From: an uncultured virus (IMG/VR IMGVR_UViG_3300025804_000224)
Taxonomy: Duplodnaviria > Heunggongvirae > Uroviricota > Caudoviricetes
Direction: 5' to 3' (one strand)
Virus record (IMG/VR): IMGVR_UViG_3300025804_000224
DNA length: 64,000 bases
The notes below the pieces were generated by a model that ran no database searches, was not told the DNA's origin, and worked only from the letters and a program-made list of their open reading frames with translations. Shown here piece by piece: positions 1 to 64,000 of this stretch. The position numbers and the translations under genes are program-made. Positions within the stretch are counted from its first letter, which is position 1. Every line of letters starts with the position of its first letter.

Positions 1-42
1 AACACTTTTAGCTACTTTTATACGTACTTAATTGAATAATTT

Positions 43-3000
43 ATGAATTTCAATAGATTTAATAACTCCGGATCTAAAACTCAGAATGAGTCAAATCCTA
101 ATGATGTAAATCATATACATATGAAGGATCTACCTCAGGGTGATGTAGAAACTCAGAAATCAGCAATCCTTAAGATAATTAATGGTAATGATAACTTACC
201 CATTGATCTTAAGGATAAACTCTCAGCTGATGTAAATGAGGTAGAAGATGAGAATAAGGTACCTTCACTTCTTAGTAAAATCAATAATGAAATTGATATT
301 ATAGCTAGAGGTGGAGCTATCATCAAGTCTGGAGATAAGGTAAAGGTAGTTGACCCTAAGAAAGTCAGTGAGGAATATAAGAAATCATATGATGAGTATA
401 AGGCAGCTAGGGATAAACTTAAGCAAGCTAAGACATTAGAGGAGCGTAGAAGAGCTAAAGAGGAATTAGAAGATAAGAGAGCTAAAAGAGCTGAGTGTTA
501 TAAAGCTGTAGGTGAAGTAGTTGGAGCTGCAGCTGATAGAGTTGGTCAGTTTGGTCAATCAATCCTTACTTCCGATCCAGATAAATTTATTGAATCTACT
601 CTAGGTGCATCTACTGATATTATTAAGTTAGTAGGTAAAGGTATGGCTAAAGGATTATTAGCTGTAGGTGCAGGTTATACCTCATGGAGGGTAAATAATA
701 AAGTAGAGAAAGAGGTAGATAAGGAATTAGGTGACGCTAAGAAGTTTTCAGCTGAGATTACTAAACCTGGAGTAAAGTTTGATTCTAAATCTAGTGATGA
801 CTCTAACTATATTCCAGATGAAGAGGAAGATAATGATGAGTATAATGAGATATCCTCTAAGTTATCTAACTATAAATCTGAGGTATCTAAGACTAATAAT
901 GAAGAGAACTTTGAAGATGTAGGTCCTATTAAGTCATGGGATGATGCATATAAATATGGATATGCTAAACTTAAGCAAATCCATGGAGATAACTATGATG
1001 AGACTAAGGCTAAGGAGACATTAGATGGACTTAAATCTAAGTATCCTAATACACCTCAGTCAGTTATTGGTGCATTAAAGTTCGGTAGATGTAGAAAGTC
1101 AGATAAGGATAAGAAATCTAATTCTAGATTATCTAACTCTGACTTACTTAGGTACTCAGTTGATAAGGAGTTTAATAACTCAGATGATTTACCCAAAGAT
1201 TCCTACCTAGAGGATAGCTCATCTAAGAGATATATTAGTATTGAGAATGACTTAGGTATTGACATACCTCTATCTTCATTAAAGTCAGCTAAAGATTTAA
1301 TATCCTATTTCAATATTCCTGACTTTACTGCAGATATTGAAGCTAAGTCTAAGGATAATGAGGATAATAACTATCTAAGTGCAGGATATTCTAACTCAGG
1401 TAGATTTAAGTTAAGTGAAATCAAAGATATTAATACAATGATAAATTCACGTCAGTATGACTCTCATATTTTATTCTCTAGTAAGAATGAATTACTAGAA
1501 CTTAAGGAGATATTCCCTAAGTTAGCTAAGAAGTTAGGTGAGTCAAATCTTCCATTTACTATTGATTGGGATAATGGATTCCCTATTGAGTTAGACATCT
1601 ATTCTAGTAAGTTTACTAAGAATTACTTAGATGTACTTCCTGAGTTCTACTTCACTATAGAGAAGGATCCAAGAGCTAAAGGTCAGGAATTCTTTATGTC
1701 ATCTGATAACCATAATGAGTTAGGAGGTGGACCATATAATGAGAATCAGGCATCCACTATCATAAATCAGTACATGAAGAATGGACTTAAGGGAGTAAGT
1801 GAATATGTTAAGAATTGGAGATTAGTCACTAATGATGGAGTTAACTATATTCATGATAATAATGATAACTCCATTGGTACTAATGAATTAATGGATTCAC
1901 TTATTCATCCTACTAATGCATTCATTAGTTACCTAGGTAAAGGTGAGTTTGAGGTAAGACGTAACTATATAGATAAGGATCCTGAGTTTACTCTTACATT
2001 AGTTGGACCTGATAACTTTACCGTACTGTCACGTAAACATAAGAATTGGTCAGGTACTATGATTAGTACTGATAGTGTAGTTAAGTTATTAAATGCATTT
2101 TATATTAGTAACTCTGAAGTTGATTCACTTACTAGCAGTTTATTCAGTAACTCACGTATATCTGAAGTAACTCATGATAGAAGTTATGATAAGAAGAATT
2201 TTATCCAAGATGCAGTAAAGTTCATTAATATCCATAATTGGAAGGAGATCCTGAATGACCTAACTCATAACTTAGGGTATAATGTTAGTTGGGATTGGAG
2301 TCAGTTCCAGTCACCTCAGACTTTCATTGATTGGGCATCCCTTAATGATAATCTAGTATGTGATGAGTTATTCATGGTATATGATAAAGTCATTAAGTCT
2401 ATGAAGACTAGGTCACTTAATATGGACGATGACTCAACCTATCAGAGTAACTCAGTTAAACCTAACCTTACTCTAAGTCCAGGTGAGTCACTTACTATGA
2501 CTAACCTAGATAATGATGACTCAGTAGTATTTACTAATAGGGATTCAGTTAGCTATCCTAAGTCACTCATTAAGGCTTATCTTATCATAGTTAAACCTAA
2601 TTCATATGATGATGTAGATTTTACTGATGGTAAACCTTATGGTAATCCTAGGTATATACTGTCTACTTCAGATCGTGAATTTAATGAATTCATGAACTGG
2701 AGTAACTTAATGAAAAATTTAAATTCACGTAAAAATAATTCGATTATGTATTTTGGAAGAAATAACTCAAGATTAGATATTCCTGAGTTTACTGATGCTG
2801 ATTGCCTTAATGTATACAATGCATCAGGAGCTGACCTTAAACAGCCTGATAGACGTAAGGTAGCTACTGTAAGATATGCATTGGAGTCAGATGAGATAGT
2901 TAATGGAGATGCTAATGCACTCAGGAATATGATGGACTTCGTCAAGAGATCTTCTAATTCAGGTGATGTAGCTCTAGTTAAAGCTGAGTTAGCTAGTATG

Positions 3001-4281
3001 ATTCTAGCTAGTAATGGTGAGTCTCTTAACTCACGTTACTCTAACTCAGAAAAGATAGAGGATTGGGATCAAGCTGCTGAGTTTGCTAAGAATCGACTCA
3101 AGATGATTCATGGTGATAACTATGATGAGTCTAAAGCTCAGGGTATGATTGACGGACTTAAGAAGAAGTATCCAGATAATCCTATGGTAGTAATGGGAGC
3201 TATTAGAGGTACTCACTCTAATTCTAGATACGTCAATTCCTCAATCTATGCAGGTATCGCTAATATAGGTGCAGTTCTAGTTATTGATAACTCACATAGA
3301 GAGTATTCTATGTTTGAGGTAGTTGATAAGAGTGAACCTATAGGTCAAATTGTTTCCTATGTTAGGAATGCATACCCTCAGTTCACTGGACATGACCTAG
3401 AGGTTGAACCTCAAGTTATTACTATAGATCGTGATAGAGCTAACCTTAACTATGCTGACTACATGAAGAAAGTTGAAGCTGCAATACCTGTAGGTTATAA
3501 ATCAGCTGTAGTTGGTGAGGATACCTCATATGACTTTACTCATACTTCATTCAATTACTGGAATCAGAGTATGAACTCACGTGAACTAGATCCAGGTAAG
3601 ACTCCAGATCCTAAGGTATGTGAAGGTGTAGTTAAGCTAGCTAGAGAGTATGCACCTAAAGTAAAAGGTCCTGATTGGAGGAAGTATACAGCTGAGTATC
3701 TAGCTAAAGTAGGTCAGAATATTCCTGATATCACTCAGTACGACTTTGATGCATTCTATTCTTATGCAGTTCGTCATCCTGAGATATATAAGGATGAGGT
3801 AATCTTAGCTCTTGACTGCCTATCTAGTCAGTCTGGATTCCCAGGTGATGTGAGATTTATGAACTCTAAGGCACCTGATGGAGCTAGGGATATTACTGTA
3901 ATAGTTGATGGTAAGAAGTATCCTGGAGTAAAACTTTGGATTGAGGCAAGTAAGGGATCTAGAAATATATGGATACTCCCATCTAAGAACTTAGCTAAGG
4001 ATATGGTTAAGTTCGTAGGTGGAAGATTTGATGGACCTGCATTTGGTAAGGAGTATGTAGATATGGTATCTAATTCTGATGCAGGTAGGAGACTGCTTGT
4101 ATCTGATAGTGGTGGTACTGATAAAATTTCTACTTTCATGTCAAATATAACTGATATGATTTATACTGAGTTCGATAATATTAATACTATCACTACTAAT
4201 ATGTCAGTACTCACTAGTCATCACGGATACATCAAGTCAGAAGATGACTTTATTAGTCAATTTAAGATTAAATTGAACTAA
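43..4281 (+). CDS. Large modular protein, putative internal head polyprotein
   Basis: 1412 aa. A ~50-aa domain (WD..A....LK.IHGDNYDE.KA....DGLK.KYP) occurs twice. Many xNSR linkers. Shares a DAFYSY module with 4595..5050. Confidence 0.55.
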   Translation: MNFNRFNNSGSKTQNESNPNDVNHIHMKDLPQGDVETQKSAILKIINGNDNLPIDLKDKLSADVNEVEDENKVPSLLSKINNEIDIIARGGAIIKSGDKVKVVDPKKVSEEYKKSYDEYKAARDKLKQAKTLEERRRAKEELEDKRAKRAECYKAVGEVVGAAADRVGQFGQSILTSDPDKFIESTLGASTDIIKLVGKGMAKGLLAVGAGYTSWRVNNKVEKEVDKELGDAKKFSAEITKPGVKFDSKSSDDSNYIPDEEEDNDEYNEISSKLSNYKSEVSKTNNEENFEDVGPIKSWDDAYKYGYAKLKQIHGDNYDETKAKETLDGLKSKYPNTPQSVIGALKFGRCRKSDKDKKSNSRLSNSDLLRYSVDKEFNNSDDLPKDSYLEDSSSKRYISIENDLGIDIPLSSLKSAKDLISYFNIPDFTADIEAKSKDNEDNNYLSAGYSNSGRFKLSEIKDINTMINSRQYDSHILFSSKNELLELKEIFPKLAKKLGESNLPFTIDWDNGFPIELDIYSSKFTKNYLDVLPEFYFTIEKDPRAKGQEFFMSSDNHNELGGGPYNENQASTIINQYMKNGLKGVSEYVKNWRLVTNDGVNYIHDNNDNSIGTNELMDSLIHPTNAFISYLGKGEFEVRRNYIDKDPEFTLTLVGPDNFTVLSRKHKNWSGTMISTDSVVKLLNAFYISNSEVDSLTSSLFSNSRISEVTHDRSYDKKNFIQDAVKFINIHNWKEILNDLTHNLGYNVSWDWSQFQSPQTFIDWASLNDNLVCDELFMVYDKVIKSMKTRSLNMDDDSTYQSNSVKPNLTLSPGESLTMTNLDNDDSVVFTNRDSVSYPKSLIKAYLIIVKPNSYDDVDFTDGKPYGNPRYILSTSDREFNEFMNWSNLMKNLNSRKNNSIMYFGRNNSRLDIPEFTDADCLNVYNASGADLKQPDRRKVATVRYALESDEIVNGDANALRNMMDFVKRSSNSGDVALVKAELASMILASNGESLNSRYSNSEKIEDWDQAAEFAKNRLKMIHGDNYDESKAQGMIDGLKKKYPDNPMVVMGAIRGTHSNSRYVNSSIYAGIANIGAVLVIDNSHREYSMFEVVDKSEPIGQIVSYVRNAYPQFTGHDLEVEPQVITIDRDRANLNYADYMKKVEAAIPVGYKSAVVGEDTSYDFTHTSFNYWNQSMNSRELDPGKTPDPKVCEGVVKLAREYAPKVKGPDWRKYTAEYLAKVGQNIPDITQYDFDAFYSYAVRHPEIYKDEVILALDCLSSQSGFPGDVRFMNSKAPDGARDITVIVDGKKYPGVKLWIEASKGSRNIWILPSKNLAKDMVKFVGGRFDGPAFGKEYVDMVSNSDAGRRLLVSDSGGTDKISTFMSNITDMIYTEFDNINTITTNMSVLTSHHGYIKSEDDFISQFKIKLN

Positions 4282-4287
4282 TATAAG

Positions 4288-4320
4288 TAGCTCAGTTAGG
4301 TTAAATACCTAACTGAGCTA
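4288..4320 (+). terminator. Stem-loop after the 1412-aa gene
   Basis: Perfect 14-bp inverted repeat TAGCTCAGTTAGGT/ACCTAACTGAGCTA with a 5-nt loop. No clear U-tract. Confidence 0.55.
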
Positions 4321-4337
4321 TACTAATACTAATTAAG

Positions 4338-4595
4338 ATGAAATTAAGATTTAATAACAATAAAGTAGCTTCAGTTGATATTGACTTAGATAGAGGAATA
4401 AAGATTAGCTCAGGATTTGATGATATTACCTTACGTAAAAATGGGGATACATACATCCTAACTGATGGTCATTCAGTTAGTGGAGGATATAGTGCACTCT
4501 CTAATGGAGGTGAACTAAGAACTAATGATCCTGATAGAGTAATCGAGTCTCTAATAAGTACTTTATCTAACACTATTGATGTAACTCAATTATAA
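4338..4595 (+). CDS. Hypothetical protein with MKLRFNN leader
   Basis: 85-aa ORF; leader shared with other head-region proteins. Confidence 0.6.
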   Translation: MKLRFNNNKVASVDIDLDRGIKISSGFDDITLRKNGDTYILTDGHSVSGGYSALSNGGELRTNDPDRVIESLISTLSNTIDVTQL

Positions 4596-5050
4596 TGAAG
4601 ATTTACTTTAACTCACGTGAGAAAGTAGATCCAGATACATTAGAACTAGCTAAGAAGTCAGGTGTAGTACAGAAGAAACCTAATGGTAAGTGGGGAATAA
4701 TCTCACTTAAGTCAGGTGAATGGTGGAATGCTAATTACTTATCTAGGGAGTCAGCTGAGTCAGCACTCAAAGCTTATCATTCAGGTAGATTTAATAATAC
4801 TAAACTAGATTTACTTAATAAGAAGTCAGCTATATACTCTAGGTTAGATCAAGATAACTGGAAGAATCTAGTAACTGACTATCTTAGTGAATTAGGATAT
4901 AAGATACCTCCAATAAATCAAGATAGCTTTGATGCATTCTATTCATATGTAGTTAGGCATTCTGATGTATATGGTAAGGATATTATTAATGCACTTGAAT
5001 TCTTAGTTAATCCATCTGGATCTAACTTTGACATACATGACCTTAATTAG
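4595..5050 (+). CDS. Hypothetical protein with MKIYFNSR leader
   Basis: 151 aa; C-terminal module homologous to aa ~1210-1260 of the 43..4281 product. Confidence 0.65.
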   Translation: MKIYFNSREKVDPDTLELAKKSGVVQKKPNGKWGIISLKSGEWWNANYLSRESAESALKAYHSGRFNNTKLDLLNKKSAIYSRLDQDNWKNLVTDYLSELGYKIPPINQDSFDAFYSYVVRHSDVYGKDIINALEFLVNPSGSNFDIHDLN

Positions 5051-5076
5051 GTCATTAACGTATAAATAAGAATAAT

Positions 5077-5781
5077 ATGACACTCTCAATAAATGGACTT
5101 AATTTCGAGGAGTCAGTAAATGAGTTATTCACTAAATATGGAGTAACTCAAGATCAGATCCTTGACTTTAATAAGACTCCAACTGGATATGACTTTGAGG
5201 TTAATAAGACAGTAGACTCAGAGGTTAAGATGAATGCTGATGTAGATAATCTTATTAAGTCTAATAAGTTCAAGTCTACTGATGTAGCATTTATATGCTC
5301 AGATAATAAAGTACATACACCTAAGGGATCTACCTTATTCGAACGTATTAAGGAATTACGTGAATCTAACTTAGTACCTATAGTTGGATTCAGTAACTTT
5401 ATTGATGCATCAAATGACTTCAATAATATAACTGACTCACTTAAGAATGGAACTCCAGTAGTGTATGGAGATCACGTATTGACTAAGGAAGGTCAGGAAC
5501 TTAAGGGATCCCTAATCACTAATGCGCGTCAATCAACTGAGGATCAACACATTCCAGTTATTATAGTTAATATCTTACCCACAGGTCTTGGTAACTTGAC
5601 TCCTGATGCAGTAATTCAGGGGATTGACTTAGTTGAAAATACTAATAGAGGTATAATAGCAACTATATATAATGATACTCCAGGTCTATCAGTAGCTGTC
5701 TTATTCTCTAGGATAACTATGTTTGAGATGTATGGAGCTGACCCTGACTATAAATTTAACTTTAAATCAGTAGCTAGGTAA
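5077..5781 (+). CDS. Hypothetical protein
   Basis: 234-aa ORF with typical codon usage. Confidence 0.65.
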   Translation: MTLSINGLNFEESVNELFTKYGVTQDQILDFNKTPTGYDFEVNKTVDSEVKMNADVDNLIKSNKFKSTDVAFICSDNKVHTPKGSTLFERIKELRESNLVPIVGFSNFIDASNDFNNITDSLKNGTPVVYGDHVLTKEGQELKGSLITNARQSTEDQHIPVIIVNILPTGLGNLTPDAVIQGIDLVENTNRGIIATIYNDTPGLSVAVLFSRITMFEMYGADPDYKFNFKSVAR

Positions 5782-5812
5782 TTATATCTATTTACTAATT
5801 ATAAATATACCT

Positions 5813-6268
5813 ATGAAATTATTCTTCAATAAGTCAAGTGAGCAAAAGATAAATAAGTCATTTGATGTTAAGATAAACTTAAATGGTCAATTAATAAAGG
5901 ATAAAGCATCATCTGAGATAGTAATTGGATCTGATGGATCTATATTTTATACTTACTCACTACCATTACTTAATATAGTAATGATTGACTCATCTGATAG
6001 TATAGATCGTAGGTCAGCATTATATGATTCAATAGAAGGTGATGATAGACCTCAGATTGTATCAATTGAGGATGACTTATGGTGGAGTACTAATGGTACT
6101 AAATGGTATCCTAATTCAGAATACTCTAGTCTCACTAACTTTATGTTAGTTAGTCAATTACAATCAGGTAAGACATTAGTAACTACAGGTAAAGAACTGT
6201 GGACTTATCTATTTAATAGAGAATATAGAGGATACCTTAAGGAAGTGCATAAATTTAAGTTTATTTAA
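5813..6268 (+). CDS. Hypothetical protein with MKLFFN leader
   Basis: 151-aa ORF in a tightly packed run. Confidence 0.6.
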   Translation: MKLFFNKSSEQKINKSFDVKINLNGQLIKDKASSEIVIGSDGSIFYTYSLPLLNIVMIDSSDSIDRRSALYDSIEGDDRPQIVSIEDDLWWSTNGTKWYPNSEYSSLTNFMLVSQLQSGKTLVTTGKELWTYLFNREYRGYLKEVHKFKFI

Positions 6269-6269
6269 G

Positions 6270-7037
6270 ATGAGCAATGAACTAATGGATCAATTAATGA
6301 ATGTTGACTGGATATCTAAGAGTCATCCATTAATAGCTTGGTACTTAAAGGAATTTAAGACTGATTATGATGTATGTAAAGATCCATTTGATGGAGATCC
6401 AGTCCTAAAATTCTACTCTAATAGATTAAATGAACCTGATTTCAGAGTTTATCTAGTTAGGGTTAATAATAAATCTATTAATCCATCAGGAAGTTACTGG
6501 ATTATATCAAGTAAGTATCCTACAGTAGAAGGATGTAATGATGCTGACATAGCTGAGTTAATATTCCTGATTAGTATAAAGTCAAGTGAAATAGATAAAT
6601 TCCTATCTAAGTTAAAGGTACAGAATGATATATTATCCAGTTATTCCCTTAGTTCGATACATAAATACTTATATAACTTTCTAAAGTCAAGTACTGAGTT
6701 AAAGTATAGAGTATCTGATAAGTATCCTTATCGTATAAATATCTATAGTGAACCTAATTCAGTTCAACCTCTATTCTATCTAGATGGAAGTAAGACTTCT
6801 ACTAATTGGAGTATATGCATTCAAGGTAATGCATTAACTGAAATCAAAGGTATTGATGAAAAGAAATTAGTCGTATTACTAGATGTATATAATCCAATAG
6901 ATGCAGTTAATAATGGATGCGATCTATATAAATGGATAACTGAGACATTAGCTTTAAGTCACTTTATGCCACCTGGATATAAATTTAACTCGAGATTACT
7001 TAACTCCACATTATTAATATGTGATAAAGTATACTAA
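6270..7037 (+). CDS. Hypothetical protein
   Basis: 255 aa; ends KFNSRLLNSTLLICDKVY, like the C-terminal motif of the paralog array. Confidence 0.6.
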   Translation: MSNELMDQLMNVDWISKSHPLIAWYLKEFKTDYDVCKDPFDGDPVLKFYSNRLNEPDFRVYLVRVNNKSINPSGSYWIISSKYPTVEGCNDADIAELIFLISIKSSEIDKFLSKLKVQNDILSSYSLSSIHKYLYNFLKSSTELKYRVSDKYPYRINIYSEPNSVQPLFYLDGSKTSTNWSICIQGNALTEIKGIDEKKLVVLLDVYNPIDAVNNGCDLYKWITETLALSHFMPPGYKFNSRLLNSTLLICDKVY

Positions 7038-7086
7038 ACTCACTCAGTTCACAGTAAGTATTAATTAGGTAAATAATTCAATAATA

Positions 7087-7593
7087 ATGGATATAAATAA
7101 GATATTACTTAACTGTAATGCTATATATGGTAATGGTACTGTAGTTACTAGGAAGTCAGATGAGGAAGATAATTCAATTGACTTAACTAGAAATAGGAAC
7201 TCTAGGTATTATCAGAGTATTAGGATGGATATTCAGGTTGACATGAATGAATTTCCTAATGAGGTAGTTAATGTCAACTGTGGTGACTCATATAGAGAGT
7301 TAGTATGGGAATTAAGTCCTAATGCTAAGTCAGTACTTAAACCTTATGTAGGTAACTTTAATGAGATAACTATATACTCAAGTAACTGGGTTACTGATCC
7401 TGATGTATCTAATGAGAATTCTATTGTATGTAGCTCACTTAATAAAGCTATAGATAATAAGTTCTTACCTGATAGATTAGTATTACAGAGTAAAGATATA
7501 GATTTAGTACATGGTAACTTAGATGCAGATGGCATATTAACTATGTATAGATTAGCATACCCTAACCTTATTCAGAATACTAAATATAGATAA
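7087..7593 (+). CDS. Hypothetical protein
   Basis: 168-aa ORF with RNRNSR motif. Confidence 0.6.
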   Translation: MDINKILLNCNAIYGNGTVVTRKSDEEDNSIDLTRNRNSRYYQSIRMDIQVDMNEFPNEVVNVNCGDSYRELVWELSPNAKSVLKPYVGNFNEITIYSSNWVTDPDVSNENSIVCSSLNKAIDNKFLPDRLVLQSKDIDLVHGNLDADGILTMYRLAYPNLIQNTKYR

Positions 7594-8367
7594 ATGAAAT
7601 TACGTAAAATAAACTCACATACCTTACCTAGTGATATTGAGGTAGCTGATAAGTACATATGGGACCTTACCTATGATAACTATGTAGAGATACTATCTAA
7701 GATTGCTAAGGAGATTGGAGTTAAATTCAATATAAAGAAGTCATTTAAGAATGACTATACTGGAGTTGATGACTTCATGAAATACATAAGTAATCCTAAG
7801 GTATGTGATGATCGTATGTATAACCTAGCTAGTTACGTATTTGGTAACCTTAGAGGTGTATTAAGAGATTATAGAGTAAACAATAGAATTAGTAACTTCA
7901 CTTATCAACCATATCTAAAAACTGTAGTTTCTACATATGATAAGAATTTACTTGATATAGTAGAGGTAATAGCTAAGATATATTCAATACCTGAAGTTAA
8001 CTTTACTAATGTATCAGTATACCTAGATAGGAGAGGTAATGGATGTAAAATCACTTTAGATATGCCTTTAGCCAAGACCTCCCCATATGTAGGTGGGTCT
8101 AGGTCTAAATGTACCTCAGATATCAAGTCAATAGCTAGGGAATATGATCTGGACGTAGAGATATATGGAGGATTTGATGAATATTACTATAGTACCTCTG
8201 GAAGTATCTTAGATAGGTCATTATCTGAAGGATATATATTTGAGACTAAGTGGATTAAGTTAAGTAATTCATCAATTAATAAGTTAGCTTCAGATATAAA
8301 GTCACTTAATGACTTCCTTAAGGATGAAGATTACTTAGATACTTTAGCATCAGAATATAGTAAATAA
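7594..8367 (+). CDS. Hypothetical protein with MKLRKINS leader
   Basis: 257-aa ORF abutting the previous gene. Confidence 0.6.
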   Translation: MKLRKINSHTLPSDIEVADKYIWDLTYDNYVEILSKIAKEIGVKFNIKKSFKNDYTGVDDFMKYISNPKVCDDRMYNLASYVFGNLRGVLRDYRVNNRISNFTYQPYLKTVVSTYDKNLLDIVEVIAKIYSIPEVNFTNVSVYLDRRGNGCKITLDMPLAKTSPYVGGSRSKCTSDIKSIAREYDLDVEIYGGFDEYYYSTSGSILDRSLSEGYIFETKWIKLSNSSINKLASDIKSLNDFLKDEDYLDTLASEYSK

Positions 8368-8385
8368 TCTAATATATTTATTAAT

Positions 8386-8976
8386 ATGAATAATTATCAA
8401 TTAAATTCAGTTATTGATTACGTCTATGGACGTCAGACTAACAGTATTGGTTCATTCCTCCATAAGAAGATAGCTAATATCTTTAAGGGTAACTATAAGG
8501 CAGTTAGAGATATGTGTTATCAGACTCAGACGGTTGACCTAGTTACTAATCAGGGTACATATAGAGTCCAGATTGGATTTGGTAGTGGACTCTTTAATGG
8601 TGACTTTAATGCAGCTATGATTCTATGTAATGATGATGTACTTGGGTCAGTTAAGTTCTATCAGGACCTAGCTAAGTTTACTGGTATCTACTTTACTGAT
8701 GCTGACCATCAGGAACCTTTAATTATTGCAGTTAAAGCTAACCCTGAATCTAAGTATTATCTGCATGCATATGATAAGTTAGCTGAGGTATCTGGACATA
8801 TCTATGATAACCTCGAGTTAGGTCTTGCTAAGCAGATATATTCCTCAATGAGCAACTTCAATGACATCATTGAGTTAAGAAATGAGTGGTATTCCTGGAA
8901 TGATACTATAACTAAGGAGACTAAGGATAACATTGAGAAGTTTATCGAGATCTCCAATAATATTACACTTAAGTAG
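8386..8976 (+). CDS. Hypothetical protein
   Basis: 196 aa; QLNS and QTNS motifs near the N-terminus. Confidence 0.6.
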   Translation: MNNYQLNSVIDYVYGRQTNSIGSFLHKKIANIFKGNYKAVRDMCYQTQTVDLVTNQGTYRVQIGFGSGLFNGDFNAAMILCNDDVLGSVKFYQDLAKFTGIYFTDADHQEPLIIAVKANPESKYYLHAYDKLAEVSGHIYDNLELGLAKQIYSSMSNFNDIIELRNEWYSWNDTITKETKDNIEKFIEISNNITLK

Positions 8977-9024
8977 GTCCAAGTTAGCTTAGCCAACATA
9001 CAGACTTAAATAAGTGTATTTTAT

Positions 9025-9562
9025 GGAGCGTATTAAGTTGTAAGTTTCTTTACAACACTGTTGATACGCTCCTAAGAGTTTATAAGCGTAGCTTTAAAGT
9101 GTTGTAATGTTAATTAAATATATTTCTTTACAACACTTATCAATATGTTTGTTATAATCTTAGACGCGTATTTGAGGTGTTGTAAAGAAATCCATAACTC
9201 ACGTTAGTGATAGGTTTACAACACCCTTGATACGCGTCTAAGAATAACAGAGCGTAGCTCCTAAGTGTTTTAAACGTAAGTTTAGATAAAGATAAGGTAT
9301 TGTATTCTAATCTTAAATAAAATTAAAGTTAAACTTAAAATTAAAGATAAGATATTGTATTCTAATCTTAAATAAAATTAAAGTTAAACTTTAAATAAAA
9401 GATAAGATATTATAAGTTTAATCATAATTTAAATAAAAGTTAAACTTTAAATTAAAGATAAGAATATTATAATCTTAAATAAAACTAAAAATTTAATAAA
9501 CTGACCTATTATAAGAGTTTATCACTGGCGTAGCTAACTTAGAACTACATAAGTGTTGTAAA
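9025..9562. repeat. Non-coding element copy 1: nested-palindrome units, AT-rich tandem repeats and conserved tail
   Basis: Inverted repeats GGAGCGTAT/ATACGCTCC (9025/9064) and TTAGACGCGTAT/ATACGCGTCTAA (9160/9230). About four degenerate ~55-bp AT repeats at ~9285-9500. Homologous to 39646-40288. Confidence 0.9.
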
Positions 9563-9582
9563 GTATTAACTTTTAGGAAGTT

Positions 9583-9625
9583 GGTTTAAAACGCTGGGTG
9601 AAAGACCTTTAAGTTGAAAGTTAAG
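9583..9625 (+). promoter_or_regulatory. Conserved intergenic motif, putative phage promoter (copy 1)
   Basis: GGTTTAAAACGCTGGGTGAAAGACCTTTAAGTTGAAAGTT, near-identical to 20290-20334; both lie just upstream of genes. Confidence 0.55.
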
Positions 9626-9634
9626 AATACTGTT

Positions 9635-10348
9635 ATGTACGATATAGATTTTACTCCATATGACCGTCAGGTCAACTCAGCTACTCATGCTACAGCTAAA
9701 GATTATGCTCTAACTGGCATGGCAGTCGCTGCACCTTTACCTTTACCTGGTACTTCTGTAGTAGGTGCATTAGCTGGATTAACTGTAGGTGTACTATTAG
9801 CTGGAGATAGGGAAATATATGTTACTTATCTAGATAAGAGAGGTGCCATTAAAGTCGAGAAATGTAAGGAAATAAGTCGAACTGAAACCTTAGGTGATTT
9901 AAAGAAAAGATATAAAGCTAATCTAAAATCTAAAGGTAATACTAAGATTAAGTTTAGGATAGATACACATAATGCTTTAGATAAAGTAACTGACTGGGCT
10001 AATAAGAAATATTCTCAACTTAAGAAGACTAAGGCATATAAGTCTACAATCAAAGGTATAGCTAAGGTAGACTTAGCAGTTAAGAAAGGAGTAAAGAAAG
10101 TAAAGTCAACTAAGGCATATAAGAAAGCTGAATCTGGAGTAAAATCTGGAGTTAGTAATGTATCTAAAGCAGCTAAGGGAATATTTAATAGAGTTAAGTC
10201 TAAGTTAGCTAAGAAACAGAGTAAGACTAATAGTAGACCTACTTATACTGAATTCATTAATTGTATATGTGATGAAGTATATGGTAGCTCACTTAGGTCA
10301 CTTAACTCTAAGCATAATTTAGATGATATAATTAATAGAATATATTAA
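9635..10348 (+). CDS. Lys-rich paralog-family protein (putative internal virion protein)
   Basis: ATG at 9635 preferred to the track's TTG at 9614, which lies inside the motif. Hydrophobic segment, then family domain (LKSKGNTKIKFRI) and KTNSR. Confidence 0.65.
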   Translation: MYDIDFTPYDRQVNSATHATAKDYALTGMAVAAPLPLPGTSVVGALAGLTVGVLLAGDREIYVTYLDKRGAIKVEKCKEISRTETLGDLKKRYKANLKSKGNTKIKFRIDTHNALDKVTDWANKKYSQLKKTKAYKSTIKGIAKVDLAVKKGVKKVKSTKAYKKAESGVKSGVSNVSKAAKGIFNRVKSKLAKKQSKTNSRPTYTEFINCICDEVYGSSLRSLNSKHNLDDIINRIY

Positions 10349-10349
10349 G

Positions 10350-10856
10350 ATGGACATAACTTTTATAAGTAAAGAATTAGGAACTTATTATGATAAAGTC
10401 CCTAATATAATCTCTAGTAAGTTCCCTAAGTTAGCTAAAGTATTAGATAGCATAAGAGATAAGTATATTATAAATGTATATAAAGATACATTTGATAATG
10501 CAATAAAGATAAGGATAGACTTTGAGTCAGCTGGTAGATTTAGGAATGATAATTCACTATCATTTACATCTGCAGGTGACTTATCTGACATGATTGCTAA
10601 GAATACCTTATCTCAACTTAAGTGGGATGTTAAGGCTGAGTATAATCATCAGAAATTTAGTAAGACTGAATTATGGTTTACTGACCAATTAATAGCATTC
10701 TTAGTAAAATCACTAGCTAATTCTAATCCATCTAGCTTAGGTAAATTTTGGAAAGGATTAAAGGGTGAGGAAGATTATAATATAATATCTTACTTCTATA
10801 AATATACTAATGATACTAGTGACTATAATCACTATTTAGGTAACTTATGGTTTTAA
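10350..10856 (+). CDS. Hypothetical protein
   Basis: 168 aa; FPKLAK segment also seen in 43..4281. Confidence 0.6.
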   Translation: MDITFISKELGTYYDKVPNIISSKFPKLAKVLDSIRDKYIINVYKDTFDNAIKIRIDFESAGRFRNDNSLSFTSAGDLSDMIAKNTLSQLKWDVKAEYNHQKFSKTELWFTDQLIAFLVKSLANSNPSSLGKFWKGLKGEEDYNIISYFYKYTNDTSDYNHYLGNLWF

Positions 10857-10870
10857 TTTAAAGTTAATAT

Positions 10871-11491
10871 ATGGCTGAAGGATCTAAATTTAATGATGAT
10901 GAAGTAGCTGACATACTAAGGGACTTCCGTAAAGATCTACCTGAGTTAGCTAAGGAATCAATAGGTTCTGCAGCTAAACCTGGAGATCAGGCATTCTCTA
11001 CATTCCAGTCACTTTTAGATAAGTTTAATAAGAAGAATGGACTTAACTTAAAGATTAACTTCGTATCCTTATTTGATAACATGCCTATGTTATCTGAGGG
11101 TAATAATCGTAGGTTAGTTGAGCTATACATATCTGATACATGGCAGGATTTTAGGACTATATTCTTCCTACGTATTCTTATGTGCCTAGTTATCTTATCC
11201 GATAAGATAGCATCACCTGAAAGATTAGGAGATATGTCAACCACTCTTGATTCAGATATGAATATGGTCAATCAATTCTTCGATTTAATAAATAAGCTAT
11301 CTAATCTAGGTCAGCAAATAGGTATATTCGATACTAATGCTGAGTTGACTAGGATGCATAAGGAAGAGGATGCTAAGAAGATGGGAGGTCAAGATAATGC
11401 TCTAGCTAAACAGATACTAGATAAGTTATGGGATTCCATTAGAGGTAAAGAAGGTCAGGATAACAATAAGATAGAAGATAAAGGGTTATAA
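10871..11491 (+). CDS. Hypothetical helical protein (small terminase not excluded)
   Basis: 206-aa ORF with no diagnostic motif. Confidence 0.55.
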   Translation: MAEGSKFNDDEVADILRDFRKDLPELAKESIGSAAKPGDQAFSTFQSLLDKFNKKNGLNLKINFVSLFDNMPMLSEGNNRRLVELYISDTWQDFRTIFFLRILMCLVILSDKIASPERLGDMSTTLDSDMNMVNQFFDLINKLSNLGQQIGIFDTNAELTRMHKEEDAKKMGGQDNALAKQILDKLWDSIRGKEGQDNNKIEDKGL

Positions 11492-11665
11492 AATGTCAGT
11501 GGGTACGGACGTAAGATAATTAAGTATTTTAGTTCGTCGATAGGTATAGGTTAAATAGTAAGTTGATAAATAGGTTATAAGTTAATGTATAAAATTGGTT
11601 TTGTCATTTGCTGAGTCCGTACCCACTTTAATTTTAATAACATTACTAACTAATAATCAATAACT

Positions 11666-12244
11666 ATGGCAATTACACGTCAAGATATTATAGATAGATT
11701 ACATGAGTTAGGATATCAATTCTTTAGCTCAGGTGACTATAATTTAAATATTGTAGGTATACGTTACTCAAATACCAATACCAATAGATTTACTGATGAG
11801 ATTCATGTAATCTATAAGGTAAATGGTAGATGGGTACATGACGTATATCAAGCCACTACTAAGCCAGGTACTGCATCTTTATTGAATCCTACCAATAGTA
11901 AGGGTACTGCTATCTTAGTTCCAGGTCAATATAGGTCTAGCTTTAAATTAGGGTATCATAAAGGTAAGTACCTGGCTTTAGTACAGACTAAGCCACTTAA
12001 AGTCTATAGGGATGGAGATAGAGATAAGGTACTTGACCTTAATCCTAAGACTATAGATGAAGGAATTTATGGAATTAATATCCATAAGTCAGGTAGAGAT
12101 TCAGTTATTGTAGATAACTGGTCAGCTGGATGTCAGGTATTTAAGAGATCTTCTGACTTTAATAGATTTATCACTATATGTAATAAATCTAAGGATCTAT
12201 ATGGAAATAGTTTTACTTATACATTACTAGATAAATGGAAATAA
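11666..12244 (+). CDS. Putative peptidoglycan enzyme/endolysin with L,D-transpeptidase (YkuD)-like His/Cys motif
   Basis: GINIHKSG...WSAGCQV resembles the YkuD catalytic H..SxGC signature. Confidence 0.55.
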   Translation: MAITRQDIIDRLHELGYQFFSSGDYNLNIVGIRYSNTNTNRFTDEIHVIYKVNGRWVHDVYQATTKPGTASLLNPTNSKGTAILVPGQYRSSFKLGYHKGKYLALVQTKPLKVYRDGDRDKVLDLNPKTIDEGIYGINIHKSGRDSVIVDNWSAGCQVFKRSSDFNRFITICNKSKDLYGNSFTYTLLDKWK

Positions 12245-13548
12245 GAATAAATAATTCACGTCAACTTAATCATACTATAGCATGGAGTAGAGGTGAAGGT
12301 AAGATAGACTCACCTGATAATAGAAAGTTATGGGATTTAATTCCTAAGACTATGCAGGCACTCCAGGATACTGAGTCAGAGTTCTTCTATAGATGTGGTA
12401 TTAAAGATTATTCAAAGATTAATGTATCCCTAGCTAATTCACCTAGGGATGTACTCCAGACCTTTGGATTTGAGCTATATATCAATTGGAAGACTAAGCT
12501 TATCTCTAGTCAGACATTCCCAGCTATTGATAGATTCTCAGGGGTACCTGATATGGAAATGGCTAAGGCTATTAATTCTATCAGATTCTCTAAGGAAATT
12601 GGTACTATAGATGACCTTAATAGTGCTCTTCATCAATATGTAGGTAACTTCCCTACTTATATGGATGTATATGGAGTAGGAGCTACAACTAAGGATACTG
12701 ACTTGGAATTAGTAGAGAAAGCATCACCTAGACTTGCTGACTTCATCTATAACTACACTGAGTATAGGACTCTACATGATATTAATACATTTAGAGTATA
12801 CTTCGGACTCACTGGAGCTAGTAGATCTATAGGTAGGGATAAAGATGAAAATGAGTGTTCACTTAAGATAGCTCCTAATGGTAAGTTTATTAAGGACTTA
12901 GGTATTGATACTGAGTTAGAGATAGATCCACTATTCTATATACCTGAACCTATAGTACTTAAGGCACTTGAAGCTTATCGTAAGAAAGGTGACTCACGTG
13001 AGTTTAATAAAGTAATTAATAGATATAATTACGATAGTTTCTCAGTTCCACGTAGATATGAAGGTCCAGTAGCTAGGATTTATGGAATAGCTAAGGATAT
13101 TAATAAATCAGTATCTAGTATTAAGAACTTCACTGTATACCTTCCGATGAATACAGTAGCATCCGAGGTATCTACTGCATTTAAGGATCATGTCACTGAT
13201 AGATTCGGACGTCCATCAGTAGCTCTTAATCCTAATGAGATTGATTCATTCATACGTAAGGGATTAGAGGTATATGACATAATGTCTACTGATGAGTATG
13301 ATAAGATATCTCAAGGTAGGTCTAATGGAACTGGATGGATTCTTCAATACTCTAAATTCACTAGTAAGTTAGATTATATGGCATTACAGTGGGCAGTAAG
13401 TTTATTTAATTATAAATTAATTGCTCATCAAGGTAAAGAGTGGAAGTCATCTAATGAAGGTGGATTAGATGATAACATAGAAGATGCATTCTTCACTCAA
13501 ATTAATGGAATTATAAGTGACCTGCGTAAGTCAGGGATAGATTGGTAA
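12235..13548 (+). CDS. Hypothetical protein with MEIRINNSRQLN leader
   Basis: 437 aa, immediately upstream of the portal. Confidence 0.6.
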   Translation: MEIRINNSRQLNHTIAWSRGEGKIDSPDNRKLWDLIPKTMQALQDTESEFFYRCGIKDYSKINVSLANSPRDVLQTFGFELYINWKTKLISSQTFPAIDRFSGVPDMEMAKAINSIRFSKEIGTIDDLNSALHQYVGNFPTYMDVYGVGATTKDTDLELVEKASPRLADFIYNYTEYRTLHDINTFRVYFGLTGASRSIGRDKDENECSLKIAPNGKFIKDLGIDTELEIDPLFYIPEPIVLKALEAYRKKGDSREFNKVINRYNYDSFSVPRRYEGPVARIYGIAKDINKSVSSIKNFTVYLPMNTVASEVSTAFKDHVTDRFGRPSVALNPNEIDSFIRKGLEVYDIMSTDEYDKISQGRSNGTGWILQYSKFTSKLDYMALQWAVSLFNYKLIAHQGKEWKSSNEGGLDDNIEDAFFTQINGIISDLRKSGIDW

Positions 13549-13580
13549 CGTACTTATTTGATTAACTACAAGGAAATTAA

Positions 13581-15224
13581 ATGGCTAGTATAAGTCAACT
13601 TACTGCACTCCGAACTAATATTAATTCATTCGGAGGTAGGGTAGTCTCCTTAGGAGGTAGAGGTATGCAGGAGAGGGTATCCTCAGCTGCATTAGCTAGA
13701 TTTGGAGATAACTCTATAGATAAGTTCTATAGTGACTTATCTGAACTGAAGCAATACTCTACCTCTAAGATATGTACTACTTCATCAGGTATTATTGAGG
13801 AGTACATAAATAAGTTCCGTACTGAGTCAGGTAATGTAGTATCAATAACTAAAGACGGTAATGAGATACCTGAGTCAAAGACTTTAAATGAGTTATTTAA
13901 GTCAGTAAACTTTACTAAGTCATTATTTCAGGATCACCTCAATGACTATATACAGTTCGGATCTGAGTTACTCCTTATTAAGGTACCTAAGTCAGGTAAG
14001 ACTAAGGATGCATACCTAGAGAATATAAGATATCCTTATTCATCTATAGTTCATAGAGTAAGAGGTAAGGATGAGATATATGTTAATGGAGTAAAGCTCG
14101 ATCTAACCTGTGATGATGGATTCTATCTACCTATAAGAATAGGTAAGTTAGATGTAGAGTTAGATGAGAATGTATCATACTCAGGAATTAATGATACTGG
14201 TATGATAGTTGAGGAAAAATGGTTAGCCTCAGCTCCATTATTCTATGGATTGGTAACTGAACTGAAGTTATTTATCCTAAAGGATATATTATCCTCACTC
14301 ATTCAGATACAGGATATAGTATCACCTAACTTACTATTAACTCAGGTAGATAAGAATACTAGTCAGGAGAAAGCTACTGAGTTATCCAGTGAGATAGAGA
14401 AGTTAATCAATCAGTACGGTGACTTAACTCAGTTACTTGCATCTAATGCAGATATTAATACCCTATCTCAATTTACTCTAAATAATGTAAGAGTATATCC
14501 AGATATGTTAGGTGCCATTAATGGTACTAATAAACTGGATTTTACTCGACTTAAGGGTAATAATGGTGAGATAAGAAATGAGTTAGAGACTCAGGAAGGT
14601 CAGCTTATTAATGCTATAGGTATCCCAATTGACCTATATAAAGGTAATGCTACTAATAAATATGATGCATTATCTCAGTCAGATAGACTCTTATCAAGAG
14701 TTTCATCTGAGATGCATACAATAGATGACTCAATAGTTGAATTTACTAAAACTTATCTAAAAGGTATAGGTAAGTGGAGTGATGGACTGAGTGTAGTATG
14801 TAATTTATTTGATTATTCATTTATTGACTCAATCAATAGTAATTATAGGTATACTACATCTACTCAATCAACTCAGAACTTGAGTCAGTTAGCTGTATCT
14901 ATTAAGGATACAATTGAACAGACTTATGATATCTTCGATCCTGATAAACTTTATAAGAGACTGACTGATGAGGCTGAGAAAGTTTATCCAGGTATTAAGG
15001 GTATGATTAGACCTGACTTTATAAAGAAACTTAAGAAGTCACATGAGGCTGAGGAGATGCCTCCAGAGGATCAAAGTGGAGGTGAAGATCAACCTGAGGA
15101 TACTGGAGGTGATGAGTCACCTCAACCTGAGCAAGGTCAGGAGAGTCAGGAAGAGGTTCCCGCTGAGTCACCTAAGGAAGGTGAGGAATCTCCTGAGTCA
15201 GGAAGTGAACAAACTGAAGGTTAG
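13581..15224 (+). CDS. Portal protein (T4 gp20-like)
   Basis: 547 aa; DYIQFG and LINAIGIPIDL portal-like motifs; acidic disordered C-tail. Confidence 0.7.
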   Translation: MASISQLTALRTNINSFGGRVVSLGGRGMQERVSSAALARFGDNSIDKFYSDLSELKQYSTSKICTTSSGIIEEYINKFRTESGNVVSITKDGNEIPESKTLNELFKSVNFTKSLFQDHLNDYIQFGSELLLIKVPKSGKTKDAYLENIRYPYSSIVHRVRGKDEIYVNGVKLDLTCDDGFYLPIRIGKLDVELDENVSYSGINDTGMIVEEKWLASAPLFYGLVTELKLFILKDILSSLIQIQDIVSPNLLLTQVDKNTSQEKATELSSEIEKLINQYGDLTQLLASNADINTLSQFTLNNVRVYPDMLGAINGTNKLDFTRLKGNNGEIRNELETQEGQLINAIGIPIDLYKGNATNKYDALSQSDRLLSRVSSEMHTIDDSIVEFTKTYLKGIGKWSDGLSVVCNLFDYSFIDSINSNYRYTTSTQSTQNLSQLAVSIKDTIEQTYDIFDPDKLYKRLTDEAEKVYPGIKGMIRPDFIKKLKKSHEAEEMPPEDQSGGEDQPEDTGGDESPQPEQGQESQEEVPAESPKEGEESPESGSEQTEG

Positions 15225-15226
15225 TT

Positions 15227-15988
15227 ATGAATAAGATATGTTTCTCAAAGATAAGAGATGATGTATACTTCAATATGAAGATACTTCCTATAACTACTAT
15301 AGAAAGGTTATTTACTACATCACGTAGACTAACTCCAGATGAGGTATTTATTGAGATAGTTAAACAATCATTACTTGAATTTGAGAGATATTATCCAGTA
15401 AAGTTAACCTTAAAGACTCCTAACGTTAAGTGCGGAGTTAATGATATAGGATTTAATAATAATCAAGTAAGTTGGGTAAATAAATATTATCAGGAGGATG
15501 ACCAATCAATTATTAAGTTCTATGATAACTCAGAACAGGTATTCTATGGATTAATACCTGAGAGTGACTTAGAGTTAATACCACTTGCAGTTAAGAGACT
15601 ACAGCATAACTTTGGAGTTAGTCATCCTACTGATTACCGTAACTTTGAGTATCAGAATCCATATTTATATGGAGCCTCAGTTACTTCATATGCTTACTTT
15701 GCAGGTTTATTCAAGTGGCCAGTAATTGAGGATAAACGTAATTCTGAGGTTAGGTTGATAGATAAGACTTGGTTACTTCTTATGCCTTATGGTAATGATA
15801 CATATCGTACATTAAGGTCATTAGTAACTAGGGATTGTTGTGACTATATTCTTGATTTAAAGAATAACTTTACTTTACCTGGAGTTCCAGTTGAGGTATT
15901 TAATGGATTGAGTCAGATACGTGAGAGACATGACCAATTAGTTCAGAAAGAGTTTAATTCAGCTCAAGTTAGCTGGGGATGGGATTAA
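15227..15988 (+). CDS. Putative neck/head-tail adaptor
   Basis: Follows the portal; SLLEFERYYP segment and size fit an adaptor; positional inference. Confidence 0.4.
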   Translation: MNKICFSKIRDDVYFNMKILPITTIERLFTTSRRLTPDEVFIEIVKQSLLEFERYYPVKLTLKTPNVKCGVNDIGFNNNQVSWVNKYYQEDDQSIIKFYDNSEQVFYGLIPESDLELIPLAVKRLQHNFGVSHPTDYRNFEYQNPYLYGASVTSYAYFAGLFKWPVIEDKRNSEVRLIDKTWLLLMPYGNDTYRTLRSLVTRDCCDYILDLKNNFTLPGVPVEVFNGLSQIRERHDQLVQKEFNSAQVSWGWD

Positions 15989-15998
15989 TAATATTGAT

Positions 15999-16577
15999 AT
16001 GGATATAAGATTTAATAATGGTAAAGCCAGAAAGGCAGGTCAGATGAGTCAGGCTGCAGGTGCACTTATTGGAGGTGCAGCATTAGCTGGAGGTATAATT
16101 CATGGTACTATAGCTGGTACTGCAGCTGGAGCTATGACTCATAGTGTAGGTAAAGGATTAGCTACAGGTGCATCTGTAGGTGGAGGTGTACTTTTAGGTT
16201 TAGGTTCAATAGCTGCTGCATTTATAGGATTAGGAGCTGCACTGAAGAAGATAGATACTATAGGTAAACCTGGTGATGTATGGTTATTCCATGATGGTGG
16301 AGGTATCTATCATGAGGAACATATTGGTACTCTGACTAAGGATAATAAAGCTGAGATTAAGTCTAAAACTAAGGAAACTAAGGATAAGGCTAAGAAATCT
16401 GGAGCTAAGCATATTAGAGTTAAGGTATGTTTCTATCCTGAGAGACTTAAGGGACTCAAGATAAACATGAAGAATAAGTTCAAGAAGTATAAAAACTCAC
16501 GTCAATATAACTCTATATTTGATAAAGTTTATAGAGGATCTAACCTTGATATCTATAATAATTTTATGATAATGTAG
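15999..16577 (+). CDS. Paralog-family protein, possibly frameshift-truncated (extends to 16924 in the -1 frame)
   Basis: MDIRFNN leader, Gly/Ala hydrophobic region and family domain. An open -1 frame without an early start runs 16562-16924. Confidence 0.65.
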   Translation: MDIRFNNGKARKAGQMSQAAGALIGGAALAGGIIHGTIAGTAAGAMTHSVGKGLATGASVGGGVLLGLGSIAAAFIGLGAALKKIDTIGKPGDVWLFHDGGGIYHEEHIGTLTKDNKAEIKSKTKETKDKAKKSGAKHIRVKVCFYPERLKGLKINMKNKFKKYKNSRQYNSIFDKVYRGSNLDIYNNFMIM

Positions 16578-16938
16578 ATAAATCAATAGATGGTGTATAT
16601 GAATGTGTAAATATACTAACCGCATCCGATATAAAGACACTTATTCCTAATAATGGTATTGTTCGAGTCCCATTTATTTATCTTAATGGACACGATAAAA
16701 ATAATGACTGGACTCTATATAAAGGGAAGCCTGGATATAAGGAATCAGTATACGTAGGAATATATTCACCTCATGTTGGTATTGGTACTGATAACTCACA
16801 TTTTAGTGAGGTAAGTAGAATTGATTTCAAAGAATTCGACCCTGATTTACTCATGTTTGTACTAAATAATGTAAATTCTCATGGATTCCTTGATGTAGAT
16901 GCATTCTTAAGATATTTCAATTAATATAATAGATAACT

Positions 16939-18063
16939 ATGGTAATTAGGTCTAGTAATACATTACAGTTGAATTCAACTAAAGGTAAGATAGGAACTGG
17001 ATTAGCTATATCAGGTCTAGTTGGAGGTACTGTTATTACACCTGCATTAGCTCAATCAACTGTAGGTTTACCTGTAGTATTAGCTGCTAGTCTATTATCC
17101 ATAGGATCAATTAGCTTAGGTAAGTACTTAAGGAATCTAGATAAGTTCTCTAAGGATGGTCAAGCTTATATGTTCTATACATCAAGTGGTGCATTTCAAC
17201 GTAAGTTGATTGGAACTGTGAGTAAGACTATGGGAGTTAGTAATATAAAGAAGTTAATAAATTACTCTAAGTTACAGGCTAAGGTAAAAGATAAAGCTAA
17301 GCATATTAAAGTTGAAATAATTACTGATAGAGCTAACTTAGATAAAGTAACTGAGAGAATGAGAGAGAAATTAAGTAAATATCATAACTCAAGAATTCTT
17401 AACTCTATATGTACCAATATATATACTAACGCTAGAGGTGAGAGAACTGCTACTAATAGAATACTTAAAGGTACAGCTAAGAAGTCAGCTAAGGTAGGAA
17501 TTGCTTTAGGTGTAGGTACAGCTGGAGCTACATTTATCAAAGGTACAGGTAAAACTGTATCAAAAGCTATTGGTAAAGGACTAGATGTAGCCTTTAAGCA
17601 AGGTCCAGTTAAAGGTCCTCAGTTCCTATATATGAAAGGTAAGGATATAGTTAAGGTTGGACTAGAGTCTGGAGCTAAGAATAACTGGAAACCTGCACTT
17701 AAGTTAGGAGCTAAAGTAGCTGCACCTTTCTTAGCTATCTCAGCTGCTACTTACGGACTTTATAGATTACATAAAATAGCACGTGATGGAGACCTCTGGG
17801 CTTTCTACCTTAATAAAAGTAAGAAACCTGAGTCATCTAAGTTATGTAGAGTATCTAAGACCATAACTGAGAGTGAGTTAGAAACTATGATAAAACTTAA
17901 ACGTATAGAACTTAAGAATAAGGGATATACTAAGATTAAGTTTAGAATAGTTTACGATAAGACTAGATTAGGTCAACTTAAGGAGAATATGAGTAATCTC
18001 TTTAAGAAGAAATCTAATTCACGTGAAGTATTGAATTCAAGATGTATTGAAATATATGGATAA
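16939..18063 (+). CDS. Paralog-family protein with two tandem family domains
   Basis: DG..Y.FY...IK..I domain twice; ends KSNSREVLNSRCIEIYG. Confidence 0.75.
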   Translation: MVIRSSNTLQLNSTKGKIGTGLAISGLVGGTVITPALAQSTVGLPVVLAASLLSIGSISLGKYLRNLDKFSKDGQAYMFYTSSGAFQRKLIGTVSKTMGVSNIKKLINYSKLQAKVKDKAKHIKVEIITDRANLDKVTERMREKLSKYHNSRILNSICTNIYTNARGERTATNRILKGTAKKSAKVGIALGVGTAGATFIKGTGKTVSKAIGKGLDVAFKQGPVKGPQFLYMKGKDIVKVGLESGAKNNWKPALKLGAKVAAPFLAISAATYGLYRLHKIARDGDLWAFYLNKSKKPESSKLCRVSKTITESELETMIKLKRIELKNKGYTKIKFRIVYDKTRLGQLKENMSNLFKKKSNSREVLNSRCIEIYG

Positions 18064-18838
18064 TAGTATTAGAGAATTAAATTCTTGGACTGACTATCTA
18101 TATACTAGACTTAATAACGCTGAAGTTGACAAACCTAAGACTAGAACTACTGGAGCTGCTATGGTAGATGGAGGAGTCAACTTAGCAACTACAGCTATGA
18201 CTTTAGGTGGAGTAGCTGGTATTAAGGCTAAGTATAATAAAGCTAAGAATTTAGGTAAGTATGCTAAGGCATCAGGAGGTAAGAAAGTAGCTAAACAGTT
18301 CGGACTTCATGCTAAATGGGTAGCTCGAAATAAAGGTAGAGCTATTAAGAAGACTGCAGATACTGTAGGTAATAAGATTACTGGAGCTGGTAATGCCATT
18401 AAGAGTGGAGCTAAGTCAGCTGGTACTTCAGTTACTAAGGGAGCTCAGGCTGTAGGTAGAGCTGCATTTAAGCATCCAGGAGTTGCTATAGGTATAGCTG
18501 CAGCTGCAGTAGCTGCATCGCTATTTGCAGCTTACAAACTAAAGAAAGTTAAGCGTGATGGTGAGCTATATGCATATTACTCTACGTCACCTGGAGGTAC
18601 TGTGACTGAGGAAAGGATAGCTTCTATTCCTAAGTCAATGAATCCAGATGACTTAAAATCTAAAGTCGAGGAAACTAGAGCTAAACTTAAAGCTAAAGGT
18701 GCAATTAAGATTAAGTTTAGGGTAGTATATGATAAGACTAAGTTAGGTCAAATTAAAGAGAATATGAGTAATCTCTTTAAGAAGAAATCTAATTCACGTG
18801 AGGTATTAAACTCAAGATGCCTTGAAATTTATAAATAA
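18047..18838 (+). CDS. Paralog-family protein
   Basis: KRDGELYAYY domain; ends KSNSREVLNSRCLEIYK. Confidence 0.75.
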   Translation: MKYMDNSIRELNSWTDYLYTRLNNAEVDKPKTRTTGAAMVDGGVNLATTAMTLGGVAGIKAKYNKAKNLGKYAKASGGKKVAKQFGLHAKWVARNKGRAIKKTADTVGNKITGAGNAIKSGAKSAGTSVTKGAQAVGRAAFKHPGVAIGIAAAAVAASLFAAYKLKKVKRDGELYAYYSTSPGGTVTEERIASIPKSMNPDDLKSKVEETRAKLKAKGAIKIKFRVVYDKTKLGQIKENMSNLFKKKSNSREVLNSRCLEIYK

Positions 18839-18843
18839 ATAAT

Positions 18844-19329
18844 ATGGAATACGAGAATAATCTTGATGTAATCTATGGAGATAGATACACCAACTCTTTT
18901 TTTAATAAGAAGAAAGAGAATCATAGTAAGTCTTACTATGCAGGTAAGGTAGCTGGTTCACTCACTGGTGCAGCTGCCCATTATGTAAGGAACGTTAAAC
19001 GTGATGGTGAGCTATGGGCATTCTATATTGATAAGAATGGTCAATTCCAGGAGAAGTCAGTTGCTAAGGTAACCAGTAATATGAAGGATAGTGGACTCTT
19101 TGGTAACCAACTTAAGACACTTAAGAAGGTAAATAAGAAGAAACTTAAGGCTGAGGGAGCTAAGAATATTAAGTTCAAGGTCATCTACGATAGATCTAAG
19201 TTACGTAAGGCATCAGATAATATGAAGAAACTATTTGATACAGCGAAGGGTGAGGCTAAGGCTATTAAGTCTACTTGGACTAACTCTAGATGCATTAATG
19301 TATATATCGATTCAATATATAAGGGATAA
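18844..19329 (+). CDS. Paralog-family protein
   Basis: KRDGELWAFY domain; WTNSRCIN near the end. Confidence 0.75.
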   Translation: MEYENNLDVIYGDRYTNSFFNKKKENHSKSYYAGKVAGSLTGAAAHYVRNVKRDGELWAFYIDKNGQFQEKSVAKVTSNMKDSGLFGNQLKTLKKVNKKKLKAEGAKNIKFKVIYDRSKLRKASDNMKKLFDTAKGEAKAIKSTWTNSRCINVYIDSIYKG

Positions 19330-19333
19330 AGGT

Positions 19334-19864
19334 ATGGAATTGAGGCTTGTTAATAACAAAGGTAGGCATGAAACTGCAGTAAAGGTCGGACTTGGAGTTG
19401 CAGCTGCTACTGATTTAGCTGCAGGTGTAGTTGGACTTAATTATGCTAATAAATTAGGTAAAAGTGGAAATGTATTAGTGAAGAATCTCGGTGGTTCACT
19501 TAAAGGTAGAGCTATTAAGAATACTGCTAAAAATCTAGCTGTAGTGATGGGTATATATGCACTTTATAAGTTTGCTCATGTCCCTCGTAGTGGTACTATT
19601 GTAACTGCATATGAGCTTAATGGTATACCTAAGTCTGAGGAGTTGTTTAAGTTCAATAAAGGTGACACTAATAAGGATATTAAAGCTAAGGTAGAGGAAG
19701 CTAAGACTATCCTTAAAGGTAAAGGAGCTAAGCATATTAAATGTAAAGCTGTATTCGATAAGTCTAGAATAGCCCAAGTTAAGGAGAATCTTATGAGTAT
19801 GGTTAAGAAGAGATCTAACTCACGTGAGACATTAAATTCTAGATGCATTGAAATTTATTCATAA
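19334..19864 (+). CDS. Paralog-family protein
   Basis: ATG at 19334 (MELRLVNN leader) preferred to 19235; ends RSNSRETLNSRCIEIYS. Confidence 0.75.
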   Translation: MELRLVNNKGRHETAVKVGLGVAAATDLAAGVVGLNYANKLGKSGNVLVKNLGGSLKGRAIKNTAKNLAVVMGIYALYKFAHVPRSGTIVTAYELNGIPKSEELFKFNKGDTNKDIKAKVEEAKTILKGKGAKHIKCKAVFDKSRIAQVKENLMSMVKKRSNSRETLNSRCIEIYS

Positions 19865-19871
19865 TATATAT

Positions 19872-20272
19872 ATGAAGGTGAGATTTAATAATGGGTATCC
19901 AGGAATGATCGGAGATATCATTAAAGCTGCAGTAGTTTAGCTCCTATGATCATAGTTTCAATACTTGGATTAGTTGACTTAGTAAATTCATATAAGTATA
20001 AGAAGTGGAGAAATCAACCTATTGATAAAGATAGATTAGATAACTATATTTACTTAACCTATCTTACTCCAACTGGTCAGTCAATGACCACTACTCTATG
20101 TAAGTTAACTGATGATATGACTAATGGATTCGTAGAGGATCTATTACGTGGAGCTGTATATAAACTTCAGGTAGAGGAACATATGAGAAATGTTATCTAC
20201 ATAGAGGCTAGGGATGAGAATGAGTTTAAGGAATACTTAACTAAGTATAGGGACTCAAATAAAGTCAGTTAG
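19872..20272 (+). pseudogene. Paralog subfamily-2 gene split by a 1-nt frameshift
   Basis: MKVRFNNG...AAVV* (19872-19940) joins ORF 19946..20272 if TTT at 19936-38 is read as TTTT; QPID..MTNG domain. Confidence 0.6.
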
Positions 20273-20289
20273 TTTTACTTTTAGAGATA

Positions 20290-20334
20290 GGTTTTAAAAC
20301 GCTGGGTGAAAAACCTTTAACTTGAAAGTTTAAG
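20290..20334 (+). promoter_or_regulatory. Conserved intergenic motif, putative phage promoter (copy 2)
   Basis: GGTTTTAAAACGCTGGGTGAAAAACCTTTAACTTGAAAGTT, matching 9583-9625. Confidence 0.55.
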
Positions 20335-20373
20335 TCAAGAGTTTACCTATCTTAATATTAATTACTCAAATTA

Positions 20374-20790
20374 ATGGAAATACATAGAAAGAATAACTCA
20401 ATTAACTGGGGAGCTCTTGGTCTAGCTGCAGTAGTTACTGCAGGTGCAGTTGGATCAATAGCTCTAGGTAATTGGGCAGATAAGCAACCTGTATCTAAGG
20501 TAGGTGATGCATATATCTTCTACCTAGATGGAGTTGATATGCAGTTTAAGTCACTTAAGATAGGTAAGGTACCTCCAGGTATGACTAATGGTCAGTATAG
20601 TGCCTTAGTTAACTCAGGTGCAACTAGAGTTAATAGAACTAAGTTAGTAGGATCTGAAGTGCAAGCATATACTGTATCCAGTGATGCTGAACTTAAGGAT
20701 ATAACTCCAGAGATGTTTAGTAGAGTGCTTAATTCATATGCTAAGTACTATGCATCTACTCACTGGAAAGAGTATGCTAATAAACAATAA
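20374..20790 (+). CDS. Paralog subfamily-2 protein
   Basis: MEIHRKNNS leader, hydrophobic segment, QPVSKVGDAYIFYLD...MTNGQ. Confidence 0.7.
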   Translation: MEIHRKNNSINWGALGLAAVVTAGAVGSIALGNWADKQPVSKVGDAYIFYLDGVDMQFKSLKIGKVPPGMTNGQYSALVNSGATRVNRTKLVGSEVQAYTVSSDAELKDITPEMFSRVLNSYAKYYASTHWKEYANKQ

Positions 20791-20795
20791 ATATT

Positions 20796-21998
20796 ATGAA
20801 ATACTTTGATGAAATTGATTACCTATATGGATGTAACTCCAGGTATACTAACGGACTAAAAGACTTTGCTAAGGGATTTAACCCTAGTGCAGTTAAGAGT
20901 GCAATAAAAGGAGTAGATACTAAGGGATTAGCTAAGGATGCTAAGAACTTAGGATCTCAGGCATGGAGTTCAGTTAAATCTGGAGCTACTGGAGCTCTTG
21001 ATAAAGCTAAGTCAGTTACTTCAGGTGCACGTGGAGCTATGAGTACTGAGGCTAAGATAGCTAAGAATACCTTTAAAGCTAATGGAGGTGGACTTAAAGG
21101 TGCAGCTAAGACAGCTCAGGGTTATGGTAACTTAGCTAAACATTCAGTTCAGATGAAAGGAGCTAAGGCACTTAACTTTGCTAAGGCTAATCCAGGTAAG
21201 GTAGCTCTAGGTGTAGCTGCCGTAGCTGCAGCAAGTGCAGCTCTTATAGGAGCATATAAACTACATAATATCAAACGTGATGGTGAACTATATGCTTACT
21301 ATACTACATCGAATGGAGGTACTGTTATTGAGGAAAGGATAGCCTCTATACCTAAGTCAATGAATCCAGATGACCTAAAATCTAAAGTCGAGGAAACTAG
21401 AGCTAAACTTAAAGCTAAAGGTGCTACTAAGATTAAACTCAGAGTAGTATATGACAAATCGAGATTAGCTCAACTTAAAGAGAATATGAGTAATCTCTTT
21501 AAGAAGAAATCTAATTCACGTGAAGTGATTAATTCTAGATGCCTCGATATTTATGGTGGAGGCATTGTATCTAATTCTCGAATGATTAATAGCTTCCCAT
21601 GGAAGACTATTGGAGTAATTAGTGCAGCTGCAGGTGCCATTGCAGGTGGAATCGGACTCTATAAGCATCATCAGAATCAGCCAGTTAGTAAGTATGGTGA
21701 TGTATATGTATTCTATCTCGATCGTTCTGACATGATGTTTAAGTATCGTAAGATGGATACTATTACTCCTGAGATGACTAATGGTCAGGCTGATAGAATT
21801 ATTAGTAAAGCTGAGGATCAGATTGAGAAGCTGACATATGGTAAGTACAATGAGTTCTATACCTGTGATGTAATCAGCAATCCTACTGATATCAATAAGA
21901 TTGCACTTGCTGAGTATGACTATATCATAAGTCAGGTAATCTCATCTTACTCAAGTAGAGCATATGATAGTGGATATAGTAAAGGTATCAACTATTAA
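20796..21998 (+). CDS. Fusion of paralog subfamily-1 and subfamily-2 units
   Basis: Domain nearly identical to 18047..18838, an NSR linker, then a QPVSKYGD...MTNGQ domain. Confidence 0.75.
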   Translation: MKYFDEIDYLYGCNSRYTNGLKDFAKGFNPSAVKSAIKGVDTKGLAKDAKNLGSQAWSSVKSGATGALDKAKSVTSGARGAMSTEAKIAKNTFKANGGGLKGAAKTAQGYGNLAKHSVQMKGAKALNFAKANPGKVALGVAAVAAASAALIGAYKLHNIKRDGELYAYYTTSNGGTVIEERIASIPKSMNPDDLKSKVEETRAKLKAKGATKIKLRVVYDKSRLAQLKENMSNLFKKKSNSREVINSRCLDIYGGGIVSNSRMINSFPWKTIGVISAAAGAIAGGIGLYKHHQNQPVSKYGDVYVFYLDRSDMMFKYRKMDTITPEMTNGQADRIISKAEDQIEKLTYGKYNEFYTCDVISNPTDINKIALAEYDYIISQVISSYSSRAYDSGYSKGINY

Positions 21999-22029
21999 TT
22001 ACTAGATAACAATAACTAAATTAAATAAT

Positions 22030-23307
22030 ATGTATAGTATTCGTATTCTAAGACGTGGAATCAATTCACGTTTCTATCAGATGAACTCAGAGACTGAGCT
22101 CGTTGGTAAGGATGTAGAGATCTCTGATGGTAATCAGACTTCTCAGGGTGAGGTCAAAGAGGTATCGTCTAATGCAGATAAGACTACTCTGACTCTCGAT
22201 AATGGAGATCAGGTGGACTTGAAGCCTAGTGAGACTCAGGACCTTATGACTCAGGGTCAGGCAGTTTCTGAGCCTGATGATAATGGTGCAACTGCTACAG
22301 TACACACTAACTCCGATGAACCTAAGGATTTCCAGGTTAGTCGTGATGTGACTGATGCTGATGGTAATACTAACTGTGTTACTACTAAGGTCAGTGCTAA
22401 CTCTGAGGCTGACGCTATTAAGACTGTCTCTATGCTTGACTCTCGTAGACGTCGTAATTCTCGTAACTATCATGCATGGCTCATCAATTCTGATGTAGCT
22501 AAGGCTGATGCAGGTGACGATGATAACTTCGTCGTAGCTGATCCTGACGTTAAAGATCCTAATGTCCAGGCTGAGGTGAAACCTCAGGAGGATATTGATC
22601 CAGGTGATACTATCATCGCTAAGGGTACTCAGGATGAGATGGAGTCTGTAGTTAATGCAGTTAACTCCCGTAAGTTCACTATCCTCAACTCTCGTATGTA
22701 TAACTCCGATGCTGATCCTGAGGAGACTCACGCTGTAGTTGATCCTGACGTTAAGGATCCTACTGTTGAGCCTGAGGTTAAGCCTGTTACTGATATCGAT
22801 CCAGGTGATACTGTGATTGCTAAGGGTACTGAGGATGAGATGAACTCAGTTGCTAAGGTAGTCAACTCTCGTAAACAGCAACTCCTTAACTCCGATACTT
22901 ACTACATCGCACGTCGAGTGACTGCCAATGGACGTACAGTCCAGAAAGTAGCTGAAGTCACTGCACCTGATGTAGCTGCAGCTGTTAAGGCAGTCCAGAG
23001 TAAGGACCTTAGCAATGATGTTAAGGCTGAGGATTATAAGGTAGTTAATCCTGATCCTGATGCTGAAGCTGAACTAGCTAAGGCTAAGCCTCAGATCAAC
23101 TCTGATGTCGAGGTACCTGAGGGTCAGGAAGTTGATGGTGATAAAGTACCTGATGATACTGAATCTGATAAAGGTACTGATAAAGGTACCGATGGAGGTA
23201 AGGTAGAGGATCCGAATAAGGATGAGGGTGATGATACCCGTAGTGAGAACTCTCGTAAGGGTGTAGCTGACTTTGTCCAGCGTATGTATGGAGTTAAGCT
23301 CGGTTAA
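22030..23307 (+). CDS. Putative prohead core/scaffold protein
   Basis: Very acidic; directly upstream of the capsid; internal ~60-aa duplication; at least 13 NS motifs; codon usage like the capsid gene. Confidence 0.65.
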   Translation: MYSIRILRRGINSRFYQMNSETELVGKDVEISDGNQTSQGEVKEVSSNADKTTLTLDNGDQVDLKPSETQDLMTQGQAVSEPDDNGATATVHTNSDEPKDFQVSRDVTDADGNTNCVTTKVSANSEADAIKTVSMLDSRRRRNSRNYHAWLINSDVAKADAGDDDNFVVADPDVKDPNVQAEVKPQEDIDPGDTIIAKGTQDEMESVVNAVNSRKFTILNSRMYNSDADPEETHAVVDPDVKDPTVEPEVKPVTDIDPGDTVIAKGTEDEMNSVAKVVNSRKQQLLNSDTYYIARRVTANGRTVQKVAEVTAPDVAAAVKAVQSKDLSNDVKAEDYKVVNPDPDAEAELAKAKPQINSDVEVPEGQEVDGDKVPDDTESDKGTDKGTDGGKVEDPNKDEGDDTRSENSRKGVADFVQRMYGVKLG

Positions 23308-23352
23308 CTCTCAAATAAACTAATTGTAAATAATAAATAAATATATCACAAT

Positions 23353-24873
23353 ATGAAAGGTGAAGTAAATGTAAGTCGCCTGATGTTCTCTGTATTGGAG
23401 TCAGGTAAGACTAATAAGACCTTTGACCTCCGTAAGAGAATTATGAATTCTACTACAGGTGGCAGTAAGGGTCTAGCTAGTTTCTCACGTCTTGATGCAT
23501 ATAGTCAGATGTGTGCTAACTTTGATAACTTGCTCAATGTAGCTAACCGTAAGGCACGTTTTACTAACTCTGCAGCTAGCTATGGTGACTCCGCTGACTC
23601 TGTTAATCAGATTAGTGTAGGTATTGATGCAACTATCAGAGCTTACGCTGACTCTATGAAGGGATTCCTCGCCCGTGAGGAGTCGATCAATGCACCTAAT
23701 GCACTTATCACTATCTTCGATGCAGTTGATGCATTCGATGATACTATCATCAGTCCTAACCTCGGTCCTATCAACTATGATAAGCTCCGTCACTCGAAAC
23801 CTACATCTGGTATGGTTGAGAGTTCTACTGGTACCTTCACGTTCAAGCCAGGTAAGAAGATCCTTCCTCGTACAGTTAAGATGACTGTATTTGCAGAGGA
23901 TGGAGATAAGGAAGTTGAGATTCCTAAGACTCTCATCACTGATGATGGTTATGGTAATCTGAGTGCAGCTCCTGGTGTACTTACTGCAGCTACTGTAGAC
24001 TATGCTAACGGTAAGGTTACTTGGACTTTCGGTAAAGTCACAGTTGACGGTAAGGAATATACTCCGACTAAGGTTAAGGTAGAGGTTTGCATCGATCAGA
24101 CTGGTGATGCATCTAATGCAGGTACTCGTACTCATATTAAGGGTAAGCAGGTAGGTTACCTCGTATCGACTACACCTGAGCTCCTTACTTATGAGCAGAA
24201 TATCATTGAGAATGTGTCTGTATCTAAGACACTCGGAAGTGATATGAGTGTGTATCTGAGTGAGCGTCTAGCTGAGCTCTATACCGTTAGAATCAACACT
24301 ATGATGGCTGAGGCTATTGATGACTATAAGGATGAGGATACTATCACGATTAACTTCTCTGGAGTTAGCTTTGATAATACTCGTTCTTACAGTGACTTCT
24401 TCTACAATAAGCTCAGTGAGGCTAGCCTTGCAGCTAAGGAGAAGGTATATCGACTCGGTGAGCCTAATGTCATTCTCGCAGGTAATAAGGGTATCATCCC
24501 ATTCCGTAAGCTCCAGCAGATTGGTGTATACACTAAGGTAAAGAGCTCAAATGTGGTAGGTCTCGTAGGTTACCTCGATGACGTTACTCCAGTCCTTCAG
24601 TCCGATGTGATTAAGGAGAATGCTGAGGCAGCTAATCCTGAGGATGAGAATGCTAAGGGTGAGGGTGTATTCTACATGGGTTACAAATCTACTGATGGTA
24701 GCGTAGCTCCTCTCCTTGACGTCATCTACCTCCCGTTGACTACTACTCCTAATGTAGGTAACTTCGCTAATCCAGTCCAGACATCTGGTGGTTACTACTA
24801 TGCAGAGAGTGTATATCCTCTGTATAAGAATGCAATCCAGAGGTGCCGTGTACTCGGATTCACTAAGTATTAA
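23353..24873 (+). CDS. Major capsid protein (T4 gp23/HK97-like) with insertion domain
   Basis: 506 aa; follows the scaffold; YLPLTTT...NPVQ..G.YY C-terminal pattern; distinct C-ending codon bias; downstream terminator. Confidence 0.8.
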   Translation: MKGEVNVSRLMFSVLESGKTNKTFDLRKRIMNSTTGGSKGLASFSRLDAYSQMCANFDNLLNVANRKARFTNSAASYGDSADSVNQISVGIDATIRAYADSMKGFLAREESINAPNALITIFDAVDAFDDTIISPNLGPINYDKLRHSKPTSGMVESSTGTFTFKPGKKILPRTVKMTVFAEDGDKEVEIPKTLITDDGYGNLSAAPGVLTAATVDYANGKVTWTFGKVTVDGKEYTPTKVKVEVCIDQTGDASNAGTRTHIKGKQVGYLVSTTPELLTYEQNIIENVSVSKTLGSDMSVYLSERLAELYTVRINTMMAEAIDDYKDEDTITINFSGVSFDNTRSYSDFFYNKLSEASLAAKEKVYRLGEPNVILAGNKGIIPFRKLQQIGVYTKVKSSNVVGLVGYLDDVTPVLQSDVIKENAEAANPEDENAKGEGVFYMGYKSTDGSVAPLLDVIYLPLTTTPNVGNFANPVQTSGGYYYAESVYPLYKNAIQRCRVLGFTKY

Positions 24874-24923
24874 TCCTACTGGAGTTGATCGACCTCTGTA
24901 GTTAATCAACCATAAGTACGTTG

Positions 24924-24963
24924 GGTACCCTGATTTCCTGAAATATGGAGTCAGGGTACCTTT
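24924..24963 (+). terminator. Rho-independent terminator after the capsid gene
   Basis: GGTACCCTGA...TCAGGGTACC stem followed by TTT. Confidence 0.7.
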
Positions 24964-24990
24964 AAGTAATTTAGTTCCAAATCTTTATCT

Positions 24991-26130
24991 ATGATTTATT
25001 CAGTCAACTCCATTTTATTTCAAGTACCTGATGGAGTTACTTACTTTGAGTTTATAGTAGGTAATACTAGGTCAGTTGAAGTAAAGAATGACCTAATTAT
25101 ATTCACTTATATTCAAGGTGATACAGCTAAGTCATTCACTGAAGGATTAGGTAAATATAAACCTATATACCCTGACTGGATAATAGTTCCGTATATAAGA
25201 CCTTATAAAATAACTTACCAATCTATAGGAATAAATAAAGATAAAGAATTTATTAAGTTATGCTTTGAGTCACTCCATTTTACTCAGCTAATCTATAAGA
25301 TAAATGAGTTCAAGTTTAGGAATGAATATTATAACTTCATAATATTAGTTCCGAGTCAGGGTGACCATACTTTAGATGAATATTATAATTATCTCGAGTC
25401 AACTAGACTAATATCGATAGAGAATAGAGTAGATGAATTTCAGGAGTTGAGGAATAGATTAGTACATAATAGTAAGACCGAAGACCTCCCAAGTAATAGA
25501 GTTTATCTACCTTATTCTAAGTATCGTCAGTATAGGATAATGGCATTAGATTACCTAACTGACTTTTTTAATAAGATAGGGAAGTCATTTGAAGAGTATG
25601 GATTTGAGTTAGTTGAATATGAGAAACTAAAGGATGCAAAGACTAGTAATTTAGTCACATTCAGGATAAATTCACACACTAAGGAATTTAATCACAGGAT
25701 AATAGTAGGTGAACCTGAACATGACTTAATGTTCTCAGGTAGCAGAGTCTCATTTGCATTGATGACTCCAGATACAGATATATATGAGGACTTTAAAGCT
25801 AGGTATAATAACATAGATATTATACAGAATCAACGTGAGTTCTCATGTGAGGATAAATATGGGTATCCATGGAGATATGATGTATATTGGCAGTCCCAAT
25901 TAGATGGAGGATTCTCACATGAGTTTCCTCAGACTGAGTTATCTACCTATGGTTACTCATTCCAATTTACAGCTACACTTGAATTCTTTGATGTATATGA
26001 TAAAGTGTATGGATTGATGGAGACATTCCTCATTAATTACGTATCTAAAGATAGGCTAAATGAGAATAAGTATGAAGAGACATGGAATAAACTCAACAAG
26101 GGTTTATCCCCAGTCGAAAGTAGAGGATAA
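24991..26130 (+). CDS. Hypothetical structural protein (possible tail terminator/neck)
   Basis: 379 aa; position and YSFQFTATLE C-terminal strand; weak. Confidence 0.45.
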   Translation: MIYSVNSILFQVPDGVTYFEFIVGNTRSVEVKNDLIIFTYIQGDTAKSFTEGLGKYKPIYPDWIIVPYIRPYKITYQSIGINKDKEFIKLCFESLHFTQLIYKINEFKFRNEYYNFIILVPSQGDHTLDEYYNYLESTRLISIENRVDEFQELRNRLVHNSKTEDLPSNRVYLPYSKYRQYRIMALDYLTDFFNKIGKSFEEYGFELVEYEKLKDAKTSNLVTFRINSHTKEFNHRIIVGEPEHDLMFSGSRVSFALMTPDTDIYEDFKARYNNIDIIQNQREFSCEDKYGYPWRYDVYWQSQLDGGFSHEFPQTELSTYGYSFQFTATLEFFDVYDKVYGLMETFLINYVSKDRLNENKYEETWNKLNKGLSPVESRG

Positions 26131-26413
26131 GCAGTTACTCCATTCCTTATTCGATAATAAATTTAATTATCTTAACATAAGGGATTCAGATAATGGACTT
26201 ATCATTTCAGTTCCAAATAACTCTAGGTCAGTGGAATTGAGTCTAACTGATGATGGGTTATTCAGAGTAAAGTCCAGATGTGCTGACTGTACATTTAAGG
26301 ACACTACAAGTACATGTAATGAAATAGTACTAGACCTAGTAACTAGACAGTTGTTTGATTCAGGTTTTAGTAATGTTATGTTAAATTCTATTAATAAGGC
26401 ATTTATAAGATGA
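26060..26413 (+). CDS. Hypothetical protein
   Basis: 117 aa; GINS and MLNS motifs; overlaps the previous gene. Confidence 0.5.
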   Translation: MRISMKRHGINSTRVYPQSKVEDKQLLHSLFDNKFNYLNIRDSDNGLIISVPNNSRSVELSLTDDGLFRVKSRCADCTFKDTTSTCNEIVLDLVTRQLFDSGFSNVMLNSINKAFIR

Positions 26414-26919
26414 ATCAAGCTACCATAATATTAATTACATCAATATGCAGTATGGTTATGTCAGTTGCAGCTGTAGTTGGATTAGTCCATAAGTACTCAG
26501 ATAGGATATTTCACTCCATATTTAGGAAGGCTATAGAGTCAATTAATATGGAGGAATTAAGTAAGGACTCAAGGATATACTCTATTATTGAGGAACATAA
26601 TCGATTAATAGAGGAATCTGGTAAACTTAAATCTACACTTAGTGAACAGGGAGATACTTTAAATAATATAATAACTAAGGTAGATGACTTAGTCACTAAC
26701 CTAAGATCAATGCAGATTAATGAATTTAGGAGTGACCTTAGGAGTAGATTAGAGTATTGTATTCAATGTAAGGGTAAGGTGGATGATATTTATTGGGACC
26801 ATATCTCAATGGATTTTAATCATTATATAAATGACTTACATCTGAATTCATATATTAAAGCTTTATTTACTGAGGCTGAGAAATTATATATAGATAGGAA
26901 TATTAAGCATGAAATATAA
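26410..26919 (+). CDS. Membrane-anchored coiled-coil protein (holin/antiholin-like)
   Basis: N-terminal TM helix plus coiled coil; first of three membrane genes. Confidence 0.5.
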   Translation: MNQATIILITSICSMVMSVAAVVGLVHKYSDRIFHSIFRKAIESINMEELSKDSRIYSIIEEHNRLIEESGKLKSTLSEQGDTLNNIITKVDDLVTNLRSMQINEFRSDLRSRLEYCIQCKGKVDDIYWDHISMDFNHYINDLHLNSYIKALFTEAEKLYIDRNIKHEI

Positions 26920-27217
26920 GATTAATTGGCTTAGGGATAGCTTAGGTGACCTGAACTATTCTAGGGTAGTAGGATCTATATTATTACTTATATTTCAGCC
27001 TACATTCATAGTATATACTATAGTTAAATATGGGATTGATGGGATAAATAACTTATTTCAATTCCTTATTATATGTATTCCATCTATAGTAGCTGTATTC
27101 TTACTCTTAATAGACTTATTTAGAGATAAGAACTATATGAAGATTAAATTTGGTATTTCAGAAATAAGTGTAGGTGATAAAGATGAGAAACCTGATACTG
27201 AATCTACTCAAGAATAA
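26909..27217 (+). CDS. Putative holin
   Basis: 102 aa; two TM helices; charged C-tail. Confidence 0.55.
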   Translation: MKYKINWLRDSLGDLNYSRVVGSILLLIFQPTFIVYTIVKYGIDGINNLFQFLIICIPSIVAVFLLLIDLFRDKNYMKIKFGISEISVGDKDEKPDTESTQE

Positions 27218-27794
27218 CTGGTTTACTATAGCTCTAGTCTTACTAACTGCTATTGGTATCTCAAGTTACTATAAAGGTGAGGTTAATAAACTAAAAACTG
27301 AGTTAGCTGTAAGTAAGACTAACTTATACACTTACACCCATAAGATTGACCAAGACCTCCCCATAGGAACAGTAGCTCAACTGACTAAGGATGAGATTAA
27401 GAAGTCTGGAGATAAGTTAACTAAGAAGGTAGCTGAGGAAACTAAAGTAAATTCTAAATCTAAGTTAGTAGGTGGAGTAGCTACTGAGTATAAGGATACA
27501 TTTAGTGTTAAATATAACTTTGATGTACCTAAAGTAGATACAGTGACTCAAGTTAATGACTATACTAAGCTTACTATTAAGTCAACTGACTCTACTCTAA
27601 CTATAATACCTGAGATGACTGATACTCTATATATTAATATAAAGATAAGTAAGGTATATAGGACTCAGTATAAGAATTGGTTAGTTAGATTTCTGCATTT
27701 TGATTGGCATAAAGTTGATAAGTTAGATTATGAACTGAAACATACCAATAAATCAATTAAATTCAAAGATGTAAAAATAATAAAAGTAATATAA
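27174..27794 (+). CDS. Putative spanin-like lysis protein
   Basis: N-terminal TM, coiled coil and soluble domain; follows the holin. Confidence 0.45.
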   Translation: MIKMRNLILNLLKNNWFTIALVLLTAIGISSYYKGEVNKLKTELAVSKTNLYTYTHKIDQDLPIGTVAQLTKDEIKKSGDKLTKKVAEETKVNSKSKLVGGVATEYKDTFSVKYNFDVPKVDTVTQVNDYTKLTIKSTDSTLTIIPEMTDTLYINIKISKVYRTQYKNWLVRFLHFDWHKVDKLDYELKHTNKSIKFKDVKIIKVI

Positions 27795-27795
27795 T

Positions 27796-28482
27796 ATGGA
27801 AGTGACTAGATATGAAAATGGTATTAAGTTACCTAAGTTACCAGTCAAGATGTTAGCTACTATAGCTGCAGTTGAGGGTGCACTTAATTTCATTGAAAGG
27901 AATGTTGACTTCAATGTATCCCTGAGTAAGGATAGGTCACAGTTTACTATTACCTTTGCTGACTGGACTGGTGACTTTAATACTCGTGCATTAAGTCTAC
28001 CTGAAGGATGTAAATTCGATGGAATTAGGGTAGGTCAGAAGAAAGGTCATAAAGTAATTTCACTTGACTACAAATTGAGTAAGGAGGATCAGAATAGACT
28101 CATTAAAGAGAGTGGAATCTATTCTGATTCAGATTATGATAAAGCTGCACTCAACTGGATGCAGAGTAGACCTAGACGTAATGACTATAATCCTAATTAC
28201 CGTAATTCTAGGGAATCTAACTCTATTATCTTTACGTCAGCTGGAGATGATGATAGAGTAACTAAGATTCTACATGACTTTATTGAAGCTAGGTTACTAG
28301 AAGATAATATCTCTTCATCTAATCGTATTGGTTATGATAGGGATACTGTATACATTGAGATAGGTGTACGTAATCAAAGTGACGTAGATAAGGTGAAGAA
28401 TATATTCCGTAGAATGTTCATTATTAAGTCATCTAGTGTAACTAAAGGTGACTATGAGTATATACTCACTCTTGAACTCTAA
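27796..28482 (+). CDS. Hypothetical two-domain protein
   Basis: 228 aa; YRNSRESNS linker. Confidence 0.6.
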   Translation: MEVTRYENGIKLPKLPVKMLATIAAVEGALNFIERNVDFNVSLSKDRSQFTITFADWTGDFNTRALSLPEGCKFDGIRVGQKKGHKVISLDYKLSKEDQNRLIKESGIYSDSDYDKAALNWMQSRPRRNDYNPNYRNSRESNSIIFTSAGDDDRVTKILHDFIEARLLEDNISSSNRIGYDRDTVYIEIGVRNQSDVDKVKNIFRRMFIIKSSSVTKGDYEYILTLEL

Positions 28483-28493
28483 TTAGGATAGTT

Positions 28494-28997
28494 ATGAATA
28501 TAGATGTTAAATTATTTCCATGGGGAGTAAGGTCAGCATCAGGAACTGACATACCTGAGGAAGTTCTTGATGAGTACCTTGATTCAGATAGATGTAAGGA
28601 TGCACTTGATAGACATATCTTAGTTGGTGGACTTTCTCATATAGCTAGATCTATCTCAGATGACCTTGCATCTAAGATAGGTCAGGATGATGTACAGTTA
28701 CTAGATGGTACTGCAACTCACTATATCACTAAGTACTGGAAAGGTCCAGATGGATATGTATACTGTAATGCTCAGATATTCGATCCACATGACTTCGATG
28801 TAGATCAAGCTAAACAGATTAATAGATTAATTGGTTATCTTAAGTCAGGTGTAAGGTTAGGTGTATCAGTTGTAGTTGATGCTATTACTGATAAATTTAC
28901 AGGTAAAGCTAGTAAGTTACTCGCTATAATCGGATTTGACTTTACCTTTAATCCTGCATTTAATGATACTAAAATAGTTAAGATTTATGAAGACTGA
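28494..28997 (+). CDS. Prohead core protease (T4 gp21-like)
   Basis: GGLSH, ATHYI, SGVRLGVS and GFDFTFNPAF match the herpes/gp21-fold protease pattern. Confidence 0.8.
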   Translation: MNIDVKLFPWGVRSASGTDIPEEVLDEYLDSDRCKDALDRHILVGGLSHIARSISDDLASKIGQDDVQLLDGTATHYITKYWKGPDGYVYCNAQIFDPHDFDVDQAKQINRLIGYLKSGVRLGVSVVVDAITDKFTGKASKLLAIIGFDFTFNPAFNDTKIVKIYED

Positions 28998-29577
28998 GTC
29001 ATTTATATATAATGGTAAGGAATGTGTACGTCAGCTCATCTGTTTCAGTCAGGGAGTTAGGAAGTACGGAATTAGTAAAGATGCACCTATTATAGGTGTA
29101 GTTAATGCTAATTCTTATGAGAATTCCTATCGTCAGCTAAATGCAGAGATTAGACCTGATATACTTAATGGATTAGTTAAGTTCTGGACTGCTGTACCTT
29201 CAGTTAGGTTCAGATTCCTAGTTATCTCATTCCAGAAATATATAGGTCAGAATGCAGATAAGTATAAGACGGATGAGAATTATCGTAAGTCAGTAACTAC
29301 CCTACTCTTAGCTCTATTCCAACAGATTCTTATTGACTGTAATAGTGACGTAATTGAGCATAAACCTTTAGCTCAGATACTTAGAGTAAGTGCTATTCAA
29401 CATAGTGAAGGATTAGCTACTGCATTTAGGAAATTTGATATACCTTATCAGAAATCTGTAGCTATGCAGAAATCTGGTAGTGGATTTATACCTAAGAATA
29501 TCTCAGATGAGTCCATCAAGGAGTTCAATGAGGTAGTTAGTGAACTTTTAAAATTAGTAACAATTAAATTAGTTTAG
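28987..29577 (+). CDS. Hypothetical protein
   Basis: 196-aa ORF coupled to the protease gene. Confidence 0.6.
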   Translation: MKTESFIYNGKECVRQLICFSQGVRKYGISKDAPIIGVVNANSYENSYRQLNAEIRPDILNGLVKFWTAVPSVRFRFLVISFQKYIGQNADKYKTDENYRKSVTTLLLALFQQILIDCNSDVIEHKPLAQILRVSAIQHSEGLATAFRKFDIPYQKSVAMQKSGSGFIPKNISDESIKEFNEVVSELLKLVTIKLV

Positions 29578-29578
29578 T

Positions 29579-30019
29579 ATGCTTAAACTATTATCTAGAA
29601 TTAAAGATGGACTCCATGATAAAGGTATAGAGCTTATTAACTCTCAGATTGATGGAGATGCCATTAAGTTATGTTGTTCAGTTAATGGAGGTAAGTGCCC
29701 TCTATTGAATGCTTATATCATCCCTGATGGAGATGACTATAACTTCTATACACTCGATAATAATGGTAATAAGTCCAATGAGTGTAGAGTTTGTGAGTCA
29801 GACATCATTAATAAACTCGATGAGGTAGCTAACCCTAATCTCGATAGAGATAGTGGACCTAAGGTAGATGATACTCGGACTGACTTAGTTACTATCACTA
29901 TGGAGGATGGACAGACTGATACTAAGAGAGTTCCTCACAATACCTATAATAACGCTAGGTATGCTTACTCTAAGAAGTTCAGTCGCATGGGTACTATCAC
30001 TAATATAAAGGAGGCATAA
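29579..30019 (+). CDS. Hypothetical protein
   Basis: 146-aa ORF; LINS motif. Confidence 0.6.
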   Translation: MLKLLSRIKDGLHDKGIELINSQIDGDAIKLCCSVNGGKCPLLNAYIIPDGDDYNFYTLDNNGNKSNECRVCESDIINKLDEVANPNLDRDSGPKVDDTRTDLVTITMEDGQTDTKRVPHNTYNNARYAYSKKFSRMGTITNIKEA

Positions 30020-30020
30020 T

Positions 30021-31970
30021 ATGGCTAGGGAAGCTTATGTACAACAGGTCACTAACCTTATTCCAGCTCAGACTATTAATACTACTCCAGTAGGTACTGT
30101 AGTAGCTGGAGTTATTAAGGCTAAGTATGGTGACTTTGAACCTCACTATTTCACAAGTAAGACTGACTTCCTTGCTAAATATACATGTGAGGGTAAATTA
30201 GATAGTGGACTCGATATCTCATTCATGAATGCATATGATATCTTAGGATATCGTAATATGGTTCTAGTGAGAGCTAGAGATGAGGATTATAGTCCATTGA
30301 AACTCAACATTAATGGACGTCCATTTACTGCTGAGTACACTAAGGAATTCGGAGGTAAGTCAGCTTGCTTTGATATTAAGTTCAGGGACTTCATGAAGGA
30401 TAAGAGGTATCAGGTCAAGTACTCACTTGATCGTTATGCTAAATATCCAGGTTCAGTTGAACTTAAGGTCATTTATGAGAAGTTATCTGAGTTCTATGAC
30501 TATGAGATTACTTCAATTGATAAGAGTGCAAGTAACCTCATTAAGAAGGATGCAGTGATAACTGGATATCACCATACAATAGGTGACATCATTGACCTCT
30601 ATGCAGTAGGAACTAATGAAGAAGGTAAGGAGTATGATAATACTGACTGCCATATCGTAGCTCAGGTGTATGACCTAGATGAGAATAATGAGTATAGTAA
30701 GATCAAGTTACTTACCTCTGTAGGTATAGCTGATACTACTAAGTTCAAGGATGCTGATGGTACTCTAATCCTTAATGTCAAGTCTACTAGACGTCCAAAT
30801 GACGTTATTAAGAGCTATGATATCATCTTTGCTCTAGGTAAGAATACTGTAGATAATGAAGGTAATTCACTCTATTATCGTAATATTTGGGATGATAACT
30901 GGCCATTTGAGGTATGTGATGTAGCTGATAATACTGCAGTTGAGAAGACTATACCTAATCCTTATAAAGCTAATGATCCGACTCAGCCAGATTTACTGAC
31001 TTATCTGGATTATGGTCCAGTTCAGTTGATTACCAATGATGTAGAGCATGGAGGTACAGGTCCACTCACCTCTACTATGGATGCAAGTGACGAAGTTGAT
31101 GATGTATTCGATAACGTCACTACAGATAGTAAGGCATGGGATGAACTTGAGCAGTACGACTCACGTCATATATCTCAGTATACTGACTTAGGTACACCTA
31201 ATATTGGTAGTAGACTTAAGGTATTAGCTGAGAAATATCATGCTCAGTACTGTCTATCCCTACCTAGATCAATGGAGTCAGTTAAGATGGCTAAGGTATG
31301 GGGTGACCTTGACTTAGGTAACTATCGTAGATGGGCAGGTACTCCATTTGCATTTACTGATAAGTACGGATTCAGGGTAGCTATAGCTCCATCTACTCAG
31401 TACATTGAGACAGTAGCTACTAATGCATCTAATGGACTAGAGTGGGAAGCTGCAGCTGGAACTGAGACTGGAGTTATTAACTATGGTGACTTCAGTAGAA
31501 CTTACCGTAAAGATGAACGTGAAGCTCTACTTGATCTTAAGATTAATACTCTTACGTTCAAGGAGACTGAGGTATCTAACTCTACAGTTAATGGAGGTGC
31601 TAATATCATCAATGATGACCTTACTGGACTTATTATCAATAATCCATATAAGGAGGAATGTAACTTCCGTATTGGTATAGCTATTAACAATCAGGTAGAC
31701 CTTATTGTAGAGAACTTTAAGTTCAAACGTAATACTGAGAAGTTCAGGAATAAACTTCAGGCAGCTATTAATAGCTACATCAAGGGAGCTAACTTTGTTA
31801 ACTACCTGGCTGACTGGCAGGTTATCTGTAATGACTCAAATAACCCGACTTCACTTCAGGTACAGAATAAAGTTGCAGTTAGGGTTGATGTACAGTATTA
31901 TGATACTGGTAAGTACTTTACCATAGTTAATAATGTATATCCTATCTCTGAATCATTTGCTGAGGAGTAA
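30021..31970 (+). CDS. Tail sheath protein
   Basis: 649 aa; AAGTETG, EREALLDLKINT and VICNDSNNP...VRVDV sheath C-terminal motifs. Confidence 0.9.
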   Translation: MAREAYVQQVTNLIPAQTINTTPVGTVVAGVIKAKYGDFEPHYFTSKTDFLAKYTCEGKLDSGLDISFMNAYDILGYRNMVLVRARDEDYSPLKLNINGRPFTAEYTKEFGGKSACFDIKFRDFMKDKRYQVKYSLDRYAKYPGSVELKVIYEKLSEFYDYEITSIDKSASNLIKKDAVITGYHHTIGDIIDLYAVGTNEEGKEYDNTDCHIVAQVYDLDENNEYSKIKLLTSVGIADTTKFKDADGTLILNVKSTRRPNDVIKSYDIIFALGKNTVDNEGNSLYYRNIWDDNWPFEVCDVADNTAVEKTIPNPYKANDPTQPDLLTYLDYGPVQLITNDVEHGGTGPLTSTMDASDEVDDVFDNVTTDSKAWDELEQYDSRHISQYTDLGTPNIGSRLKVLAEKYHAQYCLSLPRSMESVKMAKVWGDLDLGNYRRWAGTPFAFTDKYGFRVAIAPSTQYIETVATNASNGLEWEAAAGTETGVINYGDFSRTYRKDEREALLDLKINTLTFKETEVSNSTVNGGANIINDDLTGLIINNPYKEECNFRIGIAINNQVDLIVENFKFKRNTEKFRNKLQAAINSYIKGANFVNYLADWQVICNDSNNPTSLQVQNKVAVRVDVQYYDTGKYFTIVNNVYPISESFAEE

Positions 31971-32088
31971 TTCTATAATTTTGTTGTGTTAAATATTTAT
32001 GTTTGGTTAGTTAAAGTTTCATATAGTTTTGAAGTTTTTTTCATACAGATAGATTAAATTAAGCATTAATTTAATATCAGTGGATATT

Positions 32089-32128
32089 ACTTACCTAAAG
32101 TAGGCTGTGCAGTTTACTTTAGGTAAGT
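32089..32128 (+). terminator. Stem-loop between sheath and terminase genes
   Basis: 14-bp inverted repeat ACTTACCTAAAGTA/TACTTTAGGTAAGT. Confidence 0.55.
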
Positions 32129-32168
32129 TAAATTTATTCACCTAACATAATTTAAAGATATTAAGTAG

Positions 32169-33968
32169 ATGGAAGTAAAGGAATTAATGAAGTTAATAGA
32201 TGAAGGTAAGTTATCAGTTCAAGATAACTTATATATTACATCTAAACTCATTGGATACACTGCTATGCCACCTACTATTGAGGAATTTGTCAATGATGAC
32301 TATTATTTAGGTAAGGTATTTGGTAAGTTCCTATTTAAACATTGGAAGAATTTCCTAAAGAAGTTATTTCCTGACCCTATTCATCAACCTTATCCTTATG
32401 TATGCCTTACTGGAGCTCTAGGTGCAGGTAAGTCAACTATAGCTAAGGTAGCTGAGATGTATATAGACTGTAAGATGGACCATCTATATGATTTCTCATT
32501 TGCATCTCTAGCTGATACTAAACCTATTGTAGCTTCATTCTTTCATACGAATAGAGCTAAGGCTCAACAGGAATTTGTTGACTCCATAAAAGGAATGAGG
32601 CAGAGGTCTCCATACTTCACTATGGGTAAGCTAGGTGGAGTACAGGTAGGACTAGGAACTGATGGTCAGAGAGGTAACTCATCAATCGGTGAGGATGTAA
32701 TCTTCTATAATATGTCAGAGTTAAACTTCGTAAAGAGGTCAATAGCTCAGGCTAAGATTACTCAGGCTCACATGAGAAATAAATCTCGATATCAGAAGAT
32801 ATTAGGATACTTCCCAATGATTATTCTTGACTCATCAGCTGATGCAGATAACTCTGTAGTTGATGAATTCATTAATAATAATCCATTTGAAGGTGTAGCT
32901 GTAGATAGGTCAGCTATATGGGAAGCTAAGGAAGGATTAGGTATATACTTTAATAAAGGCTCATTTAAACTATATAAAGGTGACTCACAGAGTAGACCTC
33001 ATATAATTGAGGAAGGTGAGGATGAGTCTAAGCTTGATAAGGATAGAATAGTTATATGTCCTAAGGAAGTAGAGCCTGACTTTAGGTCTAACCTTATTCA
33101 GGCTATGAGAGATATTGGAGGTATGTCAGTAAGTGCCTCAGAAAACTTTATTGAGGATACCTCAGCTATTGATAGACAGTGCAGCTTACATGATTATATA
33201 CCTAATCCTATCTATGTAGAGTTCAGTGATCTTAAGGATGATATAATGTCTAAGGTAGACTATGCTATAGACTTACTACCTAAAGATAAGATTATCTTCA
33301 TTGGACTTGATGCAGGTATCACTAATGACCTTTACTCCATAGCTATGGGTTATGTGGATAGGATGTTTGAGGTACCAACTAAAGTTGAGGATAAATGGAA
33401 TAAGATTTACTATCCTGTAGTACAGATGCCAGTTGTATTTGGTATCTCAAGGTATGCTACTGAGTATACATCAATAACTCACATATATCAATTCATCTTA
33501 GCTGTTAGAGATAGAGGTTATGAAGTAGGAGCTGTAACCTGTGACCAATATCAATCAACTCAACTTATTCAAGATATTAATAGGTCAGGAATAAGATGTT
33601 ATAAGATCTCTACTGATAGGACTGATGTACCTTCAGGTAAGTTTAAGGATGCAATGTATAGGGGATTAATCTTTATGCCTGATTCACCTATACTTAAAGC
33701 TGAGTTGAAGAGACTTAAGAGAGTTGATGGAAAGATTGATGCATCAAGAGAGGAAGTTAATGGCATTACTACCCATAAAGATTTCTCCGATGCAGTAATT
33801 AGATGTTATAATTCTATCTTAGATAATGTAGACTTAGCCACTGAGGTACCATCTAATGCAGCTATGGATACTCAGATTGAGTCAACTAAGAAGTTACTTG
33901 ATAATAGTAATGCTAACTCAGCTCAGAAGACTATATCTAATATGTTAGAGTCAATATATCAATTCTAA
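32169..33968 (+). CDS. terL: Terminase large subunit
   Basis: PPTIEEF, Walker A GALGAGKST, IILDSS coupling motif, nuclease motifs IGLDAG, TCDQYQS and HKDFSDA. Confidence 0.92.
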   Translation: MEVKELMKLIDEGKLSVQDNLYITSKLIGYTAMPPTIEEFVNDDYYLGKVFGKFLFKHWKNFLKKLFPDPIHQPYPYVCLTGALGAGKSTIAKVAEMYIDCKMDHLYDFSFASLADTKPIVASFFHTNRAKAQQEFVDSIKGMRQRSPYFTMGKLGGVQVGLGTDGQRGNSSIGEDVIFYNMSELNFVKRSIAQAKITQAHMRNKSRYQKILGYFPMIILDSSADADNSVVDEFINNNPFEGVAVDRSAIWEAKEGLGIYFNKGSFKLYKGDSQSRPHIIEEGEDESKLDKDRIVICPKEVEPDFRSNLIQAMRDIGGMSVSASENFIEDTSAIDRQCSLHDYIPNPIYVEFSDLKDDIMSKVDYAIDLLPKDKIIFIGLDAGITNDLYSIAMGYVDRMFEVPTKVEDKWNKIYYPVVQMPVVFGISRYATEYTSITHIYQFILAVRDRGYEVGAVTCDQYQSTQLIQDINRSGIRCYKISTDRTDVPSGKFKDAMYRGLIFMPDSPILKAELKRLKRVDGKIDASREEVNGITTHKDFSDAVIRCYNSILDNVDLATEVPSNAAMDTQIESTKKLLDNSNANSAQKTISNMLESIYQF

Positions 33969-34402
33969 TGGATAATAAAGGATTTATACCTGACTTATAT
34001 AATAGTGCAGTACAATTTAACTCTATATCAATGGAGTTATTTGAGATGTACCGAGACCTCTTGGGTACTGAGGTTACTGTAACTAGAGTATTAGATACTG
34101 AGTCTCATAAGACAGTATTATCAGCTACTCTTACCTCTACATTTGAGGATAATGATAAGACTACTCACTTTAAGTGGAAGGTAGTTATTAATATGTCTCA
34201 GATGATGCAGGTATGGAGACGTAACGTTAATCAGTTAGATATATATGATCCTATTCCTAAGTTAAAGATTGGTGATTTACTTGAATTTGAATACCTAGGA
34301 GTTAGGTATAGATTTAAAGTAACTCAGGATCAAGCTTACGGTATAGGTCAAGATATAATGCATCAATATAGTATGATGCCTATTGTTGAACATAAAATAT
34401 AA
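33968..34402 (+). CDS. Hypothetical structural protein (possible head closure)
   Basis: 144 aa; beta-rich; LKIGDLLEF motif; positional inference. Confidence 0.45.
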   Translation: MDNKGFIPDLYNSAVQFNSISMELFEMYRDLLGTEVTVTRVLDTESHKTVLSATLTSTFEDNDKTTHFKWKVVINMSQMMQVWRRNVNQLDIYDPIPKLKIGDLLEFEYLGVRYRFKVTQDQAYGIGQDIMHQYSMMPIVEHKI

Positions 34403-34408
34403 TTAGAT

Positions 34409-34983
34409 ATGGATTTTAGTAAAGTCACTTCGATAAAAGTTGGGGGGTCAACATAACTAAGATTACTGATAAGTCAGGTAAGATATTGTGGGAGTGCATT
34501 CCTGATGGATGGAATGTTAAGATAACTAATATAGGAGTAACTAATCAGAAACATGAACTTAATTTAGGTTCAGACTCATATAACTTAGATGAAAATCAAG
34601 GTACAATTAGTAATGTAAAACAAGTATATAATACTAAAACTGGAGCATTAATAGGTAAAGTTACTAAGAAAGGTGATGGTTCATGGATAAAGGTACGTGG
34701 TAATATATCGTACTGGTATTTAAATTATGGAACAGTTGAGTCCCAGGATTTTATATTTTCAAGTACGTATCATCCACAATTTTATGGTCATTACGGTAAA
34801 GTGACGTCAGGTTACCTTAATGGGTCACCAATTAATATAAAAGTAGATCGTCATAAAGGTGACTTTGTTATGTATATAAGAACTCAATTTAGTAAAGCTG
34901 TTGAATATTACACTACTGATAAAGGATCTAAACTAGAATTTACTATAGATTGGAGTCACTATCCTAATTATGAGGATGAATAA
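34409..34983 (+). CDS. Putative receptor-binding/fibre-tip paralog A; G6 tract, out of frame
   Basis: MDFSKVTSIKVGG, then stop at 34454-56. One extra G at 34442-47 gives a 191-aa protein continuing VNITKITDKSGKILW. Confidence 0.8.
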
Positions 34984-34999
34984 ATAATTTAAACACACT

Positions 35000-35059
35000 A
35001 TGTCAAATTTAGATTTCAATAAGATCACTAATATCTCAATTGGAAATTACCAAGAATAA
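35000..35059 (+). pseudogene. Truncated remnant of the same paralog family
   Basis: MSNLDFNKITNISIGNYQE* resembles DFSKVTSIKVG. Confidence 0.5.
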
Positions 35060-35088
35060 TATTTTAATTAAATAATATAGGTGAATGA

Positions 35089-35247
35089 ATGGGCTACAAA
35101 TATTGTATAATACGTTATCCTAAATTCTATGGGATATCACGAACTGAGTCAACTCCAATTAATATTAAGGTAGTTAAATATGGAGATGACCCTAAGGAGT
35201 TACTTAGGATATGTGATGAATTAAATAAATCAACTAACTTAAAATAA
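35089..35247 (+). CDS. Small hypothetical protein (52 aa, below track cutoff)
   Basis: ATG...TAA frame MGYKYCIIRYPKF... with typical codons. Confidence 0.35.
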   Translation: MGYKYCIIRYPKFYGISRTESTPINIKVVKYGDDPKELLRICDELNKSTNLK

Positions 35248-35261
35248 TTAATATAAATGAT

Positions 35262-35737
35262 ATGGCAGTAGATTTCTCAAAGGTCACTTCGATAAAAGTT
35301 GGGGGGTCAACGTAACTAAGATTACTGATAAGTCAGGTAAGGTATTGTGGACTCAGCATATATCAGTAGTTATTAACTTTACTACACCTAATATATATTA
35401 TTCAAAATTTGGATATTTTCATGATGGATATCTAGTATATGTTGACTTTAATACAAAAGGAAGTGACATAACTATATCTAATATATATCATTGTATTTAC
35501 TATAATGGAGTTACATTTAAATCGACTGTAGTTAAGACAGGTCCAATGCAACTTACATTCCAATTGATACCTAGAGAAGTTTATATTAATGGAAGAGGAG
35601 GTCAGGTAAATCTGTCTTACAGTGCATATGACTCTGAAGGTGAACTGTTTGGTATGAACTTTAGTCCAAATTCAATTGATGTTATTAAATCTACTTATAC
35701 ATATATTGAAGTTACAGAGGTAGGCATAAAGAGTTAA
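35262..35737 (+). CDS. Putative receptor-binding paralog B; G6 tract, out of frame
   Basis: MAVDFSKVTSIKVGG, stop at 35313-15. One extra G at 35301-06 gives 158 aa (VNVTKITDKSGKVLW...). Confidence 0.8.
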
Positions 35738-35754
35738 AATTAATAAATTTATTT

Positions 35755-37176
35755 ATGAGTAAATTAGGTCAACTGGCTAAAGGTGTATCCTATGCAGGAG
35801 TAAAAGTCGGAGCCTCATTAGGAGCTAATGCAGCTAAGAAATTTGCTAACAGAACTATAGATAAGGTATCTGGCAAGTTACTCGGATATCAGAATAATCC
35901 TGAGGATGCATTTAGTCATGATGACGGTAGGAAGTCTAGACCTGAATATAGGCTACCTAAGGATTACTCTAAATATGGTAAAACCTATGATGATATACTA
36001 CGTCAGCTACCTCCCTCGATGAGACTTGAGTTCAAACGTGAGAGGGATATGGAGCTGAGAGGAGCTAATCAGATATTAGGATTAGGAGTAAAGTATCTCA
36101 GGTACCTAGTAGGTGTAGCTAAAGATTATGCATTAGGATTCGTAAATAAACAGGTAGATAAGATATTTGGAGTTAGTAATGATGATAATCCAGCTAAGGG
36201 ACTTTCATCTATAGTAGAACCTCTAACTTACTATGGTAATCCAACTACCAATCAGCAAGCTAAAGATATAGCTAAATTTAAGAAGCATATTAATAATGTC
36301 AGAGGAACTCACCTAGAATGGACTAAGGATACTAGATATGAGGAGTCAGTATCAGGTATTTCAGGGTATAAAGTAGTTATGAAACCTGGATGTACTTATC
36401 CTGACATAGTAGATCCAAATCCATATTCACTTAGAAATGACCCTACCTCTGATTCACCATCACAGAGGGATCAACTTATGTCTAGGTATTTCAGACCTAG
36501 AGAGGATACTATGTGGTATATCATCATAGGTAAGTATACTCAGGCTGATGGAGCTCACTATGACTCAGCTTTACCTGACTTACCTACATTTGTAACTGAC
36601 TACAGTGATGATAGTAACTCAACTATAAACTATAATAAATGGATACCAGCTACTTCATATAATTATGCTAGACGTCAGGTAAGATTAGGTAGTGTAAATT
36701 ATGGATGGAGTGGGTCGATGGATGTAGTCACCTCAATAACTAGAGGTAATGAATTCACTATAACTCTATTAGATGACCGTGATCATAACTTTAGTAAATA
36801 TGCTAAAGAAGTTATGAATAGGTCAGCTAATTATGAGAGAGCCTCAATAACTTATTGGGAATGCCTAATCCATAAGATAACCTTATTCATCTTTAATCGT
36901 CAATGGGAGGTAATTGAGAAATTCACTCTATTAGGTATACTTAACTCTGATGGAGCTAATAGCTATAGTCCAGATATTACAGGTAGCTTAACCTGGAAAT
37001 TTAGTATAGTCGGTGAGATAGATACTCCAGGTAAACGTAAGCTAGAAGAATTAGAGTATTATAATAGAAACTCACCAAATAAAACTAATACTACTAATAA
37101 GAGTAAGTCAAGTAAGAAGTCTAAGATATCTAATAAGATTAGTAAGAGGAAGAGAAAATCTAAGTCTAAGAAATAA
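35755..37176 (+). CDS. Putative baseplate tube-initiator/tube-like protein
   Basis: 473 aa; EFTITLLDD C-terminal domain resembles the tube's SFTLNLTDK; basic tail. Confidence 0.4.
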   Translation: MSKLGQLAKGVSYAGVKVGASLGANAAKKFANRTIDKVSGKLLGYQNNPEDAFSHDDGRKSRPEYRLPKDYSKYGKTYDDILRQLPPSMRLEFKRERDMELRGANQILGLGVKYLRYLVGVAKDYALGFVNKQVDKIFGVSNDDNPAKGLSSIVEPLTYYGNPTTNQQAKDIAKFKKHINNVRGTHLEWTKDTRYEESVSGISGYKVVMKPGCTYPDIVDPNPYSLRNDPTSDSPSQRDQLMSRYFRPREDTMWYIIIGKYTQADGAHYDSALPDLPTFVTDYSDDSNSTINYNKWIPATSYNYARRQVRLGSVNYGWSGSMDVVTSITRGNEFTITLLDDRDHNFSKYAKEVMNRSANYERASITYWECLIHKITLFIFNRQWEVIEKFTLLGILNSDGANSYSPDITGSLTWKFSIVGEIDTPGKRKLEELEYYNRNSPNKTNTTNKSKSSKKSKISNKISKRKRKSKSKK

Positions 37177-38942
37177 TGGAAGTAGAGCTCAATAATATAA
37201 CTGTATCAAGAGATAGATCATATCCATATGATTTCATAATCTTGAGTCCAGTAGTTAAACTAGATCTAGCTTATATAGATAAGGCTATCTTAATAAGGGA
37301 TAGACTTACTCTAGTTAACTACATGGATCCTGATTCATATGAGTATGCTGAATTATCTCAGATATTAAATCAAGGTTATACTTTATTAGTTCACCCTAGA
37401 TTCAAAGATGAGGATAGTATAAGAAGGTCATACTTAACTCCAGTAGGGATGAATCAAGTAATTCCTACTAAAGTTAGAAATAGTTATAAAGGACTTACTA
37501 AGTTAGTAGATCCACGTAATCTTACTAGAGAAACTTATGTAGTCAATTATAGGTATGATCCTAACTATATAATATCTAAGACTGATGTAAGTAAGAGTTT
37601 CTATATAAATATTCCAGCTAGTTATATATCTAAGGCTGAGGCTAAGAAACTAGACTCTGAATTTACTATATTAGTAGGTATAAGAACTGAAGATACACCT
37701 TATGCAGATACTCTAAATGACGTATTGGACCTTATCATAGAAATGGATAGGGATACAATGACATTAGAGGAGATATTTGATAAGGTAGAAGAATTACTTG
37801 AGAATTGGGTATCTAGATATAGAGATTATGAGTCTGAAAATATTCTAAATCACTTCATAGGTAGCTATAATGACAAAGTCACCCACACCTTTTCGGTGTA
37901 CTATACTGAACCAGTAAGATATTTACCTAAAACTATACATCCAGTAGGTGCAATACAGGTCAGTTATGGACTTAATGATAATATAGACTTCCTTCAAGAT
38001 TATTTACCGATAGATACAGTAACCTTTAAGTCAAAGTTAGTCGGTAAGTGTAGTAACTTAAAGTTATCATATGAAGATGGAGTCCTTACTACTCAATTAG
38101 GTGGAGATATCGAGGAATTTGATGTATCACTAGATGAGACTAGTAGTGACTTCATAGGTAATATACACTCTAAGTACATTGAGATAAAAGTCAACTCCAG
38201 GCATGCTAAGTTATATGAATTCAGTACCCAGTTTACTGATGTAGACTTACCTGAATTAGATGTAGATAGTACTATTAAAGATTACATAGATAGTGAGTTT
38301 GAGATAAATGCTATAATACTGAGTGATACTCTATATAAGGTACCTCCAATAGATGAGATAGCTAAGACTATAGATGGAGTAACTAATACTTTAATATTTG
38401 AGTCACTTCAGTCAGGATTTGATAACTTTAAGCCTTATGTAAATAATGTTATAAAGTTTAGTGGAAGGTCAGGTAAGTATCCAATCTATATAAATGTATT
38501 GGACTCAATAATTAACTTTAAGTATAGTGATAAGTTAGATGAGATGCCTACTTGGGATGACTCATTCCCATTTACTGACTTTAGAGTAATAAGTCCAGAT
38601 ATACAGGAATATAATAACTTCCTATATTATCCTGACCTTAATCCAGTAAACTATGACTTTAATTTAGATTTAAGTCACATAACTATATTCCATTTATTTT
38701 ATGCATTTGCTATAGAGAAATTTATAGCTAGGTATAAGTATATGTTTCAGTTTAAGAGATCTCCATTAGGATCTATTTCTGACATAATTAGCTTACTAAG
38801 GAGTCAGTTCAAAATAATAGAGAATATAGAAATTATTTCATTTGAACAATATGGAAATGATTGTTATGTTACTTTAAATACTAAATTTACTAAGATTCTT
38901 AAGTATCCTATAATTGAGATAAATATAAATATACAGGTATAA
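37176..38942 (+). CDS. Hypothetical structural protein, possibly divergent sheath-like
   Basis: 588 aa upstream of the tube; IEEFDVSLDETSSDFI resembles sheath domain motifs. Confidence 0.4.
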   Translation: MEVELNNITVSRDRSYPYDFIILSPVVKLDLAYIDKAILIRDRLTLVNYMDPDSYEYAELSQILNQGYTLLVHPRFKDEDSIRRSYLTPVGMNQVIPTKVRNSYKGLTKLVDPRNLTRETYVVNYRYDPNYIISKTDVSKSFYINIPASYISKAEAKKLDSEFTILVGIRTEDTPYADTLNDVLDLIIEMDRDTMTLEEIFDKVEELLENWVSRYRDYESENILNHFIGSYNDKVTHTFSVYYTEPVRYLPKTIHPVGAIQVSYGLNDNIDFLQDYLPIDTVTFKSKLVGKCSNLKLSYEDGVLTTQLGGDIEEFDVSLDETSSDFIGNIHSKYIEIKVNSRHAKLYEFSTQFTDVDLPELDVDSTIKDYIDSEFEINAIILSDTLYKVPPIDEIAKTIDGVTNTLIFESLQSGFDNFKPYVNNVIKFSGRSGKYPIYINVLDSIINFKYSDKLDEMPTWDDSFPFTDFRVISPDIQEYNNFLYYPDLNPVNYDFNLDLSHITIFHLFYAFAIEKFIARYKYMFQFKRSPLGSISDIISLLRSQFKIIENIEIISFEQYGNDCYVTLNTKFTKILKYPIIEININIQV

Positions 38943-38961
38943 ATTTAATAAAATAAATACT

Positions 38962-39579
38962 ATGGATTTAAATCAGGTACAACAGTTAGCTCAGCAAGCC
39001 CTCACTGGAGGTAATGACTTTGCTGACATGAGATGGGATAAGTATCGTGATAATAATAAGGAGGGTAAGAGACCTGACTTATGGACCTTTACTATGATTG
39101 AACCAGCTAAGGCTATATATTATCCAGGTGATGAAATTCTTAATGCTAGACTTGATACTGTATCAGTACAGCGTAACTCATGGCAGTTACATACAGGTGA
39201 TTCAGCTACAGTAAGAGGTTATCATCCCTTAGGTGGTCAGCCTAATGGATTCGTAGATATGTCAGGTTCATTTACTCTTAACTTGACTGATAAGCAAGAC
39301 TATGCTATTGAGCTCTGGATTAAGAATACTCGTGACCTTATCTCTAATCCTGAGACTAGGTTCAGTTATCCAGTAGAGTTACTTATGTGTCAGGCTGAGG
39401 TAGCATTCCACAATACAGTACAGCAAAGAGTGAAGGTATGGAACTTCCTTAATGCAGTTCCACGTCAGGCAGCTGTAGGTCAGGATGCACCTCAGAATGG
39501 TGATGTATCATGGGGAGCTGATAATAACCTTACTTGGAACTTCCCATGGCATACAGAGAATTATGTAAATATCTATTAA
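38962..39579 (+). CDS. Tail tube protein (T4 gp19-like)
   Basis: 205 aa; RPDLW, FTLNLTD, WNFLNAVP and LTWNF pattern. Confidence 0.7.
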   Translation: MDLNQVQQLAQQALTGGNDFADMRWDKYRDNNKEGKRPDLWTFTMIEPAKAIYYPGDEILNARLDTVSVQRNSWQLHTGDSATVRGYHPLGGQPNGFVDMSGSFTLNLTDKQDYAIELWIKNTRDLISNPETRFSYPVELLMCQAEVAFHNTVQQRVKVWNFLNAVPRQAAVGQDAPQNGDVSWGADNNLTWNFPWHTENYVNIY

Positions 39580-39645
39580 TTCTTACAACACTTATCTGGA
39601 TCCAGATTAGCTCTGCCATTAATGAGACTTTAATAGGTGAGTTCC

Positions 39646-39961
39646 TTTACAACACTTACAATATGTTTGTCTATTACTTTAGACGCGTATTAACAGTGTT
39701 GTAAAGGTTTACTATTACGTAAGTTATAGATTTCTTTACAACACCTCAGATACGCGTCTAAGAGTTAAGGAGCGTAGCTCTTAAGTGTTGTAAAGACGTA
39801 AGTCTTAATCTTCTTTAGAACACTTATCAATACGTTTGTTATAACCTTAGGAGCGTATTAACAGTGTTGTAAACCTTTCACTAACGTGAGTTATGAATAT
39901 CTTTACAACACCTCAAATACGCTCCTAAGAATAAGTAAGCGTAGCTCTTAAGTGTTCTAAA
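39646..39961. repeat. Non-coding element copy 2: two ~148-nt nested-palindrome units
   Basis: Units 39646-39794 and 39814-39961, each with outer, middle and inner inverted repeats. Confidence 0.9.
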
Positions 39962-40000
39962 CGTTAGTTTAGATATAGGTAAGAATATTATAGTATAATC

Positions 40001-40288
40001 TAAAATTAAAGTTAAACTTTAAATTAAAGATAAGATATTATATTCTAATCTTAAATAAAATTAAAGTTAAACTTTAAATTAAAGATAAGATATTATATTT
40101 TAATCTAAAATTAAAGTTAAACTTTAAATTAAAGATAAGATATTATATTTTAATCTAAAATTAAAGTTAAACTTTAAATTAAAGATAAGATATTATATTT
40201 TAATCTAAAATTAAAGTTAAACTTTAATAAACTGACCTATTATAAGACCTTAATATTGGCATAGCTAACTTAGAACTATGTAAGTGTC
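40001..40288. repeat. AT-rich 50-bp tandem repeat (~4.4 copies) plus tail conserved with copy 1
   Basis: Unit TAAAATTAAAGTTAAACTTTAAATTAAAGATAAGATATTATATTTTAATC; tail ACTGACCTATTATAAGA...TAGCTAACTTAGAACTA. Confidence 0.9.
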
Positions 40289-40311
40289 TCAACGTACTTA
40301 AACTTAGGTAA

Positions 40312-41097
40312 ATGGCTACATTAAATACAGAAAGTTTACCACTACATTATAAATATGACTTTCCTACCATAGAAGTGAAACCTTATACATATAGGTCACT
40401 TATGGATTATTTGGAAGGTATGCCTAATAATGATAGTGACTTATATCTATATGACCTTAAATGGCTACTTAGGGATGATAGGAATGCAGAGAAGTTAATG
40501 ACTCCAGATGCAGATTATCTTATATTCCTTAAGAAAGCTATATCAATAAAGGATGACTTACGTATAGTTACTGAAGTAAAATGTCCTTTATGTGGTAGAG
40601 TAAATACTATCACTATAACTCAGGATGACCTCCAATTTGTACACCCATCAGATCAAGTTAAATATGATGGAGTATGGATGGAGTTATCTACAGGTACATT
40701 TCTATGTAAGTTACCTACTGTAGCTAAAATGCTTAAGGTACTTGACTTAAGTAAAACTTATGGACTCACTAAACATTTTGAGTTAGTAAAGTCAATGGCT
40801 ATGGTATATGAACAGGAACTAAATCCAATGGGAGTTGAACATGCTATATTAGATGCAGGTCCATCTGACATACCAATTATACTTAAGGTATATGATATAT
40901 TATTTAGTTCACTGTTACCTATTAATAAAATTTGTGAGAATCCAGATTGTGAGTTACATAATTCTAATAACGGAGGGATGTCGATAGAGGTTAATGCTCT
41001 GATCGGCAACTTATTTCGCTCCTTATTACTCAGTAACCCAATTGATGGATCTAAGATTTACGTTAGAGAAACTAGCGAAGATACAAGTAAGGGATAA
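40312..41097 (+). CDS. Tail/baseplate hub assembly chaperone (T4 gp26-like)
   Basis: LP start, DADYLIF, CPLCG and CENPDC motifs; lies between tube and tape measure. Confidence 0.7.
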   Translation: MATLNTESLPLHYKYDFPTIEVKPYTYRSLMDYLEGMPNNDSDLYLYDLKWLLRDDRNAEKLMTPDADYLIFLKKAISIKDDLRIVTEVKCPLCGRVNTITITQDDLQFVHPSDQVKYDGVWMELSTGTFLCKLPTVAKMLKVLDLSKTYGLTKHFELVKSMAMVYEQELNPMGVEHAILDAGPSDIPIILKVYDILFSSLLPINKICENPDCELHNSNNGGMSIEVNALIGNLFRSLLLSNPIDGSKIYVRETSEDTSKG

Positions 41098-41257
41098 TAT
41101 GCCAATCACTGAAGTTCTTGACTTCTATGATAAGTATATTGAATACATTAAGAATAATGATAATGTAGATCCAGATTATCCTGGATATACATGGAACTTT
41201 GATGATGAAGATAAGGATACTAAAGGTAGTAACTCCAAGTCTAAATCAGATAAATAG
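41042..41257 (+). CDS. Small tail chaperone partner (gp51/GT-like), possibly expressed by +1 frameshift
   Basis: Overlaps the previous gene in the +1 frame; NMPITEV motif; frame open from 41003. Confidence 0.55.
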   Translation: MMDLRFTLEKLAKIQVRDNMPITEVLDFYDKYIEYIKNNDNVDPDYPGYTWNFDDEDKDTKGSNSKSKSDK

Positions 41258-41280
41258 TAGTAACTAATTAATTAATACTT

Positions 41281-44200
41281 ATGGGATTATTTGACTTATT
41301 TAGTGGTATCAGTGAGGATACTAAACCTAGGGATGGAGGTGGAAATATACCTAGCATAGGTATGCCTAATATATCATTACCTGACATTAAGTCAGTTATA
41401 AATCCCATAACTCAGAAGATTACTACTATTAAAGATGACTTAACTAGCTTACGTCATGCTAAGAGAAATGAGGAATTAAATAAGGTTAATCCTGAGTTAA
41501 TATCTGCAGCTGCTTATGCATCTAGTAAGAACTCTACTAGACCTGAGTCTAAGGTTAATCCAATAGTAGTTAATAAGAATAATGCTGATAGTATTCCTAC
41601 TATATTAACTAGTTCACCTGAGTCAATAGCTGAATATAAACGTCATAATCAGGCTATTGAGAAAATTGAGGATGCTAGGTTATCTGAGGAAGTCAGTAAT
41701 AATAAACGTGAAGATGACTATCGTAAGGGACTAATTGAGTATAGGAATACCAAGGATGCAGAAGCTAAGGCTAGAGCTAGAGCTGATGAGCAAGCTGAGT
41801 TGATGGAACGTCAACGTGAAAGAGATGCAGCTGCAGCTGAGGCAGCTAAAGGTAAGACTGAGTCAGAATCTAGAGCTAAACAGTTAGATGCATCTCAAGG
41901 TAATGGTGAGGATAAGAAATCTGAGTCACCTTTAGCTAAGATACTTAAGAGATTCCTTAAGATATACTCACTATATAAGTTAATCACATTACCTGAGAGA
42001 ATATTTGGTAAGATATCTGCTTTATTTACAGCTATAAAATGGATAGGTGCATTACCTAAATTATTTAGGAAAGGTGGACTCAAGTACCTATTTAAGGGAA
42101 TTAGAGTAGGTTTTGATAAAGTCCTATGGACTATGTTTAAACCTAGAAGTCCACTTACTAAATTTGTATATAAGCACTTTATTAGACCATTAGATAATTT
42201 AATTGGTAAGGTACTTAATCCATTTAAGTCTATATTTGGACTTGGAGGTAATGTAGCTAAGAATGTATCTAAAGCTGCAGGTACTGTAAGTACTGAGGTA
42301 GCTAAGGTAGGTGAAGGAGTTGATAAAGTAGGTGAGACAGTCACTAAAACTGGTAATAAGTTCTTATCTAAGTTTACTGGATTCTTTAATAACATAGCTA
42401 AGAAATTACTTCCACTTGACTCACTTAATAAAGCATTCTCTAAGTTTAGAGGTACCTATGGTAAGTTTACTGGAACTATAACTAAGAGTATTAATGCAGT
42501 TAAGACTCAGATAGGTAAGTTATTAGGTCCAGTAACTAAGGTATTAGGTAAGGTACTTAATCCAGTTAAAGGTGCAGTAGATGCAGTAAAAGGTGTAGCT
42601 AAGAAAGTAGCTAATACTAAGGTATTTAAAGCTGTATCAGGTGTAGCTAGTAAGGTAGCTAAGAAAGTAGCTAATACTAAGGTATTTAAAGCTGTATCAG
42701 GTGTAGCTAGTAAGGTAGCTAAGAAAGTAGCTGGATCAAGATTAGCTAAGGCTGCTACATGGCTACGTCATCCTAAGATATTAGGTAAGTTAGGTAAGAA
42801 GATGTTATCTAAGATAACTCCCACTCTACCTAAGTTAGCTAGTAAGGTAGGAGTTAAGATGGCAGCTAAGGGAGGTAAGTCAGCCCTTAAACAGGTACCT
42901 CTATTAGGTGCAGCTATAGGTATAGGTGATGCTATCTATGACATTACTAAAGGTGACTATGTAGGTGCAGGTTTATCCCTACTTTCAGGTATAGCTCCTA
43001 CTCTTAATGTAGTAGCTCCAGGTTTAGGTACAGCTATCTCTATGGGTGCTATGGGAGCTGACATAGCTAGGGATGTACTTAAGGAGCCAGTTAAGGAAGC
43101 TGTAGATGTATTCGATAAAGAGACTCCTGAGTCACTAGAGAAAGAGCCTGAAGCTGACCTATCTACTTCAGCTAAGGAAGATAGTAATAAATCTGAGTTA
43201 GATGAGGTAGAGGATGAAGATAATAAGAAAGTAAAGTCAGCTAAGGTTAATGATAAGAATTTACTTAATAGAGTAGCTGACTCGGATAAAGTTAGGGATT
43301 CATTAGCTGACAATACTGTAGGTAAGGCAGCTAGTAAGTTAATCCCTAAGGGAGGTAAATCAAAGTCAGCTGGTGAATTACTTAAAGCTGGAAATAGTGT
43401 AGGCATAAAAGGTAGTCACTCATCTGACTATGTAGAAGGTGAGGGAGTTGATAAAGGTATTGACTCCCTTAAGAATAGATCTGGTAAGGTAGGACTTGTA
43501 GGTAAAGTCCTATCAGTAGGCAATAAACTTAGACCTAGTAATGTAGTAAGTACATTTGTCACTCCAGTAGTTAAGAAGTTCCTATCTCCAGTTAGATCTA
43601 TATTATCAGCTGGATTTGGTGGACTTAGGTCACATTTAAAGTCAGCTGGAAATGTACTCCATAACTTAGTAAAAGGTATTGGATCTAGGATATTTGGAAT
43701 ACATACTACTCTTACTAAGGGACTCAAAGCTAATGCATCCGTAGCTAAAGCTCAAGGTGCATTCAATAAGAAGACTATAGGTAAGTTAGGTGATACTAAT
43801 AAAAAGTTAGATACTATAATTAAGAGACTTACTAAGACTAAAAAGTCATCTCAGGTTAAAGCTGGAGGTGATATAGGATTAGAGTTACTTGGACATAGTA
43901 ATATTAGTGATGTAGCTGAGTCACAGAATACACCTCAACCTCAGGATAAGTCTAAGGATGAGGAACAGGACTATACTGGACCTGGAGTAAAGATAACCAA
44001 TAAGCAAGTCCTAGCTAATCAGGATAAGGCTATGGGTTACTTTACTGAAGTATTAGGACTCTCTAAGAATGCAGCTGCAGCTCTAGTTGGTACTCTAACT
44101 GCTGAGTCTAATATGAATCCAGGTATTGTATCCTATGATGGTGATGGTCAAGGTATTGCTCAGTGGACAGGTTCCCGTAAGGGTCCAGTCCTAGCTTACA

Positions 44201-44892
44201 TTAATAAGGCTAATGGAACTAACTATAGTCAGATAGTTCAGGTACCTCTTGATATGCAGTTAGATGCTGTAGCTCATGAACTGCAGAATAAGAGATATAA
44301 TGTCTTAAATATGCTCAAGAAACCTGACATATCACTTAAGGAGGCAGTTGATGTAGTACTTAGAGGATATGAAAATGGTAGTGATAAGAATGGAGGTATA
44401 CTAGCATCACCAGCTTCACTAGATGCATCATATGCTAAGTGGGGAAATAGCTACAATAATATGATGTTCGGTAAGAATGGACGTATGGCTCAGGCTACTG
44501 GTATTATTAATCGAATTGGAGATAAGGTACCTGGTTATGTTCCTCAGGCTGGTAACACTAGATATGTAGCTAGAGGTTCATATAAGTCCGTAGGTGCTGA
44601 GTCCATGGATAAGATTAATAATCTAGGTGCATCACTATTTGAGAATACCCTACGTGGATCTGGTATCTATAACTATAAAGTTACAGGTACTCCTAAACCT
44701 AAGCCTAGACCTAAACCTAAGGCTAAGGTTACTAAGGCTAAGTTAACTTCATCTAAGGGTACTCCTAAAGTTCCATTTAGAATGAATGATAATTCAGATA
44801 ACTCTATTAATTTAACTCAGGGTGGTAGTACAGTTATTAATAATTATAACTACTACAATACTGATAAAAGGGATAGAACTTTAAATAGGTAA
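41281..44892 (+). CDS. Tape measure-like protein with C-terminal phage tail lysozyme domain
   Basis: 1203 aa; Lys/Ala/Gly amphipathic repeats; GLSKNAAAALVG...AESNMNP...GIAQWTGSR. Confidence 0.8.
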   Translation: MGLFDLFSGISEDTKPRDGGGNIPSIGMPNISLPDIKSVINPITQKITTIKDDLTSLRHAKRNEELNKVNPELISAAAYASSKNSTRPESKVNPIVVNKNNADSIPTILTSSPESIAEYKRHNQAIEKIEDARLSEEVSNNKREDDYRKGLIEYRNTKDAEAKARARADEQAELMERQRERDAAAAEAAKGKTESESRAKQLDASQGNGEDKKSESPLAKILKRFLKIYSLYKLITLPERIFGKISALFTAIKWIGALPKLFRKGGLKYLFKGIRVGFDKVLWTMFKPRSPLTKFVYKHFIRPLDNLIGKVLNPFKSIFGLGGNVAKNVSKAAGTVSTEVAKVGEGVDKVGETVTKTGNKFLSKFTGFFNNIAKKLLPLDSLNKAFSKFRGTYGKFTGTITKSINAVKTQIGKLLGPVTKVLGKVLNPVKGAVDAVKGVAKKVANTKVFKAVSGVASKVAKKVANTKVFKAVSGVASKVAKKVAGSRLAKAATWLRHPKILGKLGKKMLSKITPTLPKLASKVGVKMAAKGGKSALKQVPLLGAAIGIGDAIYDITKGDYVGAGLSLLSGIAPTLNVVAPGLGTAISMGAMGADIARDVLKEPVKEAVDVFDKETPESLEKEPEADLSTSAKEDSNKSELDEVEDEDNKKVKSAKVNDKNLLNRVADSDKVRDSLADNTVGKAASKLIPKGGKSKSAGELLKAGNSVGIKGSHSSDYVEGEGVDKGIDSLKNRSGKVGLVGKVLSVGNKLRPSNVVSTFVTPVVKKFLSPVRSILSAGFGGLRSHLKSAGNVLHNLVKGIGSRIFGIHTTLTKGLKANASVAKAQGAFNKKTIGKLGDTNKKLDTIIKRLTKTKKSSQVKAGGDIGLELLGHSNISDVAESQNTPQPQDKSKDEEQDYTGPGVKITNKQVLANQDKAMGYFTEVLGLSKNAAAALVGTLTAESNMNPGIVSYDGDGQGIAQWTGSRKGPVLAYINKANGTNYSQIVQVPLDMQLDAVAHELQNKRYNVLNMLKKPDISLKEAVDVVLRGYENGSDKNGGILASPASLDASYAKWGNSYNNMMFGKNGRMAQATGIINRIGDKVPGYVPQAGNTRYVARGSYKSVGAESMDKINNLGASLFENTLRGSGIYNYKVTGTPKPKPRPKPKAKVTKAKLTSSKGTPKVPFRMNDNSDNSINLTQGGSTVINNYNYYNTDKRDRTLNR
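42601..42732 (+). repeat. Exact 60-bp in-frame tandem duplication in the tape measure gene
   Basis: 42601-42660 equals 42661-42720 (KKVANTKVFKAVSGVASKVA), plus a partial third copy. Confidence 0.95.
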
Positions 44893-44894
44893 TT

Positions 44895-46145
44895 ATGGCT
44901 GAAGGTAATCCATATGTAGCTCCATGGAAGTTTGGAGATAAGAATCTATTTTACTTTCAGGATCTAGATAATCCTAGATTAACTTGGAAGTTATACTCTC
45001 AGAGAGGTGGTAGTATCACTGGACCGATTGCTACTGGATTCTATAATAATAACGGTGCATTCTCAATTACTCATGACTATTCATCTGGTATGGGAGATAC
45101 CATAGAAACTGCAATTAGGAAGAGATTACTAGACCTTACTAGAAATATGGTAAAGAGGTCTAGGGATCTCTTCAATTGGAGGTATAAAATGGATGATATC
45201 AAGAATTCCATATCTCAGGGAGTTACTAACTTAGTGTCTGGGCTTAATGAGGAGATACAAAATCAATCAGGTAATATTATTGGTGATGTATTTCAGGCAT
45301 TAGAAATAGATCAGGCATCTGAGATGGGTCAGCAATTATTGGAGAAAGCTAATAAGGTAATTCAGAATTTTAGTATAGCTGAGAATATGGAGGCTGTACT
45401 TAAGAGAGGTCAGGTACATACTCAAGGTGACTTTAGTAAATTATTCAATGATACTAAGATAGATGTACCTGCAATATCTAATGTTACTTGTGTAATTAGG
45501 TCAGTTCCACACTATTCATGTGTTGCAGCTATTAATAACTTAATAGATAATTACTTCCTAGGTACATTTAATCCACTAGATGATAAGGTAAGTGAAAGTC
45601 TAGGTCAGGTTAGTAGAGGCATGGAAGGTGGCTATTGGACTGCACCCAATAATGCTAATCTAGCTGAGGATAATCCTCTAGATGAGTCGAAGTTAGTCGA
45701 TGGATTATTTACACTCAGAGCTGGACCTTATCTATTTAAGAACTTATTACTTACTACATTTAGGTGGGAGTATAGTAAGGAATTCGTAGCTTATCCTGAT
45801 AAGAAGAGTGACGGTAGAGTATTTACAATAGATAAACCTGCATACGTTACTCTGAGTATGGTATTTGATAACTATAAGTATAAAACTAAAAGTTATCTTA
45901 AGAATACTTATGTAGAACTACCTAATGTACCTAGTGATCCTGATCCTAATATAAATTATCTTGATGTACCTGATACTAGGTCAAGGTATAATGAGAATCC
46001 GTCACCTCAACATAGAGATAATCATGGTACTGTTACTGAACGTGATAGTAAATATGATAAAGGAACTAAAGATGATAAGTTAGGTAGTAATTCTAAGTTT
46101 AGTAAGGTTACTGGTGCACTTGGATCTATTGGTAACTTAATATGA
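44895..46145 (+). CDS. Putative baseplate tail-tube cap (gp48-like)
   Basis: Follows the tape measure; FKNLLLTTFRWEYS...PAYVTLSMVF tube-fold-like end. Confidence 0.5.
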   Translation: MAEGNPYVAPWKFGDKNLFYFQDLDNPRLTWKLYSQRGGSITGPIATGFYNNNGAFSITHDYSSGMGDTIETAIRKRLLDLTRNMVKRSRDLFNWRYKMDDIKNSISQGVTNLVSGLNEEIQNQSGNIIGDVFQALEIDQASEMGQQLLEKANKVIQNFSIAENMEAVLKRGQVHTQGDFSKLFNDTKIDVPAISNVTCVIRSVPHYSCVAAINNLIDNYFLGTFNPLDDKVSESLGQVSRGMEGGYWTAPNNANLAEDNPLDESKLVDGLFTLRAGPYLFKNLLLTTFRWEYSKEFVAYPDKKSDGRVFTIDKPAYVTLSMVFDNYKYKTKSYLKNTYVELPNVPSDPDPNINYLDVPDTRSRYNENPSPQHRDNHGTVTERDSKYDKGTKDDKLGSNSKFSKVTGALGSIGNLI

Positions 46146-46152
46146 TTACATT

Positions 46153-46470
46153 ATGTATATAAATAATAAGACTCCAGGTGACATAAATAGGGTAGGATTC
46201 GACTTAAGTAATATAGTTGAAGGGAGTGATATATTTAACTCTAGATTACTCTATAATATTACTAAATATCCATATGACCTTAATACCTATTCAGTAGAGG
46301 TAGCTGGAATGTCACCTAACTCAGTAGCTAGGGTAGTATATGGAGATCAGATATACTCATGGATTCTAATCCTATTTAACCCTAGGTATAGAACTTTTAG
46401 ATATCCTCAGGGTATAAAGTTAGTGTATCCTGACTTATCTCTACTTTATAGTTACATAAAGAATCAATAA
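46153..46470 (+). CDS. Baseplate wedge LysM/gp53-like protein
   Basis: SPNSVARVVYGDQIYSWILILFN motif. Confidence 0.75.
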   Translation: MYINNKTPGDINRVGFDLSNIVEGSDIFNSRLLYNITKYPYDLNTYSVEVAGMSPNSVARVVYGDQIYSWILILFNPRYRTFRYPQGIKLVYPDLSLLYSYIKNQ

Positions 46471-47400
46471 ATGGCTGATTTAATACAACGTACCTTACAA
46501 ATTGATATTAAGGGACTCACTGATAAATATGACTTAGAGGAATTTAAGACATATGAGTCTCTAGGTGGAGACATAGCTGAAGGTGAGTTAACGTATAAAG
46601 GTGGAGGTAATAAGGAACTCAAATGTGACTATGAAGTACTTGATATATCAATAAGTGATACTGAAGGTAAGATAAAATCTTATAAAGCTTATGTATATGA
46701 CCTTAATAGATTTGTAAACTCAAATGTACTTAAGTTCATATGTGCACCTAAGGATTTTATAACTAAAGTAGTAACTAAGTCATATAAGTCAGTACTTCAA
46801 GCTATTAAGGCTAACTGGAATGGAGAGTTAGATACTATACCTAAGTCGATGCCTGATATTACCTGTGATATACATCAGAGGAATGAGACTGGATATAAGT
46901 TAGTACAGAAACTTATTAAGGGACTTAGATATAATTCAGTATATGGATTTAGGTGTGACTCAATAGTAATTAGGGAATTAAAGTTCGTAGAAAACTATGA
47001 CTATTATCAGGACGTTAAACCTAAGAAATTCCCTATACATACTGATAATATAGATTTAAATAAGTCTAAGTTTAGTGAGATAGAACCTAAGAATGAAGAT
47101 ATAGGTGTAGCTACATCAATAGTATACTCTCAGCAATTCTATCAGATAAGATCTAACTATAAGAATTTTTACCTTAATATGATACATAATGTTAAGGTAA
47201 TAGATCTTAATGCTAACTTAGATTACTTTAAGTTTACTGTAACTATATCTAGATTTGACCCTAAGTATAGATTAGGTAGAATAATTCAAGGTACATTTAG
47301 AGATATTAATGGTACTCAGTTCCTAATAAGTAGAGTTAATTTCAGTTGGAATAGAGCTCATGGTCCAGTTACTGAATTAGAATTAATGAAGTTGAAATGA
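46471..47400 (+). CDS. Putative baseplate hub (gp27-like)
   Basis: YESL and HQRNETGYK motifs; lies before the spike. Confidence 0.55.
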   Translation: MADLIQRTLQIDIKGLTDKYDLEEFKTYESLGGDIAEGELTYKGGGNKELKCDYEVLDISISDTEGKIKSYKAYVYDLNRFVNSNVLKFICAPKDFITKVVTKSYKSVLQAIKANWNGELDTIPKSMPDITCDIHQRNETGYKLVQKLIKGLRYNSVYGFRCDSIVIRELKFVENYDYYQDVKPKKFPIHTDNIDLNKSKFSEIEPKNEDIGVATSIVYSQQFYQIRSNYKNFYLNMIHNVKVIDLNANLDYFKFTVTISRFDPKYRLGRIIQGTFRDINGTQFLISRVNFSWNRAHGPVTELELMKLK

Positions 47401-47975
47401 TAGGTAAAGTATTAAGTTATGATCCAGTTACTTATATAATTAGGTTTACTGTACCTCTATACATAGAGAATGCTGAAGCTCTACCTTTAGATGTATGGGA
47501 TAGACCTAATCCTGGAGATGAGGTATATATCTTTGAGGATGATAAATCTTATGGTACTCTATACGTATATCATAAGATGGGAATCAGAGATAAGGATAAA
47601 CATATACTCCAGACTGACTCACTTGATGTGGTTATGGATGAGTCTAGCCAAAAGCTCTCCGTCACTCAGAAGAGTGGAGCTACTATGACTGTAGATTTCT
47701 CAGGTAAGTCAATAAATATTACATTTGGTGGAGCTGATGTAATGATAGATACTAAGTCAATCCACTTAGGTAATGGTGGAAATGAGCCAGCTATACTATT
47801 TAATAAGTATGAGCAAAGGATGAAGGATCTATATAAAGCTTTAGCTAATCATAAGCATGGAACTTCAATGGGTCCATCGACTCCACCTATTGGAGGTGAG
47901 GAAGCTAAGTTTTCATCAACATTTCCAAGTACACTGAGTAAAGATAAGTCTAATCATGTAGATATAATGAAGTAA
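47397..47975 (+). CDS. Baseplate central spike (gp5/gpV-like)
   Basis: OB-fold PNPGDEVYI, beta repeats, HKH metal-tip motif. Confidence 0.8.
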   Translation: MIGKVLSYDPVTYIIRFTVPLYIENAEALPLDVWDRPNPGDEVYIFEDDKSYGTLYVYHKMGIRDKDKHILQTDSLDVVMDESSQKLSVTQKSGATMTVDFSGKSINITFGGADVMIDTKSIHLGNGGNEPAILFNKYEQRMKDLYKALANHKHGTSMGPSTPPIGGEEAKFSSTFPSTLSKDKSNHVDIMK

Positions 47976-48433
47976 TGGCATTAATAAAGGAGTTCCTATT
48001 TAATAAATTAGTTGAATTTGATAATAACTTAACTGTAGATAGTGGTAGTAATGCATCTAAACGTAAGTTTGATTTAATGACCACTATTAATGAGTATGGT
48101 AAGAAAGTTATTCCAAGTTCAATATCATCAGAGTCAGCTAAGTTAGATGGATATTATGCATTTACTGGAGATAATCCTAAAGTATTTTATTCATTTGCTA
48201 AGGCATTAAGTCATGCTATGGAAGCTTATGCTAAGACTCTAGCTATTGGTATGATAGGATATACTCCAGTTTATATGCCTACATGGAACATACTATATGT
48301 AAATTTACTGAAAATAAAATCTACTGAGGATAGATATAGTCAAGTAAGAATATTAGCAACTGAGATAGATAAATGGATGAAGTTACATATTAGTATGAAT
48401 ACAGTAACTAAAGTAACTAAAAATTGGAGTTAA
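47975..48433 (+). CDS. Hypothetical baseplate-region protein
   Basis: 152-aa ORF coupled to the spike gene. Confidence 0.55.
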   Translation: MALIKEFLFNKLVEFDNNLTVDSGSNASKRKFDLMTTINEYGKKVIPSSISSESAKLDGYYAFTGDNPKVFYSFAKALSHAMEAYAKTLAIGMIGYTPVYMPTWNILYVNLLKIKSTEDRYSQVRILATEIDKWMKLHISMNTVTKVTKNWS

Positions 48434-48434
48434 T

Positions 48435-48746
48435 ATGCAGTACTTATTAAGTAATATGAAGTTTACTTCATCTAAGTTAGAGTATGCTAGAGATTTCATA
48501 ATGGTTTACTTTAGTATAGACTCACTAGAGATACCTCAGATGAATATAGGTGTATCAAGACGTACTGATGGAGAGAGTGAGTCGATAGTTGATGACTTAG
48601 TAGCTAGTGATATATCATCATTTATAACTAAAGCTGCACAGTATGGATTAAACTTTAGTTTAGTGAGCTATTCTAGGTCATATGATACATATAATGTAAC
48701 TTTAACTCTAGATGGAGTAGATGAAATTAATTTCACATTATCATGA
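48435..48746 (+). CDS. Putative gp25-like sheath initiator
   Basis: 103 aa; EIPQMNIG motif; position. Confidence 0.5.
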   Translation: MQYLLSNMKFTSSKLEYARDFIMVYFSIDSLEIPQMNIGVSRRTDGESESIVDDLVASDISSFITKAAQYGLNFSLVSYSRSYDTYNVTLTLDGVDEINFTLS

Positions 48747-50182
48747 AGACATTCGATCAGATATTAAGTGATATTAAGTCACTTATTCCAAATGGTGTAT
48801 CTGGATTACAGCTAGATATCTTAGCTAATACATTTGCTATGTATGCTTATGATACTCAGGCTATAGCTGTATCTCAGTTACTTGAAAATAACATAGATAC
48901 AGCTATAAATATTAATTCACTCATATCTAAGGCATCTCAATATGGAGTTAGTGTACCTAGGGTACATAATCCTGAGTTAGAGTTTGAGGTTAAGTCAGTT
49001 AGTGCAGATACTACTATAGAATTAGGTGAAGAGGTAATAACAATAGGTAAGTATAGATTCCTATACTTAGGTTACTATGATGAGTCACATGGAAATGTAT
49101 TTACTAAGAGTAAACTAATTCTATCATCTACATTCCCTATCTTAATTAGATGTATGGTATGTAGAGATGTAGTTGAGTGTAGTACTGATAAAGACGTAAG
49201 AAAGATATTCTCACCTGACTGGAGTGACATAGCTGATACTATATTTGTATATTATAAAGGTAACTATATGCATCCATTTGATAGGTATGCAGATTATTTA
49301 TCATATAATGATGAAGATAAAGTATTAGTAACTACTACTCCAGATTATGGAGTTAAGATAACTACTGAGGGTAATCCTAGCTTAGGTACATATAATATTA
49401 AGTTACCTAAGTCAATGACTGACGTTAGTGAACTGATAGGATTAATAGACTCAGCTGAGGCATCTGATAAAGTAACCGTAAGTAAATATAGGTCAGGTAC
49501 TGAGGATAGTAATATTAAGATAGTTGACTTAGGCAGTGATGTATTAAGTAAGTTCGATTTAGTAACTTACATAGAATACAATCTTAATAGGACTCAGTTA
49601 ATTAAATCTAATAATGACCTTATTGAATATGTAGCAAGTTACTTACATCAGATATCTGAGGATCATCTAACGTATAAAGTTAATTTCTATATAAATAAGA
49701 ACTTAACTATATATGTTAATGATATGTACTATGATACTAATACTGATATATCACCAATAAAGGATAGACTGTATATAGGTATAGATAACATAGTATTAAA
49801 ATCTGGAGTACAGTTAGATGCAGCTATATCACTCGAGTTTAATAATCAGATTGATAATGATTTAATAAATAATGTCACTAATCTAGTTAATGAGTATAAT
49901 GATAAGTTCAATACACTGATAGATGAGCTAACTTTAGTTAGTGATATAAATGCATTAAATCCATTACTTAAGGTTACTAATATTAAAGTTGAATATTCAG
50001 CTCATGTTAGAATAGGTAAAGAAATTTATATAATACCTGTATCTGAGGGTAACTATACTAAGGATCAACCTAATCTTGAGTTTACTGAGGCACCTGAAGT
50101 AGGAACTGAGGATAAACCTATAGTATATAAACTGTATAAAACTCCAGCTACATTCTTAAAGACTTCTATAATATGGACATAA
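48743..50182 (+). CDS. Baseplate wedge protein (gp6/J-like)
   Basis: TFDQI...LDILA...ENNIDTAININSLISKASQYG N-terminal pattern. Confidence 0.75.
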   Translation: MKTFDQILSDIKSLIPNGVSGLQLDILANTFAMYAYDTQAIAVSQLLENNIDTAININSLISKASQYGVSVPRVHNPELEFEVKSVSADTTIELGEEVITIGKYRFLYLGYYDESHGNVFTKSKLILSSTFPILIRCMVCRDVVECSTDKDVRKIFSPDWSDIADTIFVYYKGNYMHPFDRYADYLSYNDEDKVLVTTTPDYGVKITTEGNPSLGTYNIKLPKSMTDVSELIGLIDSAEASDKVTVSKYRSGTEDSNIKIVDLGSDVLSKFDLVTYIEYNLNRTQLIKSNNDLIEYVASYLHQISEDHLTYKVNFYINKNLTIYVNDMYYDTNTDISPIKDRLYIGIDNIVLKSGVQLDAAISLEFNNQIDNDLINNVTNLVNEYNDKFNTLIDELTLVSDINALNPLLKVTNIKVEYSAHVRIGKEIYIIPVSEGNYTKDQPNLEFTEAPEVGTEDKPIVYKLYKTPATFLKTSIIWT

Positions 50183-50646
50183 GGATACCAACTAGACTTA
50201 CTAACTTTAGATTATATGACTTAGCTAAGTCAGTAATTGAGAGATATGAGTTAGACTCAGTTAATATAAATGAGTACCCTATAATATGTTTCAATAAGTT
50301 AGCTGAATCTAGTGGTATTAAGATAGATGAGGAATTTAATGAGGGATTATCTAAGGTATTTGTACTCAAGGGATCTATTGACTCATGTAGGGAATTAATG
50401 AAGTTACTTAATATTGACTTTATTAGAGCTTACGTAGATGGAGATGACTTAGTGCTTCACTTAGATTTAGGTGAGATAGATAACTCTGATTTTGTACAAT
50501 ACCTAAGGGACTGCTTTAACTACTTATTATTCTATCAAGAGTTAATAGTTAAAGTAGATACTTTAGTTAAGTCACTAGTAGTTAAAGGTTTACCTAGACT
50601 TTCAGTTATGGGTATTGATGTAGCATTTATAGGACTTGATGAATGA
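50173..50646 (+). CDS. Putative baseplate wedge (gp7/I-like)
   Basis: LKGSIDS motif; follows the gp6-like gene. Confidence 0.5.
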   Translation: MDIRIPTRLTNFRLYDLAKSVIERYELDSVNINEYPIICFNKLAESSGIKIDEEFNEGLSKVFVLKGSIDSCRELMKLLNIDFIRAYVDGDDLVLHLDLGEIDNSDFVQYLRDCFNYLLFYQELIVKVDTLVKSLVVKGLPRLSVMGIDVAFIGLDE

Positions 50647-51326
50647 AAATAAATAAGATAAATTTTACCTATGATAATAAGGTCACTGACATAGCTATGA
50701 TAGATGACCAGTATGTCGTACCTATAGATGAGTCACATCCATTAGGTAAGTTCCTTAATACCATGGAAATGGCACCTATAGTTGGTGAGGGATTTAGGTA
50801 TGACTTATTTGGAATGGACCCTAATGTACCTGATAACTTACTTCAGTATCAATTACCAACTGGAGTTGACTTTACTAAGAATGTAAAGCATACAGTACAT
50901 AGAGCTTATCTATTTGATACTATATTAGTATATTATTTAGGTGGACTATCCAATCCAGTCACTGAGCTAGATTACTATGGATTTGATGGGGAGTTAATGT
51001 TTACTGTTACTGACTTTAGTTCTACTGATAAGTTAGTATTAGTATATGATACATTACCTGATCAGACTGGATTACATAGGAGATCTAGGACTCCACATAA
51101 ATATACTAAGAAATTCCTAAATCAGGATATTATAACCAATAGTGGTAGATTACCTCAGAATAAGAATAAACTCAAAGTAGACTATATTCCTAGCTCATTT
51201 ACTGTAGTAAACTCACTGAAGAGAATAAAATATGGGTATGGATATACTGACTTAGGTAAGAAATATGAGATAACTAGGGATAGGAGTTATCCTTATTTAC
51301 CAGTTGAACATAACAATACTTATTGA
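50643..51326 (+). CDS. Hypothetical baseplate-region protein
   Basis: 227-aa coupled ORF. Confidence 0.55.
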   Translation: MKINKINFTYDNKVTDIAMIDDQYVVPIDESHPLGKFLNTMEMAPIVGEGFRYDLFGMDPNVPDNLLQYQLPTGVDFTKNVKHTVHRAYLFDTILVYYLGGLSNPVTELDYYGFDGELMFTVTDFSSTDKLVLVYDTLPDQTGLHRRSRTPHKYTKKFLNQDIITNSGRLPQNKNKLKVDYIPSSFTVVNSLKRIKYGYGYTDLGKKYEITRDRSYPYLPVEHNNTY

Positions 51327-51332
51327 TATTAT

Positions 51333-51935
51333 ATGATAGTAAATAATTCTATAATTAATGGTTTATTCCAATATGTTGATGGAGTAACTTTTACTGAGAA
51401 TGACATATTATTTGATGAAGGTAAATTATATCATGTAAAAGCTGACGTATCTAATGTAACTCCAACTGAGGATGTAGCTGAGGAATATTATCAGGATTAT
51501 TTTATATGGGCATATAATACTGATAATATTGCAGTTAAGTCAGATATTAATAAGTATCTTCAGAGTTTATTTCCTAGCTTAACTACTGATGGAGTAACTC
51601 CAGTAATTATAACTTCAGATGAGATAACTCAGTTAAATAAGTCAGGAGTATATAAGGTACCTGATGGACCTACTATAGCTGTATTCGTTACTCCATCTGA
51701 TACCTCATTTATGATAAAGTATACTAAGTCTAGTTTATCTTACTTAGTAGGAACTAAGAATGATGATGGAAGTATTACATGGGGAACTGAAAGGTTAGCT
51801 ATAGTTGATAGTATGACAAGTTACCTAGATAATGCAGTAACTTCAATAACTGCACTTCAGACATTATTAAAACAGAGAATAAGTCAATATGATGAAATAA
51901 TATCTAGACTTGACTCAGTATTACCTAAACCTTAA
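51333..51935 (+). CDS. Hypothetical tail-associated protein
   Basis: 200 aa; C-terminal coiled coil. Confidence 0.55.
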   Translation: MIVNNSIINGLFQYVDGVTFTENDILFDEGKLYHVKADVSNVTPTEDVAEEYYQDYFIWAYNTDNIAVKSDINKYLQSLFPSLTTDGVTPVIITSDEITQLNKSGVYKVPDGPTIAVFVTPSDTSFMIKYTKSSLSYLVGTKNDDGSITWGTERLAIVDSMTSYLDNAVTSITALQTLLKQRISQYDEIISRLDSVLPKP

Positions 51936-51938
51936 GCT

Positions 51939-52682
51939 ATGATAGTCACATCAGGAAATGACTCAGGGATACATTATGATGATTCTATTAAAGGAATTAA
52001 GTTAGGTACATCTGAGTTAATAAATCTACTCAGAGATACTTCATTTGTATTTAAAGGTAATATAGGAAGTGGACTTAAGTTACCTAATATCCCTAATGGA
52101 GTTACTGATATTGAGTTTACTGACTCAGATAGAAAGAGAGTTAGGAATATAATCAATAGTAGGAATCATCTAGATGGATCTGATGGAGTATTAGTTACCT
52201 TAGAATTAACTGAGGATTATACATTTAGTCAGGACTCAATAATATGTAAGTCAGGATTACTACGTAATAATACTTATATATTTGATGACCAATTCCTAAC
52301 TTATTTTGACCTATATCAACTAAGTCAGGGAGTTGAGGATAAGTCAGTTACTAATATAGTTAAATCAGTAACTCTTACTAAGCCTGAGTCAGGATATTAT
52401 GAAACTAACTCAGTTAAAGCTGAGGAAGTACAAGATTGGATACCTGACTGTAGGTTGCATAAAGATACTTATGTCTATGTTAGTAGATTTAATCTATCTG
52501 AATTAACTTTCTTATGTATAATAGAAAGATATAGTAGGATAGATGGAACTTTAGATAAGAGGTATCTCAAAGTACATAAATATAAGTCTGAGTCAGATAG
52601 GTATATAGATACATCTGACTATGAGGATAATGATCAGAACTATATAGATAGAATTCAATCAATCTTTATTAAAGTTAACTAA
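51939..52682 (+). CDS. Hypothetical protein
   Basis: 247-aa ORF. Confidence 0.55.
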   Translation: MIVTSGNDSGIHYDDSIKGIKLGTSELINLLRDTSFVFKGNIGSGLKLPNIPNGVTDIEFTDSDRKRVRNIINSRNHLDGSDGVLVTLELTEDYTFSQDSIICKSGLLRNNTYIFDDQFLTYFDLYQLSQGVEDKSVTNIVKSVTLTKPESGYYETNSVKAEEVQDWIPDCRLHKDTYVYVSRFNLSELTFLCIIERYSRIDGTLDKRYLKVHKYKSESDRYIDTSDYEDNDQNYIDRIQSIFIKVN

Positions 52683-53575
52683 TGCTATATTCTAATCCAA
52701 GTCTAATCCATAAGATTAGTGAAATAAGATTTTGGTATACTCCAATACCTAAATTAGATTCAGATCTTACTCACTATGATAAAGCTCCAAATAAGCTTAA
52801 GTCAACTGATACATACTATGAGTTCATAACTGATAGTGTAAGTAAGAATGAAGAATTAGGTAAGGAATGCCCAATAAATAGGACTAAGTATAATTATGTA
52901 TGGGGAGTTACTAAAGATGGTGATTTAGTATTCCTTCAGGATATGATACTTAATCTTACTGGATTAGTAGTAGATAAGATAAAGTTTAAGTTAAACTTAA
53001 TAGAGGTAGATGAATTAGTAATTGATACTGATTTCGAGTATAGTGACCACACTCATCTATATACTCCACCAACTAAGTTTGATACAGTAATTAAGAGGAC
53101 TAACTTTGTAGGTGAGTTACTTAATAATGAATTATTCACCAATAATAATATAATTAGGGATATAGATAGAGACTTACTTGACTTAAATAAAGTTAATGTA
53201 TCAGATTTAAATGGAGTTATCTTAACTAACTTTAAGTATGAATCAATGCCTAAAGATGTAGTTGAGACTATATCAGATAAAGATTATGACTTTAATTCTG
53301 ATAAATGCCTACTAATGTATAGAGGTGACATTATTCTCTACCGAAACCTCTTGGGTAAGTATAAACTTAAGGTAGGAGATATAGTCAAAACTTTTGATTC
53401 ACCGATACTATTAATAGATCAGAGTCACTATGTTGACGTAGGAAGTAAGTCATTATATAAGTATGAGGTGACTGACTCAGATATAGTATCAACTAAGACT
53501 AGATATACTGTAGATAAGGTAGGATACATGGTAGCTTACTATAATAAAGGCAATTATAATAAGAAATTGATATGA
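52682..53575 (+). CDS. Hypothetical protein
   Basis: 297-aa coupled ORF. Confidence 0.55.
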   Translation: MLYSNPSLIHKISEIRFWYTPIPKLDSDLTHYDKAPNKLKSTDTYYEFITDSVSKNEELGKECPINRTKYNYVWGVTKDGDLVFLQDMILNLTGLVVDKIKFKLNLIEVDELVIDTDFEYSDHTHLYTPPTKFDTVIKRTNFVGELLNNELFTNNNIIRDIDRDLLDLNKVNVSDLNGVILTNFKYESMPKDVVETISDKDYDFNSDKCLLMYRGDIILYRNLLGKYKLKVGDIVKTFDSPILLIDQSHYVDVGSKSLYKYEVTDSDIVSTKTRYTVDKVGYMVAYYNKGNYNKKLI

Positions 53576-54042
53576 GTTGGGAATTATCATCTGATGCATA
53601 TAATGTACTGACTGAGAATGTTATAGTAACTGACTTATATCTAATAGCTACTAATGTAGGTGTAAGGTCAATCACTCATAGACTTAAACCTAGGTCAGTG
53701 ACTGCAGATAATGGATATCTTACTTTTAATCTAATTGACTTAGATATAACTTTGACTCAGGGTAATGAATGTTTCTGGGACTTAGATTTATATTGTAAGG
53801 TAAACTATAAAGATACTGATTATAAGATAGCTACACTTAAGAGATTCCAGAGTATAGACCATAATCTATTTATGTCATATATGGGTATCAATATATTTTA
53901 TGTAGATTTTAGGTCAATCAAGTGGAGTGAGATACTCGATTTAAGTCAGGAAGGTAAGGATACATCGATGCACATAATAGATTTTATTAAGATGCATAAT
54001 ACTGGTGTATCAAAATCTGAGATAAATAAATATAGATTATGA
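53572..54042 (+). CDS. Hypothetical protein
   Basis: 156-aa coupled ORF. Confidence 0.55.
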   Translation: MSWELSSDAYNVLTENVIVTDLYLIATNVGVRSITHRLKPRSVTADNGYLTFNLIDLDITLTQGNECFWDLDLYCKVNYKDTDYKIATLKRFQSIDHNLFMSYMGINIFYVDFRSIKWSEILDLSQEGKDTSMHIIDFIKMHNTGVSKSEINKYRL

Positions 54043-54827
54043 GTAATAAGACACTAGATGAACTTAGGGAGGTAATGTATGTTAACTCCCGTAAGAATAG
54101 AGCTAATACTATAGATCCACCTGATGTATTCACTACAATGAAGGATGCATTTGACTTAGTCTATAGTAAGTCTGAGATAGATAATTTACTTGAACATATA
54201 GATGACCCTATTGAGTTAACTAATGGTGACCTTATTAACTTAATTGATAATAGTAAGCTAAATGTAGGTAGGCATTATAAAGTAACTAATTATAGACCTA
54301 GTGGGTCAAAGTATTATGACATACTACTTTTAGCTACTTCACCTAACTCACTTAACTCAAATGGATTAGCTATTAAGTCAGATAATGGACCTAGTATAAC
54401 TGGTATTAACTCATTTAGTATAGTCTACTCAATAAAATCGAATAAAGTTACTAGACTAACTGATGAGTATGGAAATGTAGCTGACTTTGATTTCAAGTGT
54501 ATAAAAGTAGATGACTCAGATTACTTATTTAGTTCATCATCTATATCTAGTGGAAATACAATACTCAACTCAACTGGAATTAAATTCTTAGGTGACTGTC
54601 ATAATAATATAGTTAAGGGATGCAGTAATATTACCATAGATAATGTATCTAACTCTATAATTATAGGTAGCTCTAATCTAAGTTTGATTGACTGTGATAG
54701 ACTTAGTGTATCAGCTAAGAATGAAGGTGAGGTATTAAGTTTCTCCAATAAAGTAAGTGAGTCAATTGGAAATAACTCTAAAGGTGACGTAGTTGAGATA
54801 AATATATTTGACTCAATATTTATATAA
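54039..54827 (+). CDS. Tail fibre/spike paralog with short beta-helix
   Basis: TIDPPDVFTTMKDAFDL head and DEYGN.A..DFK domain shared with 57648..58619. Confidence 0.6.
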   Translation: MSNKTLDELREVMYVNSRKNRANTIDPPDVFTTMKDAFDLVYSKSEIDNLLEHIDDPIELTNGDLINLIDNSKLNVGRHYKVTNYRPSGSKYYDILLLATSPNSLNSNGLAIKSDNGPSITGINSFSIVYSIKSNKVTRLTDEYGNVADFDFKCIKVDDSDYLFSSSSISSGNTILNSTGIKFLGDCHNNIVKGCSNITIDNVSNSIIIGSSNLSLIDCDRLSVSAKNEGEVLSFSNKVSESIGNNSKGDVVEINIFDSIFI

Positions 54828-57630
54828 TAGGATTAATATGGAACATAATAAACTAGCTAATGTTAGTAAGACTAATATAGGATTAGGTAGTGTAGAAAAT
54901 CTTACTCCAGCTGAAATAGCAGCTTTAATGAGGCATTCAGTTATAATTAATCCTAACTTTATACCTAAGGATGATTTAACTGCATGGGAAGAACTCATTA
55001 AGAGTTGGATAGATAAGCTTAATGAGTGTATAGTAGTAACTCAGTCAGAGTATGATAATCTAGTAACTAATTCTAAACTCAAACCTACTAGACTATATAA
55101 AGTAACTGGATATAAAGCTAACTTAGACTTATGTAAAGGTAATCTAGGTCAGGACATACAAGTATCTGATACATCATTTGATTTCTATGCAATAACTGAA
55201 AGTAATCAACTTCAGAATATATGTATAGCTATTGTAAATGATAAATCAGATGACTTTACTAAATCTATACTATCATCTAGGTTAGTATACTTTATCTATA
55301 AGGATGGGTATATAACTCAGATGACTGATACTAAGGGTAACTATGCTACCTTTGACTTCATCTCAGTTAAGAACTCATTAGGTAAGAATATAATATCTAG
55401 TGACTCAGTAGGAGTTAAGACTAAGTCAGCTGATGTATACATAGATGGTTCTGACGTAACCTTAGGTACAGATAATACTAAGGTATCTATAACTAAATGT
55501 AGTAATGTATCTATAGGTGACCTAAATAAGTCAGTAACTTTATCTGGATGTAGTAACTGTGAGATAAATGGAAATAATACTGACATTAATATATCTGGAG
55601 ATAATGCTAAGATAGGAAGTGGAAATAATACAGTTTCTATTGATGCTGATTCACATGACGTATTAGTTAGTTGCCATAATAATAAACTAACCTTCGTAGA
55701 CTCACCTGCATGTGAGTTTGGTAGTCATAATGATACAGTCACATTCACTCATAGTAAAGGAGGTATCTTAGGTAACTATAATGACAATATTATCTCTGAG
55801 TGCTCATATACTATAATGGGAGATCATAACTCTCATATAACAGCTAAAGGTGCCAGTAATAAGATAATTCATGTAACTTTAACCTCAGGTAATCAATACC
55901 TAATCTTCAATGATGACTCATCATTCATGAGTGAGTCAGATAGTGCATTTCTACAATATCTTAAATTATTCAAGTCATATGGATTATTTAAGGATATGGA
56001 CCATAATGTATTAGTTGGACCTAAGTTAGAATTTAATAGAGCTTATGATAATATAGGTAGTGTATTCTATCTACTCACTAATACCAATACAATGCCAGTT
56101 ATTGACTTTGACTCAATGCTAACTGGATTAAAGTCATATAACTCATTTGTACTTCATAATCTCGATGTAATTACATATGACGATAATGGAGTAAGTAGAT
56201 GGATAGATAAGAGAGGTAATGTTACTGACTCTACTCAGTTTACTCTAGCTAAACTAATTGACTTCCTCAATGAGAGATGTCAAGCTACTAAGGAATACAT
56301 ATATGTAGAGGATACTACAGGTAATAAGGTATCTCCAGCTAAATCAGCTATAGCATACAATGCAGTAGCCACAACCTCTCCAGTGAACTCAGTATCAGCT
56401 ACCTCTACTGATGCAGCTAAGAATAATAGTCTTAACTCTACTCCAGTATATGAGGTAAAGTATCCTGGATTACCTGATGGTAAGGGAGGTGGTACTGTAA
56501 CTGAGTCAGGTAAGTATTATGAAATTAAATGGGATGATAATAGTAATAAATTTACCTCTGGAGTAGACTCAACTAAGAAGATATCAGCTAAGTTACATAA
56601 TGGTTCTACTGAATCAGTGGCTCAGATAAGTGACTTAAAGATATCAAGTTGGGATTGTAATTGTATCACTATCTCAGGTACTGAGGATATTAATAAGAGT
56701 AACTTTAAGATTGACTTAAGGTCAGACTATTATGTCCTTACTCCATCTAATATCAATACTTCAGGCGTATACTTAGTTGAGTTCAAATTTTATGGTATCT
56801 TAAATAATACTAATGTAACTTATTATCTATACCTATACATTAATACTAATGCACTAACTTATACTCATTATATACGTACAGGTAAAGATTATAGCTACAA
56901 TATAATACCTAACATAAACTCAGCATACTCTAAAGTTGATGCTGAAGTAATGATAGATACTGATGAGACTGGATATACATTTACTCCAAATGCAAATGAG
57001 ACTGACAATACCTCATTTAATATCAAGTTCCCAACTATAAATAAGTTAGATGATATATTCTGTAAATTGAACTTTACATCTAATCTAAATTATAGTGATG
57101 GAAATAAGATTAATTTGGATGTAGTACATCAGTTCATAGTCTCTGACTCAATAGTTATCATGACCTATGCTAATAATGGAACTGAGTTAACTGAGTCGAG
57201 AGCTCAGGGTGAGGAAGTTACGTATAATTTAGGTGTAGGTAGTAATGATACTGAAGCTACTAAGGATGTAATAAGTAAGATTAGTCAGTTTAAGGTAGAT
57301 ATAGTAACTGAGTATGGTAAAACTGAGGCAGCTAATCCTGATTATGATAATCTAGAGTCAGTAGATTCGGTTAGTACATCCTCTACTGAAGCTCCAGCTT
57401 ACTCTAGTCAGGACTCTGCATTCAAGTATAAGTACACTGTACCTACTGAGTACACTCAAGATAAGTATCTTATAGTACCAACTAAGTCGACTTTAACCAT
57501 AACTCCAGTGACTTCAGATGACTCATTTACTCTGAGTCCATGTAAGATAACTATTAATGTAAAGTCAAAGTTATCTAAAGTGGAAGTTACTATAAATAGA
57601 GTTAGTAGAATCTGTATAATAGCTAATTAA
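54808..57630 (+). CDS. Tail spike/fibre protein with beta-helix repeats
   Basis: 940 aa; SKTNIGLGSVEN fibre motif; IG..N..V repeats; DTKGNYATFDF domain. Confidence 0.65.
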   Translation: MTQYLYNRINMEHNKLANVSKTNIGLGSVENLTPAEIAALMRHSVIINPNFIPKDDLTAWEELIKSWIDKLNECIVVTQSEYDNLVTNSKLKPTRLYKVTGYKANLDLCKGNLGQDIQVSDTSFDFYAITESNQLQNICIAIVNDKSDDFTKSILSSRLVYFIYKDGYITQMTDTKGNYATFDFISVKNSLGKNIISSDSVGVKTKSADVYIDGSDVTLGTDNTKVSITKCSNVSIGDLNKSVTLSGCSNCEINGNNTDINISGDNAKIGSGNNTVSIDADSHDVLVSCHNNKLTFVDSPACEFGSHNDTVTFTHSKGGILGNYNDNIISECSYTIMGDHNSHITAKGASNKIIHVTLTSGNQYLIFNDDSSFMSESDSAFLQYLKLFKSYGLFKDMDHNVLVGPKLEFNRAYDNIGSVFYLLTNTNTMPVIDFDSMLTGLKSYNSFVLHNLDVITYDDNGVSRWIDKRGNVTDSTQFTLAKLIDFLNERCQATKEYIYVEDTTGNKVSPAKSAIAYNAVATTSPVNSVSATSTDAAKNNSLNSTPVYEVKYPGLPDGKGGGTVTESGKYYEIKWDDNSNKFTSGVDSTKKISAKLHNGSTESVAQISDLKISSWDCNCITISGTEDINKSNFKIDLRSDYYVLTPSNINTSGVYLVEFKFYGILNNTNVTYYLYLYINTNALTYTHYIRTGKDYSYNIIPNINSAYSKVDAEVMIDTDETGYTFTPNANETDNTSFNIKFPTINKLDDIFCKLNFTSNLNYSDGNKINLDVVHQFIVSDSIVIMTYANNGTELTESRAQGEEVTYNLGVGSNDTEATKDVISKISQFKVDIVTEYGKTEAANPDYDNLESVDSVSTSSTEAPAYSSQDSAFKYKYTVPTEYTQDKYLIVPTKSTLTITPVTSDDSFTLSPCKITINVKSKLSKVEVTINRVSRICIIAN

Positions 57631-57647
57631 TAAAATAATATAGATAT

Positions 57648-58619
57648 ATGGCACGTACAATAGACCAGTTAAAGACTGCAATGTTAAATAATGCAGCTAA
57701 ACAGATAGGTCAGAAAATTACTCCATCAGATGTATTTAGTACAATGAAGGAGGCATTTGACCTCTACTATACTAAGGCTGAAGTCCAGACTATAGAGACT
57801 ACTATAAACAATAGGATAGATGCACTTCAGTATGGTAGAGTAATGACTAATGCTCAGTTAGCTTCAGCTATCTCATCTAAGTCATTGAAGAAAGGTGAGC
57901 TAATTGAGATACCTTATCCAGCTAAACATAAATTCTCTATACTACTTGTAGCTACATCAACTAATACAGTTAGTGGGGTAGGTTATGCTATAAATAACTT
58001 AGATACTACCTATTATAGTGGAGTAGACATGACTAAGTGGCTACTTGGAGTTACTATAAATGACTCAGGTATTCCTACTATCACATATATGAGGGATGAG
58101 TATGGTAATGAGGCTAACTATGACTTTAAGAATAGTTCAACTAATTCATCTACCATAACTTATGCACTCCAATATACTGATAGTAAAGGTAATGTATCAG
58201 ATGCTTCACTTACAGGTAAAGCTAAGAATAATAAGTTATTTGACTCAGTAGGCAATAAAGGTATAGCTATAAATACTACCTCATCTATTATCAATAATGA
58301 AATATATGGAGGAGTAACTTCTACTGAGGGACTTATTAACTGTAAGATTTATGGCACTGGAAATATATTGAAGGGAGCTACTAATCTTGAGTTATATGGA
58401 GATAATAACTCATTTGCTAGTCAGGTAACTAATGCTGAGGTAGAGGGAAATAACATAACCTTCACTGATACGTCAGCAATCTATAATCTTAAGGTATTGA
58501 GTCCAAGTGATACTGCATGTAGTTTATCTGGACTTACAGGTAAGGTATTTAAGTTAGTAGGTAGGAACTCTAATGGTAATATAGTTATAGGTAAGCCATT
58601 AGATCAGATCTTCTCATAA
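57648..58619 (+). CDS. Tail fibre/spike paralog
   Basis: ITPSDVFSTMKEAFDL head; RDEYGNEANYDFK. Confidence 0.6.
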   Translation: MARTIDQLKTAMLNNAAKQIGQKITPSDVFSTMKEAFDLYYTKAEVQTIETTINNRIDALQYGRVMTNAQLASAISSKSLKKGELIEIPYPAKHKFSILLVATSTNTVSGVGYAINNLDTTYYSGVDMTKWLLGVTINDSGIPTITYMRDEYGNEANYDFKNSSTNSSTITYALQYTDSKGNVSDASLTGKAKNNKLFDSVGNKGIAINTTSSIINNEIYGGVTSTEGLINCKIYGTGNILKGATNLELYGDNNSFASQVTNAEVEGNNITFTDTSAIYNLKVLSPSDTACSLSGLTGKVFKLVGRNSNGNIVIGKPLDQIFS

Positions 58620-58645
58620 ACTTAATTTAACTGGAGTAAATTAAT

Positions 58646-61600
58646 ATGGCTAATATAAATGATTTAAAGAATAGCATGCTTACTAATGCATCTAAGGCTA
58701 ATTATAGTACAATTAGTCCATCTGATGTATTTAGTACAATGAAGCAGGCATTTGATTTATATAGTACTACTGAAGAAATAGCAGCTAAGTACTATAATAA
58801 GTCAGAACTTGATGTCAGGGTAGCTACTGCAGATAAGTTAGGTTTCATTAAGATAGGTTATACTCAGTCTGGAGCTAACTATCCTATTCAGTTAGATAAA
58901 GATAATAAAGCTTATGTAACCTTAGCTCTAGGTGAGACTGATGTAACTGCATATAAAGGTAGCTCAGGTAAAGCTCTAGCTAATAATTTATCAAGTCACG
59001 TAGCTAATAAATCTAATCCTCATGGAGTTACTAAAGCTCAAGTAGGATTAGGTGATGTAGCTAATACTGGAGATAGTTCTACTCCAGTTAGTGGAGGTAC
59101 TACTAAATTTACTACAGGTGGAGCTTACTCCATGAAGACTGACTTACAGAATAGTATTAATACTAAGGCTGCTAAGACTAATACAGTTAATGGACATCAG
59201 ATAGGGAGTAACGTATCTATACCTACTATAGATAACTCTACTAAGCTTACCAATCAGGACCTTAATACTCTCCATGGTAATGGAGGTTTCTATTATGCAC
59301 CTGGAGGTAATACCTGTACTAATATGCCATCTGGAGTTATTTCATTTGGACTCGTAGTTAGTAGAGGAGCTGGTGGATGGTGGAGTCAGACACTAACTGG
59401 TAATGATGGTAAGATATATTATCGTCAGTGGGATGCTACTAAGTGGACTCCATGGGTTAGAGTTTATACTACTGGAGATAAGCCATCTAAGTCAGATGTA
59501 GGTCTCAGTAATGTAGTAAATACAGGTGACTCAGCAACTCCAGTTAGTGGAGGTACTACTAAGTTTACTACAGGTGGAGCTTACTCGATGAAATCAGAGT
59601 TACAAGCTAGTATTAACACTAAGGCTAATAACTCAACTACAGTCAACGGACACCCTCTCACTAGTAACGTTACTGTAACTAAGGCTGATGTAGGTCTAGG
59701 TAATCTTACAAATGATTCTCAGGTAAAGAGGTCAGAGATGGGAGCTAAGAGTGGAGTAGCTACCCTTGATGCTAATGGACTTATACCTAGCTCACAGTTA
59801 CCTTCCTATGTAGATGACGTATTAGAGTATGCATCTCTAAGTAAATTCCCGACTAAAGGTGAGACAGGTAAGATATATGTAGCAACTGATACTAACCTCA
59901 CTTATAGATGGAGTGGAACTAGCTATGTAGAGATTAGTAAATCTCTAGCTCTAGGTACTACATCTAGTACAGCTTATGCAGGTAACTTAGGAGCTCAGTT
60001 AAGGACTGACCTCAATAGTCATACATCTAGTAAGTCTAACCCACATGGAGTTACTAAAGCTCAGGTAGGATTAGGTAATGTAGCTAACCTAGATCAGAGT
60101 AAGGCTATTAAGTCACTCAGTCAGTCAGGTATTACATATACAGCTACTTATGTAGATGGAACTACAGGTACTGCATTCACTACCGATGGATCTACTATAA
60201 TTAATAGCCTGAGTACAGGTACCGCAGTACCAGGAGACTCAGATTACTTTATATCTCAATATGTAGGTGGAGGTACTACCACTACCTCATATCATCGTAG
60301 ACCTATATCTACCTTATATAGCTATATAAAGAGTAAGCTATCTAAGTCTGACTTAATAAGTATTCTTGGATTCACTCCTATTAGTAGTGGTGATGGTAAG
60401 TTCTCTAATTACCTACCTCTATCTGGAGGTACCATGACTGGAAGGTTAACTATGAAGTCTAACCCTATCTGGATTCAAGGTGGATCAGATGCAGGTGGAG
60501 ATGTAAATAGGATGACCCTTACCTCAGGGATGCCTACTGAGATTAAGTATAATGGAGGTAAGAGAGGTACTGTAATTTACTCTAATGCCATAGCATTTGG
60601 AGATCCATTAAACGGTAACTCTAATAATGATGCAGGATGGATTCGTCACTTAGAGACTACAGCTAACTCAGGAATACTAGAAATAGCTACTGGAGATGAT
60701 GGTAATGAAGGTATAGTATTCAGAAGGTATAATAATAGTAATAATGTATCAACTGAGGTTGTTGTACCTAATGCCTCAGGTACATTAGCTCTTACATCTC
60801 AGATACCAACTGTACCTAGTTCACTTAAGAATCCTAATGCACTCACTATCTCACTTAATGGTACATCTCAGGGAGCTTATGATGGTAGTTCAGCTAAGAG
60901 TATTAACATTACTCCAGGCAGTATAGGTGCAGCTGCAGCCAGTCACTCTCACTCTTACTTACCTCTTAATGGAGGTACCATGACTGGAGATATAAACTTT
61001 GCAGCTACCGGAACTACAGGCACCTCTAAGAAGATAGTATTTAGTGGATCTACCGATGGAGCTCAAATCTACTATAATGTACCTACCTCAGATCAAGGTA
61101 ACTTGGTACTTAATATGGTAGATGATACTAATGCATATATCCAATTTGCATATAATGGTAAAGTTGGTTCCTATATATCTCCATCAGATGGTATGTATCA
61201 TGGTAAGGCTACATCAGCTAGTGTAGCTGACTCAGTAGCTTGGAGTAATGTGTCAGGTAGACCTAGCTCTATGCCATCTAGTGACGTATCTGCATGGGCT
61301 AAAGCATCGACTAAGCCATCTTATTCATGGAGTGAGATAACAAGTAAACCAGGTACTTTTACTCCATCAGCTCATACACATAATTCATTAACTAACTTAG
61401 GTGCATATACAGCTAGTGCACCTACATCCAATACTAAGTATTTAGGTAATGGATTGAGTTGGGCTACCTTATATAGTGGTGGAGGTCCATGTGCTTATGG
61501 TAATATACTTGAGTTATATGGAACTGGAGCTGGTCAGTTATGTATGGAGTGGAGTGGAGGTCAGAATGCAGCTGGTGACTCTAATGTAGGTAGACTCTAT

Positions 61601-62704
61601 TATAGATCTAAACGTGACATTGTTAATGGATGGACTACATGGAAAACTGTAGCTTGGACTTCTGATATACCTGGAGTTGCTACTACTGGAGCTAATGGAC
61701 TAATGTCAGCTGCTGATAAGAGTAAGCTCAATGGCATAGCAGCTGGAGCTCAGGTAAATACCATTACAGGTATTAAAGGTAGTGCTGAGTCATCTTACCG
61801 TACAGGTCAAGTTAATATTACTCCAGCTAACTTAGGTATTACTGTAGTTAATAATACAGCTGACTCAGCTAAGCATGTAGCATATGCAGCTACTGCAGGT
61901 TCAGCTACTGATAATACTAAGTTACCTCTATCTGGAGGTACCATGACAGGAAGTATTATTTTTAGTAACTCTGGAACCTCATTAAGAGGTATCCAAGGAA
62001 CTATGGGAGATAATGACCAATGGCGAGTTATGGGTGGTGCAACTGAAAGTAATTCAGGTTATCTTGAAATAGCTACTAGTGACGATGGTGATGAACCTAT
62101 CTATGTAAGACAATATAATACTGGAACATTTGGAAATCTAGTTCGCACAGCTACTTTGTTAGATGGTAATGGTAATACATCATTCCCAGGTAGCATATCT
62201 GAGGGAGGTACTCTCTTATCTAATAAATATCAACCTAAAGGTAGCTATGCACCTGCATCCCATACCCACAATTTCCTTAAAGGTAGTCAGTCATCCTCAG
62301 TTAAGGCAGCTACCTGTCTAGCTAATGATTCAAATATATCATTAACTGTAGGTTTATGGGCTACAACTGATGCAGGTTTCTCTACTCAGTGGGGATCAGT
62401 ACTTGATCTTAATCCTCAAGGTGGATGGAGGGAGAGATTAGCATTCAATACTAATGGTACTATAGAGTACTGGCATGGTATTAATACTACTACTATGAGT
62501 AAAGTAGGTAACTTAGTTACTTCAAGTAATATAGGTAGTTACATACCTAATTTACCTGCATCTAAGATTACCTCAGGTACCTTTAGTGCTGATAGGATAC
62601 CGTCGATTCCTAAATCTAAGATAACTGACTTCCCATCTACTGAGGAATGGACTTTCACTTTAAGTGATGGTAGTACAGTTACTAAGAAAGTATATATAGG
62701 TTAA
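58646..62704 (+). CDS. Long tail fibre protein
   Basis: 1352 aa; repeated NPHGVTKAQVGLG.V.N, YLPLSGGTMTG, pyocin-knob-like modules and LEIAT.DDG.E duplication. Confidence 0.9.
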   Translation: MANINDLKNSMLTNASKANYSTISPSDVFSTMKQAFDLYSTTEEIAAKYYNKSELDVRVATADKLGFIKIGYTQSGANYPIQLDKDNKAYVTLALGETDVTAYKGSSGKALANNLSSHVANKSNPHGVTKAQVGLGDVANTGDSSTPVSGGTTKFTTGGAYSMKTDLQNSINTKAAKTNTVNGHQIGSNVSIPTIDNSTKLTNQDLNTLHGNGGFYYAPGGNTCTNMPSGVISFGLVVSRGAGGWWSQTLTGNDGKIYYRQWDATKWTPWVRVYTTGDKPSKSDVGLSNVVNTGDSATPVSGGTTKFTTGGAYSMKSELQASINTKANNSTTVNGHPLTSNVTVTKADVGLGNLTNDSQVKRSEMGAKSGVATLDANGLIPSSQLPSYVDDVLEYASLSKFPTKGETGKIYVATDTNLTYRWSGTSYVEISKSLALGTTSSTAYAGNLGAQLRTDLNSHTSSKSNPHGVTKAQVGLGNVANLDQSKAIKSLSQSGITYTATYVDGTTGTAFTTDGSTIINSLSTGTAVPGDSDYFISQYVGGGTTTTSYHRRPISTLYSYIKSKLSKSDLISILGFTPISSGDGKFSNYLPLSGGTMTGRLTMKSNPIWIQGGSDAGGDVNRMTLTSGMPTEIKYNGGKRGTVIYSNAIAFGDPLNGNSNNDAGWIRHLETTANSGILEIATGDDGNEGIVFRRYNNSNNVSTEVVVPNASGTLALTSQIPTVPSSLKNPNALTISLNGTSQGAYDGSSAKSINITPGSIGAAAASHSHSYLPLNGGTMTGDINFAATGTTGTSKKIVFSGSTDGAQIYYNVPTSDQGNLVLNMVDDTNAYIQFAYNGKVGSYISPSDGMYHGKATSASVADSVAWSNVSGRPSSMPSSDVSAWAKASTKPSYSWSEITSKPGTFTPSAHTHNSLTNLGAYTASAPTSNTKYLGNGLSWATLYSGGGPCAYGNILELYGTGAGQLCMEWSGGQNAAGDSNVGRLYYRSKRDIVNGWTTWKTVAWTSDIPGVATTGANGLMSAADKSKLNGIAAGAQVNTITGIKGSAESSYRTGQVNITPANLGITVVNNTADSAKHVAYAATAGSATDNTKLPLSGGTMTGSIIFSNSGTSLRGIQGTMGDNDQWRVMGGATESNSGYLEIATSDDGDEPIYVRQYNTGTFGNLVRTATLLDGNGNTSFPGSISEGGTLLSNKYQPKGSYAPASHTHNFLKGSQSSSVKAATCLANDSNISLTVGLWATTDAGFSTQWGSVLDLNPQGGWRERLAFNTNGTIEYWHGINTTTMSKVGNLVTSSNIGSYIPNLPASKITSGTFSADRIPSIPKSKITDFPSTEEWTFTLSDGSTVTKKVYIG

Positions 62705-62711
62705 ACTAATG

Positions 62712-62745
62712 AGAGTCAGAGATATGAATAATATTCTCTGACTCT
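62712..62745 (+). terminator. Stem-loop after the long tail fibre gene
   Basis: AGAGTCAGAGA/TCTCTGACTCT 11-bp stem. Confidence 0.55.
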
Positions 62746-62792
62746 TAATCTAAAGTGATAATTAACATTAATAACAAGTAAGTTAAGATATT

Positions 62793-63226
62793 ATGTCAGT
62801 TGATTTCTCAAAGGTCACCTCAGTGAAAGTTGGGGGGTCGACATTAATAAGATTGTAGATAACTCTAATAAGGTACTATGGATACATGGGAAGTTAATTA
62901 AGTTATATATTATTGACTATACGTCTGATTTAGATTACTCTGGACCTGAACGTAAAATAAGGATTAAAGTAGATAATACAACATATATAGCTAGTGGATC
63001 TGGTATTTCATATAGTGGAAGTCCCCAAATTACAGCTGAAAATGTATTAATGTATCCAGGAGTTCATACAGTAGAAATTATATCAACATGGGATAGTAGT
63101 TATGGAGGTGAAAATTCAGGTAATACTACCTATGTTAAATTTGATCCTAGCCACAAGACCAAATTTACTTATACTGAATCTACTAATGATTACTTCTTTG
63201 TGAATATATATCGAGTAAATAACTAA
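62793..63226 (+). CDS. Putative receptor-binding paralog C; G6 tract, out of frame; missing from the ORF track
   Basis: MSVDFSKVTSVKVGG, stop at 62856-58. One extra G at 62832-37 gives 144 aa (VDINKIVDNSNKVLW...YRVNN*). Confidence 0.8.
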
Positions 63227-63269
63227 TCTTATTAATACATAATCTTAACTTAGTTAATATAACTAAGTT

Positions 63270-63764
63270 ATGGATATATCAACTAGTAAAATAACCTCAA
63301 TTAAAATAAATGGATCTGAGATAAATAAGATAGTAGACAGTAAGGGTAATGTATTATATTATAATCCTCCATTCAATCCAGGAGATTATGACTGTGCGAT
63401 TAGAATAACCGATCCAAGTTATAATAGTATACATTTAAGTATATTGATTAGTCTGTCTAAGAATGGAAAATCTACAATTGCATCTAACTGGACAGCAGTA
63501 ATAACACCTGATGGATCCCTTACAAGTTCATATGAACCTTTAGGTATGCCAATAGATGACTTTATTGAAATTGGATATTTTTCAGCTAACTATATAGGAG
63601 TAAATCAAAATTGGCACAAAAGGTCTAATGATCAGGGATCAATAAGATTTGATGGTTTTAGTTACTCTACTTGCGAGGTGTATTATGATGATAGGAGATA
63701 CAATTTATCTAAATCTAAAGAATATATGTTCGATCAGTCAGTATCTAAAGCTATCTATAAATAA
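63270..63764 (+). CDS. Putative receptor-binding paralog D; no G tract, intact
   Basis: MDISTSKITSIKINGSEINKIVDSKGNVLY aligns with the G7-corrected N-termini. Confidence 0.8.
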   Translation: MDISTSKITSIKINGSEINKIVDSKGNVLYYNPPFNPGDYDCAIRITDPSYNSIHLSILISLSKNGKSTIASNWTAVITPDGSLTSSYEPLGMPIDDFIEIGYFSANYIGVNQNWHKRSNDQGSIRFDGFSYSTCEVYYDDRRYNLSKSKEYMFDQSVSKAIYK

Positions 63765-63797
63765 GTACATAAATATAACATTAAACTAAGTAAATAT

Positions 63798-64000
63798 ATG
63801 GATTTTAGTAAAGTCACTTCGATAAAAGTTGGGGGGGTCAACATAACTAAGATTACTGATAAGTCAGGTAAAGTACTATGGCAACCTGGAACAATTGTAT
63901 ACTATACGTATTATAATCCAGATCCAAAATATGTAACTTATCTTCATGATATAAATGTAACTCCATGGAATATACTTAAAGTATATGGAACTTGTGATCA
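63798..64000 (+). CDS. Putative receptor-binding paralog E; G7 tract, in frame; runs off the window
   Basis: MDFSKVTSIKVGGVNITKITDKSGKVLWQPG..., open to the window end; G7 at 63831-37. Confidence 0.85.
   Translation, partial: MDFSKVTSIKVGGVNITKITDKSGKVLWQPGTIVYYTYYNPDPKYVTYLHDINVTPWNILKVYGTCD

Follow-up and report, generated by a model that had tools for sequence, protein, structure and literature searches.

A nested fold-back repeat, possibly MITE-like, at gene junctions in the virion-gene region of an uncultured cattle-gut phage

Introduction

Among described repeats, the BrickBuilt MITE of Porphyromonas gingivalis and the M1 and M2 repeats of pithoviruses appear most like the element reported here, and the repeat regions of Campylobacter phages and the PeSL cassettes of T4-type phages offer phage parallels. 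BrickBuilt, as its report describes it, is intergenic and multi-copy, has inverted-repeat ends around a tandem minisatellite of variable copy number, and is partly read through from upstream genes (PMC4596501); the phage element shares these features, and its host phylum is probably the same. The two differ in that BrickBuilt has terminal inverted repeats of ~12 bp that match IS5-family elements and is present 19 times in a bacterial chromosome (PMC4596501), whereas the present element, for which no parent IS is known, has ~63-nt imperfect ends and nested 150-nt rods and resides in a phage. The M1 and M2 repeats are, like the element, viral, intergenic and composed of tandem palindromes (~140 nt) with long arms and a short core; their presence varies between relatives, and no transposase was found for them in the published account (PMC10664404). 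They differ in belonging to a eukaryotic giant virus, in occupying 16-18% of its genome and in having a proposed TA target duplication, and the account, which we compared by description only, mentions no enclosing terminal repeat or minisatellite (PMC10664404).

The Campylobacter group II phages CP21, CP220 and CPt10, lytic myoviruses, resemble the element's phage in carrying several related repeat regions, built of ~72-86-bp units with a short common core, in direct and inverted orientation and in variable number (PMC4546147). Those regions reach up to 18 units per arm, in some cases enclose ORFs, bound modules and have another core (PMC4546147), whereas the element comprises four palindromic halves and an AT-rich tract within terminal repeats. 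PeSLs are likewise repeated intergenic stem-loop cassettes of T4-like contractile-tail phages, but they are small units of an early promoter and a terminator in hyperplastic regions (PMC2839356); the element is much larger, lies in a late structural region and has no promoter-terminator pair, with no predicted terminator in one copy (B), one on the minus strand in the other (A), and promoter counts near shuffle level. The ROOL and GOLLD RNAs match it in size (600-800 nt), phage origin, rumen habitat (ROOL) and the lack of a known function, but are described as having many distinct covarying stems and pseudoknots (PMC12286853), whereas the element is built of repeats and its inner parts invert; in contrast to ROOL and GOLLD, the sequence analysed here also holds no tRNAs. 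Baculovirus homologous regions (hrs) share the arrangement in dispersed loci of short runs of conserved imperfect-palindrome units, and differ in belonging to insect viruses, in which origin and enhancer activity has been shown (PMC4535591).

Non-coding passengers are usually purged from the genomes of lytic phages; a stable repeat of 600-710 bases in a virion-gene region is unusual and may be either selfish or useful. The locus is also a cautionary case for the reading of RNA structure in DNA, as long palindromes repair and flip their own arms, and compensatory changes among paralogous copies therefore do not prove a functional RNA.

Results

Genomic setting

The window, by which we mean the whole 64,000-nucleotide stretch analysed (IMG/VR IMGVR_UViG_3300025804_000224), covers the virion-gene region of an uncultured contractile-tailed cattle-gut phage whose main genes all lie on the plus strand. 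Profile matches in a Pfam/PHROG scan identify the genes for the sheath (30021-31970), the large terminase (32169-33968) and the tape-measure protein (41281-44892). The tail tube gene (38962-39579), which forms the 5' flank of copy B of the element, was assigned by its feature and structure neighbours in the ESM Atlas, which are tail tube proteins. A T4 gp26-like baseplate hub gene forms the 3' flank (40312-41097; phrog_150, E 2.9e-4; PF12322, E 1.3e-4, under the curated cut-off). Three segments within this setting were noted separately. An ORF of 1412 aa (43-4281) is unmatched in Pfam, PHROGs and isolate phages and lacks a convincing match in the PDB; paralogous ORFs at 9614-10348 and 16939-21998 share repeated segments (repeat families D2, D3, D6 and D12) and have no Pfam or PHROG match; and the tape-measure gene contains a perfect in-frame 60-nt tandem repeat (42595-42732, 2.3 copies), of which a contig from a second strain (run X3, below) skips 60 nt.

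The best isolate matches of the terminase (28-30% identity) are Ab1-TPeters, RP13, a Vibrio phage, phiLo, IME392, YerA41 and RHph_TM30, so that by sequence the phage terminase appears nearest to the T-hypermodified RP13/YerA41 group. Five of these matches are members of a proposed RP13-like group with modified thymidine (PMC12686479), and the first sequencing of YerA41 was possible from RNA alone (PMC9023294, PMC7354516). All five public runs that match the stretch are RNA-labelled (four on record, one guessed), and four come from bovine gut; the DNA of the present phage may thus be modified too, and the window may have been assembled from transcripts. The endolysin shares 50-53% identity with its counterparts in crAss-like and DAC Bacteroides phages, a hint that the host phylum is probably Bacteroidota. 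Protein-anchored scans of IMG/VR returned no relatives of the phage.

Anatomy of the rods

A sequence-only reading of the window had described four hairpin units of ~148 nt, each with an outer, a middle and an inner inverted repeat. Three full units of ~150 nt and one truncated unit are present, all on the plus strand, and we refer to them as rods B1 (39646-39795), B2 (39814-39962), A2 (9127-9275) and A1 (9025-9108, the truncated one). The three nested inverted repeats are found in each full rod, with the middle pairs as described (39679-39690/39750-39761 in B1, 39847-39858/39917-39928 in B2 and 9160-9171/9230-9241 in A2), as is a plus-strand G-U helix between the intervening arms. The outer pair of B2 bears the reported C>G change on one arm and G>C on the other; the outer 3' arm of A2 carries an uncompensated change, leaving a C-U mismatch. 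In A1 a middle pair survives, but spans only 9 bp, while the left outer arm is absent and the inner pair degenerate; a covariance model (R1) built from three sequences scores this unit at 31 bits, against 158-178 bits for its training units.

Each rod consists of two 60-bp palindromic halves, each bounded by an inverted 10-bp box (B1, 39646-39705 and 39735-39794, paired together; B2, which bears the both-side changes, 39814-39873 and 39902-39961; A1, an intact right half at 9049-9108 and a reduced left half). All seven intact halves are exactly 60 bp long, a length kept in B1 by one pair of offsetting indels. Thirteen exact occurrences of the 9-mer core TTACAACAC were counted in the window, every one within the two elements described below. 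Between B1 and B2 lies a small 5-bp hairpin with a GNRA-type loop (39793-39806), with counterparts after B2 and A2. The rod-like fold itself, as the sequence-only reading had it, is certain: segment 39640-39970 folds with z-scores of -10.83 (plus strand) and -10.69 (minus strand), equalled by none of 100 shuffles on either strand, and in B1 the rod pairing (-58.7 kcal/mol) is preferred over separately folded halves (-42.7 kcal/mol).

The rods are parts of a larger palindromic element

The earlier reading had missed a larger element around the rods, with complementary ends and an AT-rich minisatellite; the rods are the inner part of a palindromic element of 600-710 bases inserted at several gene junctions. 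Copy B (39582-40293, 712 bp, fold z -16.65) fills the gap between the tail tube and hub genes and folds into a closing stem, two rods and an AT-rich rod. Copy A (8960-9562, 603 bp, fold z -15.64; 20 shuffles for each whole-element score) overlaps with its left end the final codons of an ORF at 8386-8976. The copies are 80% identical across aligned columns, lie at unrelated gene junctions 30.6 kb apart, and are both co-oriented with the late genes; neither contains an ORF of at least 60 aa.

The terminal inverted repeats are ~63 nt long and imperfect in both copies, with most pair probabilities above 0.9, and open with the same 10-bp box that bounds each internal 60-bp palindrome. In copy B the left repeat (39582-39644), which starts with the box, has 45 Watson-Crick oppositions with the right one (40229-40292), whose terminal box is decayed; in copy A it is the left box that is decayed (8960-9022) and the right one that is intact (9498-9562), with 46 such oppositions. 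The ends form duplexes of -45.7 kcal/mol in B and -40.6 kcal/mol in A, against -16.8 +/- 3.5 and -16.5 +/- 3.4 in 500 shuffles each, none of which reached the observed values. Since the left end of B pairs with the right end of A at -51.5 kcal/mol (stronger than the ends of either copy among themselves) and one terminal box is damaged in each copy, the present ends look like decay products of once better-paired terminal repeats. A TTAA lies 2-5 nt beyond the box on both sides of B (39576-39579 and 40298-40301) and to the right of A (9566-9569), is absent to the left of A, and occurs once at the corresponding empty site of a relative (L005, below); being palindromic, it is indistinguishable from a longer terminal repeat, and there is no clear target-site duplication.

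Between the rods and the right end lies the minisatellite, with 4.8 copies of a 50-nt unit in B (39980-40227; first unit 55 nt, 11.5% G+C, every unit quasi-palindromic) and 3.7 copies of a 55-nt unit in A (9287-9489). The two minisatellites are identical at 179 of 207 positions, and their G+C content is 11-13%.

Iterons next to an AT-rich tract are a known design of replication origins. The element could on this model be a multi-copy, hr-like replication origin or enhancer, in which four phased palindromic units bind an initiator and the AT-rich region that follows is unwound, with transcripts running leftward out of sigma-70-like sites within the AT repeats possibly serving as primers. The invariant 10-bp box, its inverted pairs, the fixed 60-bp span (7/7) and the adjoining tract of 11-13% G+C fit such a design, and minus-strand TTAACT-17-TA(T/G)AAT sites are found repeatedly in both unit lengths, 50 and 55 nt (four in B, two in A), but promoter-like counts do not exceed those in shuffles (8 vs 5.9 +/- 2.6; 8 vs 4.6 +/- 2.4). 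Baculovirus hrs, described as 3-8 repeats of imperfect palindromes with origin and enhancer roles (PMC4535591), offer a precedent. The flipping of inner segments described below would be neutral for a double-stranded site, although GC skew is positive throughout both copies, with no switch, no initiator gene was identified, the tube-hub site is empty in two relatives, and an origin would not explain the terminal inverted repeat that encloses the whole. We therefore consider an origin unlikely.

Occurrence in relatives and in sequencing runs

Metagenomes were scanned with the tube protein, and the tail tube gene has 13 relatives at 58-72% identity; ENA contigs of 113-193 kb carry tube relatives. 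In the two with DNA across the site (L005 and L006, whose tube proteins are 71% and 66% identical), the tube-hub spacer is only 23-25 nt and the element is absent, a comparison that covers 2/2 such relatives at only 66-71% protein identity. Because only this short spacer is found there, the element at the tube-hub junction appears to be a lineage-specific insertion, and the conservation in relatives that a maintained structure would call for was not seen. A covariance-model search with R1 gave nothing real in either relative (no match below E 1.9), and the same model, searched without a positive control, had no match in YerA41, Ab1-TPeters, RP13, phiLo and DAC16 (0/5); YerA41 and Ab1-TPeters have no long gap among their annotated tail genes. 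The last 14 residues of ORF 8386-8976 are unchanged in an 84%-identical relative, which would fit the presence of copy A there as well.

Broader searches brought up no homologue of the element. IMG/VR DNA patterns gave nothing real: matches L001-L004, L007 and L008 have no further element motif nearby and L014-L016 lie within coding sequence, and we regard all as chance. A protein-anchored scan of GTDB and a DNA pattern on GTDB were empty, as was blastn on plasmids, and blastn on isolate phages gave three short AT-rich matches and nothing real. Rfam gave no match at gathering score in the 64 kb, E-value scans returning hits far under gathering, mostly to miRNA models; an assignment to ROOL, GOLLD, OLE or another Rfam RNA was dropped for want of a covariance-model match. 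Likeness to the 11-nt tetraloop receptor is confined to rod A1 and altered in X3, and the contiguous motif it requires was not seen; protelomerase sites, integron attC sites, retron ncRNAs, toxIN-type antitoxin repeats and hammerhead ribozymes were likewise considered and set aside as their contiguous motifs or partner genes were not seen. The openly accessible literature searched contains no description of the element.

The sequencing runs were read as contigs only, and run X1 may be the source sample. Contigs of X1 that carry element sequence run into flanks unlike those of A or B, and the window has no further exact box, which points to at least one more copy in the X1 sample, in the phage genome or in a co-occurring relative. 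Run X3, from a separate study, represents a close strain: one contig (39246-39761; 9 differences, 1 gap) extends out of the tube gene into copy B, and there are pieces matching copy A. Contigs of X4 and X5 reach parts of the tube gene, and no listed piece falls on the rods; in contigs, such missing cover is no evidence. The stretch thus does occur in RNA-labelled libraries, as the sequence-only reading would need, although a discrete RNA is not thereby established. Contig depth in X1 is higher over the rods (141) than upstream (85) or downstream (48), a measure that cannot show RNA level, strand or ends. Along positions 1-57758, X1 depth declines from 159 (1-9184) to 85 (to 39742), 48 and 43 (beyond 40198), with breaks at repeats; this could reflect operon polarity, as far as contig depth alone tells.

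The RNA-labelled libraries, the contigs that break inside the element and one opposite-strand joint within it in X3 also bring to mind fold-back chimeras from assembly or reverse transcription in an RNA library. We find such an artefact scarcely credible, since the arms are imperfect with offsetting changes, their perfect stretches (12-14 bp) fall short of the 31-letter words, one X1 contig of 9184 nt (taken from its coordinates and differences to be window 1-9184) enters the flipped A2 arm at depth 159, and an independent study (X3) has pieces of both copies.

Copies 80% alike at junctions 30.6 kb apart, with mosaic flip states that show recombination among arms, could alternatively be linkers, or mobile regulatory cassettes, that split the genome into exchangeable modules, in the way of the Campylobacter group II repeat regions or the PeSL cassettes of T4-type phages; in CP21 and CP220, regions made of 72-86-bp units that share a core are reported to flank the modules (PMC4546147). 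Copy B, however, splits a tube-hub pair that is adjacent in relatives and bounds no module, the elements have no strong plus-strand promoter or terminator, and no rearranged strain was seen across the 7 kb compared, so that this explanation is highly improbable.

Inversion of inner arms and the question of selection for an RNA fold

The inner 58 nt of rod A2 (9172-9229) are inverted relative to B1 and B2: they match the reverse complement of the B2 inner segment (39859-39916) at 52 of 58 positions, as opposed to 39/63 in direct orientation, and that of B1 at 48/60 as opposed to 40/62, while the outer arms keep their orientation. The flip places a GNRA loop on the opposite strand, and the two adjacent both-side changes sit in the perfect arms that bound it. 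Given this inversion between A2 and B2, template switching or recombination between the inverted repeats appears to act on the arms. Template switching is reported to create multibase compensatory changes (PMC8794818), and spacer inversion with homogenised arms is among its described outcomes (PMC8604942).

The co-variation of both arms on which the sequence-only reading had rested is present, but concerns 3 of 52 pairs, two of them adjacent, and thus about two events; it was matched in 40 of 500 shuffles of the three paralogous rods. Conversion within the palindrome, which that reading had named as the explanation that would overturn it, would account for much of the pattern, the inner 58 nt being flipped between rods. 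Variable columns are fewer among paired (13/104) than unpaired (31/46) positions, and also in the outer arms taken alone (11/74 vs 7/17, Fisher p=0.037). Counted without regard to strand, G·T oppositions number 16 and A·C oppositions 13, against a background of 56.5% (p=0.63), with ratios of 10:6 in the rods and 6:7 in the closing stems. Two apparent plus-strand preferences were discarded: the G-U count on the plus consensus (11 G-U, 0 A-C) is biased by construction, and the folding-energy gap of -2.2 to -4.5 kcal/mol per rod lies inside the background of -4.65 +/- 6.68. A Bacteroidota -7 promoter box falls on the G-U arm in 3/3 rods but is not enriched in the window (63 vs 54 +/- 8), and no -33 box was seen at the usual spacing; three boxes of this type also lie 5' of the terminase gene (31976, 31998 and 32024, within 31971-32168).

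A large functional RNA of 600-710 nt, multi-branched and either stand-alone with repeated identical helices or cis-acting, would account for the very stable fold with its well-defined closing stem; in the cis version, cleavage of the mRNA at that stem would determine how much tube protein is made relative to the hub and tape-measure proteins. The plus-strand-only G-U helix recurs in all three full rods, where five one-side changes leave the pairing intact, and two of the three X3 substitutions listed in 39580-39761 turn G-U into Watson-Crick pairs, but the third breaks an apical pair. C-GNRA-G hairpins (stem of at least 4 bp) are over-represented in the elements (three on the plus and one on the minus strand, against two and one in the remaining 62.7 kb), yet the inner segments, GNRA loop included, are inverted between copies. 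The RNA labels of all five runs (one guessed) and the higher X1 depth over the rods than on their flanks would also agree with such an RNA, although contig depth is blind to its level, strand and ends and X1 may be the source sample itself. Neutral G·T:A·C counts and a covariation that shuffles show is not significant speak against it, as do the absence of an Rfam family and of the element in relatives; conserved helix sequence with variable loops would, moreover, be the opposite of what ornate RNAs display. We judge an RNA of this kind improbable. As only three pairs co-vary, the G·T:A·C ratio is neutral, and template switching, of which the inner flip is the signature, itself makes compensatory changes, there is little to argue for selection on an RNA fold, and that part of the sequence-only reading did not hold up as well as the rod itself.

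Discussion

A possible MITE-like nature

We favour, with a confidence that goes about halfway, the reading that the element is a non-coding, MITE-like nested fold-back repeat of the phage lineage that is carried in late transcripts. Its anatomy, its several copies, the empty sites and the inversion are observed, whereas an enzyme, the mode of copying and neutrality are inferred. In this scheme a putative transposase or recombinase, supplied in trans, would recognise the terminal and internal boxes and copy the element beside stop codons. The inverted arms would be kept complementary by template switching or recombination between them, a process that would also flip the loops and yield the "compensatory" changes, and slippage would expand the minisatellite. 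The element would be tolerated because it is intergenic and, within the late read-through message, may fold on itself and leave the flanking genes free; consequences for mRNA processing or for the stoichiometry of tube and hub, if there are any, would be secondary. In Correia MITEs, RNase III is reported to cleave at the terminal repeats (PMC10969869), and similar cleavage could, by analogy, be a side effect of the present element.

The MITE-like reading is supported by the empty site in both relatives with DNA there, by terminal inverted repeats in both copies that look decayed from one better-paired ancestor, by the inversion of the inner 58 nt between copies, by the absence of strand bias under neutral tests, by the varying repeat number (3.7 vs 4.8) together with one truncated rod, and by the signs of a further copy in X1. 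The element is also very AT-rich and intergenic, as MITEs are described to be (PMC10969869, PMC11602168), codes for no transposase and falls within a size range of 50-1000 bp, and its architecture resembles that of BrickBuilt (PMC4596501) and pithovirus M1/M2 (PMC10664404). Terminal repeats, non-coding content, several copies and an empty site are thus all present; we call the element MITE-like and not a MITE because a target duplication and a parent element are not established.

Several observations count against the MITE-like reading. No transposase, integrase or HUH family was found among the 63 of 93 window ORFs (at least 60 aa) that were scanned, there is no clear target-site duplication, and no autonomous element with the same ends was detected by strict patterns in IMG/VR and GTDB or among those 63 ORFs. 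Nor did one strict pattern in GTDB genomes, or the plasmid search, point to a host source. There are only two copies in 64 kb, and the insertions are evidently stable, since the second strain (X3) shows pieces of both. Transposable elements are described as uncommon in phages, and viral MITEs as known but rare, at 0.2% of the viruses analysed in one survey (PMC11602168). Finally, asymmetric blocks that arm-to-arm repair could not maintain are invariant across copies, and these blocks together with halves of exactly 60 bp hint at a positive function.

We accordingly keep, as a tentative and rather doubtful alternative, that the element has a function and is under selection, whether as a dispersed hr-like origin whose palindromes a phage initiator recognises or as a branched RNA of ~700 nt that serves as a scaffold or decoy. 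In the branched-RNA form, it might, on an equally tentative estimate for the two together, display up to five identical 10-bp helices. Were either form true, it would be a phage element of a kind not described before, and an origin or scaffold RNA would give a handle on replication in a little-studied group of phages with hypermodified DNA.

Other repeats and structured segments

Three further features of the window were noted. A motif of ~55 nt occurs twice (9570-9625, directly after element A, and 20278-20333), each time just 5' of a gene, and shares an exact 16-mer (at 9588 and 20296; 0.12 expected by chance). Two loops of GAAA type lie within it, its fold is no better than that of shuffles, Rfam gave no match, and the IMG/VR matches to it (L015 and L016) are chance; a phage promoter or leader is possible. 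An intergenic segment 5' of the endolysin gene (11492-11665) contains a perfect 13-bp inverted repeat around ~100 nt (-41.5 kcal/mol) and is possibly a second structured element. Four gene starts (34409, 35262, 62793 and 63798) share a ~80-nt repeat with a G run, which in three of them is G6, with a stop after 15-21 codons and an open frame past the run (177, 142 and 128 codons), and in the fourth is G7, which reads through (67 aa); to judge from these frames, the tail-associated genes concerned appear to undergo homopolymer phase variation or frameshifting.
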